From: a virus
Virus record (IMG/VR): IMGVR_UViG_3300026484_000390
Span: 4,491-68,490 of that record
DNA length: 64,000 nucleotides
Direction: 5' to 3' (one strand)
Shown: positions 1-64,000 of the stretch, in pieces
Position numbering within the stretch: position 1 is the stretch's first letter
How the letters are laid out: the number at the start of each line of letters is the position of its first letter
The notes under the pieces: generated by a model
What the model was told of the DNA's origin: nothing
The model's input: only the letters and a program-made list of their open reading frames with translations
Databases searched by the model: none
Translations under genes and position numbers: made by a program

Positions 1-5
1 GCCTT

Positions 6-455
6 ATGGCTTCAAGTAGAACTACTTTAGCAACTTCAGGAGGAACATATATGTATATTAAACAAATAGCAGAAGAATGTCACGGCTTTGCAAAAAAATA
101 TGACTTACCAGTTATTTCAGCAGCACAACTTAACAGAAGTGCATTTGGAAATACCGAGGTTGGTATGGAAAGTATTTCAGAATCTATTGGACTTGCGGCA
201 ACAGCAGATACTATGATTGCTATGATAGCAACAGATGCTATGAGAGATCTTAATCAAGTTTTAATAAAATTTCTTAAAAACAGAAATACTGGTATGTTAG
301 ATAGTGTTATGTTAGAAAGTGATTATCCAAAAATGCGTTATACGGACTATCAAGGGGATGATTACAACGAATACGAATCTCAAGAGTCGATAAATACTAA
401 ACCAGCGGAAACAGTTGGCAAAAACGATCTTGATTTTGGCTCTATAAGGTTCTAA
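6..455 (+). CDS. 41: Replicative helicase (T4 gp41/DnaB-like), C-terminal part; gene starts before the window
   Basis: PVISAAQLNR, SESIGLAATAD and KNR motifs of the DnaB/gp41 RecA fold. Confidence 0.9.
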   Translation: MASSRTTLATSGGTYMYIKQIAEECHGFAKKYDLPVISAAQLNRSAFGNTEVGMESISESIGLAATADTMIAMIATDAMRDLNQVLIKFLKNRNTGMLDSVMLESDYPKMRYTDYQGDDYNEYESQESINTKPAETVGKNDLDFGSIRF

Positions 456-464
456 ACAGAAAGA

Positions 465-486
465 TTAAGTTCTTTTCTGTTATAAT
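465..486 (+). promoter_or_regulatory. sigma70-type early promoter (TTAAG..TGTTATAAT) for the polymerase gene
   Basis: attaagttcttttctgttataat; the same motif recurs about 20 times before genes in this window. Confidence 0.7.
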
Positions 487-555
487 ATAATTACTAACTA
501 TTTAAAGACAACACTTCCAAATGCGGATACAAGTGGCAAAACTTAAAGGAAAACA

Positions 556-2982
556 ATGGCAAAACAATACGAATATGTCTTCAAGGCAAAAAATAACCTA
601 TACACACGAGAATATGATACAGTAACTAAACAAACTGAACTAAAAGTTGTTAAGCATATACCTGAAATTTATATTCCTTCAAAAGAAAAATCAAAATATG
701 TATCATTACCAGAGAGAAATTTTCTTAAAAGAGTACCTTTTAAGACATTGAGTGAATATAAAGATCAAACTAAATTGTTTGAAAGTAATAATATTCCTAT
801 GTACGGTTTAAAGTCCGAACCTTTTGGGTATATAAGAGATAATTATGGTGACCCAGTTTCTAACAACCACGATTTTCAAACTCAATTCTTTGATATTGAA
901 ACAGCAGTTCTAGATAAAACAGTTGAGAAAGATGTATCTAAAAATGACTGGAAGCCAACAGGACACGAAAGAGCGGCGATGGCTACTATCACTTCTATTC
1001 AAATGTACGATACAAAATTTAAACAATTTTATATATTAGGATTGGCAAAAGATTGGAATAACGATGATAATTTCTCTTCTGAGTACGGTGAAATTAAATA
1101 TATTAAATGTGAAACAGAACGAGATTTACTAATTAAATATTTGACTATTATGGAAAGAACAAAACCACTAATTTTAAGTGGGTGGAACTCTGAAGGATAT
1201 GATATTCCTTATATTACAAATAGAATAATCAGAGTACTAGATGGTAGAGATGACTTATACGAGTTTGACGATAAAAAGAAAAGATGGTTATTTAATAGAA
1301 GTTGTCTAGATGGTGAATATGTAAAACAATTATCCCCAGTAAATATGATTACACATAGAGAAGTTGAAAATAACTTTGGATTTCAAGATGAGTTTCAATG
1401 GGCCGGATTAATTTTAGAAGATTACAAAGGACTTTATCACAAATATACTTTTGAAGTATTAACTTCTTATAGTTTGGATTCAGTTGCTAGTCACGAACTA
1501 GGAGCAAATAAAGTAGAGCACGATGAATATGCTGACTTTGCTGAATTTTACGAGAAAGACTTTGACCGTTTCATTAGATATGGCATTATCGATGTCCAAC
1601 TATTGATTGAAATAGATAACAAACTCAACCTTATTAACTTGGCTAAATCAATAGCATATATTTGTGGCGTTTCTATGCCGGATATTAGAGGTACAGTGCG
1701 ACAATGGAATCAATATATGTTTAATAACTATGCCGATAAAGGATTTATGCTTCCACTAAAAGGTAAATTTGGTAAAAATGATACTGTTATTTTAGAACAT
1801 GCAAATAATATGGAGAACTTATCTCTAGAAAGAAAAAGGACTTTTTCTAGACTTTTAGCCAATCCTGAGTTACACGGACAAAAGTTCGCTGGTGGTATTA
1901 CAAGAGGAACAGCTAAGTTTTGGAGAGAAGTATTTTCACTAGACTTTGGTTCACTTTACCCGTCTTGTATCCAATGGGCCAATATCGGTATGGAAACTTT
2001 AATTCAGCCTAAAGACTTACATAAAGACTTATTAGATTTAAGAGCAAAATATGCTATATATTATGAAAAAGAAGTACCAAGTAAAGATTTAATTCAATTT
2101 GACTTTGCTTATAGTAAAAATGTCCTTAACTATCCTGAAGCGTTAAAAGAAATGGAAGAAGTACTTACTAGACATAATGTTTCTATGACGCCAAATGGTA
2201 TGTTTTTTAGAAAAGATAAAAGAAGTATTTTATCACAAACAATGGAAGATATTATTACACAAAGAAAAGTGCATAAAAGTGAAATGAAAGAACATTTTAA
2301 AACTATGCAAAAGATTAAAGATGTCAAAGCACAAGGTTGGGAAGATGAATATTACAGAGTTAGTGCTTTAGCAGATGGTTCAAATGTTATGCAAATGGCC
2401 TTAAAAATTCTTGTAAACTCAGCATATGGGGCTTTATCAAATGAGGCTACGACTTTTGCTGGAGATAAAGAATACTTTTCTGGAGCCGTTACAAGTTCTG
2501 CTAGGATAGCTAATTTACTTGCTGGTCAAGTTAATTCTAAAAAAGTAGATCAAATTGCTGGTATAAATGCTAAAGAAGTACAATACGGAATTAACTCGTT
2601 TCATGATTGGATTCCTCAAATTGATACAGATAGTGTGGTGGGGGATAGTATAGTATATATAGATGGTGAAAAAATAAAAATAGAAGATTTATATGAAAAT
2701 ACCAAAGGCAGAATAGAAAAAAGAGATAAAAATAATTATATTAAGCATATAGATAAAGAAATATATACTTTAAGTCTTAATAAAGAAAAATATATAGTAG
2801 AAAATAAAAAAATAAAATATATAATGGCTCATAAAGTTAAAAAAAGAATGTTTAAAATAAAACATAAAGACACTGAAGTCATAGTTACTGAAGACCATAG
2901 TGTTATAGTCAAAAGAAATAATGAATTTCTTGATGTTAAACCCAAAGATATAATTCAAGGTGACAAAATTATTAAAATATAA
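556..2982 (+). CDS. 43: Family B DNA polymerase (gp43-like), N-terminal fragment fused to the N-half of a split intein
   Basis: ExoI FFDIET, ExoII GWNSEGYDIPY, ExoIII YGIID, motif A SLDFGSLYPS, motif B KILVNSAYG; motif C IDTD is followed directly by intein block A. Confidence 0.95.
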   Translation: MAKQYEYVFKAKNNLYTREYDTVTKQTELKVVKHIPEIYIPSKEKSKYVSLPERNFLKRVPFKTLSEYKDQTKLFESNNIPMYGLKSEPFGYIRDNYGDPVSNNHDFQTQFFDIETAVLDKTVEKDVSKNDWKPTGHERAAMATITSIQMYDTKFKQFYILGLAKDWNNDDNFSSEYGEIKYIKCETERDLLIKYLTIMERTKPLILSGWNSEGYDIPYITNRIIRVLDGRDDLYEFDDKKKRWLFNRSCLDGEYVKQLSPVNMITHREVENNFGFQDEFQWAGLILEDYKGLYHKYTFEVLTSYSLDSVASHELGANKVEHDEYADFAEFYEKDFDRFIRYGIIDVQLLIEIDNKLNLINLAKSIAYICGVSMPDIRGTVRQWNQYMFNNYADKGFMLPLKGKFGKNDTVILEHANNMENLSLERKRTFSRLLANPELHGQKFAGGITRGTAKFWREVFSLDFGSLYPSCIQWANIGMETLIQPKDLHKDLLDLRAKYAIYYEKEVPSKDLIQFDFAYSKNVLNYPEALKEMEEVLTRHNVSMTPNGMFFRKDKRSILSQTMEDIITQRKVHKSEMKEHFKTMQKIKDVKAQGWEDEYYRVSALADGSNVMQMALKILVNSAYGALSNEATTFAGDKEYFSGAVTSSARIANLLAGQVNSKKVDQIAGINAKEVQYGINSFHDWIPQIDTDSVVGDSIVYIDGEKIKIEDLYENTKGRIEKRDKNNYIKHIDKEIYTLSLNKEKYIVENKKIKYIMAHKVKKRMFKIKHKDTEVIVTEDHSVIVKRNNEFLDVKPKDIIQGDKIIKI
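2632..2979 (+). mobile_element. Split intein N-fragment (116 aa, Ser1, no Cys)
   Basis: SVVGDSIVYIDG (block A) and VIVTEDHS (block B TxxH) inserted at DTD|S. Confidence 0.93.
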
Positions 2983-2998
2983 CAACAGGATACTGGTT

Positions 2999-3006
2999 TA
3001 TAAATA
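2999..3006 (+). promoter_or_regulatory. T4-type late promoter TATAAATA upstream of the endonuclease
   Basis: Exact TATAAATA about 20 nt before the ATG at 3028. Confidence 0.65.
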
Positions 3007-3027
3007 ATATTAAAGAGAGGTTAAAAT

Positions 3028-4077
3028 ATGACTGAATGCATTATTTGTAAAGAAGATATTTTTAAGAATGTACCAAAAACATCAAAAGGAACTTATATAG
3101 TAGGTAAGTTGAAGAAGTTTCATAAAGAAATTTTAGATAACAATATTAAAGTGAAACCTAAAATGTGCTATAATTGTGCTGAAAATAAAATAGGCCATAA
3201 AATAATGAGAAGTCTATCTAATAAAGAAAGAAGTATAATTTATGATATTCCTTTAGAACAAACTAAAGGAATGACCAAAAATGGTTATTCTCTCAAAAAA
3301 GCAATTGAATTGCATGGAGTAGAAACAGGCACCAGAATGTTTGAAGAATACAAAGAAAAACAAGCATATACCAATACATTAAAATACAAACAAGAAAAAT
3401 ATGGTATGACCGAAGAAGAGTTTAAGGACTACAATAATTCAAGAGCCGTTACATTGAAGAATCAGACCAAAAAATACGGAGTGAAAGAAGGCACAGAAAG
3501 ATTTGAAAAATATAAGAATAAACAAAAAGAAACTGGTTGTTCATTAAACTATTTTCAAGATAAATATGGTCAGGATGACGGCAAAACATTCTATGGAGAA
3601 TTAAACAATAGAAAAGCAAATACCTTAAATAACTTTATTTTAAGACATGGTAATGAATTAGGGATAGAGAAATTTGAAAAATATATTCAAACTGAAAAAG
3701 GATTTTATTCTAAGGAGTCAATTCGGTTTTTTGAGGAAGAATTAAGTAATATTATTATAAAATATAAAGTATATTATAAAGACAAAGAATTTGGACTAAT
3801 GGACATAGAAAATAATACCTATTATAAGTATGATTTAGTTATTCCGGAATTAAAATTATGTGTTGAATATAACGGTGATTTATTTCATGCCAACCCCAAA
3901 ATGTTTGAAAGCAAAGATAGACCAAATCCTTTTAATCGAGAACTAACTTCTGAAGATATATGGTTAAAAGATAAGAATAAGCTGGATTTAATAAAATCTA
4001 AAGGATATAAAGTATTAGTTATATGGGCAAGTGATAAAAATAAAGAGCAAAAAATAAAAGAGTTTATAAAGGAATAA
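3028..4077 (+). CDS. Free-standing homing endonuclease (Vsr-like PD-(D/E)xK) between the split-intein halves
   Basis: Repeated KYG/HG..EG..F helical units; C-terminal YDLVIPELKLCVEYNGDLFHANP...GYKVLVIW. Confidence 0.85.
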   Translation: MTECIICKEDIFKNVPKTSKGTYIVGKLKKFHKEILDNNIKVKPKMCYNCAENKIGHKIMRSLSNKERSIIYDIPLEQTKGMTKNGYSLKKAIELHGVETGTRMFEEYKEKQAYTNTLKYKQEKYGMTEEEFKDYNNSRAVTLKNQTKKYGVKEGTERFEKYKNKQKETGCSLNYFQDKYGQDDGKTFYGELNNRKANTLNNFILRHGNELGIEKFEKYIQTEKGFYSKESIRFFEEELSNIIIKYKVYYKDKEFGLMDIENNTYYKYDLVIPELKLCVEYNGDLFHANPKMFESKDRPNPFNRELTSEDIWLKDKNKLDLIKSKGYKVLVIWASDKNKEQKIKEFIKE

Positions 4078-4078
4078 A

Positions 4079-4195
4079 ATGATAGAAACAGAAGAATTTA
4101 TAGTTGAAGATATGGGTGTACAAGAACAATGGGTTTATGATATTGAGGTTGAGGATAATCATAACTTTTTTGCTAATGATATATGTGTTCATAAT
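4079..4195 (+). mobile_element. Split intein C-fragment (blocks F and G, ends HN, +1 Ser)
   Basis: MIETEEF...VYDIEV..NHNFFANDICVHN followed by Ser at 4196. Confidence 0.93.
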
Positions 4196-5053
4196 AGTAA
4201 TTATGTAAGTATTGAACCAGTTGTTAAAAAGAAATTTGGAACTGATTATTTAAAAACAACAGAAAGAATAAGAATTACAGAATTTATTGAAAACTATATC
4301 AACAAAGTTTCGTTACCTTTAACTTATGATGCTCTTAATAATATTTTAAGCAAATCTCATAATGCATATTTACCAGAAAAACTGGTTGAAGACCCTGAAG
4401 TAATTTGTGATAACTTTATATCGATTGCTCCTAAAATGTACTTCGCTAGAAAGTGGTGGGATGAAGGATTAACCTTAAGTGCACCTAAGTTAAAAATTAC
4501 TGGATTAAGCACAATTAGAAGTACTACCCCAAAATATTATAGAAAAGAACTTGCTTCAGCTATGGATATTTTAATAGATGGTGATATTCCTAAAGTGATT
4601 GAATACATAGAAACAGTTAGAGAAGGAACTATGACACAAGCACCTGAAGATATTGCAATTAACCAAGGTGTATCTAGTTTGGATTATACCTGGGATGAAA
4701 ATATTAAAAAATTCAGAAGATGGACAGGAGAGAAATACTTAGGAGCACCAGTAAATTCTAGAGCTTGTCTTACTCATAATCTGTATATTGAAAAAAATAA
4801 ATTAACTATTAAAGATATTGAACCAGGAGATAAAATTTCTTTTTTATATATGAAAACTCCTAATCCTACCTTTAATTCAAGTAACGCTTTTGGATTTAGA
4901 GATACGAAAGTATTTGATGGAGAACTTAGAAAATACATAGATCGCAATTTAATGTTTGAAAAAGGCTTTGAGACACCAATTAGACTTATAACAGATCCGT
5001 TAAACTGGGATTTAACTCCTAAAGACGAACAAATTGATGACGATGAATGGTAG
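4079..5053 (+). CDS. 43: Split intein C-fragment (39 aa) plus DNA polymerase B C-terminal fragment
   Basis: VYDIEVEDNHNFFANDICVHN|S then PKMY, KITGL..RSTTP thumb motifs. Confidence 0.95.
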   Translation: MIETEEFIVEDMGVQEQWVYDIEVEDNHNFFANDICVHNSNYVSIEPVVKKKFGTDYLKTTERIRITEFIENYINKVSLPLTYDALNNILSKSHNAYLPEKLVEDPEVICDNFISIAPKMYFARKWWDEGLTLSAPKLKITGLSTIRSTTPKYYRKELASAMDILIDGDIPKVIEYIETVREGTMTQAPEDIAINQGVSSLDYTWDENIKKFRRWTGEKYLGAPVNSRACLTHNLYIEKNKLTIKDIEPGDKISFLYMKTPNPTFNSSNAFGFRDTKVFDGELRKYIDRNLMFEKGFETPIRLITDPLNWDLTPKDEQIDDDEW

Positions 5054-5056
5054 ACT

Positions 5057-5064
5057 TATAAATA
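5057..5064 (+). promoter_or_regulatory. Late promoter TATAAATA
   Basis: Exact match followed by AGAGGA RBS and ATG at 5083. Confidence 0.7.
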
Positions 5065-5082
5065 TTCATAAAGAGGAATAAA

Positions 5083-6588
5083 ATGATTAATGAAGCATCA
5101 ATAACAGGAAGTAACACTTATGGTCCGGGCCATAAGTTAGTCCTTAAAGAATCACCAGTTAATTCTGCCAATAAAGAATTAACAAATATGGGCTATTCAA
5201 TTAATAGTGATTTCGAAATATCTAAAGAAGTAAACGACTATATTGAAATCGGACAGGGTAAAGAAACTATTTATATTAAGGAAATGACAACAAATAGAAC
5301 TTTTAAAATTAACGGAAGCAGAAGTTTTCTAAATAATATTTTTAATCACGCTAATATTAATAAGAGAGTTTTACCTAAGGGAGTAAACCCCACAAATTTC
5401 TTAGAAACTTTTGCTACTTTGGGTGTTATGGGTATTAAAACTTTTGAAGAAGCTTTATCTTATAATAATGAAGAGTTGCAAATAGATCTCAAGAAGTTTT
5501 CAAATACAGATAAAGAAACAATAGACGAGGCAGAAAAATTACTTAAAGGAGGCAACAAGAGTCCATTTAAGAAACCAGATTCTTTTATTCATAAAAATAT
5601 TAAGGATTATTATAGAGCTTTGGAAAAATATGAGAATATTAAAAAAGCTGTGAAAGATAATACTTCAGATGTTGTTTTTATTTACGGTGGTAGCCCTAAG
5701 GATTTATTCAATAATTTAAAATCAAATATCCCCAATCAATTCGATAAAGAAACAGGTCTTATCACACTAGGTAACATTTCTTTTTTTCAAGTGTCCCTCA
5801 AAAAAGGTGCCGATAAAGCAAGACTAGGAAGGATAACTACTCTAATCAGACAAACATATGATATTAACGAAGGATTGCTGGATAGAATTAAAAATGTGGG
5901 AACTTTAGGTTTTAAGGCGTTTAGCTTTATTAAATCAAAAGTACAGAAATTTCTTACTATACTTACTGAAACCTTTGCGACTAAGAAATTGGAATTAGAA
6001 CTAGAAAAATTTACAAAGAAGTATTTAAAAAAACATAAATTCCTAGTTGAAAATAACGAAACGGAAAATATAGTTAATTCTATTAATAACTCTTTCGCTG
6101 AAATTAGCAGAGTAAAGGGGATTAAAACAAAGATTATTCAAACAGACCTTAAAGAGTGTAAAACCAAAAGTGAAACTAACCTACTTATCTGTAATGATAT
6201 TTCACTTTCTTATCTTAATAAGATCTTACTAGATATTTCAAAATCTGATGCGCCTAAATATATTGCCAAAACTATAGAATTAATGAGAAAAGGAGAAACT
6301 AACTTACCAGTTGTAATGATGTATGGAGATGGCTCAACTGATGTTTTAGTTTCCGTAGATGCTGTTGTACCCAGTGGTGGGCAGATACCTACTGTAATTT
6401 TGAGCATCACACCAGCAAAAAGCGCATCATATTACGTTATATCACTTTATTACCTAGTGGGAATAGACGCTAATCCTGAACTAAGTAAGTATATATTAAT
6501 TCAGTTTAATAATGCGGGTGGAGCTTCCAAAATAGCTTGGAAAGTAGAAGGAAATTCAGTAAAAACTCTTAAACAAATAAAGATTTAA
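5083..6588 (+). CDS. Late protein, probably head-internal, with a PD-(D/E)xK-like motif
   Basis: Late promoter; MINEA and internal INEG (gp21-type cleavage sites); NTSDVVF...QVSLKK resembles a restriction-fold active site. Confidence 0.5.
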   Translation: MINEASITGSNTYGPGHKLVLKESPVNSANKELTNMGYSINSDFEISKEVNDYIEIGQGKETIYIKEMTTNRTFKINGSRSFLNNIFNHANINKRVLPKGVNPTNFLETFATLGVMGIKTFEEALSYNNEELQIDLKKFSNTDKETIDEAEKLLKGGNKSPFKKPDSFIHKNIKDYYRALEKYENIKKAVKDNTSDVVFIYGGSPKDLFNNLKSNIPNQFDKETGLITLGNISFFQVSLKKGADKARLGRITTLIRQTYDINEGLLDRIKNVGTLGFKAFSFIKSKVQKFLTILTETFATKKLELELEKFTKKYLKKHKFLVENNETENIVNSINNSFAEISRVKGIKTKIIQTDLKECKTKSETNLLICNDISLSYLNKILLDISKSDAPKYIAKTIELMRKGETNLPVVMMYGDGSTDVLVSVDAVVPSGGQIPTVILSITPAKSASYYVISLYYLVGIDANPELSKYILIQFNNAGGASKIAWKVEGNSVKTLKQIKI

Positions 6589-6642
6589 TATTTATTTAAA
6601 GTTTATTATGTTATAATAATACATAGAAGAAAAAGGACATAG

Positions 6643-7185
6643 ATGAAAACTTGGTTTATATCAGATACGCATTTTTTACATGAAAATATAAAAAAGTATT
6701 GTAATAGAAGAGATGAATATAACAAAACTATTATTAAAAACTGGAATGATTTAATCCAACCAGAAGATACAGTTTTTCATCTAGGAGACTTAACAGCGGG
6801 GGTTGGAAAAGTTCAAGATGGATATAGTAAACTTAAAAAAATAATGGGTATGCTTAATGGTAATATAGTACTTATTAAAGGCAATCATGATCACTACACA
6901 AATGAGCAATATAAAAATGATTTAAATATTAAAGCCGTTACAGAATATCATATTCAAGGTGAGTATTTTTTATGCCATTATCCACTTATAATTGATTCTT
7001 TCACCAAAGAAAAAATGATACCAGTTTTTACAGAACTTAAAAAATTATTTAAGGATTCTGGTTGTAAGTATTTACTTCACGGACATAGTCATTTAACCAA
7101 ATTTGGTGGTAAAAGAATTAACTTATCAGTAGATTTAACAGATTTTAAACCAGTTGAATATAATGATTTACTTAAACATATTTAA
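6643..7185 (+). CDS. Calcineurin-like metallophosphoesterase
   Basis: SDTHFLH, LGDL, GNHD, HYP and HGHSH motifs. Confidence 0.9.
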   Translation: MKTWFISDTHFLHENIKKYCNRRDEYNKTIIKNWNDLIQPEDTVFHLGDLTAGVGKVQDGYSKLKKIMGMLNGNIVLIKGNHDHYTNEQYKNDLNIKAVTEYHIQGEYFLCHYPLIIDSFTKEKMIPVFTELKKLFKDSGCKYLLHGHSHLTKFGGKRINLSVDLTDFKPVEYNDLLKHI

Positions 7186-7189
7186 AGTA

Positions 7190-7197
7190 TATAAATA
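7190..7197 (+). promoter_or_regulatory. Late promoter TATAAATA
   Basis: Exact match before GAGG RBS and ATG at 7219. Confidence 0.7.
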
Positions 7198-7218
7198 ATT
7201 AAAAAAAGAGGTGGAAAA

Positions 7219-7563
7219 ATGAGAAGTTTTAGAGAGATGGCTGAAGAACAAGTTAATGAAGGTGTTTTAAAAAATGCTTATAAATGGTTATTAACAAAAT
7301 CAAGAGTATTAAGAAAAATAGAAATAGATAATGAAAAACAATATGGTTACCGATTACCAGTTAAAGTAATTGAAATTGAATTCTTATCAGGTGATGAAGT
7401 AGCAGAAGGTTATGCTTTAAGTTATATCAGTTCCAAAGAAAAAGGTAGAATGCTTTGTATTCATGAAGAAGAAATATTAAAAGGTGACAAAGTTAAAATT
7501 GCTGGACCTATTAAAAGTCTTAGTAATGAAAAATTTGATATTTTCATAGCTAAAAAGGTATAG
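7219..7563 (+). CDS. Putative internal head protein with capsid-targeting leader
   Basis: MRSFREMAEEQVNEG leader resembles T4 IP leader MKTYQEFIAE; late promoter. Confidence 0.6.
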   Translation: MRSFREMAEEQVNEGVLKNAYKWLLTKSRVLRKIEIDNEKQYGYRLPVKVIEIEFLSGDEVAEGYALSYISSKEKGRMLCIHEEEILKGDKVKIAGPIKSLSNEKFDIFIAKKV

Positions 7564-7572
7564 AGGTTTAAA

Positions 7573-7992
7573 ATGAGAGGTTTTAGAGAGATGACTGAAG
7601 CACAGGTTAATGAGGGAATATTATCAAAATTTAATAGTTGGTTTAAAAATTTAGAATTAATTAAAATAATAAGAGAGGATAAAATACAAGATGAATATAA
7701 TCATACTGTTAAACTTTTTCCTATTAGCATTACATTTTCAAGAGAAGAAAATGGTTACGATTTTTATATTATAGAATCTAATAAAGAAAATAGCTTAAAA
7801 GCAAGCAAGAATAACCAACATTTATGTTTTATGAGTTCGAATGATAAAGATGTTATGGAAAACTTCCAAAAACAAATAGATAAGAGAAAAGAAGGTTCAT
7901 TTTGGTTTACATTAGGCGAAGTAAAAAGTATGACTCAAAATAATATAACGCCTTATTTTATTCAAGAAATGTCAATTGACGAAAACAAATAG
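7573..7992 (+). CDS. Putative internal head protein with capsid-targeting leader
   Basis: MRGFREMTEAQVNEG, nearly identical leader to the previous gene but unrelated body. Confidence 0.6.
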   Translation: MRGFREMTEAQVNEGILSKFNSWFKNLELIKIIREDKIQDEYNHTVKLFPISITFSREENGYDFYIIESNKENSLKASKNNQHLCFMSSNDKDVMENFQKQIDKRKEGSFWFTLGEVKSMTQNNITPYFIQEMSIDENK

Positions 7993-8001
7993 GATATAAT
8001 T

Positions 8002-9240
8002 ATGGGCGGAAATGTAACAGGAATAAACAAAAAAACTGGTGAAGAAATTAAAGCACAAAAAATTGATTTGAAAAAAGCCGGAAGAAAGGAATTTGTAAAT
8101 AAATTCACAGAAGCTTTTAAAAAATTAAACAAGCTTTATAAAAGTAAATTTAAAGAACCTTTATGGGTAAAAGAGTCGAGACTTGACACCAATGAACTGT
8201 ATAATGGAAGCACAAGTTATATAATGGATGCAAGAATTTCGGATGAAGAATTACTCCAACATAAAGAATCTGCTGGTGATTTAGATATTATTGTACCTAA
8301 ACATACTAAAGAAAATCTTTGGACTCTACTTGATGATTTAGAGGGTAAAGAAATTATTAAAGGAGTTACTTATCATGGTTCAAATAAAGCAACAGTTTCT
8401 TCAATTGGAGATCAAATAAATTCTCTTTTTATTGTAGAATTTGGTGATTATAAAGCACTTGCACAAGTTGATTTTGAATTTCTTGAAGTATCAGAAGATG
8501 GTGTTCCATCAGAATTATCAAAATTTACTCATAGTTCTTCTTTTGAAGATGCTAAAAATAAAGTAAAAGCAGTTCATCATAAATTTTTAATATTTGCTAT
8601 TAGTGGATCTATGGATGTTAGAGAAGACATCGCATTAGCAACTCCAGCAAGTACACCTGAAAAGTTAAGAATTTCTGGCAAAAAAGGTTCAGATGTTATA
8701 AGAATGCTTAAATTTGATTTAAATAAAGGTATTAGTGTTGGATATGAAAGAATGGTTGATGGCAATGGTGAGTATATGCAAACAGAAGATGGAAAAGATA
8801 TTTATAAAGAAATTCCAACTAAAAATAGAAAAGATCCTGCTAATACCGTAAGACAAATGTATCAATTATGTTTTGATAGAATTGAAGGAAATGAGCAAGA
8901 TGAAAAATTATTTTGGTCTTTTATGGGAATGGTCGAGTTACTTAAAAAATATGTTAAAGATAAGAAAACACTAGAAAAAATACATAACAGATATTTTGAA
9001 AAATTATTTGCAATAAAAGGTCAACCTGGTCAAATTTTAGAAGTTGGAGATCCAGAATTAGATTATCAAGTTAAAATTTCGGGGTATAAAAGATTTTGTA
9101 AAGAATTTGGGTTAAAAGAAAGAACAAAAGAAATACAAGCTTATTATGATAATTTTGAAAATATGAGAGGTGGAAAACTTAGAGAAAGTTGTAATATTAA
9201 TGAATTTGCAAATTTTATTAACGAGTTTATTAATAGATAA
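8002..9240 (+). CDS. Pol-beta-superfamily nucleotidyltransferase-like protein
   Basis: NGS...SAGDLDIIV (GS/DxD) and a third acidic residue in QVDF. Confidence 0.6.
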   Translation: MGGNVTGINKKTGEEIKAQKIDLKKAGRKEFVNKFTEAFKKLNKLYKSKFKEPLWVKESRLDTNELYNGSTSYIMDARISDEELLQHKESAGDLDIIVPKHTKENLWTLLDDLEGKEIIKGVTYHGSNKATVSSIGDQINSLFIVEFGDYKALAQVDFEFLEVSEDGVPSELSKFTHSSSFEDAKNKVKAVHHKFLIFAISGSMDVREDIALATPASTPEKLRISGKKGSDVIRMLKFDLNKGISVGYERMVDGNGEYMQTEDGKDIYKEIPTKNRKDPANTVRQMYQLCFDRIEGNEQDEKLFWSFMGMVELLKKYVKDKKTLEKIHNRYFEKLFAIKGQPGQILEVGDPELDYQVKISGYKRFCKEFGLKERTKEIQAYYDNFENMRGGKLRESCNINEFANFINEFINR

Positions 9241-9289
9241 TAAATTTCTATTTATATAGGATTATATAAAAAATACTAAATATAAATAA

Positions 9290-9635
9290 ATAAGTTATAT
9301 AAATGCTAAAAAAGTAAAAGAAATAATAGGTATTGCAGGTTAAACTTTAAAAAACTACAGAAGAAAAGATAAAGTAGTAGGAATTTCTTATATGATATAG
9401 ATGGTCTAATGCTTACAAAACCTAAGGTTAAAAAGACAAGTTATTTTCTAGGGTAAGTAATGCTAAACAAAAAGAAGACTTAGAAGCAAGAAAATATTAA
9501 GGGAATTTACTACTTCTAAAGGTATTATAGTATATAAAGACATAGCTTCTGGAATGAAAGAAGATAGAAAAGGATTAAATAAGTGCAAAATAGTAATATA
9601 ACTTATAAAGGTAGACTTACTAGGTTTGGATATAA
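9290..9635 (+). pseudogene. Degraded IS607-family TnpA (serine recombinase) remnant
   Basis: Broken frames read NAKKVKEIIGI, FSRVSNAKQKEDLE, YKDIASGMKEDRKGLNK, ITYKGRLTRFGY. Confidence 0.8.
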
Positions 9636-9637
9636 TT

Positions 9638-10174
9638 ATGTTTAGAGAATTAGTTTATTTACAAGAATCAGATAAAATTAGAGATATTTTATTTGAAGAA
9701 AGTATATTTGTTTTAGTTATTGGTGGCTCAGCATCAGGTAAAAATTATATTTATGATTTAAATTTTAAAAATATAGAATTAGTTGATAATGATCAAATAA
9801 CAAAAGAACTTTCTGGTGGAGATTTTGAGAAAGCAAGAAAGTTAATTTCAAAAGCAACTTCAATAGCAAATAAAAGATTAGAAAAAGCATTTAAAGATAA
9901 CACAAGCATTGGACAAGTTTCGACTGGTAGTAATCAAAAAGGTGTTGAAAATAAACTTATTAAAGCAAAATCATTTAATATGAAAACTGCACTTATTTTA
10001 ATTGATACAAATGTTAAAAAAGCAATTAAAAGAAATGAAGAAAGAGCAGAAGAAGGCTTACAAGGATTAATTCCGGAATGGAAAGTAGAAAAATCAAATG
10101 AAAAAGCACGAGAAACTTTTAACAGTTTGAAAAAATTAGATATAGTAGACTATAATATAGTAATTAAAAATTAA
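9638..10174 (+). CDS. P-loop kinase (AAA_33/zeta-toxin-like); likely start at ATG 9638
   Basis: IGGSASGKN Walker A; AIKRNEER lid; MFRELVYLQES leader. Confidence 0.7.
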   Translation: MFRELVYLQESDKIRDILFEESIFVLVIGGSASGKNYIYDLNFKNIELVDNDQITKELSGGDFEKARKLISKATSIANKRLEKAFKDNTSIGQVSTGSNQKGVENKLIKAKSFNMKTALILIDTNVKKAIKRNEERAEEGLQGLIPEWKVEKSNEKARETFNSLKKLDIVDYNIVIKN

Positions 10175-10211
10175 GGTTATTTAAATTATTTTATGTTATA
10201 ATTAAAAACAA

Positions 10212-11753
10212 ATGGAGAAACAAATGAAAAAATATAGTGATTTAATCTTTGAAGCAGCAAATAAAACAAAATTGGATATTAGTATTCAAGCAGCAGGAAA
10301 ATTTTTAACTTCAAATAAAAGAATAGAAGATTTTTTTAATGCTGATGTTATTGTTGAACACAAGACAGATGGTGTAAAAATTACAGCAATGAAAATAGCA
10401 AGTAATGGAACTTTAGATGATTGGATTATTGCTTATAAGGGTAATATTTTATATGAGGGTGAATTTGAATTTGCACCAAAAACAAATGTAAAGAAAAGAT
10501 CAATTGGAGCTAGTCAATTTAGTTTTGTTGTTGAACACTTTGCCGATATTGCTAAAGATACTAAAAAAATCCCAGTAGGTACAGAATTGTTTGTTGAATT
10601 CCTTATGAATAAACCAACATTAAGTTCTAATTATACAAGAAAACACGGTATGATTTTAATCGCTCATACCAAATCTTCTTATAAAGTTAAAAATGGTTTA
10701 TTATTAACAAAACCAGGAATTTTTGATATTTCACATAGAGATGAATACGCTAAAATGGCAAATTTAGATGTACCAGCATTATTATTTAAAGGTAGAATGG
10801 GAACACAAAAAGATTTTGAAAGCGGAATTATTAATACAAAACTTAAGAGTCTATTTAACGAACGAAGTAATGCTATGAATTGGATCACAGTTGAGATTTT
10901 ACTTGATGATATAAGAGAGTTATTTCTTGATGTCGAGAGCCGGTATGGCGGGAAAGAAGAAGGCGTCGTAATTAAATATGATAATGTTATACTTAAATTT
11001 CAACAGGATTATCAATTGGATCAAGAAGCAAGAAGACAAATTAAACTTAAATATCAAGACGAAAATCCAGAAGTTGAAACTCAATATTGGAATAATGTTA
11101 GGCTAGCTGCAATGGAAATTACAGGTGAGATTCAAGTAAAACCAAAATCTGATTTAAAAGATTTAGTAAAAGAATTATCTCAAGGCTTAAAAGATTATAA
11201 ATTAAACTTTAAACATCCCAAAAAAGATAAAACAAATATCGAAGATGATATTCAACTTACTGCTAAACAAATTATTATGAGAAAACTTAAGGGAAACAAT
11301 AATGCTTTAGTTCTTGGAAAATTTAGAATCTTAACAAAGGCGCATGCTGGTATAATTAAAGAAGGTTTGAAAAAATTTGATGGTGTTGTAGTGGCATTAA
11401 TTAGTTCAAAAGAAACAAAAAGTACAAAAGAACTTAGAAGAAAAATGTTGGAATTAACATTCGGTGATAAAATTGAAATATTTGAAGCTACTTCAGGTAA
11501 TCTTATGACACTTATGAATAGAACAAATGAAAATATTAACTGGATTATGGCTGGTTCTGATAGGGTTAAAGCTTATGAAAAAATGTTAGAAAGAAATAAA
11601 GATGTTAAGGTATATGAAATACCGAGGACAGATGAAGATATTTCAGCTTCAAAAGTTATAGCAGACATTACAAATGAAGCTTATTTTAAAAAAAATACAC
11701 CTAAAGAAATACATTCATTATATAATGAAATATTAGAAGTCTATAAAGATTAA
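10212..11753 (+). CDS. Fusion of ATP-dependent ligase-type adenylyltransferase domain and HxGH-like cytidylyltransferase domain
   Basis: EHKTDG (motif I), FVEF, EEGVVIK, LKF; C-terminal GKFRILTKAH, AGSDR, ISASKV. Confidence 0.7.
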   Translation: MEKQMKKYSDLIFEAANKTKLDISIQAAGKFLTSNKRIEDFFNADVIVEHKTDGVKITAMKIASNGTLDDWIIAYKGNILYEGEFEFAPKTNVKKRSIGASQFSFVVEHFADIAKDTKKIPVGTELFVEFLMNKPTLSSNYTRKHGMILIAHTKSSYKVKNGLLLTKPGIFDISHRDEYAKMANLDVPALLFKGRMGTQKDFESGIINTKLKSLFNERSNAMNWITVEILLDDIRELFLDVESRYGGKEEGVVIKYDNVILKFQQDYQLDQEARRQIKLKYQDENPEVETQYWNNVRLAAMEITGEIQVKPKSDLKDLVKELSQGLKDYKLNFKHPKKDKTNIEDDIQLTAKQIIMRKLKGNNNALVLGKFRILTKAHAGIIKEGLKKFDGVVVALISSKETKSTKELRRKMLELTFGDKIEIFEATSGNLMTLMNRTNENINWIMAGSDRVKAYEKMLERNKDVKVYEIPRTDEDISASKVIADITNEAYFKKNTPKEIHSLYNEILEVYKD

Positions 11754-11831
11754 CAAAAGAAGGTCAAAGTTTGCTATCTATTAAAAAAAGAAAAATTTGT
11801 TCCTTTTGGGAAATTATATTAGGAGATTAAA

Positions 11832-12584
11832 ATGAAATTTAAAGATTATTTAAACGAAAAAACTGCGATGACAGGTTTTAAACTAAGTAGATTAATTGGT
11901 TCTTTATCTATCCCTGTCAGTACAAATATGATGGATAGATTAGGATATAGTTACGAAGATGAAGCTTATCATGTTACTGATATTCAATATTTAGACAGTC
12001 TTGTTAAGTTACAGGGTAAAAAGAAACAAATTTCTGCTTTCACTAAAGGCGGAAGTGAATTGATGAGACTGCCTTCTAATCCTACAGTTTTAGTTAAACT
12101 TGAAGGCAATATTGTAATTGATTCCGCAAGTGATATGTGGACCTTATTAGATAAACAAGGTAGGAGATGGATAACATTAGCCGATAAATCAGATGATATT
12201 GGAACAGAATATAGTGAAAAGTTAAAGTTTTTTATTAAGGGAATATTAAATAAAATAGTTAAAAAATTAGGTTATAATGAACTAGAGGCTCAAACATCAT
12301 ATGATTCAGAATTATCTAAAATGGCAAAAAAAGATAGAGCTATTTTGTATAAAGAATATATAAAAGAAATCGAAAAATATCTTGAAAAGGATGGTTATAA
12401 ATTACTTAATAAACATTTAAAAGAAAATATTTCTTATAGTTATAATGAAGTTGTGCTTAATAATTTTAAGATATTGGGAGCATTTTCGTTGGATAACGAT
12501 TATAAAAAACAAGAAATTAAGGATTCGGGAATTAATTATCTCGGAGTAATGTCTAGACTAGACTTGGCAAATATAGGGAAATAA
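11832..12584 (+). CDS. Putative head-packaged protein, possible ADP-ribosyltransferase fold
   Basis: MKFKDYLNEK leader; AYHVT...ISAFT...YNEVVL spaced like the ART H-S-E triad. Confidence 0.4.
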   Translation: MKFKDYLNEKTAMTGFKLSRLIGSLSIPVSTNMMDRLGYSYEDEAYHVTDIQYLDSLVKLQGKKKQISAFTKGGSELMRLPSNPTVLVKLEGNIVIDSASDMWTLLDKQGRRWITLADKSDDIGTEYSEKLKFFIKGILNKIVKKLGYNELEAQTSYDSELSKMAKKDRAILYKEYIKEIEKYLEKDGYKLLNKHLKENISYSYNEVVLNNFKILGAFSLDNDYKKQEIKDSGINYLGVMSRLDLANIGK

Positions 12585-12593
12585 ATCCTATAT

Positions 12594-13844
12594 TTAAAAC
12601 CTATAGCTAAAAACAATTTTAGTTATTTCAGTTTTTTTCCTTTGTATTCCAATATATTCTTCTTGTGATAATGAAGAACCTACACCACCAATTTGTAGTG
12701 CTTCTTTAGACTCAAGATAGGCATAATTTATTTGCATAAAAGTACTTTTACCAAGTCTGTAACCATAATTAATAAAATAGCTATTATTTCTAATATCGAA
12801 TAATTGTGTACAATTTCCTGTATAAGGTGCCCCCACATTACTAGACAACCATCCTCCTTTAGTGTGAAACCATTCGAAATTAATAAAACTTTCATTCCCA
12901 AATGTTTCAAAATCTTTTCTAATTCCCAATAAATTTGCTGCACTTAGTTGTATCTTACCAGTACCGAAATTAAAACTACTTGGTGCTGTTTTTACCATCT
13001 TTGGGTCAATTTCAGAGTCGGCTAACATTTCAAATTTGGCATTATTTGATAAATTCTTAATTCTCGAAAAACCTATACTATCATAAATACTCCATCCTGA
13101 AAATTCTGAGTCATCATATACAATCCCAAATCCAATAGTGTTACTCTCTGCTATTTTATGTTTAGTATAATAAGTATTAGCATAAATATATTCTGTTGTA
13201 GCGTGAATCTTTCCTTTAGAAAACTTATGAATAACTGCCATACCTTTAGTATTATCAATTAAATGTGGAATGGCATGCATCCCGCTTGGAATGTTCAAAG
13301 TATTAGTTTGAGAAAAATTTACAAGTATTTTATGATTTTCATTTATTTTAAATTTAAAAAATATACCCAAAGGGTCTATATCACTCAGGATACTTAATCC
13401 TTCTCCGTCACTCATATAGTCTTTTGTATATTCCATAGGAAAACCATTACCCATAGGCACTATTCCCATTCCCACTAAAATCTTTGGTGATAAATTATAA
13501 GATATATATAAACCCCTAAAAAATAAATCCTGGCTGTTAAAAAGTTTATGAAAATTGGCATTTTCATTATTTCTACTTGATTTTGTACCTGTTTTATAGG
13601 CATAAGGGACGGCATTAAATCTGAAATTTTTATAATGATATTTTATTTTCATTTCAAGACTTATATAGTTCCCTGTTTCTTCGTAGCTTTTTTTATTTAA
13701 TAAAGTTTTTTTAATATTAAATATTTTATCATTAAATTCGCCAGAAAGTCTCCAGTTATTTTGTTCTTTGATTTCATTAGCATTTAATCCACTTAATATA
13801 CTTAATGTTAATATTATTCCTAATATTTTACTTTTAAAATTCAT
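12594..13844 (-). CDS. Outer-membrane beta-barrel/porin-like protein
   Basis: Cleavable signal peptide (..LSGLNA|NE), amphipathic aromatic-rich strands, C-terminal FSYRF BAM signal. Confidence 0.75.
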   Translation of the reverse strand: MNFKSKILGIILTLSILSGLNANEIKEQNNWRLSGEFNDKIFNIKKTLLNKKSYEETGNYISLEMKIKYHYKNFRFNAVPYAYKTGTKSSRNNENANFHKLFNSQDLFFRGLYISYNLSPKILVGMGIVPMGNGFPMEYTKDYMSDGEGLSILSDIDPLGIFFKFKINENHKILVNFSQTNTLNIPSGMHAIPHLIDNTKGMAVIHKFSKGKIHATTEYIYANTYYTKHKIAESNTIGFGIVYDDSEFSGWSIYDSIGFSRIKNLSNNAKFEMLADSEIDPKMVKTAPSSFNFGTGKIQLSAANLLGIRKDFETFGNESFINFEWFHTKGGWLSSNVGAPYTGNCTQLFDIRNNSYFINYGYRLGKSTFMQINYAYLESKEALQIGGVGSSLSQEEYIGIQRKKTEITKIVFSYRF

Positions 13845-14140
13845 TATTCTATACCTCTTTCATATTTAATGGTTTTGTTTTGATATTTTTTTCTAAAGAA
13901 GTTCAAAATCATTTTTCTTTCTTCATAATTTATAACAAAATTATAATCTTTAGTTTTTTCTTTTGAATTGAAAACCCTTATCCAACCTTTATAAGACTTA
14001 GTGTCAATATCCATTTTATTTTCTCTAAAAATTCTAACAACTTTGTTATAAGTAAAAAATTCCAATTCTTTCGGTATGGCAGTAGTTTGAAGGAAGATTA
14101 TTATAATTAATATAATTGGTATTTTATTTATTTTTTTCAT
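13844..14140 (-). CDS. Small exported or membrane-anchored protein
   Basis: MKKINKIPIILIIIIFLQTTA signal-like N-terminus; translationally coupled to the porin gene. Confidence 0.65.
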   Translation of the reverse strand: MKKINKIPIILIIIIFLQTTAIPKELEFFTYNKVVRIFRENKMDIDTKSYKGWIRVFNSKEKTKDYNFVINYEERKMILNFFRKKYQNKTIKYERGIE

Positions 14141-14150
14141 ATCTCCTCCA

Positions 14151-15428
14151 TTATTTTATTAATATTGGCAACCTTAATTCAATTGTAGTTCCTTTATTGC
14201 TTGAGGAAATCAATTCAATTTCTCCGCCAGCATTATTAATAATAAGTTTATTCAAATACATACCGTTACCTCTTATACCACTATCTGATTTTTTTGTACT
14301 AAAATTAGCCGAAAAAATCTTCTTTTGTACTTTTAACGGTATCCCTTTACCATTATCTATAATTCTAAAATATAATGTATTATCTTCTACTTTATTAAAT
14401 AAAATAAAAATTTTAGAAGCATTTGCCTCAAGTGAATTTTTAAAATGATTTAATAAAATGCTAAGAAGATCGGCATTCTTAAGTTTGTCAGTTCCTATTT
14501 TATAATTATCTAATTTTTGGTCAATCTTATATTCAAAATTTGTATTACTAATATTTATAATTTTAAAACCTCCATCAATAATATTTTTAAGAGATTTATT
14601 TCCATTACTATACCTAAGATGTTTAAAACCTTTCATCTTTTCAAGAACGGCGTATATTTGTTCTGATGAAGTTTTAATAAATTCAAAATCCTTATTTAAT
14701 TTTACTAATCGTTTATTTCTTTGAATCCTCTCTTCAGGCAGAGTAGTTATTTCTTCAGTTATTATATATTCCTCTATTAAAAAGGTACTTAATTCATTAT
14801 GTATTTTTTCTATTTTATTATCAATTACTTCTAAAGGGGTATTTAATTCATGATGTATATTTTCGGTTATATTAATCATACTTTTGTTAGCTAATAAGGC
14901 TTCAGAACCAGCATTTATTAAGATTGATTCTTCTTTTTCTTTTTTAATAGCGTTAAATAACGGCCCTAAATATATTATTATTAAAAAGGGCAACAAAAAT
15001 GCCATAGTTTTTAGATATTCCGTAATGTTTTTCCTTGTGTTTAAAGCATAATAAGATTTAGAAGTATTGTTATAAATATTTAATTCATATTTATCGTTTA
15101 TATAAAGAACTTTAGTAAGTTTAGAAAAAATATTGGTATTTCGAGAACCCACTTTAAGGTGGCCTTTTTCATCCGGAATAAATTGTTTATTATTAAAAAT
15201 ATTAGTAACTTTAGTACAAGCAACTATTTTACATAATTGCTCTCTATCGATTTCTCCATATTCTTTAATATTATTGTCTATTTGATTATTTATATAATAA
15301 GCGTGATCGTTAAAAGCCATAGCAAAACTGGCAAAAGCAACAGCATTTATTAAAAATAAAAAGATTAAAATATTTAGAATATACTTTCTAATTATTGAGA
15401 AAGCATCCTTTAGATTGATATCATTCAT
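14151..15428 (-). CDS. Membrane sensor histidine kinase
   Basis: Two TM helices flanking a periplasmic domain; H-box IHHELNTPL, N-box NHFKNSLEA, G1 DNGKGIP, F-box IFSANFSTK, G2 GNGMYL. Confidence 0.93.
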   Translation of the reverse strand: MNDINLKDAFSIIRKYILNILIFLFLINAVAFASFAMAFNDHAYYINNQIDNNIKEYGEIDREQLCKIVACTKVTNIFNNKQFIPDEKGHLKVGSRNTNIFSKLTKVLYINDKYELNIYNNTSKSYYALNTRKNITEYLKTMAFLLPFLIIIYLGPLFNAIKKEKEESILINAGSEALLANKSMINITENIHHELNTPLEVIDNKIEKIHNELSTFLIEEYIITEEITTLPEERIQRNKRLVKLNKDFEFIKTSSEQIYAVLEKMKGFKHLRYSNGNKSLKNIIDGGFKIINISNTNFEYKIDQKLDNYKIGTDKLKNADLLSILLNHFKNSLEANASKIFILFNKVEDNTLYFRIIDNGKGIPLKVQKKIFSANFSTKKSDSGIRGNGMYLNKLIINNAGGEIELISSSNKGTTIELRLPILIK

Positions 15429-15505
15429 TAGTGTTCTGTCCTTACATTTAAATATAACATAATCACTAATGAAAAAACTACTATACTACGGAACATTTTT
15501 TTCAT
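15428..15505 (-). CDS. Unannotated 25-aa hydrophobic peptide MKKMFRSIVVFSLVIMLYLNVRTEH
   Basis: AAGGAG RBS, late promoter 20 nt upstream, stop overlaps the kinase ATG (TAATG). Confidence 0.7.
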   Translation of the reverse strand: MKKMFRSIVVFSLVIMLYLNVRTEH

Positions 15506-15524
15506 AAATAACTCCTTTTGTAAA

Positions 15525-15532
15525 TATTTATA
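15525..15532 (-). promoter_or_regulatory. Late promoter TATAAATA for the peptide-kinase-porin operon
   Basis: TATTTATA on the plus strand. Confidence 0.65.
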
Positions 15533-15545
15533 ATTAAGGCTTTTC

Positions 15546-15570
15546 TTAAATACTGCTATGCAGTATTTAA
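15546..15570. terminator. Perfect 11-bp hairpin between the receiver gene and kinase operon
   Basis: TTAAATACTGC-TAT-GCAGTATTTAA. Confidence 0.55.
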
Positions 15571-15588
15571 AAATAGAATTAAAAAGTT

Positions 15589-16266
15589 TTACTTCTTAAA
15601 TATGCATTTTAAAATATAATCCCGTCTTGTTTTTATATCCATGCTAGTTTTAAATAATATTTTCTTTTTAATATCACCACCAGTTATTTTCTTAAATTGA
15701 TTAATCAATTTTTCATTAGACTTAATATAGGGATTTAAGTTATTACCCGTATAAAACAAATATTCTAAATCCGGATTATTACTATACATCATATTAAATG
15801 CATCAACACCCGTATATTTAATATTTCCTTTTTCAGTCATTTTAGAACCGCCTAATGTAATATCAATAATAGCCCATTTAATATTTAAATTAGATAATTT
15901 CTCATATAATAATTTAAGAGTAAAAGCAGCATGAACCCCACTAATTGTTAAAAGATTAACTTCTTTTAAGTTAATTATGCCTTCTTCGCTAAAGTATTCC
16001 ATATCATCTTTAAGAAAACTTACCATTCCTTCATTATCATCTATTATTAAAATAGTATCTAATTTTGGATTATATTCTGGAAGTTCAATCGCATTTTCAC
16101 ATTCATGAACAAATTGACCCTTTTTACTACATAATTTTCTTAATGGACATTCATTACAATTAACATCAATAGTAATTTTATCATCTCCAAATAAAGCATC
16201 CGCAGTCATTTCTTCATCCACTAATTTTTCTTCTTTCTTAAACACATTTTTTAAAAATTTAAACAT
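15589..16266 (-). CDS. Response-regulator receiver protein with N-terminal Cys cluster and no DNA-binding output domain
   Basis: ILIIDDNEG, WAIIDITL (phospho-Asp), FYTG, ILFK; CNECPLRKLC...HEC. Confidence 0.8.
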   Translation of the reverse strand: MFKFLKNVFKKEEKLVDEEMTADALFGDDKITIDVNCNECPLRKLCSKKGQFVHECENAIELPEYNPKLDTILIIDDNEGMVSFLKDDMEYFSEEGIINLKEVNLLTISGVHAAFTLKLLYEKLSNLNIKWAIIDITLGGSKMTEKGNIKYTGVDAFNMMYSNNPDLEYLFYTGNNLNPYIKSNEKLINQFKKITGGDIKKKILFKTSMDIKTRRDYILKCIFKK

Positions 16267-16277
16267 CTGTTTTCTCC

Positions 16278-16739
16278 TTATAATAATTTTGATAGTTCTT
16301 TGATTATTTCAATAAACATATCTGGAGCCAATACAGCCCCAGCTGCTAATGTGATAACTGCCAGCGCTGTTAATATCATTTTTACATTTTTCATAATGTA
16401 ACCAGTACTTTTAACTTTTTCCCATATTGTCATATTATCAAAAGTGTCAGTTTTAATTTCCTTTTCTTCTATTAATTTTTGAACTAACGTTAGTTTGTTT
16501 CTGATTGATTCATTAAAAGAGTCAATAACAATCTCAGCAAATATTGTTTGATTAGTTTCCAACTTATCATTAATAAAAACCATAAATTGCAATAATTCTT
16601 TATGATCTGGATATTTAGCACTTAAATCTATTATTGTATTATGAAATTCCTTAGTATTTGTACCAAGTGCTTCAAGCTGGGTATTAAAATCTTTATGTAA
16701 TTGTTCTAATGATATTTCCATTCTTTTAAAATCTTTCAC
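16278..16739 (-). CDS. Coiled-coil protein with a C-terminal transmembrane helix
   Basis: ILTALAVITLAAGAVLAP; GGAGG RBS; late promoter at 16759. Confidence 0.65.
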   Translation of the reverse strand: MKDFKRMEISLEQLHKDFNTQLEALGTNTKEFHNTIIDLSAKYPDHKELLQFMVFINDKLETNQTIFAEIVIDSFNESIRNKLTLVQKLIEEKEIKTDTFDNMTIWEKVKSTGYIMKNVKMILTALAVITLAAGAVLAPDMFIEIIKELSKLL

Positions 16740-16758
16740 ATTAGCCTCCTTTTAAAGT

Positions 16759-16766
16759 TATTTATA
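16759..16766 (-). promoter_or_regulatory. Late promoter TATAAATA
   Basis: TATTTATA on the plus strand, 20 nt upstream of the 16739 start. Confidence 0.65.
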
Positions 16767-16822
16767 TATAGAAATTAAGTAAAAATATTATATAATATAT
16801 AATAAAAATAAAGGGATAGAGA

Positions 16823-17998
16823 ATGATAAAGAGTGATTTGCCAAAATGTGATTTTTGTAATAGTGCACAAACAATAGATAATAAGGTAATAGAGGCTGAA
16901 AGTCATGGCATTTGTCAAAGTTGTGCCGAAACAGCACTTTATTTGATGCAATCTCAAGAATTTATTGCAGATGTAAACGATGAAACTGAAGTTAGTGAAA
17001 ATAAAAATATTTCCCCGAAACAGTACAAAGAAGTTTTAGATATGTTTGTAATCGGTCAAACTAATGCCAAAAAAGTATTAAGTGTTGCCATTTTTAATCA
17101 CTTACAAAGGATTAAAAATCCAGATTTAAAAATAGACAAAAGTAACGTATTATTTATAGGACCCACAGGTTCAGGCAAAACCTATCTTGCAGAAACGATA
17201 GCAAAACATTTAGATATTCCATTGGCAATTGTCAATACTACAAGTTTAACAGCAGCAGGTTATATTGGTGAAGATGTTTCAAGTGTTTTAGAAAGGTTAT
17301 GGAAAGATGCTGGTGAAGATATTGAAAAGGCAGAAAGGGGAATTATATTTCTTGATGAAATAGACAAAAATGCAACAGCAGGTGGTGGCACAAAAAATAA
17401 AGATGTATCTGGTAAAGCAGTTCAACAAGAATTACTTAAAATACTTGAGGGCGATATTGTTAAAATTTATCCAGAAGGTTCTTCTAAAAACAGAAAAGCA
17501 GGCGCAGCTATTGAAATAAACACTAAGGATATTTTATTTATTGCGGGTGGTGCTTTTGTTGGGCTTAAAGATAAACCAGGTGTTCAACTGTCAGTACTTG
17601 GACAAGTTCGAAAAGATAGTAATACTACAAATATTCAAATGCAAGAAATGCTCAATAATTTTGGAATTATCCCAGAATTTTATGGACGATTTCCTAATAT
17701 AGTAGAACTTGAAGAATTAGATTTAAAAAGTATGGAAAATATTATGACTGTTCCAGAAGGCAATATAGTTCAGCAATATAAGGATTTATTTAGTCTAAGT
17801 GAAGTTGATTTAAGTTTTTCTAAAAAATTTATAGATACAGTAGCAAATGAAGCACTAAAAGTAAAAACAGGGGCAAGAGGTTTAAGAACTATAATGGAGG
17901 ATAAACTTAATAATGTTATGTTTAATATTGAGGATTATAAAGGTTGTAATATAACTTTAGATTATAAGTATAATAAGGTTAAGATTATTAAATCTTAA
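16823..17998 (+). CDS. clpX: ClpX-like AAA+ unfoldase
   Basis: C4 zinc domain CDFC..CQSC, IGPTGSGKT, GYIG pore loop, IIFLDEIDK, DVSG..VQQELLK, TGARGLR. Confidence 0.93.
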   Translation: MIKSDLPKCDFCNSAQTIDNKVIEAESHGICQSCAETALYLMQSQEFIADVNDETEVSENKNISPKQYKEVLDMFVIGQTNAKKVLSVAIFNHLQRIKNPDLKIDKSNVLFIGPTGSGKTYLAETIAKHLDIPLAIVNTTSLTAAGYIGEDVSSVLERLWKDAGEDIEKAERGIIFLDEIDKNATAGGGTKNKDVSGKAVQQELLKILEGDIVKIYPEGSSKNRKAGAAIEINTKDILFIAGGAFVGLKDKPGVQLSVLGQVRKDSNTTNIQMQEMLNNFGIIPEFYGRFPNIVELEELDLKSMENIMTVPEGNIVQQYKDLFSLSEVDLSFSKKFIDTVANEALKVKTGARGLRTIMEDKLNNVMFNIEDYKGCNITLDYKYNKVKIIKS

Positions 17999-18165
17999 TA
18001 GTATATGTTTGTCTTTAAGATTATAGTAACCTTTTGTTAAGTCATGTGATTGTATATTGTTTCAAATAACTTAGTTTAAATATTAAAAAATAAATCTCTA
18101 ATTTAAATTTGATTTAAGATTAATCTGTTATAATTATATTAACAAAATTAATTAGAGGAAAAATA

Positions 18166-18540
18166 ATGAAAATAAATATCTTAAGAGCAGTTTATGCTGG
18201 AGCTGGTGTTGTACATAAATTAAACAAGTTAATTAATACTTCTCATTACCCTGAACAAGAAGACATTATTAATTATAAATATTATTGTAAGGATGAAATA
18301 AATGTTTTAGTATATGACTATACACCTATTGCTAGGGGTAATATTTTAATAAAATTTCCTAATAAAAACTGGGAGATTCTAAAAATGAATACCAGAATTT
18401 TTAAGGATATTTCTAAATTGGTAACTAAAAAAACGCCTCATATCAGTAGTAAAAGTAATTGGCTATCTTCTATCAGAAGTTCCTCTTTAAATTCAGTAGA
18501 AATTGAAATACCTATTAAAACTACAAGGGATTTAAGATAA
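18166..18540 (+). CDS. Hypothetical early protein
   Basis: Early promoter and GAGGA RBS. Confidence 0.6.
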   Translation: MKINILRAVYAGAGVVHKLNKLINTSHYPEQEDIINYKYYCKDEINVLVYDYTPIARGNILIKFPNKNWEILKMNTRIFKDISKLVTKKTPHISSKSNWLSSIRSSSLNSVEIEIPIKTTRDLR

Positions 18541-18745
18541 TTGCTCTTTACAAAAATATAGACGATAATAAAGAGTTCCATATCGGAACTCTTTTAACCT
18601 CAATAGAAAAAGCACTTTATTGTGATGTTATTCCGTTAGGCTATATAGAGACGAGTAAATTAGATTGGAAAACCGTCATATTCAAGAAGTTAGTGTAAAA
18701 TTATATTAGCAATAGCTAATAGCAGAGAGGCGCTTGAAAAAGTAA
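18541..18745 (+). pseudogene. Degenerate copy of the 19236-19475 gene
   Basis: Shared blocks tagaaaaagcactttattgtgatgt, ttagattggaaaa and cagagaggcgcttgaaaaag, with frameshifts. Confidence 0.8.
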
Positions 18746-18927
18746 ACCTTTATCTTTACAAATTTGTTTTAATTCTCCATTGCATTCATAAATTAACTCA
18801 TTTTTATCATTGAGACTGTAAGTATAGCATATTATTACAAAAAAATTTAAAAGGGAGAGTTAATTTAAAGTTGTTTTAAAGTTAATATGTTATAATTATA
18901 TAAACAAATTAACATTAGGATAACAAA

Positions 18928-19236
18928 ATGGCAAAAACTCCAAAAATATTTAAAATAGAAAGCACAAGAAGAGGAAGAACTTCAGAAACAGTTGGGACAA
19001 TAGCAGAATTAACACAAGCATTTAGTTATACATTAGAATGTGGTAAAAGTTATGAATGGGAAAAAGGTAATAAAAAGATTAACATAGCTCCTAAAGGTAT
19101 TAAAAGTTTAGTTAAAAATATTGACAATGCAGCAAATAACTCAGCGGTAAATGGTTGGTCAGATACAAGTTACTCTGAAGGTACAATTACTGAAGCTGAT
19201 AAAATAAAATATACAGCTGAATTAGAAGCTGTATAA
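18928..19236 (+). CDS. Hypothetical early protein
   Basis: Early promoter and AGGA RBS. Confidence 0.7.
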   Translation: MAKTPKIFKIESTRRGRTSETVGTIAELTQAFSYTLECGKSYEWEKGNKKINIAPKGIKSLVKNIDNAANNSAVNGWSDTSYSEGTITEADKIKYTAELEAV

Positions 19237-19475
19237 TGATAGTTTTATATAAAAATAAAGATGACAGTATGAAAATTCATACTGGAACACTTATGACAGA
19301 TATCAGAAAATTAGAAAAAGCACTTTATTGTGATGTCATTCCATTAGGAAATGTAGTAAATGGCGAATTAGATTGGAAAAATCGTCATATTCAAGATGTT
19401 GGAATGGAATTTATATTGGCGATAGCCAATAACAGAGAGGCGCTTGAAAAAGGTATGCCTGAATATTTTTTATAA
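19236..19475 (+). CDS. Small hypothetical protein ending PEYFL
   Basis: TAATG coupling to the upstream gene. Confidence 0.7.
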   Translation: MIVLYKNKDDSMKIHTGTLMTDIRKLEKALYCDVIPLGNVVNGELDWKNRHIQDVGMEFILAIANNREALEKGMPEYFL

Positions 19476-19702
19476 GGAAAATATATGAAAACTTTAATAA
19501 CAAAATACACAGAAGAAATTATAAAATTAAAAAACATTTGATAAATATAGTATAGAAGGTTTCATTGAAGGTGCAGATATTACAGAAGCAAAAATTAAGG
19601 TATTAACAAATGTTATAAACGATATGGAACAATTTTAATTCCAATTGATAATACAAAAAAACTTCAACTATTGAATATTTTAAAGGAAAAGATGGATATT
19701 TT

Positions 19703-20008
19703 TTGAAAAAATATGCTGAATTATGTCTTAAATATGATTTTTATGATATTGATCTAGATAAATTAGACAAAGATTCATTAGAACAATGTGAAGTTAATTA
19801 TCAAGAATGGTTAATAGAAAATAATATAAGAGAAAATTCTAAAACTTATACAGTAAATGACTATTTAATGACAAGTATTGATGCTGAAACCATTTCGAGC
19901 GCCACAAGTTCAAATCTTATAAAATATATCGATAGTATTGTACTGCCATTTTGGTATTATTTAAATGGTTCAGTTAGTGAAAACTTTAGAAAAATAAGTG
20001 AGAAATAA
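19703..20008 (+). CDS. Hypothetical protein
   Basis: ORF within an early-gene run. Confidence 0.5.
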   Translation: MKKYAELCLKYDFYDIDLDKLDKDSLEQCEVNYQEWLIENNIRENSKTYTVNDYLMTSIDAETISSATSSNLIKYIDSIVLPFWYYLNGSVSENFRKISEK

Positions 20009-20017
20009 AGGTATAAA

Positions 20018-20419
20018 ATGTTGGATAAATACAGGCTAGAAAGTTATTTAAAAAATAATTTATTTAAAGAAGCAATTAGTAAAATGAATTATTTAAATCT
20101 TTATAATGCGGATGCTAATGATAAATCTAATACTGTTTTAATTAGTAATCAAGATTCAGATAGGGAAGTTCATTCAGAGGAAAAAATACAAGTTTTTAAA
20201 GATGTTCTTCAAATTCAATTCTGGGATGATGAGAATAACATAGGAAAATTCCTTGTTCATTGTGCAGTCGGACAAAGTAGAAGTACTGGCATGGGATGTG
20301 CAGTTGAATGTATTGTTAATTTCAATGGAAGCAGATATGATTATGGAACTGGTTCAAGTGATGTTAAACGACTTGAAAGATATAACCTAAATTTAGCAGT
20401 ATTTGATGCTATTAAGTAA
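20018..20419 (+). CDS. Cys-based (PTP/DSP-like) phosphatase
   Basis: LVHCAVGQSRS HCx5R loop. Confidence 0.8.
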   Translation: MLDKYRLESYLKNNLFKEAISKMNYLNLYNADANDKSNTVLISNQDSDREVHSEEKIQVFKDVLQIQFWDDENNIGKFLVHCAVGQSRSTGMGCAVECIVNFNGSRYDYGTGSSDVKRLERYNLNLAVFDAIK

Positions 20420-20672
20420 ACTAAAAGCCGGAGATATATTTTTATATCAGAAAGATTTGGGATTTGCTATTGATGTATTAATAGTTGAATACATTGCCAG
20501 ATATCCGGACGGAAAGCATGTTGGAAAATTATATCACAGTGAACCTTTTCAATTATTTGAAGATGGGTTAATATGTTATTTTAGTTATGAAAAACTAAAA
20601 GAATTAAATCTAAGAACTAACTCGGATTTACGAGCATATGCAGAAAAAATAAAACCAGAATGTTTTATATAA
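20403..20672 (+). CDS. Small hypothetical protein ending PECFI
   Basis: ORF in early run. Confidence 0.6.
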   Translation: MMLLSKLKAGDIFLYQKDLGFAIDVLIVEYIARYPDGKHVGKLYHSEPFQLFEDGLICYFSYEKLKELNLRTNSDLRAYAEKIKPECFI

Positions 20673-20741
20673 CATTTTCTTTTAAACTCGATTTAATATT
20701 AATCTGTTATAATTATATTAACAAAAACATAAAGGAAACAA

Positions 20742-21038
20742 ATGATAATTATCCAAACAAACGCAGCATTAGGTTATGCAGAATATGCTTCTTTTATAAA
20801 AATACCAAATGGGAAAAATAAATTTTTATGTATTTTTACAAATGAAAAAAGGGGTTATGATAACTGTTATAAACCTGGTGAAATTAAAGAATTTACTTAT
20901 ACATATGACTATAAAATTATTCCTAAAAGTAAATATGATTTAGTTCTTAACGAAAGTCCTTTAAAAGGAACATATTTATATGAAGAATTTTTAAAAAATT
21001 TAAAAGAAAACAAGGAAAATAATGATAAAAATATATAA
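20742..21038 (+). CDS. Hypothetical early protein
   Basis: Early promoter and AAGGA RBS. Confidence 0.65.
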   Translation: MIIIQTNAALGYAEYASFIKIPNGKNKFLCIFTNEKRGYDNCYKPGEIKEFTYTYDYKIIPKSKYDLVLNESPLKGTYLYEEFLKNLKENKENNDKNI

Positions 21039-21666
21039 TTTAGAAATGGCAATTCATTTTTTAGAAAGAAATGATGACAGAAGTTTATTTGCTTGTGGTT
21101 TATATCAAAATAATGAAATGGAATTAACTTATAAAGATTTGGACAAGTTAAGAAAATTAAAAGAAGATAAAGAGAATTCTTGGATGTATCAATATTATAC
21201 TCAAAATCTTGGCGGAAATAAATGGGAAAAGTATGCAGAGTTAGATGTTTTTACTGTTAAAAAAGACAGGTTTGGTAAAAATCCTGGTTGGAATTCTGAA
21301 AGCGAGTTTTTATATATAGGTTATAGTTCTGTGGTATGTGGTCTTCAGGAAAAAATCCAAAATCTCGAATCTCAGTTTAAAAGGGAGCAGGAAGAGAATC
21401 AAAGATTTTTTGGGGAAAATACAAAATACACAGGTATGATTTTAAATATGGCTGACGATTTTGAAAATGATTGCCCGTCTGAAATTAAGGAAAAATTAGT
21501 GGCAGAATATGATAACTGTAAAGATAAATATAAGAGTGATTTCCATATTCTACCTAATATTGTCGCTGCTAAACACATTAAAAACCAACTAGATGAATGG
21601 GCATTTATAGCAGAAGAAACAGACGTTATTGATGGATGGTATGCTGTTTGGTCAATAGGAGATTAA
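21022..21666 (+). CDS. Hypothetical protein
   Basis: AAGGA RBS, 214-aa ORF. Confidence 0.7.
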   Translation: MIKIYNLEMAIHFLERNDDRSLFACGLYQNNEMELTYKDLDKLRKLKEDKENSWMYQYYTQNLGGNKWEKYAELDVFTVKKDRFGKNPGWNSESEFLYIGYSSVVCGLQEKIQNLESQFKREQEENQRFFGENTKYTGMILNMADDFENDCPSEIKEKLVAEYDNCKDKYKSDFHILPNIVAAKHIKNQLDEWAFIAEETDVIDGWYAVWSIGD

Positions 21667-21668
21667 AA

Positions 21669-22007
21669 ATGGATCTTCATAATTTTTCGGGAGTTTCCTC
21701 AATCGAAAATAAAGTAATGAGAAAAGAAGTATTTAGGTCAACGGAAATGAAATATTTTTTTGAAGACATAACACCAGAAATTTATGTATATACATTAAAA
21801 GAGGAGAAATATGAAAATTATCAAGAATTAATTAATAAGGTATTTGCTGGATATTCTGATATTAATGGTAATAATTTTAATTATGATTTAGAAAAAATGT
21901 ATATAAAAATAAATAATAATTATTGTAACCGCACCATATATTTTGTAAATATTAATAAAAATTATTTCAAAAGAAGAATACTTAAAAGAATTTCAAAAGG
22001 AAAATAA
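21669..22007 (+). CDS. Hypothetical protein (likely start MDLHN)
   Basis: AGGAG RBS before ATG 21669. Confidence 0.6.
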   Translation: MDLHNFSGVSSIENKVMRKEVFRSTEMKYFFEDITPEIYVYTLKEEKYENYQELINKVFAGYSDINGNNFNYDLEKMYIKINNNYCNRTIYFVNINKNYFKRRILKRISKGK

Positions 22008-22031
22008 TGGAAGAGTGGGAATTAAGTGGGA

Positions 22032-22240
22032 TATGTAGAAGTACTAAGAATATTAATTCTTATAAGATTCTAATCTATTAAGTTATATAATCTATTAAAT
22101 TTTCTTCTATAAAGATTGTACTAAAATTAGTTACTTACTTTAAGACGAAAAAGTTTAAAGCTTATCTTTATGAGTTCATAACCGACTCTATATCAACTGG
22201 TTCTAAGGTTTTCTTAGAACATCAACGACTACATTTTTAT
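22032..22240 (-). mobile_element. Remnant of a TnpB-bearing IS 3' end (copy 2)
   Basis: Reverse complement matches 34760-34978, including a 36-bp identical block (22089-22124 vs 34881-34916). Confidence 0.75.
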
Positions 22241-22278
22241 ACGGAATCATTACATAATTTTAAAACAGGAAAATATTT

Positions 22279-22482
22279 ATGAAAACAGGTTATGTTCTAT
22301 ACGAACGATTTGGTAAACTAGAAATCTCTTTTGTTAAAGAGGAAGTAAAAAATGAAATTTACTCAAAGTCAATTGGAGTTTGTTCTGAAACTGTTATCGT
22401 CAATTCAGACGATACAGTGATAATTGACTTTAAATCCACCCAAGAAGAAGTAGAAAAAGATAACGCCGAGTACTTTATTTAA
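22279..22482 (+). CDS. Small hypothetical protein ending AEYFI
   Basis: AGGA RBS. Confidence 0.6.
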   Translation: MKTGYVLYERFGKLEISFVKEEVKNEIYSKSIGVCSETVIVNSDDTVIIDFKSTQEEVEKDNAEYFI

Positions 22483-22897
22483 GGTTGTTCTAAGTATAAT
22501 ATGTTATAATTATACATAAACAAAAAGGAATTAAAATGGACTTTATTTTAACTGATGTACAAAAAGCTATAACAGGTTTAACATTAACATTTATAGTTTT
22601 ACCAGGAATAGCACTATTTATTATCTCTAAAATAGTTAGTATAATTCCTGAAAAAATATTAGAAAAAGTTCTATAATGACAAAATTAGATAGGATAATTT
22701 TAACAATAATTGATATTAACCAAAATAGTTCTTTAATTACTAAGGTTTCAACTAAAGATATACATAAATTTATTAAAGATAATAAATTAAAATGGTTGAT
22801 AGAAGATATTGGTAGATCACAAAAAATAGATTTAATTAAAAGTATAATTAAACATAATTTGGAATTTAAGAAAAACCTTAAATGTGAAGGCAATTAA

Positions 22898-23119
22898 ATG
22901 AAAAAATATAAAACTTATTTTGTAACTTGTTCTGAAAATAGTGAGGGAGTTCAAATTCATACTGATTTAAATTTTGATTTAAAAAGAGACGATTTATTTA
23001 TTAATCCAGAAACAGAAACATTAATTATTAATTATGTTTTTGGACAGAAACTTGATAATACTAGAACATTATGTGATATTGAGTTTAATGAAATTCAGAT
23101 TGAAGAATTAAAAGAGTAA
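22898..23119 (+). CDS. Hypothetical protein
   Basis: ORF in early run. Confidence 0.55.
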   Translation: MKKYKTYFVTCSENSEGVQIHTDLNFDLKRDDLFINPETETLIINYVFGQKLDNTRTLCDIEFNEIQIEELKE

Positions 23120-23181
23120 ATTTAATCTTATCTTAAAGTTATTATACTATAAATTATACTATATAAAAAGAAGGATAGAAA

Positions 23182-23715
23182 ATGATTTTGCAAACATCAA
23201 ATATAAACAAACTTAAAGAATTTCAAAGAATCTTACCAGGCCTACAAAGTGAAAAAGGTAAAGACTTAAAAGAAGTTCAGGGTACAATGAATGAAGTAAT
23301 AATTTATAAGTCGCTTGAAGCAGGAAAAGGTATTATTGTAGAAGATACTATTCTTATTGTAGACGGTGAAGAAATTGTAGATATTAGATGGAAAATAGAT
23401 AGCTTAACTACAACTTCAGATATTAGATGGATTGTATCTTTAGGATACAATGACGGTAAATCAATTAAAGTTTATAGAGGAATTATTGATGGTAACTTAG
23501 TTAAAACTGATAAAGAAGGTTTTGGTTTTGACCCTTATTTTATTCCGAATGGAACAGATTTATCATTACAAGAATTAACTGAATTAAACCAAAAAGACAA
23601 ATATAGTGCTAGAAATATTGCTTTAATTAACTTAAAAAACAAAAAATTTACTAAGAAAATTAGAGTTAAAGATGTTCCTGTTTGGACTGGAAAATATCAA
23701 AACGAAGAAGTTTAA
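23182..23715 (+). CDS. Ham1/ITPase non-canonical purine NTP pyrophosphatase
   Basis: TSNINKLKEF, VEDT, GFGFDPYF, SAR motifs. Confidence 0.9.
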   Translation: MILQTSNINKLKEFQRILPGLQSEKGKDLKEVQGTMNEVIIYKSLEAGKGIIVEDTILIVDGEEIVDIRWKIDSLTTTSDIRWIVSLGYNDGKSIKVYRGIIDGNLVKTDKEGFGFDPYFIPNGTDLSLQELTELNQKDKYSARNIALINLKNKKFTKKIRVKDVPVWTGKYQNEEV

Positions 23716-23978
23716 TAATGTATGTATTAGAAGAACGGGATTGTGGTGGATGTGGTAGCACAGTTGTTACTTGGGTAACTCAAATGGAACCGAATCTCAA
23801 GAAGATTTATTACAAAGTGTGAAGCAAAGTGGTTAAGAGTTCCGGGTAATACAGAAATATATGAAACTATGAAAAAGGTTTTATAATGCAAGATGAGATT
23901 TTTTGGAAAACAGCACATATTAACTTTATCTTAAGGTTATTATACTATAATTATACTATATAAAAAGAAGGATAAAAA

Positions 23979-24299
23979 ATGAAATATTATAAGACACTAG
24001 AAACAAAAGCCAAACATATTGAATATTATCTTGATCATAAATGTAATCAAGATAATTTAAAAAAAATTATAGAAAACTCTGGTTATAATTTTTCTGATTT
24101 TAATATTATTAACACAAGAGGTTATGATATGAAACAAGTGCTTAGACTTAAGAAATCAAAAATTAAGAAGGATATAGTTTTATTAGAGCAATTAAAAGTA
24201 TTTTTTATAACTGAGAAAATTTATAATTCACTTAAGATAAATGAAAAAATGTATTATCCAAATTTAGAAAATATTACACCTGAATTAATTTTATCTTAA
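23979..24299 (+). CDS. Hypothetical early protein
   Basis: Promoter and RBS cassette near-identical to that of the ITPase gene. Confidence 0.65.
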   Translation: MKYYKTLETKAKHIEYYLDHKCNQDNLKKIIENSGYNFSDFNIINTRGYDMKQVLRLKKSKIKKDIVLLEQLKVFFITEKIYNSLKINEKMYYPNLENITPELILS

Positions 24300-24342
24300 A
24301 GTATGTTGTGTTATAATTAAAATATAAAAAGAAGGAAAGAAT

Positions 24343-25503
24343 ATGAAATATTATTTAAAAACAATAGAAGAGGTTGAAGCAATCTGTAAAAGAAATGAAT
24401 CTTTTTACATTAAAGAAACTGAAATTGAAGGATCTAGAGTTAAAATAGCCGACTATAGATTAGCTTCAATAACAGATTTTATTCAAGATGAAGCACAAGA
24501 ACTAAGAGGTATTTGTTTTGTTGAACAGGCAGACGGTTCTTGGAAAAGAAATCTACTTATGAATAAATTTCATAATCTTAACGAGACTAAATTTAATGAT
24601 GAAATATCTTGGATGTATGAAGATGTTAAACATAAGAAAGTTATAAGCGTACAAGATAAACTTGATGGGAGTATTTGTAGTCCCGTAAAATATCCAAATG
24701 GTGCAATAAGAATGAAATCCAAAACTTCATTTATTTCCGATCAAGCAGTAATGGCACAAGAGTTTTTTAATAAAAAAAGTATAATGCAAGAAGAAGTTGA
24801 TAAATTATTAGAAAAAGGGAAAACGCCAATTTTTGAACTAATATCAGCAGAAAATCAAATAGTTTTATCTTATAAAAATACAGAATTAATACTACTACAA
24901 ATAAGAAATGAAGATGGTACTTATATGTCTTGTGAAGATATAAAATATTATTCAATTATTATGGGAGTTAAGCAAGCAAAGGTTTACGATAAATCATTTA
25001 ATGATTTGAATAAATTGTTAAAACTTAAAGAAACAGAAGAAAATATCGAAGGTTATGTGGTAACACTAGAAGATGGTCAAATGTTAAAAATTAAATGTAA
25101 TTGGTATTTACAATTACATAGATTAGTTTCACCAAACCAATTTCAAGAAAATCATCTAATTGAAGCAATTTTAGATGGTAATTTTGATGATATCATATCT
25201 CAATTAAACGAAGGGCCAAAAAAAGAAAAATTTATTGAGTTAGAACATTTAATTTCACATAAATTTAATGAATTAGTTCAAGAATTTATAGATTTAAGAG
25301 GCGAATATTTTAACAAATATCAAGAAAACAGAAAAGAATTTGCATTAGCTAATGCTAAAAAACCATTATTTGGTTCAATAATGAAATCTTTAAATACATC
25401 TTTCAGAGATGTAGAGAAAACTGCTGAACAAAGTGTAACTGATTTTATATTAAGACAATGTAAAACTTTGGGTTCTGCTAAAGAGTTCGTAGAAGGATTA
25501 TAA
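24343..25503 (+). CDS. rnlA: RNA ligase 1 (T4 Rnl1 family)
   Basis: ELRG, KFHNLNE, KLDGS, FELIS..NQIV, EGYV, LKIK..WY. Confidence 0.9.
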   Translation: MKYYLKTIEEVEAICKRNESFYIKETEIEGSRVKIADYRLASITDFIQDEAQELRGICFVEQADGSWKRNLLMNKFHNLNETKFNDEISWMYEDVKHKKVISVQDKLDGSICSPVKYPNGAIRMKSKTSFISDQAVMAQEFFNKKSIMQEEVDKLLEKGKTPIFELISAENQIVLSYKNTELILLQIRNEDGTYMSCEDIKYYSIIMGVKQAKVYDKSFNDLNKLLKLKETEENIEGYVVTLEDGQMLKIKCNWYLQLHRLVSPNQFQENHLIEAILDGNFDDIISQLNEGPKKEKFIELEHLISHKFNELVQEFIDLRGEYFNKYQENRKEFALANAKKPLFGSIMKSLNTSFRDVEKTAEQSVTDFILRQCKTLGSAKEFVEGL

Positions 25504-25661
25504 AATGAAAAGAGTTGTTCTTTTAAACAAAGTTGAAGAAGTTAGTGTATTGAAGAAAAATAAAAAATCAATAGCGGCATATAAAAGAAATGGTTGGGTT
25601 CAAATTTATGAAGGTAAATTTGGCTTAACTTTACAAAAAACCGTTAAGAAAGGAATATAAA

Positions 25662-25919
25662 ATGAGAAATATTTTGGATGGAATTAATCCAAAATATTTT
25701 GATGAAGTTTTTGATAGAGTTCAAAAAGAAGCTATTAAAAAGGAAAGGAAATTAACTGAAAGATTAAAACATTATAAAAAAATGCAAGAAAAACATATTT
25801 TTCTTACTAAAAAAGGTTATAAAATTTCAACATTAGGTGGAGGATATGAAAGTAATATAAAAAATACTCAATATTGGCTTGACAAACATATTGAAAAAAA
25901 TATTGAGTTACTTATTTAA
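25662..25919 (+). CDS. Small hypothetical protein ending IELLI
   Basis: AAGGA RBS. Confidence 0.65.
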   Translation: MRNILDGINPKYFDEVFDRVQKEAIKKERKLTERLKHYKKMQEKHIFLTKKGYKISTLGGGYESNIKNTQYWLDKHIEKNIELLI

Positions 25920-26014
25920 TTAGAAGGAAAGAATTTGAAAACTCTTATAAATATTACTAATATTAATGTTTTGTCATTTTTAAGTATTGTATTTAATACT
26001 TTTGGGATATAGTA

Positions 26015-26257
26015 ATGGAATATGAAATAATAGAGGCACAAGAACTTCAAGAAGTGGTAGAAGAAGTTAAAATATGGATTAAATCAGGTTGGAAGCCACA
26101 AGGCGGGATAACTGCAATTTGTGTAGAAAATGAAATTAAAAACGGGCATGATTCTAATTACAGTGGGGTTTTTAGAGGCTTACAACCAAAGAAATTTAAG
26201 TATATGCAGGCAATGGTAAAAGAAATAGAACCAATTAAAATAAAAAAGGAAATATAA
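26015..26257 (+). CDS. Small protein, DUF1737-like
   Basis: YEII...V...IKSGWKPQGG...YMQAMVK pattern. Confidence 0.6.
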   Translation: MEYEIIEAQELQEVVEEVKIWIKSGWKPQGGITAICVENEIKNGHDSNYSGVFRGLQPKKFKYMQAMVKEIEPIKIKKEI

Positions 26258-26710
26258 TTGAAAAAATTAAAAATATTACTGCTTATTATGTTAAGCACAA
26301 GTCTATTCTCAAGGGAAATAATTTATCAGGATTTTGCTATTAGAAATATTGTTTCAGTCTATGATGGAGATACATTTAGAGTTAATTTGCTTTGTAAAGA
26401 ACCTTTATTATGTAGTAATATTCCAATTAGAATATTTGGAATTAATACACCTGAAAGACGAGGCGGTTCTGGAACAGATACAGAAAAGAGAAAAGCAAAA
26501 ATAGCACAAAAATATACTTATAAATTTCTTAAAAATTCAAGAGTCAGATTAGTGAATTGTTTTAGAGGAAAATATTTTAGATTAGTTTGTAATGTTAAAA
26601 GTGAATTAAACGAAGATATAAGTGATTATTTAATTAATACAGGTTATGCAGTACCATATTTTGGTGGAACAAAGACCAAAGATTGGTCAGATGAAAATGA
26701 TGGTTTATAG
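26258..26710 (+). CDS. Secreted thermonuclease (SNase family)
   Basis: Signal peptide; VYDGDT, IRIFGINTPE, GKYFRLV, GYAVPY. Confidence 0.88.
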   Translation: MKKLKILLLIMLSTSLFSREIIYQDFAIRNIVSVYDGDTFRVNLLCKEPLLCSNIPIRIFGINTPERRGGSGTDTEKRKAKIAQKYTYKFLKNSRVRLVNCFRGKYFRLVCNVKSELNEDISDYLINTGYAVPYFGGTKTKDWSDENDGL

Positions 26711-26719
26711 GAGTAAATA

Positions 26720-26947
26720 ATGAGTCAAACTTTAATGGTAAAAAATTATCAGGCAGGGGAAAATTTGGATATTGAAGGTGATATTCAAGATAGTATTTTA
26801 GAAATTCAAGATGAAAATGAGATTGATGAATATGGAGATTATAAAGGTTATATTAAAGTGACAGTTCAATATATTCCAGAAGATAGTTGTGAATGTATTG
26901 GTTTTCAACATAGTACTGGATGTAAGCATTGGATAATGAGTTATTAA
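26720..26947 (+). CDS. Acidic hypothetical protein
   Basis: AGGAG RBS. Confidence 0.6.
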   Translation: MSQTLMVKNYQAGENLDIEGDIQDSILEIQDENEIDEYGDYKGYIKVTVQYIPEDSCECIGFQHSTGCKHWIMSY

Positions 26948-26986
26948 GGAAAAATATAGTATATTATAAAGAAAGAAGGACGGAAA

Positions 26987-27343
26987 ATGGCACAATTAAA
27001 TGAAAGATTAGCAACACAACAGGAAATTACACAAGAGCAACGAGGTAATCTAGATTTATTATATGAAGAAATGGACATCTTATTTCGAACTGAAAAAGAA
27101 GATCCAAATATTAAAGTAACTGGTCAGTATTATGCTGAAGATATGAAAAAATTAGAGTTTAAATTACAAGAAAATTGGAACTTTCCTCAAGATGAATTAT
27201 ACCATACTTGGTGGAATAAATTTAGTAATTGTAAATGTCCTAAATTGGACAATGACGAAAGATTTGGTAGACCAAAAATAATTACTTGTGATTGTCCATT
27301 GCATAAGCATATCTGCCTTGAAGAAGAAAAGGAAAACCCTTAA
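26987..27343 (+). CDS. Hypothetical protein with Cys/His zinc motif
   Basis: HTWW..CKCPKLDN...CPLH. Confidence 0.7.
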   Translation: MAQLNERLATQQEITQEQRGNLDLLYEEMDILFRTEKEDPNIKVTGQYYAEDMKKLEFKLQENWNFPQDELYHTWWNKFSNCKCPKLDNDERFGRPKIITCDCPLHKHICLEEEKENP

Positions 27344-27783
27344 TGAGAACTTTAACAGTAACAGGTACAAGCAATAATTTTAGTAATAGAGAAAACGGTA
27401 TAAATGCAGCTAAAGATAATGCTACATTTAAATTTTCTGAAAGCCTAAATAATAACGAAGTGATAATAGAAGTTAATCATATTAACAATTATTTCTCTCA
27501 CAATTCTCGTAAGGGAACTTCGGAGTCAAGTTGTATAATAGGTACACTTAAAGAAAAATTACTCTATAAACAAAATGAAATAGCTCTAAAAATTGAAAAA
27601 GCTAAATTAATGAACTTTGAAAAGGAATTGACAATAGATAGTAATAATAAACATTTATTGCTTTATTTAGTTGATAAATATGGAATAGAAAAAATGACCG
27701 AATTACTTCAAATATTTAAAGAAGTAGAACCACCATTAAGAGAAAAAGAAGTTCAAAATAATAAACTAAAGAAATATTTATAA
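27343..27783 (+). CDS. Hypothetical protein
   Basis: TAATG coupling. Confidence 0.6.
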   Translation: MRTLTVTGTSNNFSNRENGINAAKDNATFKFSESLNNNEVIIEVNHINNYFSHNSRKGTSESSCIIGTLKEKLLYKQNEIALKIEKAKLMNFEKELTIDSNNKHLLLYLVDKYGIEKMTELLQIFKEVEPPLREKEVQNNKLKKYL

Positions 27784-27791
27784 GGAATAAT

Positions 27792-28421
27792 ATGAAATAT
27801 TTAAAGAATTATTTTAATAGATTTAAAATATTCGACCCTATCACAGAATTCAGAATAATTAATACAATATTTGTAGCAATGGGAATGGCATTATTAGTTC
27901 CTGTTATAATCTCACTTAAAGGGATTTATTTTGCAGCTTGGTTAATTGGTACGTTTTCAATAATTCAAACTTTAACAGTTAAAAGCAATAGTTATATTGT
28001 TGAAAAAGTCTCAATAAGAGCAATGTTTAGACTAGGAATATATATCCATTTTGCTTATATTGGAATGAGTTTATTTTATTTTATATCACCAGAAATTATG
28101 TTATGGACAGATAGCATTTTAGGTATAGTTGAAGTAGCATTATTTAGTGCATTTTCAATAAGCCTTAATAACTATATTACAGATGAACATCCGAGAGATA
28201 TGAGTAAGTTCCAAATTATTAGAAATTCTGTTTGGGCAGATGGATATTTAATTGGATTATTTACAGTAACTTTAGTTACTTACTTTGGAACTATTGGACA
28301 AGCAGTCATATTATTTATTATATTTAATGTTTTATTTAATATATGGATGATAAAAAACTGGAACATTTACAATGATAATGAATATTGTTGTGATTCATTA
28401 TTAAATAAGGACATAAAATGA
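27792..28421 (+). CDS. Polytopic membrane protein (about 6 TM helices)
   Basis: Multiple hydrophobic segments. Confidence 0.75.
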   Translation: MKYLKNYFNRFKIFDPITEFRIINTIFVAMGMALLVPVIISLKGIYFAAWLIGTFSIIQTLTVKSNSYIVEKVSIRAMFRLGIYIHFAYIGMSLFYFISPEIMLWTDSILGIVEVALFSAFSISLNNYITDEHPRDMSKFQIIRNSVWADGYLIGLFTVTLVTYFGTIGQAVILFIIFNVLFNIWMIKNWNIYNDNEYCCDSLLNKDIK

Positions 28422-29059
28422 AAATAACGGTAGAATATTTAGTTAATTTCTTAATTAGTTTTAATAGTAAGAAATATGCACATGAAGATTATATTAATTT
28501 ATATAATAAACAGTTAGAAGTTATTCTTGAAATTCTCAATATTAAAGATTTAATTACTTTTGATAAATCAGATGAGAAAAACCCCAAATTTATTTTCAAA
28601 AGATTATTTCCAGAATATATTAGAGGTAATATAATGCAGGGAATGGAATATGAAAGTTTAAAAAAGACTGAAGAAGTAATTAATTGGACTATTAATGACT
28701 CTTTAGAAAAAATAAATGTTTCAAGAAATATTAGAAATAGCGGCCAGTTGACTACTTTCAATGATATGGAAATGGTTCATAAAGTACTTAATACAAGACA
28801 AAAAGATTATGCAATTGATATTTTAAATAAAAGTATTAAGGAATTATACAAAGAGCAAATTATTGAAGCATTAAGAATGTTATATACGGCAGATTCTCTT
28901 TATAAGAAAAAATTAAAAGATATACAAAAGGATGAAGACCCAGAATGGGATCTTGCAAGTTTAAAAAGAGTACAAAAATCCTGGAGTATTAACAATTCTG
29001 CATCCGAAGAACAAACTGAAATACTTAAAAATAATATTTGTGATTGGGATTATGTGTAA
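28418..29059 (+). CDS. Hypothetical protein
   Basis: ATGA overlap, AAGGA RBS. Confidence 0.65.
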   Translation: MKITVEYLVNFLISFNSKKYAHEDYINLYNKQLEVILEILNIKDLITFDKSDEKNPKFIFKRLFPEYIRGNIMQGMEYESLKKTEEVINWTINDSLEKINVSRNIRNSGQLTTFNDMEMVHKVLNTRQKDYAIDILNKSIKELYKEQIIEALRMLYTADSLYKKKLKDIQKDEDPEWDLASLKRVQKSWSINNSASEEQTEILKNNICDWDYV

Positions 29060-29085
29060 ACTAGGATTAATTTCCTAGTTTTTAT
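29058..29085 (+). terminator. Intrinsic terminator
   Basis: AAACTAGGA-TTAATT-TCCTAGTTT followed by T-run. Confidence 0.7.
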
Positions 29086-29670
29086 TCCTTTTGTAATATC
29101 TTGCTATTAGAAATATAACGTATTTTTACGCTACTTTTATCATAATTTGAGGAATCAATCATATGAACTCAACAACATCCTTCTTTTTTTTAACATCTCC
29201 TATACAAACTTTATTATTTTCAAAAATTATTTCTTTAAAACTATCAGCAAAATTTTTTTATTTTATTCCTAATAAATAAATATGTTCGCTTTTTCAAGTG
29301 TACTTAAAATTGCAATTCCTTCATTTTTTTTGAGAATATTAATAAGCATTATTTTCTAGTTGGTTATGTAAAATATAAACTTTCCTTTAATATGAGCCTA
29401 AGGTTTAATGTGTTATAATTATATAAAGGATAAATAATTCATTTTACTAATAAAAAGCCATTAAAATCTTTGAATTAGAAATACTCTTGAAATTGTCGAA
29501 AATCCAGAGGAAATATTTATAGTTATAAGTATTTTCAAAAAATATAATGGTAATGACTTTCTAGAAGCAAAATATGTTGAAAACTTAAATGAATCACAAC
29601 AAAGTAGAACGACAAATATGTTAGTACAAGACTTTTTTATTACAAGGATTTATTATAAGTAAGAGAAATT

Positions 29671-29970
29671 ATGAAATATTTACACAGAATTATATTTTTT
29701 GGAGGATTGTTTATTATGTTTAAAAATTATACAGTGGGAAGTTTTAAAGTAGAAATAGCATTTTGGGTTCTTGGTTTAGTAACATTAAGTAAATTTGCAT
29801 CAGCCGGAACAGTTTTACAAATAATGGGTGCTACAGATTTACCTTTTCTATTCAACTTAAATGATGGGTTTGTATTATTTTTAAGTATGATAGGAACTTT
29901 TAGATTAATGTATGCCACTACTAAATACTTTAATATTACTCCAAAAATAAAGGAAGATAATGGCAAATAA
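29671..29970 (+). CDS. Small membrane protein
   Basis: Three hydrophobic segments. Confidence 0.55.
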   Translation: MKYLHRIIFFGGLFIMFKNYTVGSFKVEIAFWVLGLVTLSKFASAGTVLQIMGATDLPFLFNLNDGFVLFLSMIGTFRLMYATTKYFNITPKIKEDNGK

Positions 29971-30021
29971 ATTAGAAATTAAAAACTGCATTTTACCCAA
30001 AACAAATGGAGATTCAATATA

Positions 30022-30231
30022 ATGAGTTGGAATTCAATGGAAAATCAAGAGAAGAGAGCAAAAGAGTGTGAAACAAGACTTATAGAAAAAATAGAACTTC
30101 TTAAAAAATCTCAAGAAAGCTATAATATATGGAATGGTTTTAGAACAGATAATGGGTACAAAGAGTCAATAGAACAGTTGGAAATACAACTTACAGATTT
30201 TCAAATAAAAAATGTTGATTTATTAATATAA
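30022..30231 (+). CDS. Small hypothetical protein ending VDLLI
   Basis: ORF in early run. Confidence 0.55.
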   Translation: MSWNSMENQEKRAKECETRLIEKIELLKKSQESYNIWNGFRTDNGYKESIEQLEIQLTDFQIKNVDLLI

Positions 30232-30424
30232 AGGAAATTAAATGGAAATTAAAAAAACAGAGAAAGAAATTCTAGAAACAGAATATAAAAAAAATAAACA
30301 AAGAGAACAAAATGCCAAATTGATGCCGAATCTTAAAACAGCACATAAACTGTACAAAATTCAAACTGAAAACGCTAAACGAAAATTAGAAAAATGCATT
30401 TCTGAAAATATAAAGGAAATTTGA

Positions 30425-30787
30425 ATGACAGCAGGTAAATATTTTACAACACCAATTGCAAGGTTTGCAACAAGACCAGGTGGAGGAGGATTAGACAAAT
30501 ATAAAGAAGGAACTCCAGAAAATGAAAAACTTCCTAATGAGACACCAGATTTAATTATGGGAACTCTTATGCAAAGTGGTGCTCATTTATTAAAAAGTGA
30601 TTGGATTTATGAAATGGTTATGAATGAAATGACTGGTGTTATCGAACTTAGAGAAGTCGGAAGAAGTGTAATAGGTAAAAAATGGTTTATGGAATATCAT
30701 ACAATTCCTTTATATCACGGAAACAGAGTTTGGTTAAGTAGAGATGAATTAAAAGATTTAGAAGAACAAGAAAGAGAGGAAGCATAA
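30425..30787 (+). CDS. Hypothetical protein
   Basis: AAGGA RBS. Confidence 0.65.
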   Translation: MTAGKYFTTPIARFATRPGGGGLDKYKEGTPENEKLPNETPDLIMGTLMQSGAHLLKSDWIYEMVMNEMTGVIELREVGRSVIGKKWFMEYHTIPLYHGNRVWLSRDELKDLEEQEREEA

Positions 30788-31158
30788 TGTCAGGTTATGA
30801 ATTATTACAACAAGGACTAAAAAATCTTGACAGAGAAGAAGCAAGGAAATATTATAATGCGTATAAACAATGGGGTATGGGTGAGCATAAGAGTCCAGTT
30901 GATGCCATTTTCGATTTAATTGAAAAATCAGAAGAAACAATTTATAAGATTAAAATAATTAGAAAAGACACTGATACTCAATATAAGAAAAAGATTTATG
31001 AAACCTTTAACAAATATATAAAATACGGGAAGGATTTTCATAAAAGGTTTCATAATATAAAACACTATAATAACTTAGAAACCTATGTTGAACACTATAA
31101 GATGATTACTGGCAAATGGATAAAGATAGATATACCAGAAGAATTTAGGGAGAATTAA
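30787..31158 (+). CDS. Hypothetical protein
   Basis: TAATG coupling. Confidence 0.6.
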   Translation: MSGYELLQQGLKNLDREEARKYYNAYKQWGMGEHKSPVDAIFDLIEKSEETIYKIKIIRKDTDTQYKKKIYETFNKYIKYGKDFHKRFHNIKHYNNLETYVEHYKMITGKWIKIDIPEEFREN

Positions 31159-31337
31159 AAAGTCAGATTACAAAATGCTTAAAGGGAAACTTGGACTAAC
31201 AGAACTATTAAAAGAAGAAATTGCTAAAGATTTTAGACAATTATTCAGACTTAGAAGAACTTCTTTATAAATAGGAAGTTTTAAGTCCCTTTTAAGAGTT
31301 TTTTTGTTATAATTATTTATATAAAAGGATATAAAAA

Positions 31338-32804
31338 ATGAATAAATATTTTAGAGATATAAAAGACCCCAGTATAAATGAGCTTATTTATTGGTTTATG
31401 GTTGAATACACAGAGTTAGTTGATGATATGCAAGAAAGTTATCATGCAGTAACAACAAATGAGCCTAATCCATATCATACAGGTGATAACTCAATTTGGA
31501 CGCACACTATGTTGGTTTGCCAAAGAGCAGAAATATTTGATGTTCAAAAAATAAATAAGATTTGTGCTTTATTGCATGATATCGGGAAACCAATGGCACG
31601 AGAAGTTATCCCTTTTGAGGCAAAAAAACCGATTCACTCAGATTTAAATGAGTTAAGAAAAGATTCTGGAATGAATAGGGTAATGCCAAAGTCAGGATTG
31701 AAGAGCCACTTTAGAGGCCACGAGGGACTTTCTTTTTATCTAGCTATTGAACCTTTAAATAGACTAAAAGATTTAGGCGTACTTACAAGAAAAGAAGTAG
31801 AACAATGTTTAATTATTATAAGCAAGCATGGTCAATTATTTAATTACATAACTGATGATGGTGAAATGAGAAAACCCGAAAAATTATTTTCTCATTTTAT
31901 AAGTGAGGAAAAGATAATAAATTACAAAACAGAAGTTCTTGAAAATTATACATTACTTAAAAGAGAAGTTGAAGAATATTTTAAAGACGAGATGTTTCTT
32001 TTTAATGCTTTAGTAACTCAAGTAAAATGTGACAGTCTTGGAAGATTCTTTTCATCCTCTGACGGTAGAAAAAACAAAGCTTTTAGATTAGGAACTGAAA
32101 TTTTTACTAATGCTCAATTTATTGAATATATTATTACTAAATTAAGAAAACCAAGAAAACGAGTTTTACAAAAAGCAGAATTAATGGTTTTAGTTGGTGT
32201 TCCAGGTTCAGGAAAAAGTTCATTTTTAGAAATATTAGCACAAGATGGAATTTTAGATGGATATGCAGTTTTATCAAGAGACAATGTTTTAATGGAATAT
32301 GCCAAAGCAAATGAAATTATAGGTAAAAAAATTAAATGTGATAACTGTAACTTAAATGAAGAAGTTATTGATTATGCTTTAGATGGTGTTAGAAAAGAAG
32401 ATATTAATCTTGGGAAATGTCAAGCTAAAGGTTGTAAAGATGGATACAAAATTGTTGAAAATTATTCGGATGTTTGGAAGCAGCTAACTGATGAAGATCA
32501 AAAAGAAATTGATAAAATTCTTGAAGGTACTTTTAAAGAAGCATTTGATAAAAAAGAAAATATGATTATAGATATGACGAATATGAGCAACAAAGGTCAA
32601 AGAAAATGGGTTAATAAATGTGGTAACAAATACAGAGCAAAAGCTATAGTATTTGCAACTGGATTTAAAGAGGTCAAAAGACGATTAGTTAAAAGACGAG
32701 ACGAAACAGGTAAATGGATTAATCCAACAGTAATTAACAATATGATGAAAGGTTTTGGGATGCCAGTTAGAACAAACTTTACAGAAGTGGAGTTTGTACA
32801 TTAA
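31338..32804 (+). CDS. HD-domain phosphohydrolase fused to polynucleotide kinase (HD-Pnk-like)
   Basis: YH..SIWTHT, LLHDIGKP, FRGHE, D..GR; LVGVPGSGKS, LSRD, IIDMTN; Cys-rich insert in the kinase. Confidence 0.85.
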   Translation: MNKYFRDIKDPSINELIYWFMVEYTELVDDMQESYHAVTTNEPNPYHTGDNSIWTHTMLVCQRAEIFDVQKINKICALLHDIGKPMAREVIPFEAKKPIHSDLNELRKDSGMNRVMPKSGLKSHFRGHEGLSFYLAIEPLNRLKDLGVLTRKEVEQCLIIISKHGQLFNYITDDGEMRKPEKLFSHFISEEKIINYKTEVLENYTLLKREVEEYFKDEMFLFNALVTQVKCDSLGRFFSSSDGRKNKAFRLGTEIFTNAQFIEYIITKLRKPRKRVLQKAELMVLVGVPGSGKSSFLEILAQDGILDGYAVLSRDNVLMEYAKANEIIGKKIKCDNCNLNEEVIDYALDGVRKEDINLGKCQAKGCKDGYKIVENYSDVWKQLTDEDQKEIDKILEGTFKEAFDKKENMIIDMTNMSNKGQRKWVNKCGNKYRAKAIVFATGFKEVKRRLVKRRDETGKWINPTVINNMMKGFGMPVRTNFTEVEFVH

Positions 32805-33055
32805 TGGGTAAAAAGAAATTCTATAGAGAATTAACTATTGATGGTAAAATTTATCAATATCATATAGGTGAACATTATATTAAAATTAAAAATTTTGGTT
32901 CTCAAATGTTCACTAAAAAAGATATTGGTTACGTTTGGAATGAAGGATGGAATCAAATTTGTGTAACACCTGGAATGATAGCAAATATGATAAAAGAAGT
33001 AAATAAATATCCTCAAAAATTTCCAAATTTGGGTAAAGTTTGGCCAGAAGTTTAG
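32804..33055 (+). CDS. Hypothetical protein
   Basis: TAATG coupling. Confidence 0.6.
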   Translation: MGKKKFYRELTIDGKIYQYHIGEHYIKIKNFGSQMFTKKDIGYVWNEGWNQICVTPGMIANMIKEVNKYPQKFPNLGKVWPEV

Positions 33056-33121
33056 TACTTAAAGTTATCTTAATGTTAATATGTTATAATTATATAAACA
33101 AACACATATTAGGATAACAAG

Positions 33122-33637
33122 ATGATAACAAGTACAGAAATTACACCAGAGTTTACAAGAGTTTTAAAAATATTTACACCAGACATAACAGAAGGTAGAT
33201 TAAATGAAAACCCATTTCAACCAGAATTAACCAGTTTAGATTTTGGTTTATATGAAGATGGTAGATTTAGATACACAGTGGAAAACGATAAAACCGTTTA
33301 TGAAAGATTGACAGCTAGTTTTGATGAGAATGAAAACAAAATTATTAAAACAGAGAAAATGATAATTGTTGATTTGCCTCTTTTAGCTTTATCTTTAGTT
33401 ATTGAAAAAGATACAGATTTAGAGGGTGCTTTGAAATTAATTAAATCATATGACCACTATACAGGTGCTATTGATGATGGTGCTCAGTACAGAGATGCAA
33501 ATAATAGCAATAAAAGAAAACTTAAAGATTTACTTGCAATGGGCGTTAAAGAAATTATTTGGAAAGATATTACATTAATGTTTAGTACTCCACAAGATTT
33601 AAGATTTAATCTTGTTAAAATAAATGAAGGAAAATAA
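33122..33637 (+). CDS. Hypothetical early protein
   Basis: Early promoter and AGGA RBS. Confidence 0.7.
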   Translation: MITSTEITPEFTRVLKIFTPDITEGRLNENPFQPELTSLDFGLYEDGRFRYTVENDKTVYERLTASFDENENKIIKTEKMIIVDLPLLALSLVIEKDTDLEGALKLIKSYDHYTGAIDDGAQYRDANNSNKRKLKDLLAMGVKEIIWKDITLMFSTPQDLRFNLVKINEGK

Positions 33638-33914
33638 CATGAAATTTACAACATTAGATAAAAATAATATAATGGCAGAAATAATTTTTAAGACTTTAAG
33701 ATTTTTTGCTTATGGTTCTACCAAACAAAAAGCAGGTAGTAAATGTATAAGCGAAATGCAAGAATACATTGACTCTATGCAAGAAAAACTAAATGAAAAT
33801 TTAGTTTAGTAGTATAAACAAAACAAAAGAAAAATAAATGCAAGCAGTAATAGGTACAATAGCAGGTTTATCAGGGATAATAGGAATAATTGATTCGATA
33901 ATTTCAATGAGATT

Positions 33915-34097
33915 TTGGGTAAAATAACATTAGTAGTAATGACAATTTTAAAATTATTAGGAGTTATAACAGTGGCTTGGTTTGCAGGACCATTTACAGT
34001 AGGTGCAGTTAGTACTGGATTATGGATGTTAGTTGGTGGTTTAATTATGTTAGGAACAAGTATAGTAGTAGCAGCAGTTGGTAATGCTTTAATATAA
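33915..34097 (+). CDS. Small two-TM membrane protein
   Basis: LKLLGVITVAW pattern and hydrophobicity. Confidence 0.5.
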   Translation: MGKITLVVMTILKLLGVITVAWFAGPFTVGAVSTGLWMLVGGLIMLGTSIVVAAVGNALI

Positions 34098-34117
34098 AAA
34101 ATTAAAAAGGGGAGAAT

Positions 34118-34507
34118 TTGTACATTTATGATATACAAATAGGTACAGAAAGAAATGAGTTAATTTCAGAAGAGGAATTAAGTAAAGTTAAATTAGTAGA
34201 ACAATTTATTACCGAAAAAGATTTGGATTCTTTTTACGAAAATCCCAAGGAATTTATTGATAAAAAATGTATTTTAAACACTCGAGAAGGTTGCAAAAGT
34301 CTATACTTAATATTAACAGACCAAAGTGGTTGGGACACTTATGACTCTGCAATTTATTGTGCATATACAGAGAAACAAGCAATTCAATTATCGGAGGAAA
34401 AAATGGGGGGTTCATATCAACGTTATACTAACACAGCAAAGATAATCGGAACTGCAGAAGATTTTGTACAAACCGGAGATGTTGTTTCATCTTTTAATGC
34501 CGGATAG
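34118..34507 (+). CDS. Hypothetical protein
   Basis: GGGGAG RBS; WDTYDSA...SSFNAG C-terminus. Confidence 0.65.
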   Translation: MYIYDIQIGTERNELISEEELSKVKLVEQFITEKDLDSFYENPKEFIDKKCILNTREGCKSLYLILTDQSGWDTYDSAIYCAYTEKQAIQLSEEKMGGSYQRYTNTAKIIGTAEDFVQTGDVVSSFNAG

Positions 34508-34509
34508 GT

Positions 34510-34620
34510 AATAGAATACGAACACTATAAAATTATACTTTATAGTAGATAAATGTACGATACAGGAAAATGAGATTTGTGTTTTGGGTAGTTTGTTATA
34601 GGGATTTCAATAGAAAATAT
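34510..34620 (+). pseudogene. Degenerate copy of the 35947-36120 gene
   Basis: aacactataaa...tatagtagataaatgta.gataca.gaaaa.gagatttg shared. Confidence 0.7.
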
Positions 34621-34689
34621 GTAGTATATTTAACACAGCATACAGATTCTTGGTATAATTTAACAACAGAATAGGAAATTAATACTTGG

Positions 34690-34978
34690 AAAAAGTAATA
34701 AAGGTATAATACTTAATTCAGACATCAATGGTTCCTTAAACATCTATAGAAAGTTTCTAAATAAAAATGTAGTCGGTGATGTTCTAAGAAAAACTTTAGA
34801 GCCAGTCAATATAGGGTTAGTTGATGAACCCAATAAAGATAAACTTAAAAATTTCTTTGTCTAAAAGTTGAGTACTAACCTTAGTACAATCTTTATAGAA
34901 GAAAATTTAATAGATTTTGCATCTTAATAGAATATATAAGGACTAAATATTCTTATATAATTTAGTGTTTTCTACATA
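34690..34978 (+). mobile_element. TnpB C-terminal remnant plus IS right end (copy 1)
   Basis: Reads KSNKGIILNSDINGSLNIYRK (TnpB RuvC-III NxDxNxxxNI); downstream hairpins; second copy at 22 kb. Confidence 0.75.
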
Positions 34979-35063
34979 ATATAAAAGATTATGGTTTAAG
35001 CTATTTGCAATCCTCTTAGTTATAAAAGTAGTATGACTGGGAATTGCATAAAACAGATAGAAA

Positions 35064-35071
35064 TATAAATA
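35064..35071 (+). promoter_or_regulatory. Late promoter TATAAATA
   Basis: Exact match 20 nt before ATG 35091. Confidence 0.7.
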
Positions 35072-35090
35072 CTTATAAAGAAGTAATACA

Positions 35091-35390
35091 ATGCAAAAGT
35101 TTAGTGAATACATTCAAGAGGGATTTTTAAATAAGATAAAAAATATTTTAAAAAATAAAACACCGGAAGAAAAAGAAATTGTATTTCTAGATTCAATTAA
35201 GAAGAATAAAAAAGGAAATTTTGTTTATTGGCTTTCTACTGAAGATTATAAAAAATATGTAGAAAATAAAGATTTTAAATTACAACATTCATATTCATCA
35301 GTAGGTAATTTGTTTGTTTCGAAATTTAATTACAAAGAAATATTTAAAAAAACTGGTTTAGTTGTAAAATCATTTGGTTTAAAGGAGTAA
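35091..35390 (+). CDS. Putative internal head protein
   Basis: MQKFSEYIQEG capsid-targeting-like leader. Confidence 0.65.
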   Translation: MQKFSEYIQEGFLNKIKNILKNKTPEEKEIVFLDSIKKNKKGNFVYWLSTEDYKKYVENKDFKLQHSYSSVGNLFVSKFNYKEIFKKTGLVVKSFGLKE

Positions 35391-35394
35391 TACA

Positions 35395-35937
35395 ATGCAA
35401 AAGTTTAGTGAATACATTCAAGAAGGATTTTTTAGTAGATTAAAAAATAAAATAAAAAACGCAGGTACAGATTTATATGAAGGAGCTCAATTTCTTAAAG
35501 GAGATGGTTTTCCGGAATATTTAATTAATATAACTAAAGTTGATAAAGCTGAAGATATTATTGAATACACTCAAGAAGATACTAAGGGAAAAATCACTAA
35601 AGAAACTTGTAAGTTTCAAGATTGGTTTGACTTTAATGATGTTTCTTGGTCTGATCCAGTTGATGAACCAAAAGGTTCAGGTGAAAAAGTTTGGAGAATG
35701 ATGATTGATAACAAAACTTCTAATATTGAAATTACTTTTGATAAAGGAACAAAATTAGAAGGTACTGGCGATAATGATTCTGATTTAAAACTTAAAAAAC
35801 CAAAAACATTTTTTATTAAAACTCAAAAAAGAAGAGACAATAATCACGATTGTTATGTTTACTCTTCAAAAGAATTTAAAAATGATGAAAAATATGATGT
35901 TTGGCCTTTTTCAATAACAGGTTATAAGAAAATTTAA
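35395..35937 (+). CDS. Putative internal head protein
   Basis: Identical MQKFSEYIQEGF leader with unrelated body. Confidence 0.65.
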   Translation: MQKFSEYIQEGFFSRLKNKIKNAGTDLYEGAQFLKGDGFPEYLINITKVDKAEDIIEYTQEDTKGKITKETCKFQDWFDFNDVSWSDPVDEPKGSGEKVWRMMIDNKTSNIEITFDKGTKLEGTGDNDSDLKLKKPKTFFIKTQKRRDNNHDCYVYSSKEFKNDEKYDVWPFSITGYKKI

Positions 35938-35946
35938 AGGATTAAA

Positions 35947-36120
35947 GTGATATATCAACACTATAAAAATCACAAATCATATATTATAGTAGATAAATGT
36001 ATGATACAAGAAAACGAGATTTGGGTTCTTGGTATTAGATATAAAGAATTTAATGGGGATATTTTCTTTGTTCGTTCAGAACAAGAATTCAATAAAAAAT
36101 TTAAAAGAAAGGTTATATAA
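35947..36120 (+). CDS. 57-aa DUF1653-like protein (absent from ORF track)
   Basis: GTG start after AAGGA; IYQHYKNHKSY...FFVRSEQEFNKKF; TAATG coupling to the phosphatase. Confidence 0.7.
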   Translation: MIYQHYKNHKSYIIVDKCMIQENEIWVLGIRYKEFNGDIFFVRSEQEFNKKFKRKVI

Positions 36121-36950
36121 TGAAATGGATAATCGGAGATGTACACGGATGTCTAAAAACATTACTAGCACTTATGGATAAAGTTGAAAGCCAAGATTCA
36201 GAAGCAGAGTTTATATTCTGTGGTGATTTTGTAGACCGTGGTCCAAGAAGTGCTGAAGTTGTAGATTTTATACTTAAAGGTGTAAAAGCAAAAGAATTTA
36301 AAGCAGTTAAGGGAAATCATGAAGGATTGATGTACAGTTATTTTCAGTCAAAATTTGAAAGTAATTGGACATCCAGAAATGGTGGCCCACAAACAATTCG
36401 TTCTTATAGAAATTATTATCCGGAAATGGATAACGAGGAACTAGAATTAAAAATGGAAGAAGATGCCGAATTTTTATACTCTCTTCCCCTATATTTAATT
36501 TTAGATGATGTTGATGATAGAAGAAGAAAATTACTTGTATCCCACGCACCTTGTCTGGATTTTATTGATGATTATTTAAGTTTATATGGGCTTAACGCTG
36601 CACCAGACGCTTCTGAAAAATATGAGGATAAGTTTGGGCTTCATGCTAGATGCCAAATAACAAAAATGGAAGAACTTTTTGATTGGAATAGACAACTGCC
36701 GGCTAATAAATCAGAAAAATATTTTAATATTACTGGACATAACATCACTGGACATTTACTTGAAAGAAATGGAAAAATTGAAGGATATGATTCAGAAACA
36801 GAAGTTATAATTAATATTGATAAAGGTTACGCTTGTATAGATACAGGTGCTTTTGTTAATTATGAATATAGTGAAACTTATGGTGGTAAAATGACAGCTA
36901 TTAGCTTTCCAAATAAAGAAATTATACAGCAAGAAAATATTGAGGTATAA
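36120..36950 (+). CDS. Ser/Thr protein phosphatase (PPP/NinI-like)
   Basis: IGDVHG, GDFVDRG, GNHE, SHA, TGH, IDTGA. Confidence 0.9.
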   Translation: MKWIIGDVHGCLKTLLALMDKVESQDSEAEFIFCGDFVDRGPRSAEVVDFILKGVKAKEFKAVKGNHEGLMYSYFQSKFESNWTSRNGGPQTIRSYRNYYPEMDNEELELKMEEDAEFLYSLPLYLILDDVDDRRRKLLVSHAPCLDFIDDYLSLYGLNAAPDASEKYEDKFGLHARCQITKMEELFDWNRQLPANKSEKYFNITGHNITGHLLERNGKIEGYDSETEVIINIDKGYACIDTGAFVNYEYSETYGGKMTAISFPNKEIIQQENIEV

Positions 36951-37085
36951 TATATAAAAACAAGGAGAAAAAAATTTAAAGATTTATTTCATCAGAGATA
37001 CTGCCTGCATTAGAAGGTAAGAATAGAGAATATACAGATATTACATATGAGTTGCCTTATAACACAAAATTGTCCGATATAAAAC

Positions 37086-37142
37086 AAAAAATATTTTAAT
37101 ATTACTGGACATAACATCACTGGCCATTTACTCGAAAGAAAT
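37086..37142 (+). repeat. About 56-bp direct repeat of phosphatase coding sequence 36715-36770
   Basis: aaaaatattttaatattactggacataacatcactgg.catttact.gaaagaaat. Confidence 0.85.
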
Positions 37143-37375
37143 AAGAATATTGAAGGATGTAAGATGACAAAAAGACATGAAAAAGAATTAGTTAAATTCC
37201 ATTATATAAAGAAAAAGATAGACAGTCTTATTGGATATAAGAGGTGTTCAAGATTTATAAAAAACCAAATTTATCGTTTATCAAATAAAGAACAATTAGT
37301 AAAAACAAGAAGATTTTCTTTATGGGAATCAATGCATTTTGATAGAGAATTATTTAAATTAGCAAGGAAATCAAG

Positions 37376-37639
37376 ATGCCAATAAAAGAAATAGAAGTAT
37401 TTTTCAAAATAGATACTTTAAATTTAGAAGAAGAACTACAAGATTTATATATATATCAAGATATTATAAAGGGAGTTTATGAAATATACTATAACAACGA
37501 AATTAAATTTCCAGTGAATTTGGAGAAAGCATTTTGGAAAAAGTACGGAAAAGTTAAGTGTTATTTTAGTATAATAAAGGACATAAAGGCCCAGTTTAAT
37601 CTTAAAGAAAATTTAATTAAACTTACATATTTTATATGA
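37376..37639 (+). CDS. Small hypothetical protein ending TYFI
   Basis: AAGGA RBS. Confidence 0.6.
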   Translation: MPIKEIEVFFKIDTLNLEEELQDLYIYQDIIKGVYEIYYNNEIKFPVNLEKAFWKKYGKVKCYFSIIKDIKAQFNLKENLIKLTYFI

Positions 37640-37808
37640 AGGCTAAAAAATGATAATAAATGTTTCCATAGAAGAATTTAAAAAACGATGGTACATAGCA
37701 GACTACGGTGAAGATACTTATACTGATGGAACAATCTATGGAATAATTATTTATGAAGATAATAATTATTTTGTAATAAAACTATCATCAAAACATTAAA
37801 GGAAAAAA

Positions 37809-38430
37809 ATGAAGAAAATAGAAGATCAACACAAGGAGACCGAGCACCTCGATAAAAAATGTTTACACATCAATATCTTTGGTGCTCCTTAATTCAGGCT
37901 CAGGAAAATCGACAATGAGAAGTAGGCTGTTTTATGAACTTAAGAAACAACAATTAAAAGTTGAAGAAGTAGTAGAATATGCAAAAGAATTAACATATGG
38001 AGAAGACAGCATAAAATTATCAGACCAAATACTATTGTTTGGAAAACAAAGACATCCTCACTTTGTTCTTGATAAAAAAGTAGATTATGTTATTACAGAT
38101 AGCCCCTTTATTATGGGGTTTACTTATGTTGATAGTGCTGTTGATTATAAAGATGAATTAAAGGCACTTATGCTTAAGGTTCATAATTCTTATAATACTT
38201 TAAATATTTTTATCAATAGAAATCATAAGTATCAAGAATATGGAAGAAGCCAAACAGCAGAACTATCGGATAAAAAAGCATTCGATATTAAAGCACTGTT
38301 AAATGAATGCGGCATCGAATATCATGAAATGAAATCAGGCGAAGAAACAATTAAACAAACCCTTAAGCTAATTAATAAACTGGAGAAAAAAGATAATGAA
38401 AAAAACTTTAATATTAATAAATGGTTATAA
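37809..38430 (+). CDS. NadR/AAA_28-like P-loop kinase, frame disrupted inside Walker A
   Basis: ATG 37809 reads ..HINIFGAP-stop; the +1 frame continues GSGKST...EYAKEL..ITDSP..GRSQ. Confidence 0.7.
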
Positions 38431-39001
38431 ACGGAGTGGTAAAGATTATACTGGTGAGTTAATTACTAACTTAATCGGAAGAAAGAAATGTAATATAGTT
38501 TCATTTGCCGAGCCCATTAAGAAAATTATAGCTTGTACTTTTGATATCTCTTTAAATGAATTGGAAAAATATAAGAATACAACCGAATCTTTTGGTATTG
38601 AAACTAAAGTTTATTCAAAATGCCAACCATCAGAGACTTTAGCATTTACAAATTTTAGAGCTATTTTACAGAAATTTGGTACTGAAGCTATGAAGCCTCA
38701 ATTTGGTAATAATGTTTGGGCTAAATTATGTATTAAAAAAGTTAGAAAGTCGAAGAAGAAAATAAATTTAATTACTGATTTTAGATTTTTAACAGAATTT
38801 GAAGAAGCCAAAAAATACTCTAATAAAGGAAAATATAAATTAATTACAATTAATGTCTTTAATAATGACATCGATAATACAGATATGCACGCTAGTGAAT
38901 CTGAATTAAAAGATAATAAATTTAAATTTGATTTTTATATAGATAATACTAGTCAACCTGATATTACTAAAAAAGTGGAAGAAATACTTAACTCTTTATA
39001 A
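38396..39001 (+). CDS. Deoxynucleoside monophosphate kinase (T4 gp1-like)
   Basis: NGYKRSGKD, SFAEPIK, RAILQKFGTE, ITDFRF..E, HASE. Confidence 0.88.
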   Translation: MKKTLILINGYKRSGKDYTGELITNLIGRKKCNIVSFAEPIKKIIACTFDISLNELEKYKNTTESFGIETKVYSKCQPSETLAFTNFRAILQKFGTEAMKPQFGNNVWAKLCIKKVRKSKKKINLITDFRFLTEFEEAKKYSNKGKYKLITINVFNNDIDNTDMHASESELKDNKFKFDFYIDNTSQPDITKKVEEILNSL

Positions 39002-39023
39002 ATATTAATAAACGGAGTTATAA

Positions 39024-39518
39024 ATGGCTACACTACTCAAGCAAGGTAAACAAATTGCTAATAGTAAAATATATGAAGATATTGATTTAGGTCAACAGAA
39101 TCAAAATAGGGACTATATTGCAAAAGATGCTACAACATTAGAGCAAGATTTAAATGTAATTAGATCTATCTTAACTGATATACACGGTGAAGAAAAATGG
39201 ACAGATGCTCCTAAAATTACTTTACAAGAGTTAGACGCTTTTGTACTAGCTCATAATAAAATGTTCCACCACGATAGAGATGAAAAAATAAAACTATTTT
39301 TTGATTACAATGAAATACTAACTGATATTAAAACTTACGGAGCTGAAAATTTACTACTGGTTCATACCTCTTTCGGATACTTAGAAGATGTGCTAAGTGT
39401 AATTGAAAAAATTACTTATACCACTGACGGTTCGAATATTTTCCAACATATTAAGAAAACTTTTGTTTATGATGACGGTAACAATTTAGAAAAAATTGTT
39501 AATGAAAAAATAGTATGA
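39024..39518 (+). CDS. Late protein, probably structural
   Basis: TATAAATA at 38997-39004. Confidence 0.6.
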   Translation: MATLLKQGKQIANSKIYEDIDLGQQNQNRDYIAKDATTLEQDLNVIRSILTDIHGEEKWTDAPKITLQELDAFVLAHNKMFHHDRDEKIKLFFDYNEILTDIKTYGAENLLLVHTSFGYLEDVLSVIEKITYTTDGSNIFQHIKKTFVYDDGNNLEKIVNEKIV

Positions 39519-39736
39519 TTATAGAAGATAAACCCACTTTTGATAAAGAGTTGAGAACATTTACAACTTCCAAAGAAATAGAAACTTCAGACGATATAGT
39601 TATTTCAGTTAATGGTATGTGGTCAATTTATGATAATGATATTACCCTATTGGATAATTTTACAATAGAAGTTTCTGAATTATGTAATATAGATTGGGAA
39701 GAAGATGAATTGGCAGTAATTTATACTGCCAAATAA
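39515..39736 (+). CDS. Small late beta-rich protein
   Basis: ISVNG motif; similar pattern to 40735-40971 and the N-terminus of 41017. Confidence 0.55.
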   Translation: MIIEDKPTFDKELRTFTTSKEIETSDDIVISVNGMWSIYDNDITLLDNFTIEVSELCNIDWEEDELAVIYTAK

Positions 39737-39815
39737 TTAGTTAATTTACATAGTCAACTTATATTCAGATTTTTCTTGTAGTGCTATTTCTCTAAAACTT
39801 TTCGTTTAATTACTC

Positions 39816-40712
39816 CTAGTTAAAAATTTGAAGATCTGATAAATCAACATTGTATTTTCCAAGAAAGCCTGATACACCATTTCCACCATTATAATATTTT
39901 TTATCTAATGGATTAATTGCCATACCTGTTCTATCCATTACAAAATAAATTGGTTCACCAGTTTCTGAGTTAATTGCTTCCACCCATTTTGTCATATAAG
40001 GAGAATAAATGGTACTACCTTTAGAGATGCCGTTCCCTTTGATGCCGAAAATTATTGAATCAGTACCATTATTTTGATGAGTATAATCAATATAATAATC
40101 AACACTAGCTATTCTTCCTAAATAAGAAGGGCTATTATCATTTTCACCTGCTCTAGCACTATCTCCCAATGTCCCTGCTAGTAAAGAAGCAACATTTGAA
40201 CTAACAATTGCCCAAGCCTGTGGGCTTCTATTATCTGAAATTGGTAAATCACAAGTACCTTTATTGACTGCAATTGCTATACTTTGGCCGACTGCCCATA
40301 AATTGGCATCATAGTCTTCACCACTGAATGTCAAAGTATCCTTTGTTTCTGCCCTTTCTTTGACCATTGCTAAAAAATCATTATCTATTTTATAAACTAT
40401 TTCATCTGAAATATAAGTTGCTAGTACTTCATAAAAACTTTCACCATATATACTCTGCATATCTTGAATAGCTTCTACTGTAAACTCTGTTCTTATTTTT
40501 CTAGTTATAGCAGTAATATCTGCTTTTGCTATTGTTAATTTATCTTCTGTTTTATCCCATTCTGCACCTGAAATTATTCCAACAGGCCCTTTTAATGGCT
40601 GAATGTCAGATACTCTTCTTGCTATACTTTTTTTAACAAGAATTTTATCAATAGCCCCTATTAACTCTGCCTGATTAATCATTTCATTTTCATTAATACT
40701 TTGTTCTGCCAT
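39816..40712 (-). CDS. Short gp23/gp24-family capsid protein paralogue (vertex-like)
   Basis: IQPLKGPVG, RKIRTEFTVEAIQDM, EI..KID, YSPY; late promoter at 40732-40739. Confidence 0.8.
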   Translation of the reverse strand: MAEQSINENEMINQAELIGAIDKILVKKSIARRVSDIQPLKGPVGIISGAEWDKTEDKLTIAKADITAITRKIRTEFTVEAIQDMQSIYGESFYEVLATYISDEIVYKIDNDFLAMVKERAETKDTLTFSGEDYDANLWAVGQSIAIAVNKGTCDLPISDNRSPQAWAIVSSNVASLLAGTLGDSARAGENDNSPSYLGRIASVDYYIDYTHQNNGTDSIIFGIKGNGISKGSTIYSPYMTKWVEAINSETGEPIYFVMDRTGMAINPLDKKYYNGGNGVSGFLGKYNVDLSDLQIFN

Positions 40713-40734
40713 TTTTAATCTCCTTTTAAGTTAT

Positions 40735-40971
40735 TTATATTTCTACATAATATATTACAGAAATTACATCTTTAGACGATATTTCCACTTCATTTTGAAG
40801 AAAAATTACATTTTCTTTAACTTCTGATATATTATTATTACTCAGAATTATAGCATTATTTAAACTAATACTAATGTCTTCATTGGAATTGATGTTGTAT
40901 TCGGTTGATAAAGTTTTTTTATCTATATTTAGCTTTGGGTAATTATCAATTACCAAATCACTTATATTCAT
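40735..40971 (-). CDS. Small late protein
   Basis: AAGGAG RBS and late promoter. Confidence 0.6.
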   Translation of the reverse strand: MNISDLVIDNYPKLNIDKKTLSTEYNINSNEDISISLNNAIILSNNNISEVKENVIFLQNEVEISSKDVISVIYYVEI

Positions 40972-40980
40972 AATACTATA

Positions 40981-41010
40981 CTCCTTTCTTTATAAATATT
41001 TATAAAGGAG
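40981..41010. promoter_or_regulatory. Palindromic bidirectional late promoter with mirrored RBSs
   Basis: CTCCTTTC-TTTATAAATATTTATAAA-GGAG gives TATAAATA on both strands. Confidence 0.75.
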
Positions 41011-41016
41011 CAAATT

Positions 41017-41463
41017 ATGATTAAAAGATTTATGCCCAAACAACCTAATGGTAATACACTATTTAACCTACCTGATGATTACAAGGGCGGAAGCATTACG
41101 ATTTTTATTAATGGACAGATGATTCATAGTGAAGACGACAAGTCACACCCTTACGGTTATACCCTAGATCAGAAAAATAAGACTTTTAATTTTTTTGTTG
41201 CTCCTGATGACGATGATTCACTTTATGTACTATATGAGTATAGCTTTCGTTTATCTTTTGAGAATATAGATTGGACAAAAAAAATAAGAAGTATGGACTT
41301 TAGTTTTTCAGTGCAAAAAAGTGTTTGGGAAAATAAACCCATTAAAGCAGTTTGGGAAGTAGGCAAAAATCCAATAGTTTGGGAAAGTAAATTATTTTTA
41401 ATAGTCTGGGAACAAATTGTTAAAAAACAATTTTTTAATACCAAAGTCTGTTCTAAAATATAA
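41017..41463 (+). CDS. Late protein, probably structural
   Basis: PNGNTLF...IFING..F..AP beta-sandwich-like pattern; Trp-repeat C-terminus. Confidence 0.6.
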   Translation: MIKRFMPKQPNGNTLFNLPDDYKGGSITIFINGQMIHSEDDKSHPYGYTLDQKNKTFNFFVAPDDDDSLYVLYEYSFRLSFENIDWTKKIRSMDFSFSVQKSVWENKPIKAVWEVGKNPIVWESKLFLIVWEQIVKKQFFNTKVCSKI

Positions 41464-41486
41464 ATAGTAATAAAGAGGAGAATTGG

Positions 41487-42119
41487 ATGGAAGAGATAGA
41501 ACTTATAATTGGAGATAGTTCAAGTATTTGGGAATTCAGCAACAAACAAATAGATCGTTTGGATAAATTTTGGGAGGGTTCTTGGACAGTTGCTTCTAAA
41601 TTAGGTGAAACCCCTTTAATACAAGGTAGCTTATTAAAAAACCAAAATATTCTAAATGATGACTCATTAGAAGAAGAAGAGTTTAGAAAAACTTTTAAAG
41701 TTTTTGAACCTAAAAAAGAAGAAATAATAGAATTTAATGATGATGTAATTGTAGACAAAAAATGCACAGTATCGGGAAAGATATACACCAAAGGAAATGA
41801 TAATACTGAAATTCCGTCTGAAGGAAGATATATTACTATTACAATTAAAGGAATCTTTAGCGGAAATAAAAGAGATATGCAAATTAAAACAGATGCACAA
41901 GGTAAGTTTGCTTGTGATTTTAATATAGGTAAAACTGTTAAGACTCCTGCTGACAGCTTCTTCCTTTTTCAAATTACACCTATGGAATCCCAAGAATTAG
42001 AAGTTGGCACTTACATATTGTCAGTAGAAATAAGACAATTATCAGATCAAGGAGTAGTGGAGTTCAGACGAGAGGTACTGCACGCTAAATTAAAAATGAA
42101 AGCACAAGGAGTAAAATAA
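41487..42119 (+). CDS. Late protein, probably structural
   Basis: TATAAATA at 41459-41466; GAGGAG RBS. Confidence 0.6.
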   Translation: MEEIELIIGDSSSIWEFSNKQIDRLDKFWEGSWTVASKLGETPLIQGSLLKNQNILNDDSLEEEEFRKTFKVFEPKKEEIIEFNDDVIVDKKCTVSGKIYTKGNDNTEIPSEGRYITITIKGIFSGNKRDMQIKTDAQGKFACDFNIGKTVKTPADSFFLFQITPMESQELEVGTYILSVEIRQLSDQGVVEFRREVLHAKLKMKAQGVK

Positions 42120-42391
42120 TGAAAACTTTTGAAGAAATAGCACTAATAATGCAAAATAAAATTAACGAAAAAAAGATGAAATCAACTGACAGGTTAAAAG
42201 CGGCTAAAGCCCTTAAAATAAGAAAGAAAACTTCTGAGTTTAAACGGAATAAAAAGAAACAAGATATTTGCAATAAAAAAATTAAACCGGGATCTAACAA
42301 ATCGTGTGCTATAGGGGACACTATACCCACAAAAATAGACAAAAAAAGAAGCAAGGCTTCTAAAATAGGTGCTAAAAGTAGACACCATTGA
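42119..42391 (+). CDS. Basic head-core-like protein
   Basis: MKTFEEI..INE leader; very Lys/Arg-rich. Confidence 0.55.
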   Translation: MKTFEEIALIMQNKINEKKMKSTDRLKAAKALKIRKKTSEFKRNKKKQDICNKKIKPGSNKSCAIGDTIPTKIDKKRSKASKIGAKSRHH

Positions 42392-42759
42392 AAAATAGAA
42401 AAATTAAACAAAATATGTTGAATCAAATAACTAAAGGGAATCTTTTCGTGAGTATGGATAAATTGATGACGGAAATGAACAATAGCATTAAAACAACAGA
42501 GATTAAAACAATCTATGATATGAGTGCGGTGAAAGATAAAGTTAAACAAACTTTTAAGGAAATTTTGTCTCTTATAGATAATAGTAGAGAATTCAATACA
42601 GATGCTTTAAAAGTAATACACAATGCATGTGTTCTAGATTTTCATATCAGAATGGCAGAAGGAAATGGATTAGATTTATTTCAACTATTGGACTTCTTGG
42701 GGGATTACCATTCTGATGAATTTAGTAAGGCACAAGACAATAATCCATTTGCAAAATAG
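42388..42759 (+). CDS. Hypothetical protein
   Basis: Overlap-coupled ORF. Confidence 0.55.
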   Translation: MKNRKIKQNMLNQITKGNLFVSMDKLMTEMNNSIKTTEIKTIYDMSAVKDKVKQTFKEILSLIDNSREFNTDALKVIHNACVLDFHIRMAEGNGLDLFQLLDFLGDYHSDEFSKAQDNNPFAK

Positions 42760-42876
42760 TAGAATTTTTTAGCAATCTAATGTTATCTTAAGGTTAATAT
42801 GTTATAATTATTTTAGTTGCTTAAAAGTGTAACTATGACTAACGACTTAACTGTCTAAAAAATAAGGATTATATAA

Positions 42877-43341
42877 ATGTTAGAAAATTATGTACTAGGG
42901 GCAGAAGTAGCCAAGAAAGGCAGGTTCCATATTGCCAATATAAGTATGCTGCTAAAAGAATTTGGCTTAATAGAAGGAATAGATTATTTGAAATTTGGTG
43001 GAATAACTCTACTAAACAAGAAATCTCTAAGATGTCCAAAATATATTTATAAGTTAATGTGGGACAAATCTATGACTAAAATGGACGACTTGGTGCCTTT
43101 AACTTTCTTTAGAGAGACTCTCGAAAATACAACAAAGCTAATAGAAAAAGATTATGAGGTACTTAAAATTGAAGGTAAGCAGTTTGTAAAAATAACTGGT
43201 AAAGAATTGAATACAATATTTATGAATGAACAGATAGTTAAGTCAGTAGTAGCAAATGATGAAATACCTGATTTGGAAGCAGGTAAGCTTATAGATGGGT
43301 ATATTAAACTGTCAAATAAAAAGTCTCTATGTTGGTATTAA
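42877..43341 (+). CDS. Hypothetical early protein
   Basis: Early promoter near 42790-42808; AAGGA RBS. Confidence 0.7.
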   Translation: MLENYVLGAEVAKKGRFHIANISMLLKEFGLIEGIDYLKFGGITLLNKKSLRCPKYIYKLMWDKSMTKMDDLVPLTFFRETLENTTKLIEKDYEVLKIEGKQFVKITGKELNTIFMNEQIVKSVVANDEIPDLEAGKLIDGYIKLSNKKSLCWY

Positions 43342-43359
43342 TCAAAATTATTTAATTAA

Positions 43360-44253
43360 ATGCATAAAATAAATAAAGAAAGCAATAACCCCACAAAAGA
43401 ATACATAGAGAAAAATTTCTTTAGAGTAGACGGAGCACTCAATAACCATAAAGTTAAAGCTTCGGGACTCTCCATAGAGTCTATTTTTAACATATATCAC
43501 AACACTAAAACTCCGTTATGTAAATGTGGTAATAAACTTAGTTTACACTCATTTAAAATAGGTTATAGGCAGTTTTGTTCTTCTAAGTGTAGTAATGCAG
43601 ATAAGAAAAAGATACAAAAAGGCATAGATTCAACAGACTATGCTGCTAGAAAAGAAACAACAATTAAATCTCTTAGTTTAAAAGATAAAAGTTACTGGGA
43701 TAACATCATTAATAAAAGGAAGGCTTCCAATTTAATAAGGTTTGGTTTTGAAAGCCATCAAAGTTCACCAGAGTATCAACTTAAAATGAAAAAATATTAT
43801 TTGAAAACTTATGGAGCAGAGACTTATCTGAATTCTGAAATAGGGAAAAAAGCGTCACAACAGACTAAGCTTGAAAAATACGGAAATATTAACTATAACA
43901 ACCCTAAGAAAATTAAAAAGAACGAAAGATTAACAAAAGTAAGTCTGGGTATATGGATAGACGAAGAAGACAAGGAAGACTATGCTTTATATAGAGAAAC
44001 GGTAGTTAAACAAACTGAAGTCAATTATAAAAAATATTACAAAGTTATAAACGAAAATAACCTTAATAGGTCTTATAGAGAATTCCATTTAGATCATAGA
44101 TATAGCATTATAAGTGGTTTTAATAACAATATACCCACTTATATAATAGCATCCCATCATAATTTAGAAATGTTGTTTTGTTTGGACAACATTTCTAAAG
44201 GTGGAAAATGTAGTATATCATTAGATTATTTATTAAGTAATTTTTTTGTATAA
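43360..44253 (+). CDS. Putative HNH-type homing endonuclease upstream of gene 32
   Basis: CKCG..FCSSKC zinc motif, KYG repeats, HLDHRYSI...NLEML..NISK. Confidence 0.75.
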   Translation: MHKINKESNNPTKEYIEKNFFRVDGALNNHKVKASGLSIESIFNIYHNTKTPLCKCGNKLSLHSFKIGYRQFCSSKCSNADKKKIQKGIDSTDYAARKETTIKSLSLKDKSYWDNIINKRKASNLIRFGFESHQSSPEYQLKMKKYYLKTYGAETYLNSEIGKKASQQTKLEKYGNINYNNPKKIKKNERLTKVSLGIWIDEEDKEDYALYRETVVKQTEVNYKKYYKVINENNLNRSYREFHLDHRYSIISGFNNNIPTYIIASHHNLEMLFCLDNISKGGKCSISLDYLLSNFFV

Positions 44254-44343
44254 TACTTTATATTAAAATAAGACCAATAACATTTAAGTCTATAAACTAT
44301 ATGAAATTAAAATAAGCGTTAAAAAACGATAAGAGGAAACACA

Positions 44344-45354
44344 ATGAGTTTAGATTTCAATACAGCAGGGTCAATGGACTGGAGTTCATTAGAGAAAAAT
44401 TTAGGGGCTAATGTAACAGCACAAAAGAAAAATTATGCAGATGACAGATTTTGGACATTGGCCAGAGATGAGAATGACAATGGTGGGGCAATAATTAGAT
44501 TACTTCCGGATCCGGAAGGAACACCGTTTATACAACTTTTTAATCATGCATTTCAATCATTCGATAATGTAAACAAGAAAAAAAGATGGTATATTAACAA
44601 CTCTCCGCAAACAGTAGGTGCAGAATGTCCAGCAAGTGATTTATGGAGTGCATTATTTAATGAGGGCTCTGAAGAAGGAAAACTAGAAGCTAAAAACTTC
44701 TCAAGAAAGATTCAGTTCTATACAAACATTAAAGTGATTAAAGATCCAAGTAATCCAGCAAATGACGGTAAAATTTTCGTATGGAAATTTGGCACAAAGT
44801 TAAAAGATAAAATTATGGCGGCTTTACAACCATCAGATACAGATATTGCAATGGGTGAGGAACCTAAACAATTATTTAATCCAATCACTGGATGTAATAT
44901 TAAGTTAAAAATTCAAAAAGCAGCAGGTTTTTTAAACTACGATGCTACAACTATTGAAGGTGTAAGTTCAATTTACCCAGATGGTGAAACAGCAAAAGCA
45001 GATATTATAGAAAATGCGCACAAATTAAGTGAATTTAATTCGCCAGATGCGTTTGAGACTTATGAAGAATTGTTAAAGAAAATGAAATATGTTTTAGAAT
45101 GTTATTCACCTAAAAACTTAACTGCAGAAAGATTTGCACAAGTAGTTAATCCAATTATTAATGTGGCACCTACAGCAACCGCTCAAGCAGCACCAGTACA
45201 AGCTGTACAAGAAGTTACTCCTGTAACACAAGCAGCACCAGTACAAGAAGTAGCACCAGAAGTTGCTCCTGTAACACCAACAGCACCAGTAGTTGCAACA
45301 CCAGCACCAACTGCAGGAAATGAAGGTGATCTCAGCTTTCTTGATGATTTGTAA
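44344..45354 (+). CDS. 32: Single-stranded DNA-binding protein (T4 gp32)
   Basis: DDRFW..D..G.AIIRLLP, WYINN, NIKVIKDP.NP.NDGK.F, acidic tail DLSFLDDL. Confidence 0.95.
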   Translation: MSLDFNTAGSMDWSSLEKNLGANVTAQKKNYADDRFWTLARDENDNGGAIIRLLPDPEGTPFIQLFNHAFQSFDNVNKKKRWYINNSPQTVGAECPASDLWSALFNEGSEEGKLEAKNFSRKIQFYTNIKVIKDPSNPANDGKIFVWKFGTKLKDKIMAALQPSDTDIAMGEEPKQLFNPITGCNIKLKIQKAAGFLNYDATTIEGVSSIYPDGETAKADIIENAHKLSEFNSPDAFETYEELLKKMKYVLECYSPKNLTAERFAQVVNPIINVAPTATAQAAPVQAVQEVTPVTQAAPVQEVAPEVAPVTPTAPVVATPAPTAGNEGDLSFLDDL

Positions 45355-45360
45355 GATATA

Positions 45361-45381
45361 ATAACTCTATAAAGGAGTTAT
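45361..45381 (+). promoter_or_regulatory. Hairpin sequestering the RBS of the HNH gene (may also act as gene 32 terminator)
   Basis: ATAACTC-TATAAAG-GAGTTAT overlaps AGGAG just before ATG 45384. Confidence 0.55.
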
Positions 45382-45383
45382 TT

Positions 45384-45830
45384 ATGAAAATAAACATAGA
45401 AACATTTAAAAACTATAAGGTAGTTGATAAGAAAAAATTAGGGGAGTATATAGATTTATGCTCCTCTAAAAAAGATAACAAAAAGATTAAATTTAAGACT
45501 GAACTTCATCACATTCTACCAAAAGCACTATTTCCTATTTTTAGTGATTTAAAGGAAAATATTTGGAATGGAGTTTATTTAACTTATAAAGACCATTATG
45601 TAGCTCATGCTTTACTCGCAGAAGCTCTTGATAACTTAAGTATGACTGCAGCCTGGTGGGAAATAAACAATCTTTATCAAAAATCAGAAAAGCTAAGTGA
45701 ACCTAAAGAAATTATAGGTTCAGAAAGATATAATATACTAAGGGAACAGGCTATTAGAGAAATAATTTTTCAATTTCCAAAAAAGGATTTTGATAAAAAC
45801 AGCTCAAAGGATACGCTTCCGATACAGTAA
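45384..45830 (+). CDS. HNH homing endonuclease, probably truncated
   Basis: ELHHILPK...VYLTYKDHYVAHALL; paralogous to the N-terminus of 52012. Confidence 0.8.
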   Translation: MKINIETFKNYKVVDKKKLGEYIDLCSSKKDNKKIKFKTELHHILPKALFPIFSDLKENIWNGVYLTYKDHYVAHALLAEALDNLSMTAAWWEINNLYQKSEKLSEPKEIIGSERYNILREQAIREIIFQFPKKDFDKNSSKDTLPIQ

Positions 45831-46040
45831 CAGATATAAACTTTATAACTAATGAGTTAATTAGGTCTCCAAGGAGGAATTTAATAATACACTTTTTATT
45901 GGAGTTGCTAATTCCAATTTCTTTCTTATAGACAGTAATCTACTTAGGAGTAGAGATGCAGAACTATGTCTGAAACCAAAAGTTATAAAAGTAGCATTCA
46001 TAACTTTATAGGATTAAAAAATAAACAAAAAAGGACTAAA

Positions 46041-47285
46041 ATGAAACCATTGATAGTAGTAGATTTTAGTCATCTTTTTTCAAGAAACCTTTTTGTGGCG
46101 ATAAACCAAGCAAAACCCAAAAAAGTAAAAGGTAAATTTATAACAGCAGAAATTAAACCATATTTCTTGCACTTATTATTTAACTCTTTGCAATATAATA
46201 AAAACAAATTCAAAGGTGAAATGATTTTAGCATTAGATGCTAGACATAACTGGCGTAAGGATTTTTATAAAGATTATAAAGGGACAAGAGCTAAAGGAAA
46301 AGAAGAAAGTGACTTAAATTGGGATGAAATATACCAAATAATAGACGAAACTATAGAAACAATAAAAGAGAACTTTCCTTTTAAGGTAATTAAAGTAGAA
46401 AAAGCAGAAGCAGATGATATTGGAGGTGTATTAGCACAGACCTTTGGGGATGAACGAGAAGTTATTTTGATAACTTCGGACCATGACTGGTTACAAAATG
46501 TTACGCACGGGAAGAAAGTAAAAATGTACGATCCAATTAAAATGGAATACAGCAATTTGACTGACTTTGAACACACTTTAATCAACACACCAGTAGGAAA
46601 AATGAGTAGGTTTACTGCTATGCATTCCTTACTAGGAGATAGTGGAGATAATGTGCCCAATCTTACTTTTGAAACAAAATTTAGTGACAACTTTTTAAGT
46701 TATTTAAAAAGTAATGAAATAACTTCTGAAAATGTAGATGAAGTCAGATCAATGTCAATTTATGATGAATTACTAGAAAAATATGATGTACTTGCTATAG
46801 TTAAAAGTGGCAATAGAAAAGGTTTGCCCCAATTTAATTATAGAGTATTTTATAGATTAACTGAAAGTCAAGAATTAATATCAAAAGATGAATATACGAA
46901 AAATCAATTGACAGAGGAATACGAAGTTGAAAATGTATTTGAAAAAGATGTTTTTAAGAAAGTTATTTTTGGGCCTAAAAAAGCAACAGCGGCAGTACAG
47001 TCAGAAGATACACTTAATGAAGTACTTAAAACGCATCCGAAATATTTAAAAAATTTCAAGTTTAGTAATACTTTAGTAGATTTTGCTAAAATACCTGATT
47101 ACTTAAAAACAAACATCTTAAATGAATTTAAAGAAGTTAAAGTTAATTATAACCAAAACGGAATATTAGAATATTTTATGGCTGAAGGATTGGGCAAGCA
47201 AGTTAATCAAGTTACTAAATTTTATGATCCAAGTTATGCTTCACAAGTTACTACAAGTTTGGATGATTTTTTTGCTGATTTTTAA
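46041..47285 (+). CDS. rnh: T4-type RNase H / 5'-3' exonuclease (start MKPLIVVD)
   Basis: IVVDFS, WRKDFY..YKGTR, EADD, TSDHDW, GDSGDNVP. Confidence 0.93.
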   Translation: MKPLIVVDFSHLFSRNLFVAINQAKPKKVKGKFITAEIKPYFLHLLFNSLQYNKNKFKGEMILALDARHNWRKDFYKDYKGTRAKGKEESDLNWDEIYQIIDETIETIKENFPFKVIKVEKAEADDIGGVLAQTFGDEREVILITSDHDWLQNVTHGKKVKMYDPIKMEYSNLTDFEHTLINTPVGKMSRFTAMHSLLGDSGDNVPNLTFETKFSDNFLSYLKSNEITSENVDEVRSMSIYDELLEKYDVLAIVKSGNRKGLPQFNYRVFYRLTESQELISKDEYTKNQLTEEYEVENVFEKDVFKKVIFGPKKATAAVQSEDTLNEVLKTHPKYLKNFKFSNTLVDFAKIPDYLKTNILNEFKEVKVNYNQNGILEYFMAEGLGKQVNQVTKFYDPSYASQVTTSLDDFFADF

Positions 47286-47545
47286 GAAAGAGCAATTTTA
47301 GCAAAAGACATATTTTGCCACTCTAAAGATTTATCGTTAGTTGTTTTTAAAAAAGAAGCCAATCTCTCAGGGTATTTGTATTTATTAATACTCTTAAAAC
47401 TGGCTTCGTCTAGTTTATCTTGAACTTGAACTTTTTTGGAACCTAAAATAACTAAAGAGTTTAATAACATTTGGACCGCTTCACTTTCAGTATGATTTTC
47501 TTTTACTTTTTCAAATACATCTTTTATAGATTGATTGTTTATCAT
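47282..47545 (-). CDS. Small late hypothetical protein
   Basis: AGGAG RBS; TATAAATA at 47568-47575 on the minus strand. Confidence 0.6.
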   Translation of the reverse strand: MINNQSIKDVFEKVKENHTESEAVQMLLNSLVILGSKKVQVQDKLDEASFKSINKYKYPERLASFLKTTNDKSLEWQNMSFAKIALS

Positions 47546-47673
47546 TATTGACTCCTATTTTTATATTTATTTATAAAAGTTATAAATTTAACCCGAGATG
47601 CCTTAAATTTAAGGTTACAATAAGGATAATAAGTTATAATTATACATATTTAATTTAACACTAGGAACATAAA

Positions 47674-48603
47674 ATGACTGGATTAACACAAGCAAAAGAA
47701 GCATTCGAAAGAGTTGAAGGAAATACAATAGTTTTACGAAATAGTAAGGGTTTGTATAAAAGAAAACTTAAAAATAAAGAAGGCGTTTTAACATTTCCGT
47801 TTAATGGTGTGAAATACGCTTACAATCACGACACTAAAGAAATAGAAAGTGTAGAGACTGGAGAAAAAGCTACAGTAAGTACAGCCCCTGTTCAGTCAGA
47901 GTTTAATATAAATGAAAGATTCGAGTTTTTGGGTAACTTTACTAATATGGTAATTAAAAATGTAACAGCATCCTTATTAGTATCAGGAGAGGGTGGATTA
48001 GGTAAAACTCACACTATTAAAGAAAAGATAGCAGAAGCAGGTTTGGTTGAGGACCAAGATTATGTTATAATTAAAGGTTATAGCACACCAAAAGCTTTAT
48101 ATGCAACTCTATATGAGAATCAAGACAAATTAGTTATTTTTGACGACTGTGATATTGTTTTAAAAGATGTAACTTCTTTAAACATTTTAAAAGGTGCCTT
48201 AGATAATTACGATGAGAGAATTATTAGTTGGTTATCAAGAGGTTTTGTGTCGGATGACTTACCGAGTTCGTTTAAATTTACCGGAAGAGTAATTTTTATT
48301 AGTAACTTAGCTTTAAATAAGGTAGATGGTGCAGTTAAATCTAGAACTTTAAGCGTAGATTTAAGTATGACTTCACAAGATAAAATAGATAGAATGAGAG
48401 CGATAATTGAAAAAATTGAACCAGACTACGCTTTAGAAGTAAAAGAAAAAGTACTTAATTTCTTAGACGAAAATAAAGAAAAAGCAAAAGAACTTAATAT
48501 GAGAACTTTTGAAAAAGCAATTAAAGTATTGGCTTACTACATTGAAATGGATATAGAAGACCAAGGGATGGAAGCAATTAAATATTTACTTCTTTGTATA
48601 TAA
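47674..48603 (+). CDS. AAA+ ATPase, early
   Basis: GEGGLGKT, IFDDCD, GRVIFISN, AVKSR. Confidence 0.85.
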   Translation: MTGLTQAKEAFERVEGNTIVLRNSKGLYKRKLKNKEGVLTFPFNGVKYAYNHDTKEIESVETGEKATVSTAPVQSEFNINERFEFLGNFTNMVIKNVTASLLVSGEGGLGKTHTIKEKIAEAGLVEDQDYVIIKGYSTPKALYATLYENQDKLVIFDDCDIVLKDVTSLNILKGALDNYDERIISWLSRGFVSDDLPSSFKFTGRVIFISNLALNKVDGAVKSRTLSVDLSMTSQDKIDRMRAIIEKIEPDYALEVKEKVLNFLDENKEKAKELNMRTFEKAIKVLAYYIEMDIEDQGMEAIKYLLLCI

Positions 48604-48727
48604 ATAATAGTATATAAGAAGTTTATTACTGAGACTTCAATTCTCATAAGCCAACTATGGTTGGGTCTTAGAAATTTTAGTGAAGGATATAGTTGGCACT
48701 TAAACTCTTATAAGATAAAGGGAAATA

Positions 48728-49723
48728 ATGACTAAATATAGTGAACGGCTAAAAACTCAAGGAAACTACGAAATTTCTTTTGAACCTAATAGTATATGGA
48801 AATATAAAAAAAATAAAATTCTTGAAAAATTATGTGAAACTGAATACACCAAAGAGCAAAAAACTAAAAGGACTGGAGACTGGGTAAAGGCTGGGCCAGG
48901 AGGTCATTTTTCAGGGTGGAATAAGGAATACAATAAAAGAATAATTGAATTTTGGACTGCAAAAGGTGATACAATATTAGATCCTTTTGCAGGACATTCC
49001 TCTTCTTTTATGCCTTATTTAATGGAAAGGAATTTTATAGGGTTTGAGATAACTACAAAACGATATAATATACAAGTAGAACATATAGCAAAGCTGAAAA
49101 ATAAATATGGTTTTAAATCTGAAATCTTTTTATATAATAAATCTAGTGAGCATATAACAGACAATTTAATAGGCAAAAAGGTAGATGCCATTATAACAGA
49201 TCCACCTTTCTGGGATTTGGAAAAATATGAAGCCCCTATTTCAGGTACGCAGTTATCAGATATTAAAAAGCTAGATGATTTTAATAAAAAGTTAAAAGAT
49301 ATTCTATCTTTAAGTGTTAAATACCTTAAAGATGGAGGGTATATGATAGTTAAAGTAGCGAATATGAGAAGAGAAGGTAAACTCGTAAAACTTAAAGTGA
49401 TGTGGGAAGAAATGATAGAAAAAATGGGTATGGAATTAGTAGACGAAATTATTTTGGAGCTATCTCCAGTAAAACGACACCCTTTATATGCTCAAGCCAT
49501 TACTAATTTGAATATGCTAAAAGTGCATGAATATGCCTTAGTATTTAGAAAGAAAGATAAAAATGTTTTAATAAGTAACCATATTAATTTTTCTAGGCCT
49601 TTAGTTAAAGATGTGTACAACAACGAAGACCGGTTGTTTTGGAGTGAAGAGCGAGGGAAGAAGGACCATATTACAGAATCTTTGGAACGCACAAAAGAAT
49701 CCTTCGACGAAAGTGAGTGGTAA
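48728..49723 (+). CDS. SAM-dependent amino (N6A/N4C-type) DNA methyltransferase-like protein
   Basis: ILDPFAGHSS (variant motif I), GFEI, ITDPPFW, HEYALVFRK. Confidence 0.8.
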   Translation: MTKYSERLKTQGNYEISFEPNSIWKYKKNKILEKLCETEYTKEQKTKRTGDWVKAGPGGHFSGWNKEYNKRIIEFWTAKGDTILDPFAGHSSSFMPYLMERNFIGFEITTKRYNIQVEHIAKLKNKYGFKSEIFLYNKSSEHITDNLIGKKVDAIITDPPFWDLEKYEAPISGTQLSDIKKLDDFNKKLKDILSLSVKYLKDGGYMIVKVANMRREGKLVKLKVMWEEMIEKMGMELVDEIILELSPVKRHPLYAQAITNLNMLKVHEYALVFRKKDKNVLISNHINFSRPLVKDVYNNEDRLFWSEERGKKDHITESLERTKESFDESEW

Positions 49724-49724
49724 T

Positions 49725-50924
49725 ATGACGTTAGAAACAGTAGACATGGACTATTTTATTCAAGTACACGAAGAAATAGGTTCTATCTCAGCAGTAGATG
49801 TAGCGGTTTCTTGTCCTCATTGCCGAGAAGGAAGATCTTGGGGTAGGAAACATAGATTACATCTTTACATTAAACCAGGATATGACACTGCTGCTATTAA
49901 TTGTTTTAACTGTGGACTTTCAACTAATATGTATGGTTATCTTAAAGAGTTTCATCCTAATGAATTTGTTTCATATAGAAAAGCAGTAGCTGGTAGAGGA
50001 TTTGCCGAGTTACGAATGGCACACGAAAAAGAAGACCTCCTAAAAACAGAAGAGTTAGATTTTAGTAATGTGGACATTGGTATAGACTTGAACACCCCTT
50101 TAGAAAAAAAAGTAATTGAACCTAAGAAAACTTTATTACCCACAGACGGTTTTGAAGAGGGCGAAGTCCCAATGGATATGAGTACTATTAGAGGAATGGA
50201 TTTTGGATTTGATATAAGTACGACTCCAACAATTAAAGAAAAAACTAAATTAGTTGCACCATTAGTTGTTAATCCTAATTTGCCCAATTTAGTAACGCCT
50301 GTTTCTAATCTTACTAAATTACCTGATGAAGCTGTTACTTACATCAATAACCGTGGGTTGGAAGTACAAGAGCACTGGTTGTATTCTGGGAAAAATAATA
50401 AAATTAGATTTAATAATACTGATATTGTTTTATCAGAATACATTATTGTTCCTTTAAGGATGGGTGATAAGTGGTATGGTTTCCAAGCATTAGCGTGGAA
50501 ACAAAAGAAATTTTTTGTTTATTTGGTAACTGGTAATACTTCATGGAAAGTTGAAAACTGGAGTGCAATTGATAAAGAGAAACCAGTTTTCATTTTTGAG
50601 AGTGTGTATGACAGGTTAAGTTCAGGATTTCAAAATTCTATTGCAGTACTTGGTTCCAATTTACACGATGATAGATTAAAACAATTAAAAGAACCAATTT
50701 TTTGTCTTGATAATCAGAATGTGGATGAAAAATCTATTGAAGAGAGTATGAAATATCTTAAACAAGGTTATAAATGCTTTTTGTGGCCTAGCGGGTCTGA
50801 TAAATTTAAAGATACAAACGATTTAAGAAAAAAAAATGTGCCTTATGAGAAGATCCAGACAATGATAAATAATAATACTTACCACGGAATAAAGGGCATT
50901 TTAAAATTAAAGTTCTATAACTAA
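49725..50924 (+). CDS. 61: DNA primase (T4 gp61-like); likely start ATG 49725
   Basis: CPHC...CFNC zinc finger; TOPRIM IFESVYD, CLDN, KDTND. Confidence 0.88.
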   Translation: MTLETVDMDYFIQVHEEIGSISAVDVAVSCPHCREGRSWGRKHRLHLYIKPGYDTAAINCFNCGLSTNMYGYLKEFHPNEFVSYRKAVAGRGFAELRMAHEKEDLLKTEELDFSNVDIGIDLNTPLEKKVIEPKKTLLPTDGFEEGEVPMDMSTIRGMDFGFDISTTPTIKEKTKLVAPLVVNPNLPNLVTPVSNLTKLPDEAVTYINNRGLEVQEHWLYSGKNNKIRFNNTDIVLSEYIIVPLRMGDKWYGFQALAWKQKKFFVYLVTGNTSWKVENWSAIDKEKPVFIFESVYDRLSSGFQNSIAVLGSNLHDDRLKQLKEPIFCLDNQNVDEKSIEESMKYLKQGYKCFLWPSGSDKFKDTNDLRKKNVPYEKIQTMINNNTYHGIKGILKLKFYN

Positions 50925-50971
50925 CTTATTTAAGTAAAAAATAGTTATAATATTCAAACAAAGGAAGAAAA

Positions 50972-51787
50972 ATGGCAATACCAATAGACGAAATATTTGG
51001 TGATAACAATCAAGCGAGTAATGGCGGAGGAACACTCCAAGGAGAAGGATTACGAATGGGCATTCCTAGTATCTTTATTAGAACTGGAGGATGCAATTTA
51101 ACTTGTTCAGGATTTGGTTGTACAATTAAATCGGCATTAGATAAAGAAACAATTATAACCGGGTGCGATTCTATACATGCAGTGAATGTGAAGCATTTTA
51201 AGCATACTTGGACTTATTACGATACTGCGTCTGATTTAGTTCAGGCTATTCTTAAACATTATAAAATTAGACCAGAAGGGAATTCCGAAAAGCCTGATTT
51301 AGTTTTTACTGGTGGAGAACCTCTTATTCATCACAGTGACCCTTCTTTAATAGGTGCTTTAGAATATTTCATATCTAGAGGGCATAAAATCTATTTTGAA
51401 ACAAACGGTACCATTCAAATAGATTTTGAGAAATATCCGATTTTTAAAAGAGTTTCTTTTAGTATGTCCGTAAAAATGAGTGCATCGGGGGAAAATAAAA
51501 GTAAAAGATGGAAACCTGAAGTTGTTAATCAATATTTGCTTAATACAGAGGGCTCCTATTTTAAATTTGTTTTAAGTAAAGTATCTATAGAAACAGAAAA
51601 GGCAGAAGTGTTTGAATTTCTTAATCAGGTTCCTACTTTTGGGATAGTTTACTGTATGCCTTTAGGTGAGACTTCTAAAGAAGTACAAGTTAATGCAAAA
51701 GCGGTTTACAACTTTGCCGCAGAACATGGTTTCAGATATTCAGATAGATTACATATTAGAATTTTTGAGGATTTGCGAGGAGTTTAA
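50972..51787 (+). CDS. queE: 7-carboxy-7-deazaguanine synthase (radical SAM)
   Basis: TLQGEG..G.P.IFIRTGGCNLTC...CDS, FTGGEP, ETNGT, RLH. Confidence 0.92.
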   Translation: MAIPIDEIFGDNNQASNGGGTLQGEGLRMGIPSIFIRTGGCNLTCSGFGCTIKSALDKETIITGCDSIHAVNVKHFKHTWTYYDTASDLVQAILKHYKIRPEGNSEKPDLVFTGGEPLIHHSDPSLIGALEYFISRGHKIYFETNGTIQIDFEKYPIFKRVSFSMSVKMSASGENKSKRWKPEVVNQYLLNTEGSYFKFVLSKVSIETEKAEVFEFLNQVPTFGIVYCMPLGETSKEVQVNAKAVYNFAAEHGFRYSDRLHIRIFEDLRGV

Positions 51788-52011
51788 TAAATTTGGTGTA
51801 TATGTAATTATAACAGAAAAAAATATAGACAAGAAGATATGATGTATAAAGTACTAAAAGAATGGCAGTTCCAAGATGCCCAAGAAGAGCAAAATATTAT
51901 AGAAAACTATAAAAACTATGGGAATACTCCCCTAAGGGGAAATTCATCTGAGTTAAGGACAGAAGATATCTTGTTCTTAAAAGAAAAATACTATTCAATA
52001 AGGTTTTACTT

Positions 52012-53289
52012 ATGAAAGATGAGAATTTTTTCAAGTCCGAATTATCTAAAAGAAAAGTTAAGGACGCAAATAAAATACTAGAATACATATTTTTTTGTAT
52101 TTCTAAAAAAGATCTAAAAACTAACAAGTATATTAAAGGAGTTACTGAACATCATCATATTTTACCCTCTTCCCTCTACCCAGAATATAGTAATCTCAAA
52201 AAGAACGCGTGGAACGGTGTACATCTAACATATGAAGACCATTATAAAACTCACAGTATTTTGGTAGAAGCCCTATCAGATAACAAAATGCTAATGGCTT
52301 GGTTCAATATGGGTAATATTAAAGATTTACATAAAGAAGGATGCTATAAAGAAAGTAAAGAGCGTGCCTTGGAATATTTAAGTAAAACTGTTGTGGCTAG
52401 GCCATTAGGATCATCAGAAAAATATAGAAGAATACTTTTAGAAGATTTTTACAAAGGTAAGTGGGAAATACCCACAGCCAATATGGTACCAGTTTCAAAC
52501 AAAGAAGGACTTAGATTTTCTGTACATAAAGATTATTACCACATCAATAAACACAACCTAAGCCCTTTTATAGGCACAAAAATGCCTGTTCGGGAAGTTG
52601 GGACAGATAAAAAGTTATCTGTATCTTCAGAAGAATTCAAATCAGGCAGATATATAGCTTTATCTAAAGATAGGGTGGGAGCTATAGCAGAAGATGGTTC
52701 TAGGGCTATTGTATCTTCTGAAGAATATGCTAATGGAAATTACTCTCATGCTAATTCTGGAAAAACATCTTGCTTAGATTTAGAAGGTAACAAAGTAACA
52801 GTATCAACAGATGAATACAGAAAAAACAGAAACAAATATATTCATCCTAATGAAGGCAAGATATCAGTCTACAAAAGGGACACATTAGATCAAGTGTTTA
52901 TTACTACCGAAGAATATATCAAAAACAAGAGCAAATACAAAATACCAACTGAAGGAACGCTTACAGCTTATAACGATAAAGGCATAAAAACCAGAATTAC
53001 TAAAGAGGAATATTACAGCAGAGGATACTCTCATTCCAACTCCCTTTTATTGACAGCTAGAGATATCTTAGGAGAAAGTAAAGCGATTCAAGTTACTAGG
53101 GAATTTTATCTGGCGAACAGAAACTACATCCAAAATTCTTCCAAATATGTGTATCTCTATAACGGTCAATATTATAGGTCGGCAGATTTAGTAGAGCTCT
53201 CAGGAAAAGTAAATGTTCCCAGAAAATATAAAAAAGTTAAAATATCAATAAAAGAATATACCGCTATATTAAGTAAGAAAACAGTATAA
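52012..53289 (+). CDS. HNH homing endonuclease with tandem C-terminal DNA-binding repeats
   Basis: EHHHILP..VHLTYEDHYKTH; repeated ..VS.EEY..Y.H.N.GK units. Confidence 0.85.
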   Translation: MKDENFFKSELSKRKVKDANKILEYIFFCISKKDLKTNKYIKGVTEHHHILPSSLYPEYSNLKKNAWNGVHLTYEDHYKTHSILVEALSDNKMLMAWFNMGNIKDLHKEGCYKESKERALEYLSKTVVARPLGSSEKYRRILLEDFYKGKWEIPTANMVPVSNKEGLRFSVHKDYYHINKHNLSPFIGTKMPVREVGTDKKLSVSSEEFKSGRYIALSKDRVGAIAEDGSRAIVSSEEYANGNYSHANSGKTSCLDLEGNKVTVSTDEYRKNRNKYIHPNEGKISVYKRDTLDQVFITTEEYIKNKSKYKIPTEGTLTAYNDKGIKTRITKEEYYSRGYSHSNSLLLTARDILGESKAIQVTREFYLANRNYIQNSSKYVYLYNGQYYRSADLVELSGKVNVPRKYKKVKISIKEYTAILSKKTV

Positions 53290-53319
53290 TCTTTATATTA
53301 GAAATTATAAAGGAAATAA

Positions 53320-55083
53320 ATGAACAATACCAAACACAAATTAAAATTGACCTATATCAGCTCTGCTATTACATCATTCGCGAGAGCGTCTGGAATTGCA
53401 GAATCAGGGAAGAAAATAGGTATGGAAAAAGAATATCGTAGTTTGATGCAAGATTTACTATATCGAATAGATGGTTACAGCGTTAATTGTGACCACGGCA
53501 CTCTATGGAATGCTCTTACAGAAAAAGGCCATAAAAAAATATTAAAAGGGTTAAACGACCCCCAACGAAAACAGATGATTGTTATGGCCGATTCTGGAGG
53601 TCTCCAACAAATTACCTTAGGTATTAATGTGACAGATGAAGGAAGAAAGGAAATCTTTAGGCGACAAGCGGAATTTAGTACGCACGCTATGAACTTTGAC
53701 GAGATGCCAGTTTTGGTAAATGAAGCTCTTCGAGACAAATTCGCATCACAAGGAAACGGTGATCAAGGACTTAAGCTAAATCATAGTATCAAATATTTTA
53801 TTAAAGAGTTGAGATATGACAGAGGAAGAGAGTCAGGTTTTAACATTAAAGAGCAAATTGATATCATTATAGATTTTAAGAAAAATAACCCAGAAAAAGA
53901 AGTAACTAAAGTTTTAACAATTATACAAGGTTGGGATATCGAAGATTATAATGAATATGCTAGAGGGGTTTATTCGGTTTTTAACGAAATGGAAGAAGCA
54001 GAGAGAGAAAAATATTATGAACATATTGGTGGGATTTCACTAGGAACTTCAGGTATCATTTCTTACTTTAGAATGTTTGATTTATATTGTAGGGCACCTA
54101 TGGATTTAACTAACGTACCTGAAAGATTTAGAAGTTTTATTCATATTCTAGGATTAGGCGGCAATAATAAAAGTGGAGTTTTATTTGCTTTACAAGATAA
54201 TTTTTTCGGAAAAGAAGTTCATTATACTTATGACTCAACATCTCTAACAGCCGCGAGCACTTTTGGTAAACATATAATTTTAGAAGAGAAAACAACTTAC
54301 AAAAAAGGTGAGCAAATAACTTTTATGAATCAGAGATCGCAACAATTAGGAAGAGATATTAGTGATAAGACTGTAGATTTTATGAAAGAAGTTCAAGACG
54401 AATATGCTGATTTATTACAATTACACTTAGGTGATAGTAAAATGAGTGCAGATGATTTTAGAAATAAATATAGCCCCTGGAGAGATGACGGTTGTGCCGG
54501 ATTAAAATCTTTTGAAGATAAATTTGATGGGAAAGACGGATTAATAGCTAGAGAACAATACAATAATGCAATTTCTTTAAATGCATATTTGCATTTTGCT
54601 TTAGAAGCAAAAACTTTTATGAGATTATTGGACGATATGAAAAGAGGGGATTTTAATTCTATTTCAGATAATGAGTACAGAAAAGCAATGGAAAAATTAT
54701 TTACAATTAAAACTTATGACGAATATATGAAAAGAAGAGGGGAATTTAAAGCTATCCTTGGATATATCCCAAATCCGGGTTCTGAAGAAGCTGAATGGTA
54801 TGAGAAGACAAATCGCCCTTTAGAAAATAGTAACGAGAAAAGAAAGAGTACTATGACATATTGCCAAACAGTTGAAGAATTTAATGAAATTTGCAGAAGC
54901 TCTGTTATAGACCCTTTAGACGATTTTATGGGAGATGAAGATCCTACAGAAAATATAGAAAAAATAACTAGGGAGTATGAAAATAGTATTGATATTCCAG
55001 TTAAATTGACAGCTTCTCAACGGGTTAAAGCTGCGGCAGATATTATTTTAAGTAGACACAATTTAGACCCAGAGGAGTGGTAA
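53320..55083 (+). CDS. TGT-fold base-exchange enzyme, DpdA-like (paralogue 1)
   Basis: ADSGGLQ, MNFDEMP, IIQG, GISLG, IHILGLG, YDSTS in TGT order. Confidence 0.75.
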   Translation: MNNTKHKLKLTYISSAITSFARASGIAESGKKIGMEKEYRSLMQDLLYRIDGYSVNCDHGTLWNALTEKGHKKILKGLNDPQRKQMIVMADSGGLQQITLGINVTDEGRKEIFRRQAEFSTHAMNFDEMPVLVNEALRDKFASQGNGDQGLKLNHSIKYFIKELRYDRGRESGFNIKEQIDIIIDFKKNNPEKEVTKVLTIIQGWDIEDYNEYARGVYSVFNEMEEAEREKYYEHIGGISLGTSGIISYFRMFDLYCRAPMDLTNVPERFRSFIHILGLGGNNKSGVLFALQDNFFGKEVHYTYDSTSLTAASTFGKHIILEEKTTYKKGEQITFMNQRSQQLGRDISDKTVDFMKEVQDEYADLLQLHLGDSKMSADDFRNKYSPWRDDGCAGLKSFEDKFDGKDGLIAREQYNNAISLNAYLHFALEAKTFMRLLDDMKRGDFNSISDNEYRKAMEKLFTIKTYDEYMKRRGEFKAILGYIPNPGSEEAEWYEKTNRPLENSNEKRKSTMTYCQTVEEFNEICRSSVIDPLDDFMGDEDPTENIEKITREYENSIDIPVKLTASQRVKAAADIILSRHNLDPEEW

Positions 55084-55084
55084 A

Positions 55085-56101
55085 ATGCACAAAATAGTTA
55101 GAAGTAAAGCACCTTTACGATTAGGTTTTGGAGGTGGAGGGACAGATGTCTCTCCTTTTAGTGACACCCACGGAGGATATGTTCTAAATGCTACTATAAA
55201 CAAATACAGCTATTGTACAATAGAAGAAAACATAAAAGATAATAAAACTTATTTTGAAGCTACAGATATTGGCGAGACTAATGAATGCAATGAAAAAGGT
55301 AAGAGTATAAATGATAAATGTTTACTTTTAACCGGAGTATATAACTCTTTAATAAAGCGCAATCTCATAAAATATACACCACTAAAAATTAGTACTTATT
55401 CTGATGTTCAAGGTGGTTCAGGATTGGGTTCTAGTTCTACAATGGTAGTAGCTATTTTGCAATCTTTTATAGAATATTTCAATATCCCATTGGGAGAATA
55501 CGACATAGCAGAATTAGCTTGGGAAATAGAAAGAAAAGAATTATTATTGCAAGGCGGAAAACAAGATCAATTTTGTGCTACTTTTGGAGGATGGAATTTT
55601 ATGGAATTTAATAAGGATAATACAATAGTTAATCCTTTAAGAATAAAATCAAATTTTTTAAATGAATTATCTGCTAGTTTACTTATTTGTTTTGTGGGAA
55701 AAAGTAGAAACTCTGGAGATGTAATAGCTGAGCAAATTAAATCACAAGGCAAGTCTGAGAGTTCACTAATGAATTTAAAGCAGTCAGCTTTAGATATGAA
55801 AGAAGCTGTACTAAAATGTGATATAAAATCTTTTGGTATAATTTTAAATAAATCTTGGGAAGCCAAGAAAAAAACCTCTCAAAATATATCAAACGAGTAT
55901 ATAGATAAAATATACAATACAGCCATTAAACACGGTGCATTTTCAAGTAAACTTTCAGGTGCCGGGGCATCGGGGTTTATGATGTTTTTAGTAGCGCCTG
56001 AAAAGAAAGTTAATGTTAAGCGAGTACTTAAAGATGAATTTGGACTAAAAGCCGAGGATATACAGTTTTCTAAGGAAGGTGTAGTTTCTTGGCAGGTTTA
56101 A
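55085..56101 (+). CDS. hddA: D-glycero-alpha-D-manno-heptose 7-phosphate kinase
   Basis: RSKAPLRLGFGGGGTD, GSGLGSSS, GGKQDQ, KLSGAGASGF (GHMP). Confidence 0.92.
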   Translation: MHKIVRSKAPLRLGFGGGGTDVSPFSDTHGGYVLNATINKYSYCTIEENIKDNKTYFEATDIGETNECNEKGKSINDKCLLLTGVYNSLIKRNLIKYTPLKISTYSDVQGGSGLGSSSTMVVAILQSFIEYFNIPLGEYDIAELAWEIERKELLLQGGKQDQFCATFGGWNFMEFNKDNTIVNPLRIKSNFLNELSASLLICFVGKSRNSGDVIAEQIKSQGKSESSLMNLKQSALDMKEAVLKCDIKSFGIILNKSWEAKKKTSQNISNEYIDKIYNTAIKHGAFSSKLSGAGASGFMMFLVAPEKKVNVKRVLKDEFGLKAEDIQFSKEGVVSWQV

Positions 56102-56280
56102 GCGACAAAATAGACAAGAATTAAAAACTTCAACTAACTTATAGATAATAAGTGTTTAATGGAACTAAGAGCACATATCTTCTTACTACCAGTATAATTA
56201 AAAACGGTACCTGCAAGAGGTACTGTCTTTTATATAGCTTTAAGGAAAATTCAGTTATAATATAATATAAAGGATAAAAA

Positions 56281-56841
56281 ATGAATACAGATATTATTAA
56301 CCACATAAAGGCATTATCGTCATTAGATAAAGAAACTTTAACTTATTATAAATCAATTGTTAAAACAGCAATTAAACAAAGAAGAACAATTTTTACAGCC
56401 GGCAACGGTGGGAGTGCATCAGATAGTGCACATTTAACTGGAGAAATAGTAGGGAAATTTTTAATTGACCGACCAGGATATCCTGCAGTTGATTTATCAG
56501 CCAATAATACAGTTATAACAGCTATAGGGAACGATTTCGGATACGAAAAGATTTTTAGTAGACAATTAGAATCCGCTGCCAACCAGGGAGATGTGTTTAT
56601 CGGTTTTACAACTTCAGGAAATTCTAAAAATATTTTAGAAGGTGCTAAACAGGCTAAAAAGATGGGATTAGAAGTGTTAATTATATCAGGAAGAGATGGG
56701 GGAGAGATTGCTAAAGAAGGATTTAAGTCTTTAATTGTAAATAGTAACTCTACTCCAGTTATACAGATAGTGCACGGATTTATTTTACATCAAATTGCCT
56801 ATGTAACTGATGAAGTTTTCCGAGAACAAGATGACATCTAA
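56281..56841 (+). CDS. gmhA: Sedoheptulose 7-phosphate isomerase
   Basis: GNGGSA.D.AH..E, TAIGNDFG...FSRQ, TTSGNS.N, IQ..H. Confidence 0.95.
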   Translation: MNTDIINHIKALSSLDKETLTYYKSIVKTAIKQRRTIFTAGNGGSASDSAHLTGEIVGKFLIDRPGYPAVDLSANNTVITAIGNDFGYEKIFSRQLESAANQGDVFIGFTTSGNSKNILEGAKQAKKMGLEVLIISGRDGGEIAKEGFKSLIVNSNSTPVIQIVHGFILHQIAYVTDEVFREQDDI

Positions 56842-57478
56842 ATCTGAAATCTTAGAAAATATACCCGTATTGATATTAGCAGGAGGAAGAGGAACTAGAT
56901 TGCAGTCAGAAGTATCAGATAGAGCCAAACCAATGGCTGATATAAACGGTAGGCCGTTTATGGATTTATTATTAGAGAAATATAAAAAACACAAAATTTA
57001 TATTTCTGTAGGATACAAAAAAGAATCTATTATAAATGCGTATAAAGATAAATATGAATATATTATAGAAAATGAGGCTTTAGGAACTGGTGGTGCTATT
57101 AAAAAGGCATTTACTGAGACTAAAGTTAATAAAATGATAGTCTTAAACGGAGATACTTATACAGATCTTAATATTACTTTAAGAAAAGAGAGTGTTGTTA
57201 TTAATACAGTTTATCAAGAAAACTGTCACAGATACGGGCTTGTAACTTCTGTAAACGGAAAAATTCACTTTAAAGAAAAGGGTTACAACGGTGAGGGTTG
57301 CATCAATTCTGGAGTTTATATTATAGATAAAAAAGTGCTGGCAGATGAACCAGATATTTTTAGTTTTGAAGACTTTTTAACAAAATATGATGATATTGGT
57401 ATTATAGAACATAAAGCTAGTTTTATAGATATTGGAGTTCCTGAAGATTATAGGAAGGCGGTAAAACAATTTGGATAA
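56831..57478 (+). CDS. hddC: Heptose 1-phosphate guanylyltransferase
   Basis: ILAGGRGTRL, KPMA, LGTGGAI, LNGDT, FIDIGVPEDY; next to hddA, gmhA and gmhB. Confidence 0.88.
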   Translation: MTSKSEILENIPVLILAGGRGTRLQSEVSDRAKPMADINGRPFMDLLLEKYKKHKIYISVGYKKESIINAYKDKYEYIIENEALGTGGAIKKAFTETKVNKMIVLNGDTYTDLNITLRKESVVINTVYQENCHRYGLVTSVNGKIHFKEKGYNGEGCINSGVYIIDKKVLADEPDIFSFEDFLTKYDDIGIIEHKASFIDIGVPEDYRKAVKQFG

Positions 57479-57941
57479 AATATTATTTTTAGATAGAGAT
57501 GGGGTCATCAACAAAGACCCAAACGGATACACTTATGATTATAACACTTTGGAATATAATAAAGACTTAATAGAATATATTAGTAGAAATTTTAACGATT
57601 ATATTAAGATAATAGTGACCAATCAGTCGGGAATAGCACGAGGAAAATATACTAAGAACGATTTTTTAGAATTAAGTGCCTATATAATAAATGATTTAAA
57701 AAAGTTTGAAATAATAATTGATGAAATATATTATGCTCCTTATTTGCCTGATAGCAATCACTTTGATAGAAAACCTAACCCGGGTATGATTATTAAGGGA
57801 TTAATGAAATATAAAATTAATCCCAAAAACTGTATAATGATAGGTGATAAGGAAACGGATAGAGAGGCAGCGAAACACGCTGGAATTGATAACTTTATAA
57901 TGTATAAGGAAGGATTATATTATGATAAGGATAATTGGTAA
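57471..57941 (+). CDS. gmhB: Heptose 1,7-bisphosphate phosphatase (HAD)
   Basis: FLDRDGVIN, VTNQSGIARG, RKPNPGM, MIGDKETD. Confidence 0.95.
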   Translation: MDKILFLDRDGVINKDPNGYTYDYNTLEYNKDLIEYISRNFNDYIKIIVTNQSGIARGKYTKNDFLELSAYIINDLKKFEIIIDEIYYAPYLPDSNHFDRKPNPGMIIKGLMKYKINPKNCIMIGDKETDREAAKHAGIDNFIMYKEGLYYDKDNW

Positions 57942-58647
57942 CGGTGCAATAGGTAAATATTTACTGACTGATAATAGTTTTGAGATGTTTCCTAGGTTCT
58001 CTTTGGAAAACTATATTTCTAGTAAGGAAAATATTTTAAGTTATGGTAAAGGTAATACTTTTATATTTACAGCAGGAATGAGTAAACCTCAAGACTGTGA
58101 AGAAAATTTTGTATTATTGGGAAAGATAGTTAATGGAACAATAAAAGCTATTAAGGATATAGCTATTCATAATAAAGTACTTTTTTTGAGCTCAGATGTT
58201 GTAAAAGGTAGAAGTACATCGTATTCTTGGAGTAAAAAAGAAATAGAAAAGAATCTTTTGGAAATTAATAATGTTAAAGTAGCCAGACTGTCTTATGTAT
58301 TCTCGGATGTAAAAGGATTTGAAGACCCTTTTACTAAATATGCTATACAAGAAGAAAAAGCAATAGAAGTTTATGCAGACCTTAAACGAAATATAATTCA
58401 TATTAAAGATGTTAAAGACGGAATTATCGAAATATGCAGTAATTTTAAAAAAGCACCTGATATTATTAGCTTAACTGGCAAAAACTGTATAGACAAAAGC
58501 ACTCTATTGCAGTATATTAAGTGTGAATATAATATAATAACAGACACTAAGGCGATAGAAAAGTTTTTTAAAAATAGAGATAAATATATTTCTGTTGAAC
58601 CAAACTTTTATATGCCTAAAATCGATTTAACCAAAGGAAGAGAATGA
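57922..58647 (+). CDS. RmlD-like NAD(P)-dependent 4-keto sugar-nucleotide reductase
   Basis: IIGNGAIG, FLSSD, YSWSK (YxxxK), ARLSYV. Confidence 0.75.
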   Translation: MIRIIGNGAIGKYLLTDNSFEMFPRFSLENYISSKENILSYGKGNTFIFTAGMSKPQDCEENFVLLGKIVNGTIKAIKDIAIHNKVLFLSSDVVKGRSTSYSWSKKEIEKNLLEINNVKVARLSYVFSDVKGFEDPFTKYAIQEEKAIEVYADLKRNIIHIKDVKDGIIEICSNFKKAPDIISLTGKNCIDKSTLLQYIKCEYNIITDTKAIEKFFKNRDKYISVEPNFYMPKIDLTKGRE

Positions 58648-59705
58648 GCAATACAAAAATTAAAAAAGTATTATTAACAGGCATAACAGGACAAGTGGCA
58701 TCGATATACGCCGATTTTTTATTAGCAAATACTGATGTTGATATTATAGGATCACTTAGGTGGCAAGAACCTATAGATAATATTAGACATTTAACCGATA
58801 GAATAAACAAAAAAGATAGAATCCTTACAGAGTTCGCAGATTTGAATGATTATAGCAGCTTTGAAAGATTAATTAAAAAGCATAAACCAGATGTGATTGT
58901 TTCACTTGCAGCTGAGAGCTACCCTACAACAAGTTTTTCAAATCCATTAATAACTATGCAAACAAACATTTTGGGTACTAATAATATTCTAGAAATTGTT
59001 AGAATTATGAAAGAAGAAGAAGGATATAATCCACTAATACACATAGTAAGCTCTTCTGAAGTTTATGGGAAAGCTAGTTCCAATAAAGATGGTAAAGACT
59101 TATTAATAGGCGAGGAAACAAAGTTTCACGGTGCAAGTCCATACTCTATTTCTAAAATAGCTACAGACTATTTAGGTCAATTTTATGGTGAAGCTTATAA
59201 TATGAACACAGTAGTAACAAGGTTAGGCACTCATACAGGAGCTAGAAGAGGTTCTGTATTTGTAGAATCGGTAATGGCTAGAAAACTGGTCGAAATTGAG
59301 ATGGGCTTACACAAACCAGAAATCCTAATGGGTAATTTGGAAAGTATTAGGACATTTCAAAATGCTAGGGATGCAGTTAGGGCTTACTGGTTGCTTACTT
59401 TAGAAATGGAAAAAGGTAATATTAAGAAAGGTGACTATTTTAATATAGCAGGAAATGAAAAATTTAAACTATCTGATTTATTAGAAACTATGAAGCAGAA
59501 AATAAATTATAAAAATAAAATATCAGTAGGTATAGACCCAGATAGACTTAGAGTAATTGATGCTGATTATCAACTTTTTGAATGTGATAAAATTAAAAAA
59601 GTTATAGATTGGGAACCTGAAATTTCTATGGATGATACTATTGATGAACTTTTAGATTATTGGAGAACTGAATACAAAGAAGGCCGAGTCCCTTTAGACA
59701 GATGA
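58644..59705 (+). CDS. dmhA: GDP-D-manno-heptose 4,6-dehydratase (DmhA/WcbK-like)
   Basis: LTGITGQV, RWQEP.DNI.HL.DRINKKDRI, LAAESYP.TSF, SSSEVYG, SPYSISK; recalled as closely resembling Campylobacter DmhA. Confidence 0.88.
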   Translation: MSNTKIKKVLLTGITGQVASIYADFLLANTDVDIIGSLRWQEPIDNIRHLTDRINKKDRILTEFADLNDYSSFERLIKKHKPDVIVSLAAESYPTTSFSNPLITMQTNILGTNNILEIVRIMKEEEGYNPLIHIVSSSEVYGKASSNKDGKDLLIGEETKFHGASPYSISKIATDYLGQFYGEAYNMNTVVTRLGTHTGARRGSVFVESVMARKLVEIEMGLHKPEILMGNLESIRTFQNARDAVRAYWLLTLEMEKGNIKKGDYFNIAGNEKFKLSDLLETMKQKINYKNKISVGIDPDRLRVIDADYQLFECDKIKKVIDWEPEISMDDTIDELLDYWRTEYKEGRVPLDR

Positions 59706-60017
59706 GTTACAAAAAGTAAATAAAACTGAAAGAATCCAATAATTAAGTAAAAAATTCTTAATGATATAGTTTTTCTGAGTTCTAAATATATAATAACATT
59801 ACTTAATATAAATAAATATAAGAGGAAATAAATGAGAAATATAAATACCAAAAAGAAAAGGGATATATTATGTTAAAAAGAGATAATCAAGATTATCATT
59901 ACAATACTCATTATAATAAAGAGAAGAGAACCCACTTTTTAGGGCCTAAATCTTATGAAATGTTGAGCATAGAAAAATTCGATTTATACAAATGTAGAGT
60001 GGACGAAGATAGATAAA

Positions 60018-61496
60018 ATGGTATTCAGATATATAGTGGCAGGATTTGCCTCAGGTGCTCAATTTACTTTAGCGAATAAAATGTACCCTGAATTTACAAA
60101 AGCGATAATGAATAAGATACACCCAAACTCTTTAAATCTAAGTCTGGGAGTATTGAGTAATGCTTATACAGAGAAAAGAGAGCTTAAAGCTTTATTTGAG
60201 CAGTTACCTGATATACCAAAATATAGTGACTCAGGTGCTCTTCAAGTCCTCACAAGGGGTCTTGAATTTGATGAAAAAATGAGGAAAGAAGTTTATACAA
60301 GACAAATAGAAGAATCAGATTATTGTATGAGTTTTGATGAAATGGCTACAGAAATTTTAGACGAAACAACTGACTTTGGAGTAGCAACTTCTCTAAGCAC
60401 ACGAGGTAGATTTTTTGTAGATAATAAATTTCAAGAAGCGGGTAAAATATCTGCTATGAATATTTTTAAACAGATACAAGTTTTTAAAGAAAACAGTACA
60501 ACACCCAAAGACAAAATTCTTATTATACTGCACGGTAGAAGTTTTGAAACCTACAGAGAATACGCTTGGTTTCTATTTAAGGAACTAAAAATTCTATGCC
60601 CTAATTATTTAGATTACTGTAAAGGACTAGCAATAGGTTCATCTGCAGGTGCGGGATTAGGAAACTACTTTGACTTTATGATGAGATTTCAGCATGAGAT
60701 GGAATTTGTTCCTCTAAAACTTAGGCAGTATTTGCATATTTTGGGGGCTGGTGGTGTTACAAAAATAGCTCCTTTGTTTATGATTCCCAAATCTTATTGG
60801 CTCAAAGATACAATTATTAGCTCAGACAGTACTAGACAAAGCAAAGCTATTAAATTTGGTAATTTTGTGGGATATGATAAAAATAGTTTTAAACGAGAAG
60901 AAATAATGACCAACGGAATATACGACGGCCCTAGGACTCAAAGTATTCTTACTAAGATTTATGACGAATTTAAAACAGAACTTAAAATTATAAATTGCAA
61001 TAGTTATACAGATTTTCAAGAAAACTTTACGCAATACAACTCAGAAAGGAAACGGGTTAAATCTGATTTTGAAACAGATGACTCTTATCATAATGCAGTA
61101 AATATATTCTCTTTTTTATGGGCTAGTAAAATGATTATTGACCTATTTAGTCACTTAGAAGCCAGTTCATCTGTAAATACTAATGAATTACAAACTCTTA
61201 CAAAGTGGCCAAGCAATCTCATAAATCTTATAAAAAATTGTAATAAGCATTCTGATTATATTACAGAAACAATCTCGGGGCATCCCTACAAAGGAACCCA
61301 AGCAACAGATAAAATATCAGATGGCGAACTCAGTAGAGAAATCTTTAGTTATCAGAACGGCCATAGGACCGTTGCAGTAGATGGTTCTGTAAGAAGCATT
61401 CTTTTATCTTCTTTAACAGGCCTTAAACAAAAAACTATCAAAAGAAATACAGATTCTACCAGTTTATTAGAGGAATTCAACGACGAAGAGTGGTAA
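60018..61496 (+). CDS. TGT-fold base-exchange enzyme, DpdA-like (paralogue 2)
   Basis: SDSGALQ, MSFDEMA, ILHG, GLAIG, LHILGAG, SDSTR. Confidence 0.72.
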   Translation: MVFRYIVAGFASGAQFTLANKMYPEFTKAIMNKIHPNSLNLSLGVLSNAYTEKRELKALFEQLPDIPKYSDSGALQVLTRGLEFDEKMRKEVYTRQIEESDYCMSFDEMATEILDETTDFGVATSLSTRGRFFVDNKFQEAGKISAMNIFKQIQVFKENSTTPKDKILIILHGRSFETYREYAWFLFKELKILCPNYLDYCKGLAIGSSAGAGLGNYFDFMMRFQHEMEFVPLKLRQYLHILGAGGVTKIAPLFMIPKSYWLKDTIISSDSTRQSKAIKFGNFVGYDKNSFKREEIMTNGIYDGPRTQSILTKIYDEFKTELKIINCNSYTDFQENFTQYNSERKRVKSDFETDDSYHNAVNIFSFLWASKMIIDLFSHLEASSSVNTNELQTLTKWPSNLINLIKNCNKHSDYITETISGHPYKGTQATDKISDGELSREIFSYQNGHRTVAVDGSVRSILLSSLTGLKQKTIKRNTDSTSLLEEFNDEEW

Positions 61497-61743
61497 GTTA
61501 AGGTTTCTTATGTAATTATATTCTATTTTAACTTTAGAACTTACTTTCGTCTCTATAGTTTGATAAAAAGTTTTAACTAAAACAAACGGAGTAAGTTAAA
61601 CGACATTATAGACCTTAAAGCATTAGATAAGTTTTAAGGGCATATATATTTGACTAGTAATTCACTTTTAAAAGAGCGATCTTTTCTAGAAAAATATTAA
61701 GTAGTTTTCTACTATAATATATAAACAAAACAAAGGAGACTTT

Positions 61744-62109
61744 ATGTCAAAAACAATTAAGAAAGAGGTTTTTTGCTCCCTAAGCATAGACGGAATACAC
61801 AGATGGGCTAATTGCCCCATTGAAGAGGTCTCTTATTTAAGAGATGATCATAGGCATATGTTTGGAATTAAATGCTATTCAGAAGTAACTCATAATGATA
61901 GAGATATAGAATTTATAGAGCTAAAACACAAAATTTTAGACTATATGAAAGAAAAATATTACGATGATGCTTTGAGAAGTCATTACTTTGGTAGTTCAAG
62001 CTGTGAAATGATTGCTGAAGAACTTATCAACAAATTTAATTTAACAGCTTGTGAAGTAAATGAAGACGGCGAAAATGGTTCTATTTTAAAGGTAGTACAG
62101 AATGACTAA
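61744..62109 (+). CDS. QueD/PTPS-like T-fold protein
   Basis: GIHRW, HRH.F, DRDIEF, SCE.IA, EDGENG; near queE. Confidence 0.75.
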   Translation: MSKTIKKEVFCSLSIDGIHRWANCPIEEVSYLRDDHRHMFGIKCYSEVTHNDRDIEFIELKHKILDYMKEKYYDDALRSHYFGSSSCEMIAEELINKFNLTACEVNEDGENGSILKVVQND

Positions 62110-63112
62110 AACAATTTGGGTAGTAGATATTGAGTTACTTACCAATAGATATACTGGACAATGGAGAGAAAATGTACCTGAAATTTTCTCTAAAGAAACT
62201 GGACTAGTTATTAAAACAATTTCAGGAACTGATTATGAAGGAACCACTTCAGGTGGATTTTTTGATTTCACTAAAACAATGAAATACAAAGCAGAACAAC
62301 AAATTAAAATATCAGAGATGTTATCTGATGGTACAATCAAAGATGGAGATTATATATTTTATACCGATGCTTTTACTCCAACAGTAATGGCCACTCAATA
62401 TATGATTAATATGACTGATAGACGAGTGAAGCAATATGGATATATTCACACCAATTCTTATGATTCATCAGATATTTTGGGTATTAAAGGAAATAATCAT
62501 TGGGCAAAACATTTTGAGACAAGTATGTTTGAATGTTTGGAAGAAATTTATGTCGCAACTAATTATCACTTAGACCATCTATTAGTTAATTTCCCCCAAT
62601 ACAAAAATAAATTTAAAGTATCAGGATGTCCTACTAATTTAACAGAATTAGAACAATATGTTTCTACAAATAAAGAAAAAATTATAGTTTTTCCTCATAG
62701 AATTAATGAAGATAAACAACCACATTTATTTGAAGCGATGAAAGAACACTTTCCAGACTATGATTTTATTTATACTCAAGGTGAAAAAAGAACAAAGGAA
62801 GAATATTATACTTTATTAGGAAAGGCAGAAATTGTAATGAGTTTTGCTTTACACGAGAATTATGGAATCGCGACATTAGAGAGCTTACATCTAGGTGCTA
62901 AGGTAATTATGCCTAAAGACAAAAGTTATACAGAAATGTACTCGGGAGGCCTTTTATATGATAGAGAACTAGAGAAAGATATACCTGCACTTGCACTCAG
63001 AATAAAAGAAATTTTGGATGACGATAAATTGCAGGATTATTTAGATTACAGCAAAAAAAATATAGCTGAAAACTATTGTTCCTTTAAAAAAGCTTGTTCT
63101 TTATTAAATTAG
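62102..63112 (+). CDS. GT-B (GT4-like) glycosyltransferase
   Basis: IVFPHR...KQP, ENYGIATLES (Ex7E); overlaps the QueD-like gene. Confidence 0.85.
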   Translation: MTKTIWVVDIELLTNRYTGQWRENVPEIFSKETGLVIKTISGTDYEGTTSGGFFDFTKTMKYKAEQQIKISEMLSDGTIKDGDYIFYTDAFTPTVMATQYMINMTDRRVKQYGYIHTNSYDSSDILGIKGNNHWAKHFETSMFECLEEIYVATNYHLDHLLVNFPQYKNKFKVSGCPTNLTELEQYVSTNKEKIIVFPHRINEDKQPHLFEAMKEHFPDYDFIYTQGEKRTKEEYYTLLGKAEIVMSFALHENYGIATLESLHLGAKVIMPKDKSYTEMYSGGLLYDRELEKDIPALALRIKEILDDDKLQDYLDYSKKNIAENYCSFKKACSLLN

Positions 63113-63113
63113 A

Positions 63114-64000
63114 ATGAAAAACTCTACATCAGAAAAAATAGAACAAGCTCTAAAAAATAGAAATATAAGTCACATAGTGCTCTCCAAGGAAACTGTGAGT
63201 ACCATGCTTAAAGAAGCCTGTTTTATATGTTCTAGGCATGGTTATTTCAAAGCTAAACCTAAATCTGTAATAAATGCCAAATGGTCAGGTTGCAAGAAAT
63301 GTGACAGTATATATCTAAAAGAATATGTATCTGTAATAAATAAAAAAGCCTTTATACAGTCTATAAATGACAGGTACCCAAATATGTTTAATACAGGCTG
63401 GGACAATGTACTCTATACATCAGGAGATAGCCTTGTGGAGATGCAGTGCTATAAGCACGGTTTAATTATATTGAAAAAAAGTAATTTTTTGGGCGGAGGG
63501 TGCAAACAATGTAACAGAGAAGCTTTTTTTCGTAATAAACTAGAGAAGTATATTAAAAATTTAGGAAAAGAAGGTTTTTCTTTTGAAAACAGCGTATGGT
63601 CAGGATGGCATAAAGATTTTAAGGTTTCTTGTGCAAAGCATGGAGAAATAGTCACCACTCCCGCTAGCTTAAAAGACTATGGATGCAAACAATGCAACGA
63701 TTCCAAAAGAGTATTCAGTGGGGTACGACCACCTGAATACTATAAAGATAGGCCTGTTATTTTGTATCTAATAGAAATAAAATTTTGTAATAAAAGTTAT
63801 TACAAAGTAGGATTAAGCGTCTCTACAACTAAGGCTAGATATTTACGAGAGGGAGCACAATTTGAATATAACATAATTAAAGAATGGCTTTACAAAGATG
63901 GTGAACGGGCTGCCCGTTTAGAGTATGAGGTGTTGCAAGATAGCATAGAATATCAAGTACACAATCATAAAATATCAGGTATTATACCTTCTGGTGGAGG
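63114..64000 (+). CDS. Homing endonuclease with three CxxHG..GCxxC zinc repeats and a GIY-YIG-like domain; runs off the window
   Basis: Manual translation: CSRHG..GCKKC, CYKHG..GCKQC, CAKHG..GCKQC, then ILYLIEI..YYKVGLS..KARY. Confidence 0.8.
   Translation, partial: MKNSTSEKIEQALKNRNISHIVLSKETVSTMLKEACFICSRHGYFKAKPKSVINAKWSGCKKCDSIYLKEYVSVINKKAFIQSINDRYPNMFNTGWDNVLYTSGDSLVEMQCYKHGLIILKKSNFLGGGCKQCNREAFFRNKLEKYIKNLGKEGFSFENSVWSGWHKDFKVSCAKHGEIVTTPASLKDYGCKQCNDSKRVFSGVRPPEYYKDRPVILYLIEIKFCNKSYYKVGLSVSTTKARYLREGAQFEYNIIKEWLYKDGERAARLEYEVLQDSIEYQVHNHKISGIIPSGG

What the first reader, a model, noticed from the sequence alone, without database searches (positions are those of the whole stretch)
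53320..61496. Two divergent TGT/DpdA-like paralogues with different base-pocket residues
Both proteins (587 and 492 aa) keep the TGT catalytic DSG, MxFDE, HxLG and DS motifs. They differ at the position corresponding to the guanine-contacting Gln of TGT (IIQG vs ILHG) and in DSGGLQ vs DSGALQ. Inference: they insert two different bases, act in different sequence contexts, or act sequentially (exchange, then remodelling). One might target tRNA rather than DNA.
Basis: partly seen in the sequence, partly recalled or inferred. Interest (0 to 1): 0.72.

Follow-up and report, generated by a model that had tools for sequence, protein, structure and literature searches.

The report
Two DpdA2 DNA base-swapping enzyme paralogues
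A large T4-like phage carries two diverged copies of a known enzyme type that swaps guanine in DNA for a 7-deazaguanine base, placed either side of a sugar-making gene set, so it may decorate its DNA in a way not yet described.

Summary
ORFs 53320-55083 (A, 587 aa) and 60018-61496 (B, 492 aa) are paralogues (28% identity, E 4e-31) and carry the motifs as written. Both fold confidently as tRNA-guanine-transglycosylase TIM barrels (Z 16.9 and 17.7). By sequence they belong with DpdA2, the phage DNA 7-deazaguanine insertase shown experimentally in Vibrio phages nt-1 and VH7D.

They sit in a 7-deazaguanine island: QueE, A, a GDP-(6-deoxy)heptose cassette, B, DpdL (proposed CDG decarboxylase, motif LxxxHRHxF), then a GT1-like glycosyltransferase. 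DpdL and this glycosyltransferase are adjacent in 90 of 94 related loci and never occur with QueC.

The Gln/His difference is real but not special. It is a two-state site (297 Q, 43 H), and the active nt-1 enzyme has His. B's DSGALQ is unique, and B lies on a long branch.

A and B belong to sister clades that each serve alone in other phages. Other large phages carry up to six copies.

My reading is two active DNA transglycosylases with different specificity. Whether they differ in base or in sequence context is unresolved, and nothing supports a tRNA target. This is a new variant of a known kind.

An unchecked first-reader note (e1-6167757) already flagged the heptose cassette on this same stretch.

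The parts
50972..51787 (+). QueE-like radical SAM enzyme (7-carboxy-7-deazaguanine synthase type)
   Evidence: phrog_2076 'QueE-like radical SAM domain', E 1.9e-47. Five NCBIfam QueE models hit at E 1e-12 to 1e-9, all below their curated cut-offs. A QueE homologue lies beside the DpdA2-like gene in 130 of 156 related loci.
52012..53289 (+). HNH homing endonuclease inserted between QueE and paralogue A
   Evidence: phrog_12434 and phrog_655, HNH/homing endonuclease. In relatives L082 and L083, QueE abuts the DpdA gene directly.
53320..55083 (+). Paralogue A, DpdA2-like DNA 7-deazaguanine transglycosylase (Q form, DSGGLQ / IIQG)
   Evidence: Sits in an 18-member clade (support 100) with orthologues in the same position in L082 (51% identity) and L083 (39%).
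55085..56101 (+). HddA-like D-glycero-D-manno-heptose 7-phosphate kinase
   Evidence: NCBIfam NF049969, E 1.6e-107, 359.9 bits, below the cut-off of 600. Pfam GHMP kinase N and C domains.
56281..56841 (+). GmhA-like sedoheptulose 7-phosphate isomerase
   Evidence: TIGR00441, E 3.1e-44, below cut-off. Pfam SIS_2.
56810..57478 (+). HddC-like heptose 1-phosphate guanylyltransferase
   Evidence: NF049965, E 7.7e-41, below cut-off. Pfam NTP_transferase.
57471..57941 (+). GmhB-like heptose 1,7-bisphosphate phosphatase
   Evidence: NF050049, E 2.2e-33, below cut-off. Pfam HAD families.
57922..58647 (+). 241-aa protein of unknown family; a possible reductase or epimerase step (my inference only)
   Evidence: No significant Pfam, PHROG or NCBIfam hit. 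Conserved in the same slot in L082 at 44% identity.
58644..59705 (+). GDP-mannose 4,6-dehydratase-like enzyme (would make a 6-deoxy-4-keto sugar)
   Evidence: Pfam GDP_Man_Dehyd, E 2.4e-64. TIGR01472, E 5.6e-43, below cut-off.
59807..60017 (+). Intergenic stretch before B with two TATAAATA motifs (59807, 59840) and a small ORF of about 48 codons ending just before B's ATG
   Evidence: The motif is not enriched in the window (32 found against 24.6 expected), so this is weak evidence.
60018..61496 (+). Paralogue B, DpdA2-like transglycosylase (H form, DSGALQ / ILHG, FDEMA), on a long branch
   Evidence: Sits in an 11-member clade (support 99) with a terminal branch of 0.98 against 0.21 for A. 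Departs from the family at four conserved columns: S8A, G74A, P110A and Q172H.
61744..62109 (+). DpdL homologue (QueD paralogue, proposed 7-carboxy-7-deazaguanine decarboxylase)
   Evidence: The sequence reads LRDDHRHMF, which fits the DpdL signature LxxxHRHxF given in PMC10516641 (passage). tblastn hits Cellulophaga phage phiST at 36.9% identity, E 2e-13. Atlas neighbours include PTPS-bearing viral clusters. Pfam PTPS itself gives no hit.
62102..63112 (+). GT1-like glycosyltransferase, the conserved partner of DpdL
   Evidence: Pfam Glycos_transf_1, E 6.8e-5, 22.9 bits, below the cut-off of 26.4. Atlas: virus-only GT1-like clusters, TM 0.91-0.94. Follows DpdL within 700 nt in 90 of 94 loci.

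Best explanation
A and B are both working members of the DpdA2 subfamily of TGT-fold enzymes. After replication they cut guanine out of the phage's own DNA and put in a 7-deazaguanine base. That base would be made by the island's FolE/QueD/QueE/DpdL route, which lacks QueC. The two copies are not redundant. I commit to the reading that they differ in the base they accept. A would be the island's resident enzyme and would take the DpdL-route product, 7-deazaguanine or a derivative of it. B comes from a sister clade that elsewhere works alone in islands without DpdL, and its pocket has since been remodelled. B would take a different precursor, of the carboxy or cyano type, or a sugar-bearing one.

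Shown here: the fold, family membership, retained catalytic motifs, gene context, and divergence at pocket positions.

Inferred: that both copies are active, that the target is DNA, and which base each takes.
For: Fold and family.

DpdA2 enzymes insert preQ0, preQ1 or CDG into DNA in E. coli. VH7D DpdA2 gave 2765, 712 and 67 modifications per 10^6 nt for preQ1, preQ0 and CDG. nt-1 DpdA2 inserted preQ0 (passages of PMC10516641; PMC6884629).

Both copies keep D, D, D, H and L at the invariant columns.

Pocket-level differences:
- Q203 in A against H172 in B. In the two tested enzymes, Q goes with accepting preQ1 (VH7D) and H with preQ0 only (nt-1).
- B's Ala in DSGG is unique: the column reads G in all 176 other rows and in 119 of 120 locus proteins, with 1 gap.
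- The loop after the GGxSLG strand aligns next to TGT's GGLAVGE region. It differs in length and composition between A (LGTSGIIS) and B (IGSSAGAGLG), and between paralogue classes in other phages, yet it is conserved within each class.

All five multi-copy genomes or contigs (window, G004, G005, L168, L197) hold both Q and H forms.

Ancestry: the B-type relatives G001, L166 and L167 are the only copy seen on their contigs, in QueE-DpdA-FolE...QueD islands without DpdL. The A-type relative in G002 sits in the same heptose/DpdL/GT island as here.
Against: - No assay was possible, and I had no access to model coordinates, so the pockets were compared by sequence only.
- DpdA2 enzymes are promiscuous (VH7D inserted three bases), so a second enzyme is not strictly needed for a second base.
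- The Q/H site shows no link with island type: H in 9 of 70 DpdL-type and 4 of 36 QueC-type proteins. It flips at least 19 times on the tree. Q and H differ by a single third-position base change, so much of this could be neutral.
- G004 has six copies but, in the stretches I read, one QueE and one DpdL. Six different bases seems unlikely, which favours the sequence-context rival.
- G004, G005, L168 and L197 are one lineage, so the pairing of Q with H has only about two independent origins.
- The A-type relative G003 sits with QueC, so clade does not map cleanly to island type.
- B's long branch and unique substitutions also fit decay.
Confidence: 0.36

Rival explanations
1. Same base, different DNA sequence contexts. 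Each paralogue recognises a different motif around the target G. Two copies here, and up to six elsewhere, would then raise the share of G that is replaced and widen protection against restriction enzymes.
For: DpdA enzymes are motif-specific. Phage iggy DpdA has a strict GA motif, and CAjan is modified at two motifs (title and abstract in the listings). [quoted passage not shown] PA5oct carries DpdL and GT homologues. DpdA2 insertion levels are low in nt-1, about 0.1% of G. Copy number reaches 6 in G004 and 4 in G005, more than the number of plausible bases. The catalytic motif columns are nearly identical across paralogues.
Against: The segments that differ most sharply between paralogue classes include the Q/H site and the loop next to the GGLAVGE-equivalent region. 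By analogy with TGT (recalled, not tested) these line the base pocket rather than the nucleic-acid surface. No motif data exist for any member of these clades.
Confidence: 0.3
2. B is not an independent catalyst. It is either a decaying or redundant copy, or a non-catalytic partner of A, in the way eukaryotic TGT pairs the catalytic QTRT1 with its paralogue QTRT2.
For: B's terminal branch is 0.98 against 0.21 for A. B departs from the family at four conserved columns, including the otherwise invariant second Gly of DSGG and Pro of FDEMP. The closest relative island, G002, lacks B and has an unrelated 706-aa ORF in its slot. Heterodimeric mouse and human TGT structures are among the fold hits.
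Against: The ORF is intact at 492 aa. D71, D107, D270, H240 and L242 are all retained. The model is confident (pLDDT 86.7). The substitutions are mild (G to A, P to A, Q to H), and His occurs in the active nt-1 enzyme. QTRT2-type subunits have lost catalytic residues (recalled), whereas B has not.
Confidence: 0.17
3. Sequential action. One paralogue inserts a first base. The other then exchanges that base for a second one, possibly sugar-bearing, or works only on DNA that is already modified.
For: TGT-type exchange is reversible in principle (established knowledge, recalled). The island encodes tailoring steps (DpdL, GT, heptose cassette) whose order relative to insertion is unknown. B has its own upstream TATAAATA motifs, which might mean different timing.
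Against: There is no precedent in the passages I read: tailoring on DNA is done by non-TGT enzymes such as DpdM and ArcS2. The TATAAATA motif is not enriched in the window, 32 found against 24.6 expected.
Confidence: 0.07
4. One paralogue modifies tRNA (host or phage) rather than DNA.
For: The fold is that of tRNA-guanine transglycosylase.
Against: There are no tRNA genes in the window. Both copies lack the CxCxxC zinc motif that E. coli TGT has, and neither hits Pfam TGT. Their nearest tested relatives act on DNA. 130 of 163 family members carry an aromatic C-terminal tail, which resembles replisome-docking peptides; that resemblance is recalled, not tested.
Confidence: 0.03

Closest known systems
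DpdA2 of Vibrio phages nt-1 (YP_008125322) and VH7D (Hutinet et al. 2019, 2023; passages read)
   Same: Same HMM family and the same PHROG. 27-32% identity over 257-320 residues. All are TGT-like proteins without the CxCxxC zinc motif. All are encoded in T4-like phages next to deazaguanine synthesis genes. The Q/H site matches VH7D in A and nt-1 in B.
   Different: A and B lie in a separate 35-member superclade (support 97) away from nt-1. They are longer, 587 and 492 aa against 464 and 458. Two copies sit in one island. That island has DpdL, a GT and heptose genes instead of QueC, ArcS or QueF. Their tails end in EEW.
Acidovorax phage ACP17 island (QueD, FolE, gp123 DpdA2-like, gp124 GT, gp125 DpdL, gp126 QueE)
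   Same: A cultured T4-like phage with the same DpdA2-GT-DpdL-QueE module. Identities: GT 32.5%, DpdL 34.7%, and gp123 28-29% to A and B.
   Different: One DpdA2-like gene in the 18.8-kb stretch read, and no sugar cassette there. Its dpdA plus dpdL gave no dDG in E. coli, and the authors suggested that other enzymes may be needed (passage). The GT lying between them is not mentioned in that paper's main text: 'glycosyltransferase' and 'sugar' occur 0 times.
Bacterial tRNA-guanine transglycosylase (Z. mobilis and E. coli TGT) and bacterial DpdA (PDB 7ui4)
   Same: The TIM-barrel fold, with Z 16.9 and 17.7. The motifs DSGG(F/L)Q, FDE, QG, (L/H)xxGxG and the Asp after the last strand (the last one by position only). 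7ui4 is rank 4 for B.
   Different: No Pfam TGT hit and no zinc motif. A helical C-terminal domain of its own. The substrate is DNA, by inference from DpdA2.
Cellulophaga phage phiST system (DpdA3 plus DpdL, giving dDG in place of all G)
   Same: A DpdL homologue with the same signature. The pathway logic is FolE/QueD/QueE/DpdL without QueC.
   Different: phiST uses DpdA3, not DpdA2. It did not appear among the 23 phage records that hit the GT.
Heptosylated 5-hydroxymethylcytosine made by metagenomic phage gene clusters (bioRxiv 10.1101/2023.12.21.572611; passages)
   Same: A phage-encoded nucleotide-heptose supply next to a GT-B glycosyltransferase in a DNA-modification island.
   Different: That system builds on 5hmC made by a methyltransferase/TET pair. 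Here the neighbours are deazaguanine genes. No thymidylate-synthase-family (dCMP hydroxymethylase) gene was found in G000, G001, G002 or G004; all four are incomplete records.

Membership tests
TGT superfamily (fold level) | (beta/alpha)8 barrel of tRNA-guanine transglycosylase | tested here: met
   Foldseek lists TGTs at probability 1.00. VIA-align gives Z 16.9 with 295 aligned (A) and Z 17.7 with 296 aligned (B).
TGT superfamily (fold level) | Catalytic and base-binding motifs: Asp in DSGG, Asp in FDE, Gln before Gly, and the nucleophile Asp after the last strand | tested here: met
   hhalign aligns the first three motifs with E. coli TGT. D91/D127/D305 in A and D71/D107/D270 in B sit in columns conserved at 99-100%. 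B has His in place of Gln. Equating D305/D270 with the TGT nucleophile is by position only, because the hhalign alignment stops before it.
Pfam TGT (PF01702), canonical tRNA-guanine transglycosylase | Match to the family HMM above its gathering score | tested here: not met
   0 Pfam families at E<=0.01 for either protein. 0 PF01702 matches in the record, while all 14 control genomes matched.
Pfam TGT (PF01702), canonical tRNA-guanine transglycosylase | Zinc site CxCxxC...H after the barrel | tested here: not met
   No CxCxxC in A, B, nt-1, VH7D or ACP17 proteins. E. coli TGT has CDCYTC.
DpdA2 subfamily of phage DNA transglycosylases | Sequence homology to nt-1 YP_008125322 and VH7D DpdA2 | tested here: met
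   A against nt-1 E 7e-26 and against VH7D E 1.6e-24. B against nt-1 E 2e-22 and against VH7D E 2.4e-21. The tblastn match lies under nt-1 VPFG_00171. All join in one tree, but A and B sit in a separate superclade.
DpdA2 subfamily of phage DNA transglycosylases | Encoded beside 7-deazaguanine base synthesis genes | tested here: met
   QueE lies 1.5 kb upstream and DpdL 250 nt downstream. FolE and QueD follow the GT in the syntenic relative G002. In the window the contig ends there.
DpdA2 subfamily of phage DNA transglycosylases | Lacks the conserved His196 of DpdA1 (stated in PMC6884629) | not tested
   I made no alignment with DpdA1.
DpdA2 subfamily of phage DNA transglycosylases | Inserts a 7-deazaguanine base into DNA | not testable with these tools
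   Needs expression and LC-MS.
DpdL (proposed CDG decarboxylase), for ORF 61744-62109 | Signature LxxxHRHxF in place of QueD's CxxxHGH | tested here: met
   The ORF reads LRDDHRHMF, against the definition. 65 of 67 distinct homologues keep the signature and 0 have CxxxHGH.
DpdL (proposed CDG decarboxylase), for ORF 61744-62109 | Found with DpdA, FolE, QueD and QueE but without QueC | tested here: inconclusive
   This holds in related loci: no locus has both DpdL and QueC. The window's own record is only 31% complete, so QueC could lie elsewhere.
GDP-D-glycero-alpha-D-manno-heptose pathway (GmhA, HddA, GmhB, HddC) | All four enzymes, each scoring as an equivalog | tested here: inconclusive
   Each ORF's best NCBIfam hit is the expected heptose enzyme (E 1.6e-107, 3.1e-44, 2.2e-33, 7.7e-41), but all four are below the curated cut-offs. 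Four matching steps in a row make the pathway likely.

The most novel reading that the evidence does not exclude
The island writes a sugar-bearing 7-deazaguanine into DNA. DpdL and the GT, a pair that recurs widely and excludes QueC, would make or finish a glycosylated deazapurine. In this phage and in G002, the GDP-6-deoxyheptose cassette would supply an unusual donor. The two DpdA2 paralogues would then handle the plain base and the bulky or precursor base separately. That would be the first glycosylated purine analogue in any DNA, and it would explain why ACP17 dpdA plus dpdL alone gave no product.
Probability: 0.17. Interest if true: 0.88.

Novelty: new variant of a known kind. Interest (0 to 1): 0.62.

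Why it matters
DpdA enzymes are how phages write 7-deazaguanines into DNA to escape restriction and CRISPR. In what I could search, one DpdA per genome is what is described. Three things here, if confirmed, open testable questions.

1. Some phages keep two to six diverged DpdA2 copies, with both a Gln form and a His form in every multi-copy case seen. This gives a natural set of variants for learning what sets base or motif specificity in this family.

2. DpdL is almost always followed by a virus-specific glycosyltransferase, and the pair replaces QueC. That includes cultured phages such as ACP17 and the PA5oct group. This may be the missing step in the dDG-type pathway, or it may point to an undescribed modification.

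3. A GDP-(6-deoxy)heptose cassette lies inside such an island. That makes a sugar-bearing deazaguanine a concrete hypothesis that mass spectrometry could settle.

I found no mention of multi-copy DpdA or of this GT in the main texts searched. Supplementary tables, which were closed, might already list them.

Tried and rejected
- **Plain sequence routes to TGT failed.** Pfam and NCBIfam gave 0 hits. phmmer and a 32-sequence profile against PDB sequences gave only chance-level hits, E 0.2 or worse. Megablast of the 8.2-kb region against phage records gave no match.
- **Single-protein scans of viral contigs found no relatives**. Alignment-based scans did.
- **My first label for ORF 61744-62109, 'QueD-like', came from a recalled His pattern.** Pfam PTPS gave no hit even at E 10, and BLASTP against the nt-1 PTPS-like protein gave nothing. 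The DpdL identification rests on the published motif and the phiST homology.
- **The 706-aa ORF in B's slot in L082 is not a hidden DpdA.** hhalign probability is 0.3%.
- **The Q/H residue does not track island type**. I rejected that idea.
- **I considered hmC glycosylation as the target of the GT and heptose genes.** No thymidylate-synthase-family gene was found in G000, G001, G002 or G004. These records are incomplete and a methyltransferase/TET route was not searched, so this is weakened, not excluded.
- **The sigma-70 promoter scan was uninformative:** 65 sites found against 66.9 expected.
- **Complex prediction of A (residues 1-480) with B (residues 1-420) returned 'no answer', score 0.00**. 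This is no evidence either way.
- **The trees are FastTree only,** with local SH-like support. I ran no AU tests.
- **Many IMG/VR loci are near-duplicates of the same phage populations.** Locus counts are therefore not independent. One search removed identical proteins, leaving 120 distinct.
- **Rows left out of the tree and the column analysis:** proteins shorter than 380 aa.
- **Papers.** For PMC6884629, PMC10516641, PMC12028318, PMC7824862, PMC12191111 and the two bioRxiv preprints I read only the passages returned by 'find'. For the iggy and CAjan papers I saw only the title and the start of the abstract in listings.
- **Recalled and not tested here:** TGT residue numbers and roles, the QTRT1/QTRT2 analogy, the DmhA/DmhB names, and clamp-binding tail motifs.

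Full report
**What is there.** The window is the last 64,000 bases of a 68,490-base IMG/VR virus record that CheckV puts at 31% complete. GC content is about 24-33%. It encodes T4-type replication proteins: gp32, RNase H, a split family-B polymerase with intein pieces, a primase and a clamp-loader-like protein. The two ORFs of the finding lie exactly where stated: A at 53320-55083 (587 aa) and B at 60018-61496 (492 aa), both on the + strand. A has ADSGGLQ, NFDEMP, IIQG, HILGLGG and YDSTS. B has SDSGALQ, SFDEMA, ILHG, HILGAGG and SDSTR. A and B are paralogues, with 28% identity over 331 residues and E 4e-31.

**Are they TGT/DpdA-like?** Ordinary searches do not show it.
- Pfam and NCBIfam find nothing for either protein.
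- Pfam TGT finds nothing in the whole record, while all 14 control genomes match.
- Searches of PDB sequences, with single proteins and with a 32-sequence profile, give only chance-level hits.
- Both proteins hit phrog_10773, of unknown function.

Homologue searches gave 5 and 27 proteins at E<=0.001, each count including the query itself. A profile search of 1.84 billion representatives gave 558 proteins at E<=0.001 and 351 at E<=1e-30.

With a 113-sequence alignment, AlphaFold2 gave confident models: A at pLDDT 90.8 and pTM 0.87, B at pLDDT 86.7 and pTM 0.88. Foldseek against the PDB gave 77 and 136 hits at E<=0.001. The rows listed are tRNA-guanine transglycosylases, and for B the DNA preQ0 insertase DpdA (7ui4) is at rank 4. 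VIA-align gave Z 16.9 (rmsd 4.2, 295 aligned, 2qzr) for A and Z 17.7 (rmsd 4.1, 296 aligned, 2pwv) for B.

hhalign of the family alignment against E. coli TGT gave probability 93.3% and E 2.7e-7. It aligned DSGGLQ with DSGGFQ, FDE with FDEC, IxQG with IIQG and HxLGxG with YLMGVG. The last Asp (DST) lies beyond the aligned stretch, and I equate it with the TGT nucleophile by position only. The CxCxxC zinc motif of TGT is absent from A and B.

**Which family exactly?** tblastn of A against 50,697 phage records hit 71 of them: Vibrio 48, Stenotrophomonas 16, and Pseudomonas, Acidovorax and Xanthomonas 2 each, plus Synechococcus 1. In Vibrio phage nt-1 the match lies under VPFG_00171 (YP_008125322), between FolE and QueC. 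Hutinet et al. 2019 named that protein DpdA2 (passage). The 2023 paper reports that VH7D DpdA2 inserts preQ1, preQ0 and CDG into E. coli DNA, and that nt-1 DpdA2 inserts preQ0 (passages). Pairwise E-values of A and B to these two proteins run from 2.4e-21 to 7e-26. A and B are therefore diverged members of the DpdA2 kind of DNA transglycosylase.

**Context.**
- Upstream lie a QueE-like radical SAM gene (50972-51787) and an HNH homing endonuclease (52012-53289), which splits QueE from A.
- Between A and B lie six genes. Four have as best hits HddA, GmhA, HddC and GmhB, the four steps to GDP-D-glycero-alpha-D-manno-heptose. All four score below the NCBIfam cut-offs. The other two are a 241-aa protein of unknown family and a GDP-mannose 4,6-dehydratase-like enzyme.
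- After B come a 121-aa ORF and a GT1-like glycosyltransferase.

The 121-aa ORF reads LRDDHRHMF. That fits the signature LxxxHRHxF by which Hutinet et al. 2023 separate DpdL, their proposed CDG decarboxylase, from QueD (CxxxHGH) (passage). It also hits Cellulophaga phage phiST at 36.9% identity, E 2e-13, and 65 of 67 distinct homologues keep the signature.

An earlier first-reader note on this same stretch (e1-6167757) had already proposed a GDP-6-deoxyheptose pathway nested in a 7-deazaguanine island. My gene calls agree with it.

**Relatives.** Alignment-based scans gave 156 IMG/VR loci and 37 metagenome loci. Among the 156, a QueE homologue is present in 130, FolE in 139, DpdL in 101, the GT in 94 and QueC in 40.
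- Of the 89 loci with at least 4 kb on both sides, 49 show QueE+DpdL+GT+FolE and 31 show QueC. None has both DpdL and QueC.
- After removing identical proteins, 70 are DpdL-type, 36 QueC-type, 14 neither and 0 both.
- The GT follows DpdL within 700 nt in 90 of 94 loci.
- The commonest gene order is QueE-FolE-DpdA-DpdL-GT, in 43 loci, with a further 20 adding QueD.
- Many loci are near-duplicates, so these counts overstate independence.

Cultured phages carry the same pair. ACP17 has QueD, FolE, gp123 (DpdA2-like), gp124 (GT), gp125 (DpdL) and gp126 (QueE). PA5oct-like Pseudomonas jumbo phages, Sinorhizobium phage Phosso, Burkholderia phage BCSR5, Xanthomonas phages BUDD and X1 and Synechococcus phage BUCT-ZZ01 also have both genes. 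phiST has DpdL but did not appear among the GT hits. The 2023 paper's main text mentions neither 'glycosyltransferase' nor 'sugar'. It reports that ACP17 dpdA plus dpdL gave no dDG in E. coli. PA5oct DNA resists five restriction enzymes, which its authors read as a modified G in GA and/or GG.

**The closest island.** L082 (record G002, 105 kb, 61% complete) has QueE, an A-type gene (51% identical to A), the same six sugar genes (44-66% identity), a 706-aa ORF, DpdL (88%), a 160-aa ORF, the GT (73%), FolE and QueD. The 706-aa ORF sits where B sits here and is unrelated to DpdA. G002 has a single DpdA2-like gene. Because FolE and QueD follow the GT in G002, and the window's contig ends within a homing-endonuclease gene just after the GT, their absence here is most simply a contig-end effect. 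QueC was not found in G000, G002 or G004, but was found in G001 and G005.

**How A and B relate.** The tree is a FastTree of 178 sequences on the first 370 residues.
- A falls in an 18-member clade (support 100) and B in an 11-member clade (support 99).
- The two clades join in a 35-member group (support 97), apart from nt-1 DpdA2.
- B's terminal branch is 0.98 against 0.21 for A.
- Members of each clade occur as the only copy on other contigs. A-type is alone in G002 and G003. B-type is alone in G001, L166 and L167, in QueE-DpdA-FolE...QueD islands without DpdL.

The pair is therefore not a recent tandem duplication. I found no other contig with A-type and B-type together.

Multi-copy arrays do recur in another lineage: six copies in G004 (224 kb), four in G005 (306 kb), at least three in L168 and at least two in L197.

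**The pocket residues.** Forty alignment columns are at least 80% conserved. At these, A departs five times, all mild changes in columns conserved at 81-91%. B departs five times, four of them specific to B: S8A (92% column), G74A (100%), P110A (98%) and Q172H (84%).

The Q/H column takes only two residues, 297 Q and 43 H among 340 aligned sequences.
- nt-1 DpdA2 has H. VH7D and ACP17 have Q.
- On the tree it changes at least 19 times.
- It shows no link with island type.
- B's clade-mates all have Q, so B gained His on its own.

All five multi-copy genomes or contigs hold both forms, but four of them belong to one lineage.

The loop after the GGxSLG strand abuts the region aligned with TGT's GGLAVGE. 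It differs in length and make-up between A and B and between paralogue classes. Within a class it is conserved across genomes that are 50-65% identical overall. B's Ala in DSGG is unique in everything I aligned.

**Reading.** What is shown is two intact TGT-fold proteins of the DpdA2 kind, with complete catalytic motifs, inside a DpdL-type 7-deazaguanine island. That both are active on DNA is inferred from tested relatives.

Why there are two remains open. I put 'different bases' first (0.36). The differences I can see sit at positions that, by alignment with TGT, lie near the base. B also descends from a clade that serves islands without DpdL.

'Same base, different sequence motifs' is close behind (0.30). 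Known DpdA enzymes are motif-specific, and six copies in one genome are hard to match with six bases.

B as a decaying copy or non-catalytic partner gets 0.17, sequential action 0.07 and a tRNA target 0.03.

**Novelty.** The enzyme family, DpdL and the general island are known. In the texts I could search, I did not find three things:
- multi-copy DpdA2 sets with paired Q and H forms;
- the near-constant DpdL-GT pair that replaces QueC;
- a GDP-(6-deoxy)heptose cassette inside such an island.

Supplementary tables, which were closed, may bear on the first two. I rate this a new variant of a known kind.

Noticed in passing
window 61744-63112; loci L002-L157; ACP17 (L164 8992-10404): DpdL is followed by a virus-specific GT1-like glycosyltransferase in 90 of 94 loci, and the pair never co-occurs with QueC. 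Cultured phages carry the pair too: ACP17, PA5oct-like phages, Phosso, BCSR5, BUDD, X1 and BUCT-ZZ01. The GT may be the 'other unknown enzyme' invoked when ACP17 dpdA plus dpdL gave no dDG.
   Followed up: partly
window 55060-55083 and 61473-61496 (C-termini of A and B); family proteins P0001-P0167: 130 of 163 family members of 380 aa or more end in an aromatic residue at the last or second-to-last position. Of these, 22 end in (D/E)W, nearly all in the A/B superclade, and many others end in xLF. This looks like a docking peptide, perhaps for a replisome protein such as the sliding clamp or gp32. That resemblance is recalled, not tested.
   Followed up: partly
G004 (L003, L074, L159), G005 (L004, L062), L168, L197: Large uncultured phages carry 6, 4, at least 3 and at least 2 DpdA2-like genes, often as adjacent pairs of one Q form and one H form. 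The orthologous paralogue classes are 50-65% identical between genomes.
   Followed up: partly
L003 11448-17923: In the six-copy phage, the slot between the DpdA paralogues and DpdL-GT holds an FAD oxidoreductase, a short-chain dehydrogenase, a second GT1, a radical SAM/SPASM enzyme and an 826-aa protein of unknown family. This is a different tailoring cassette in the position that the heptose genes occupy here.
   Followed up: no
L082 16121-18241: A 706-aa ORF with no family hit and no similarity to DpdA occupies the slot where B sits in the window.
   Followed up: partly
window 52012-53289, 63114-63998, 45384-45830, 43360-44253: Several HNH/homing-endonuclease genes are scattered through the replication and modification region. 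One splits QueE from A, and one runs off the contig end just after the GT.
   Followed up: no
window 59807-60017: Two TATAAATA motifs and a small ORF of about 48 codons lie directly upstream of B. The nearest + strand TATAAATA upstream of A is at 48599. This may mean separate timing of A and B, but the motif is not enriched in the window.
   Followed up: partly
window 556-2982 and 4079-5053: Family-B DNA polymerase pieces with weak intein-splicing-domain matches (below Pfam's cut-off) lie at the end of one ORF and the start of another, with a 349-aa ORF between them.
   Followed up: no
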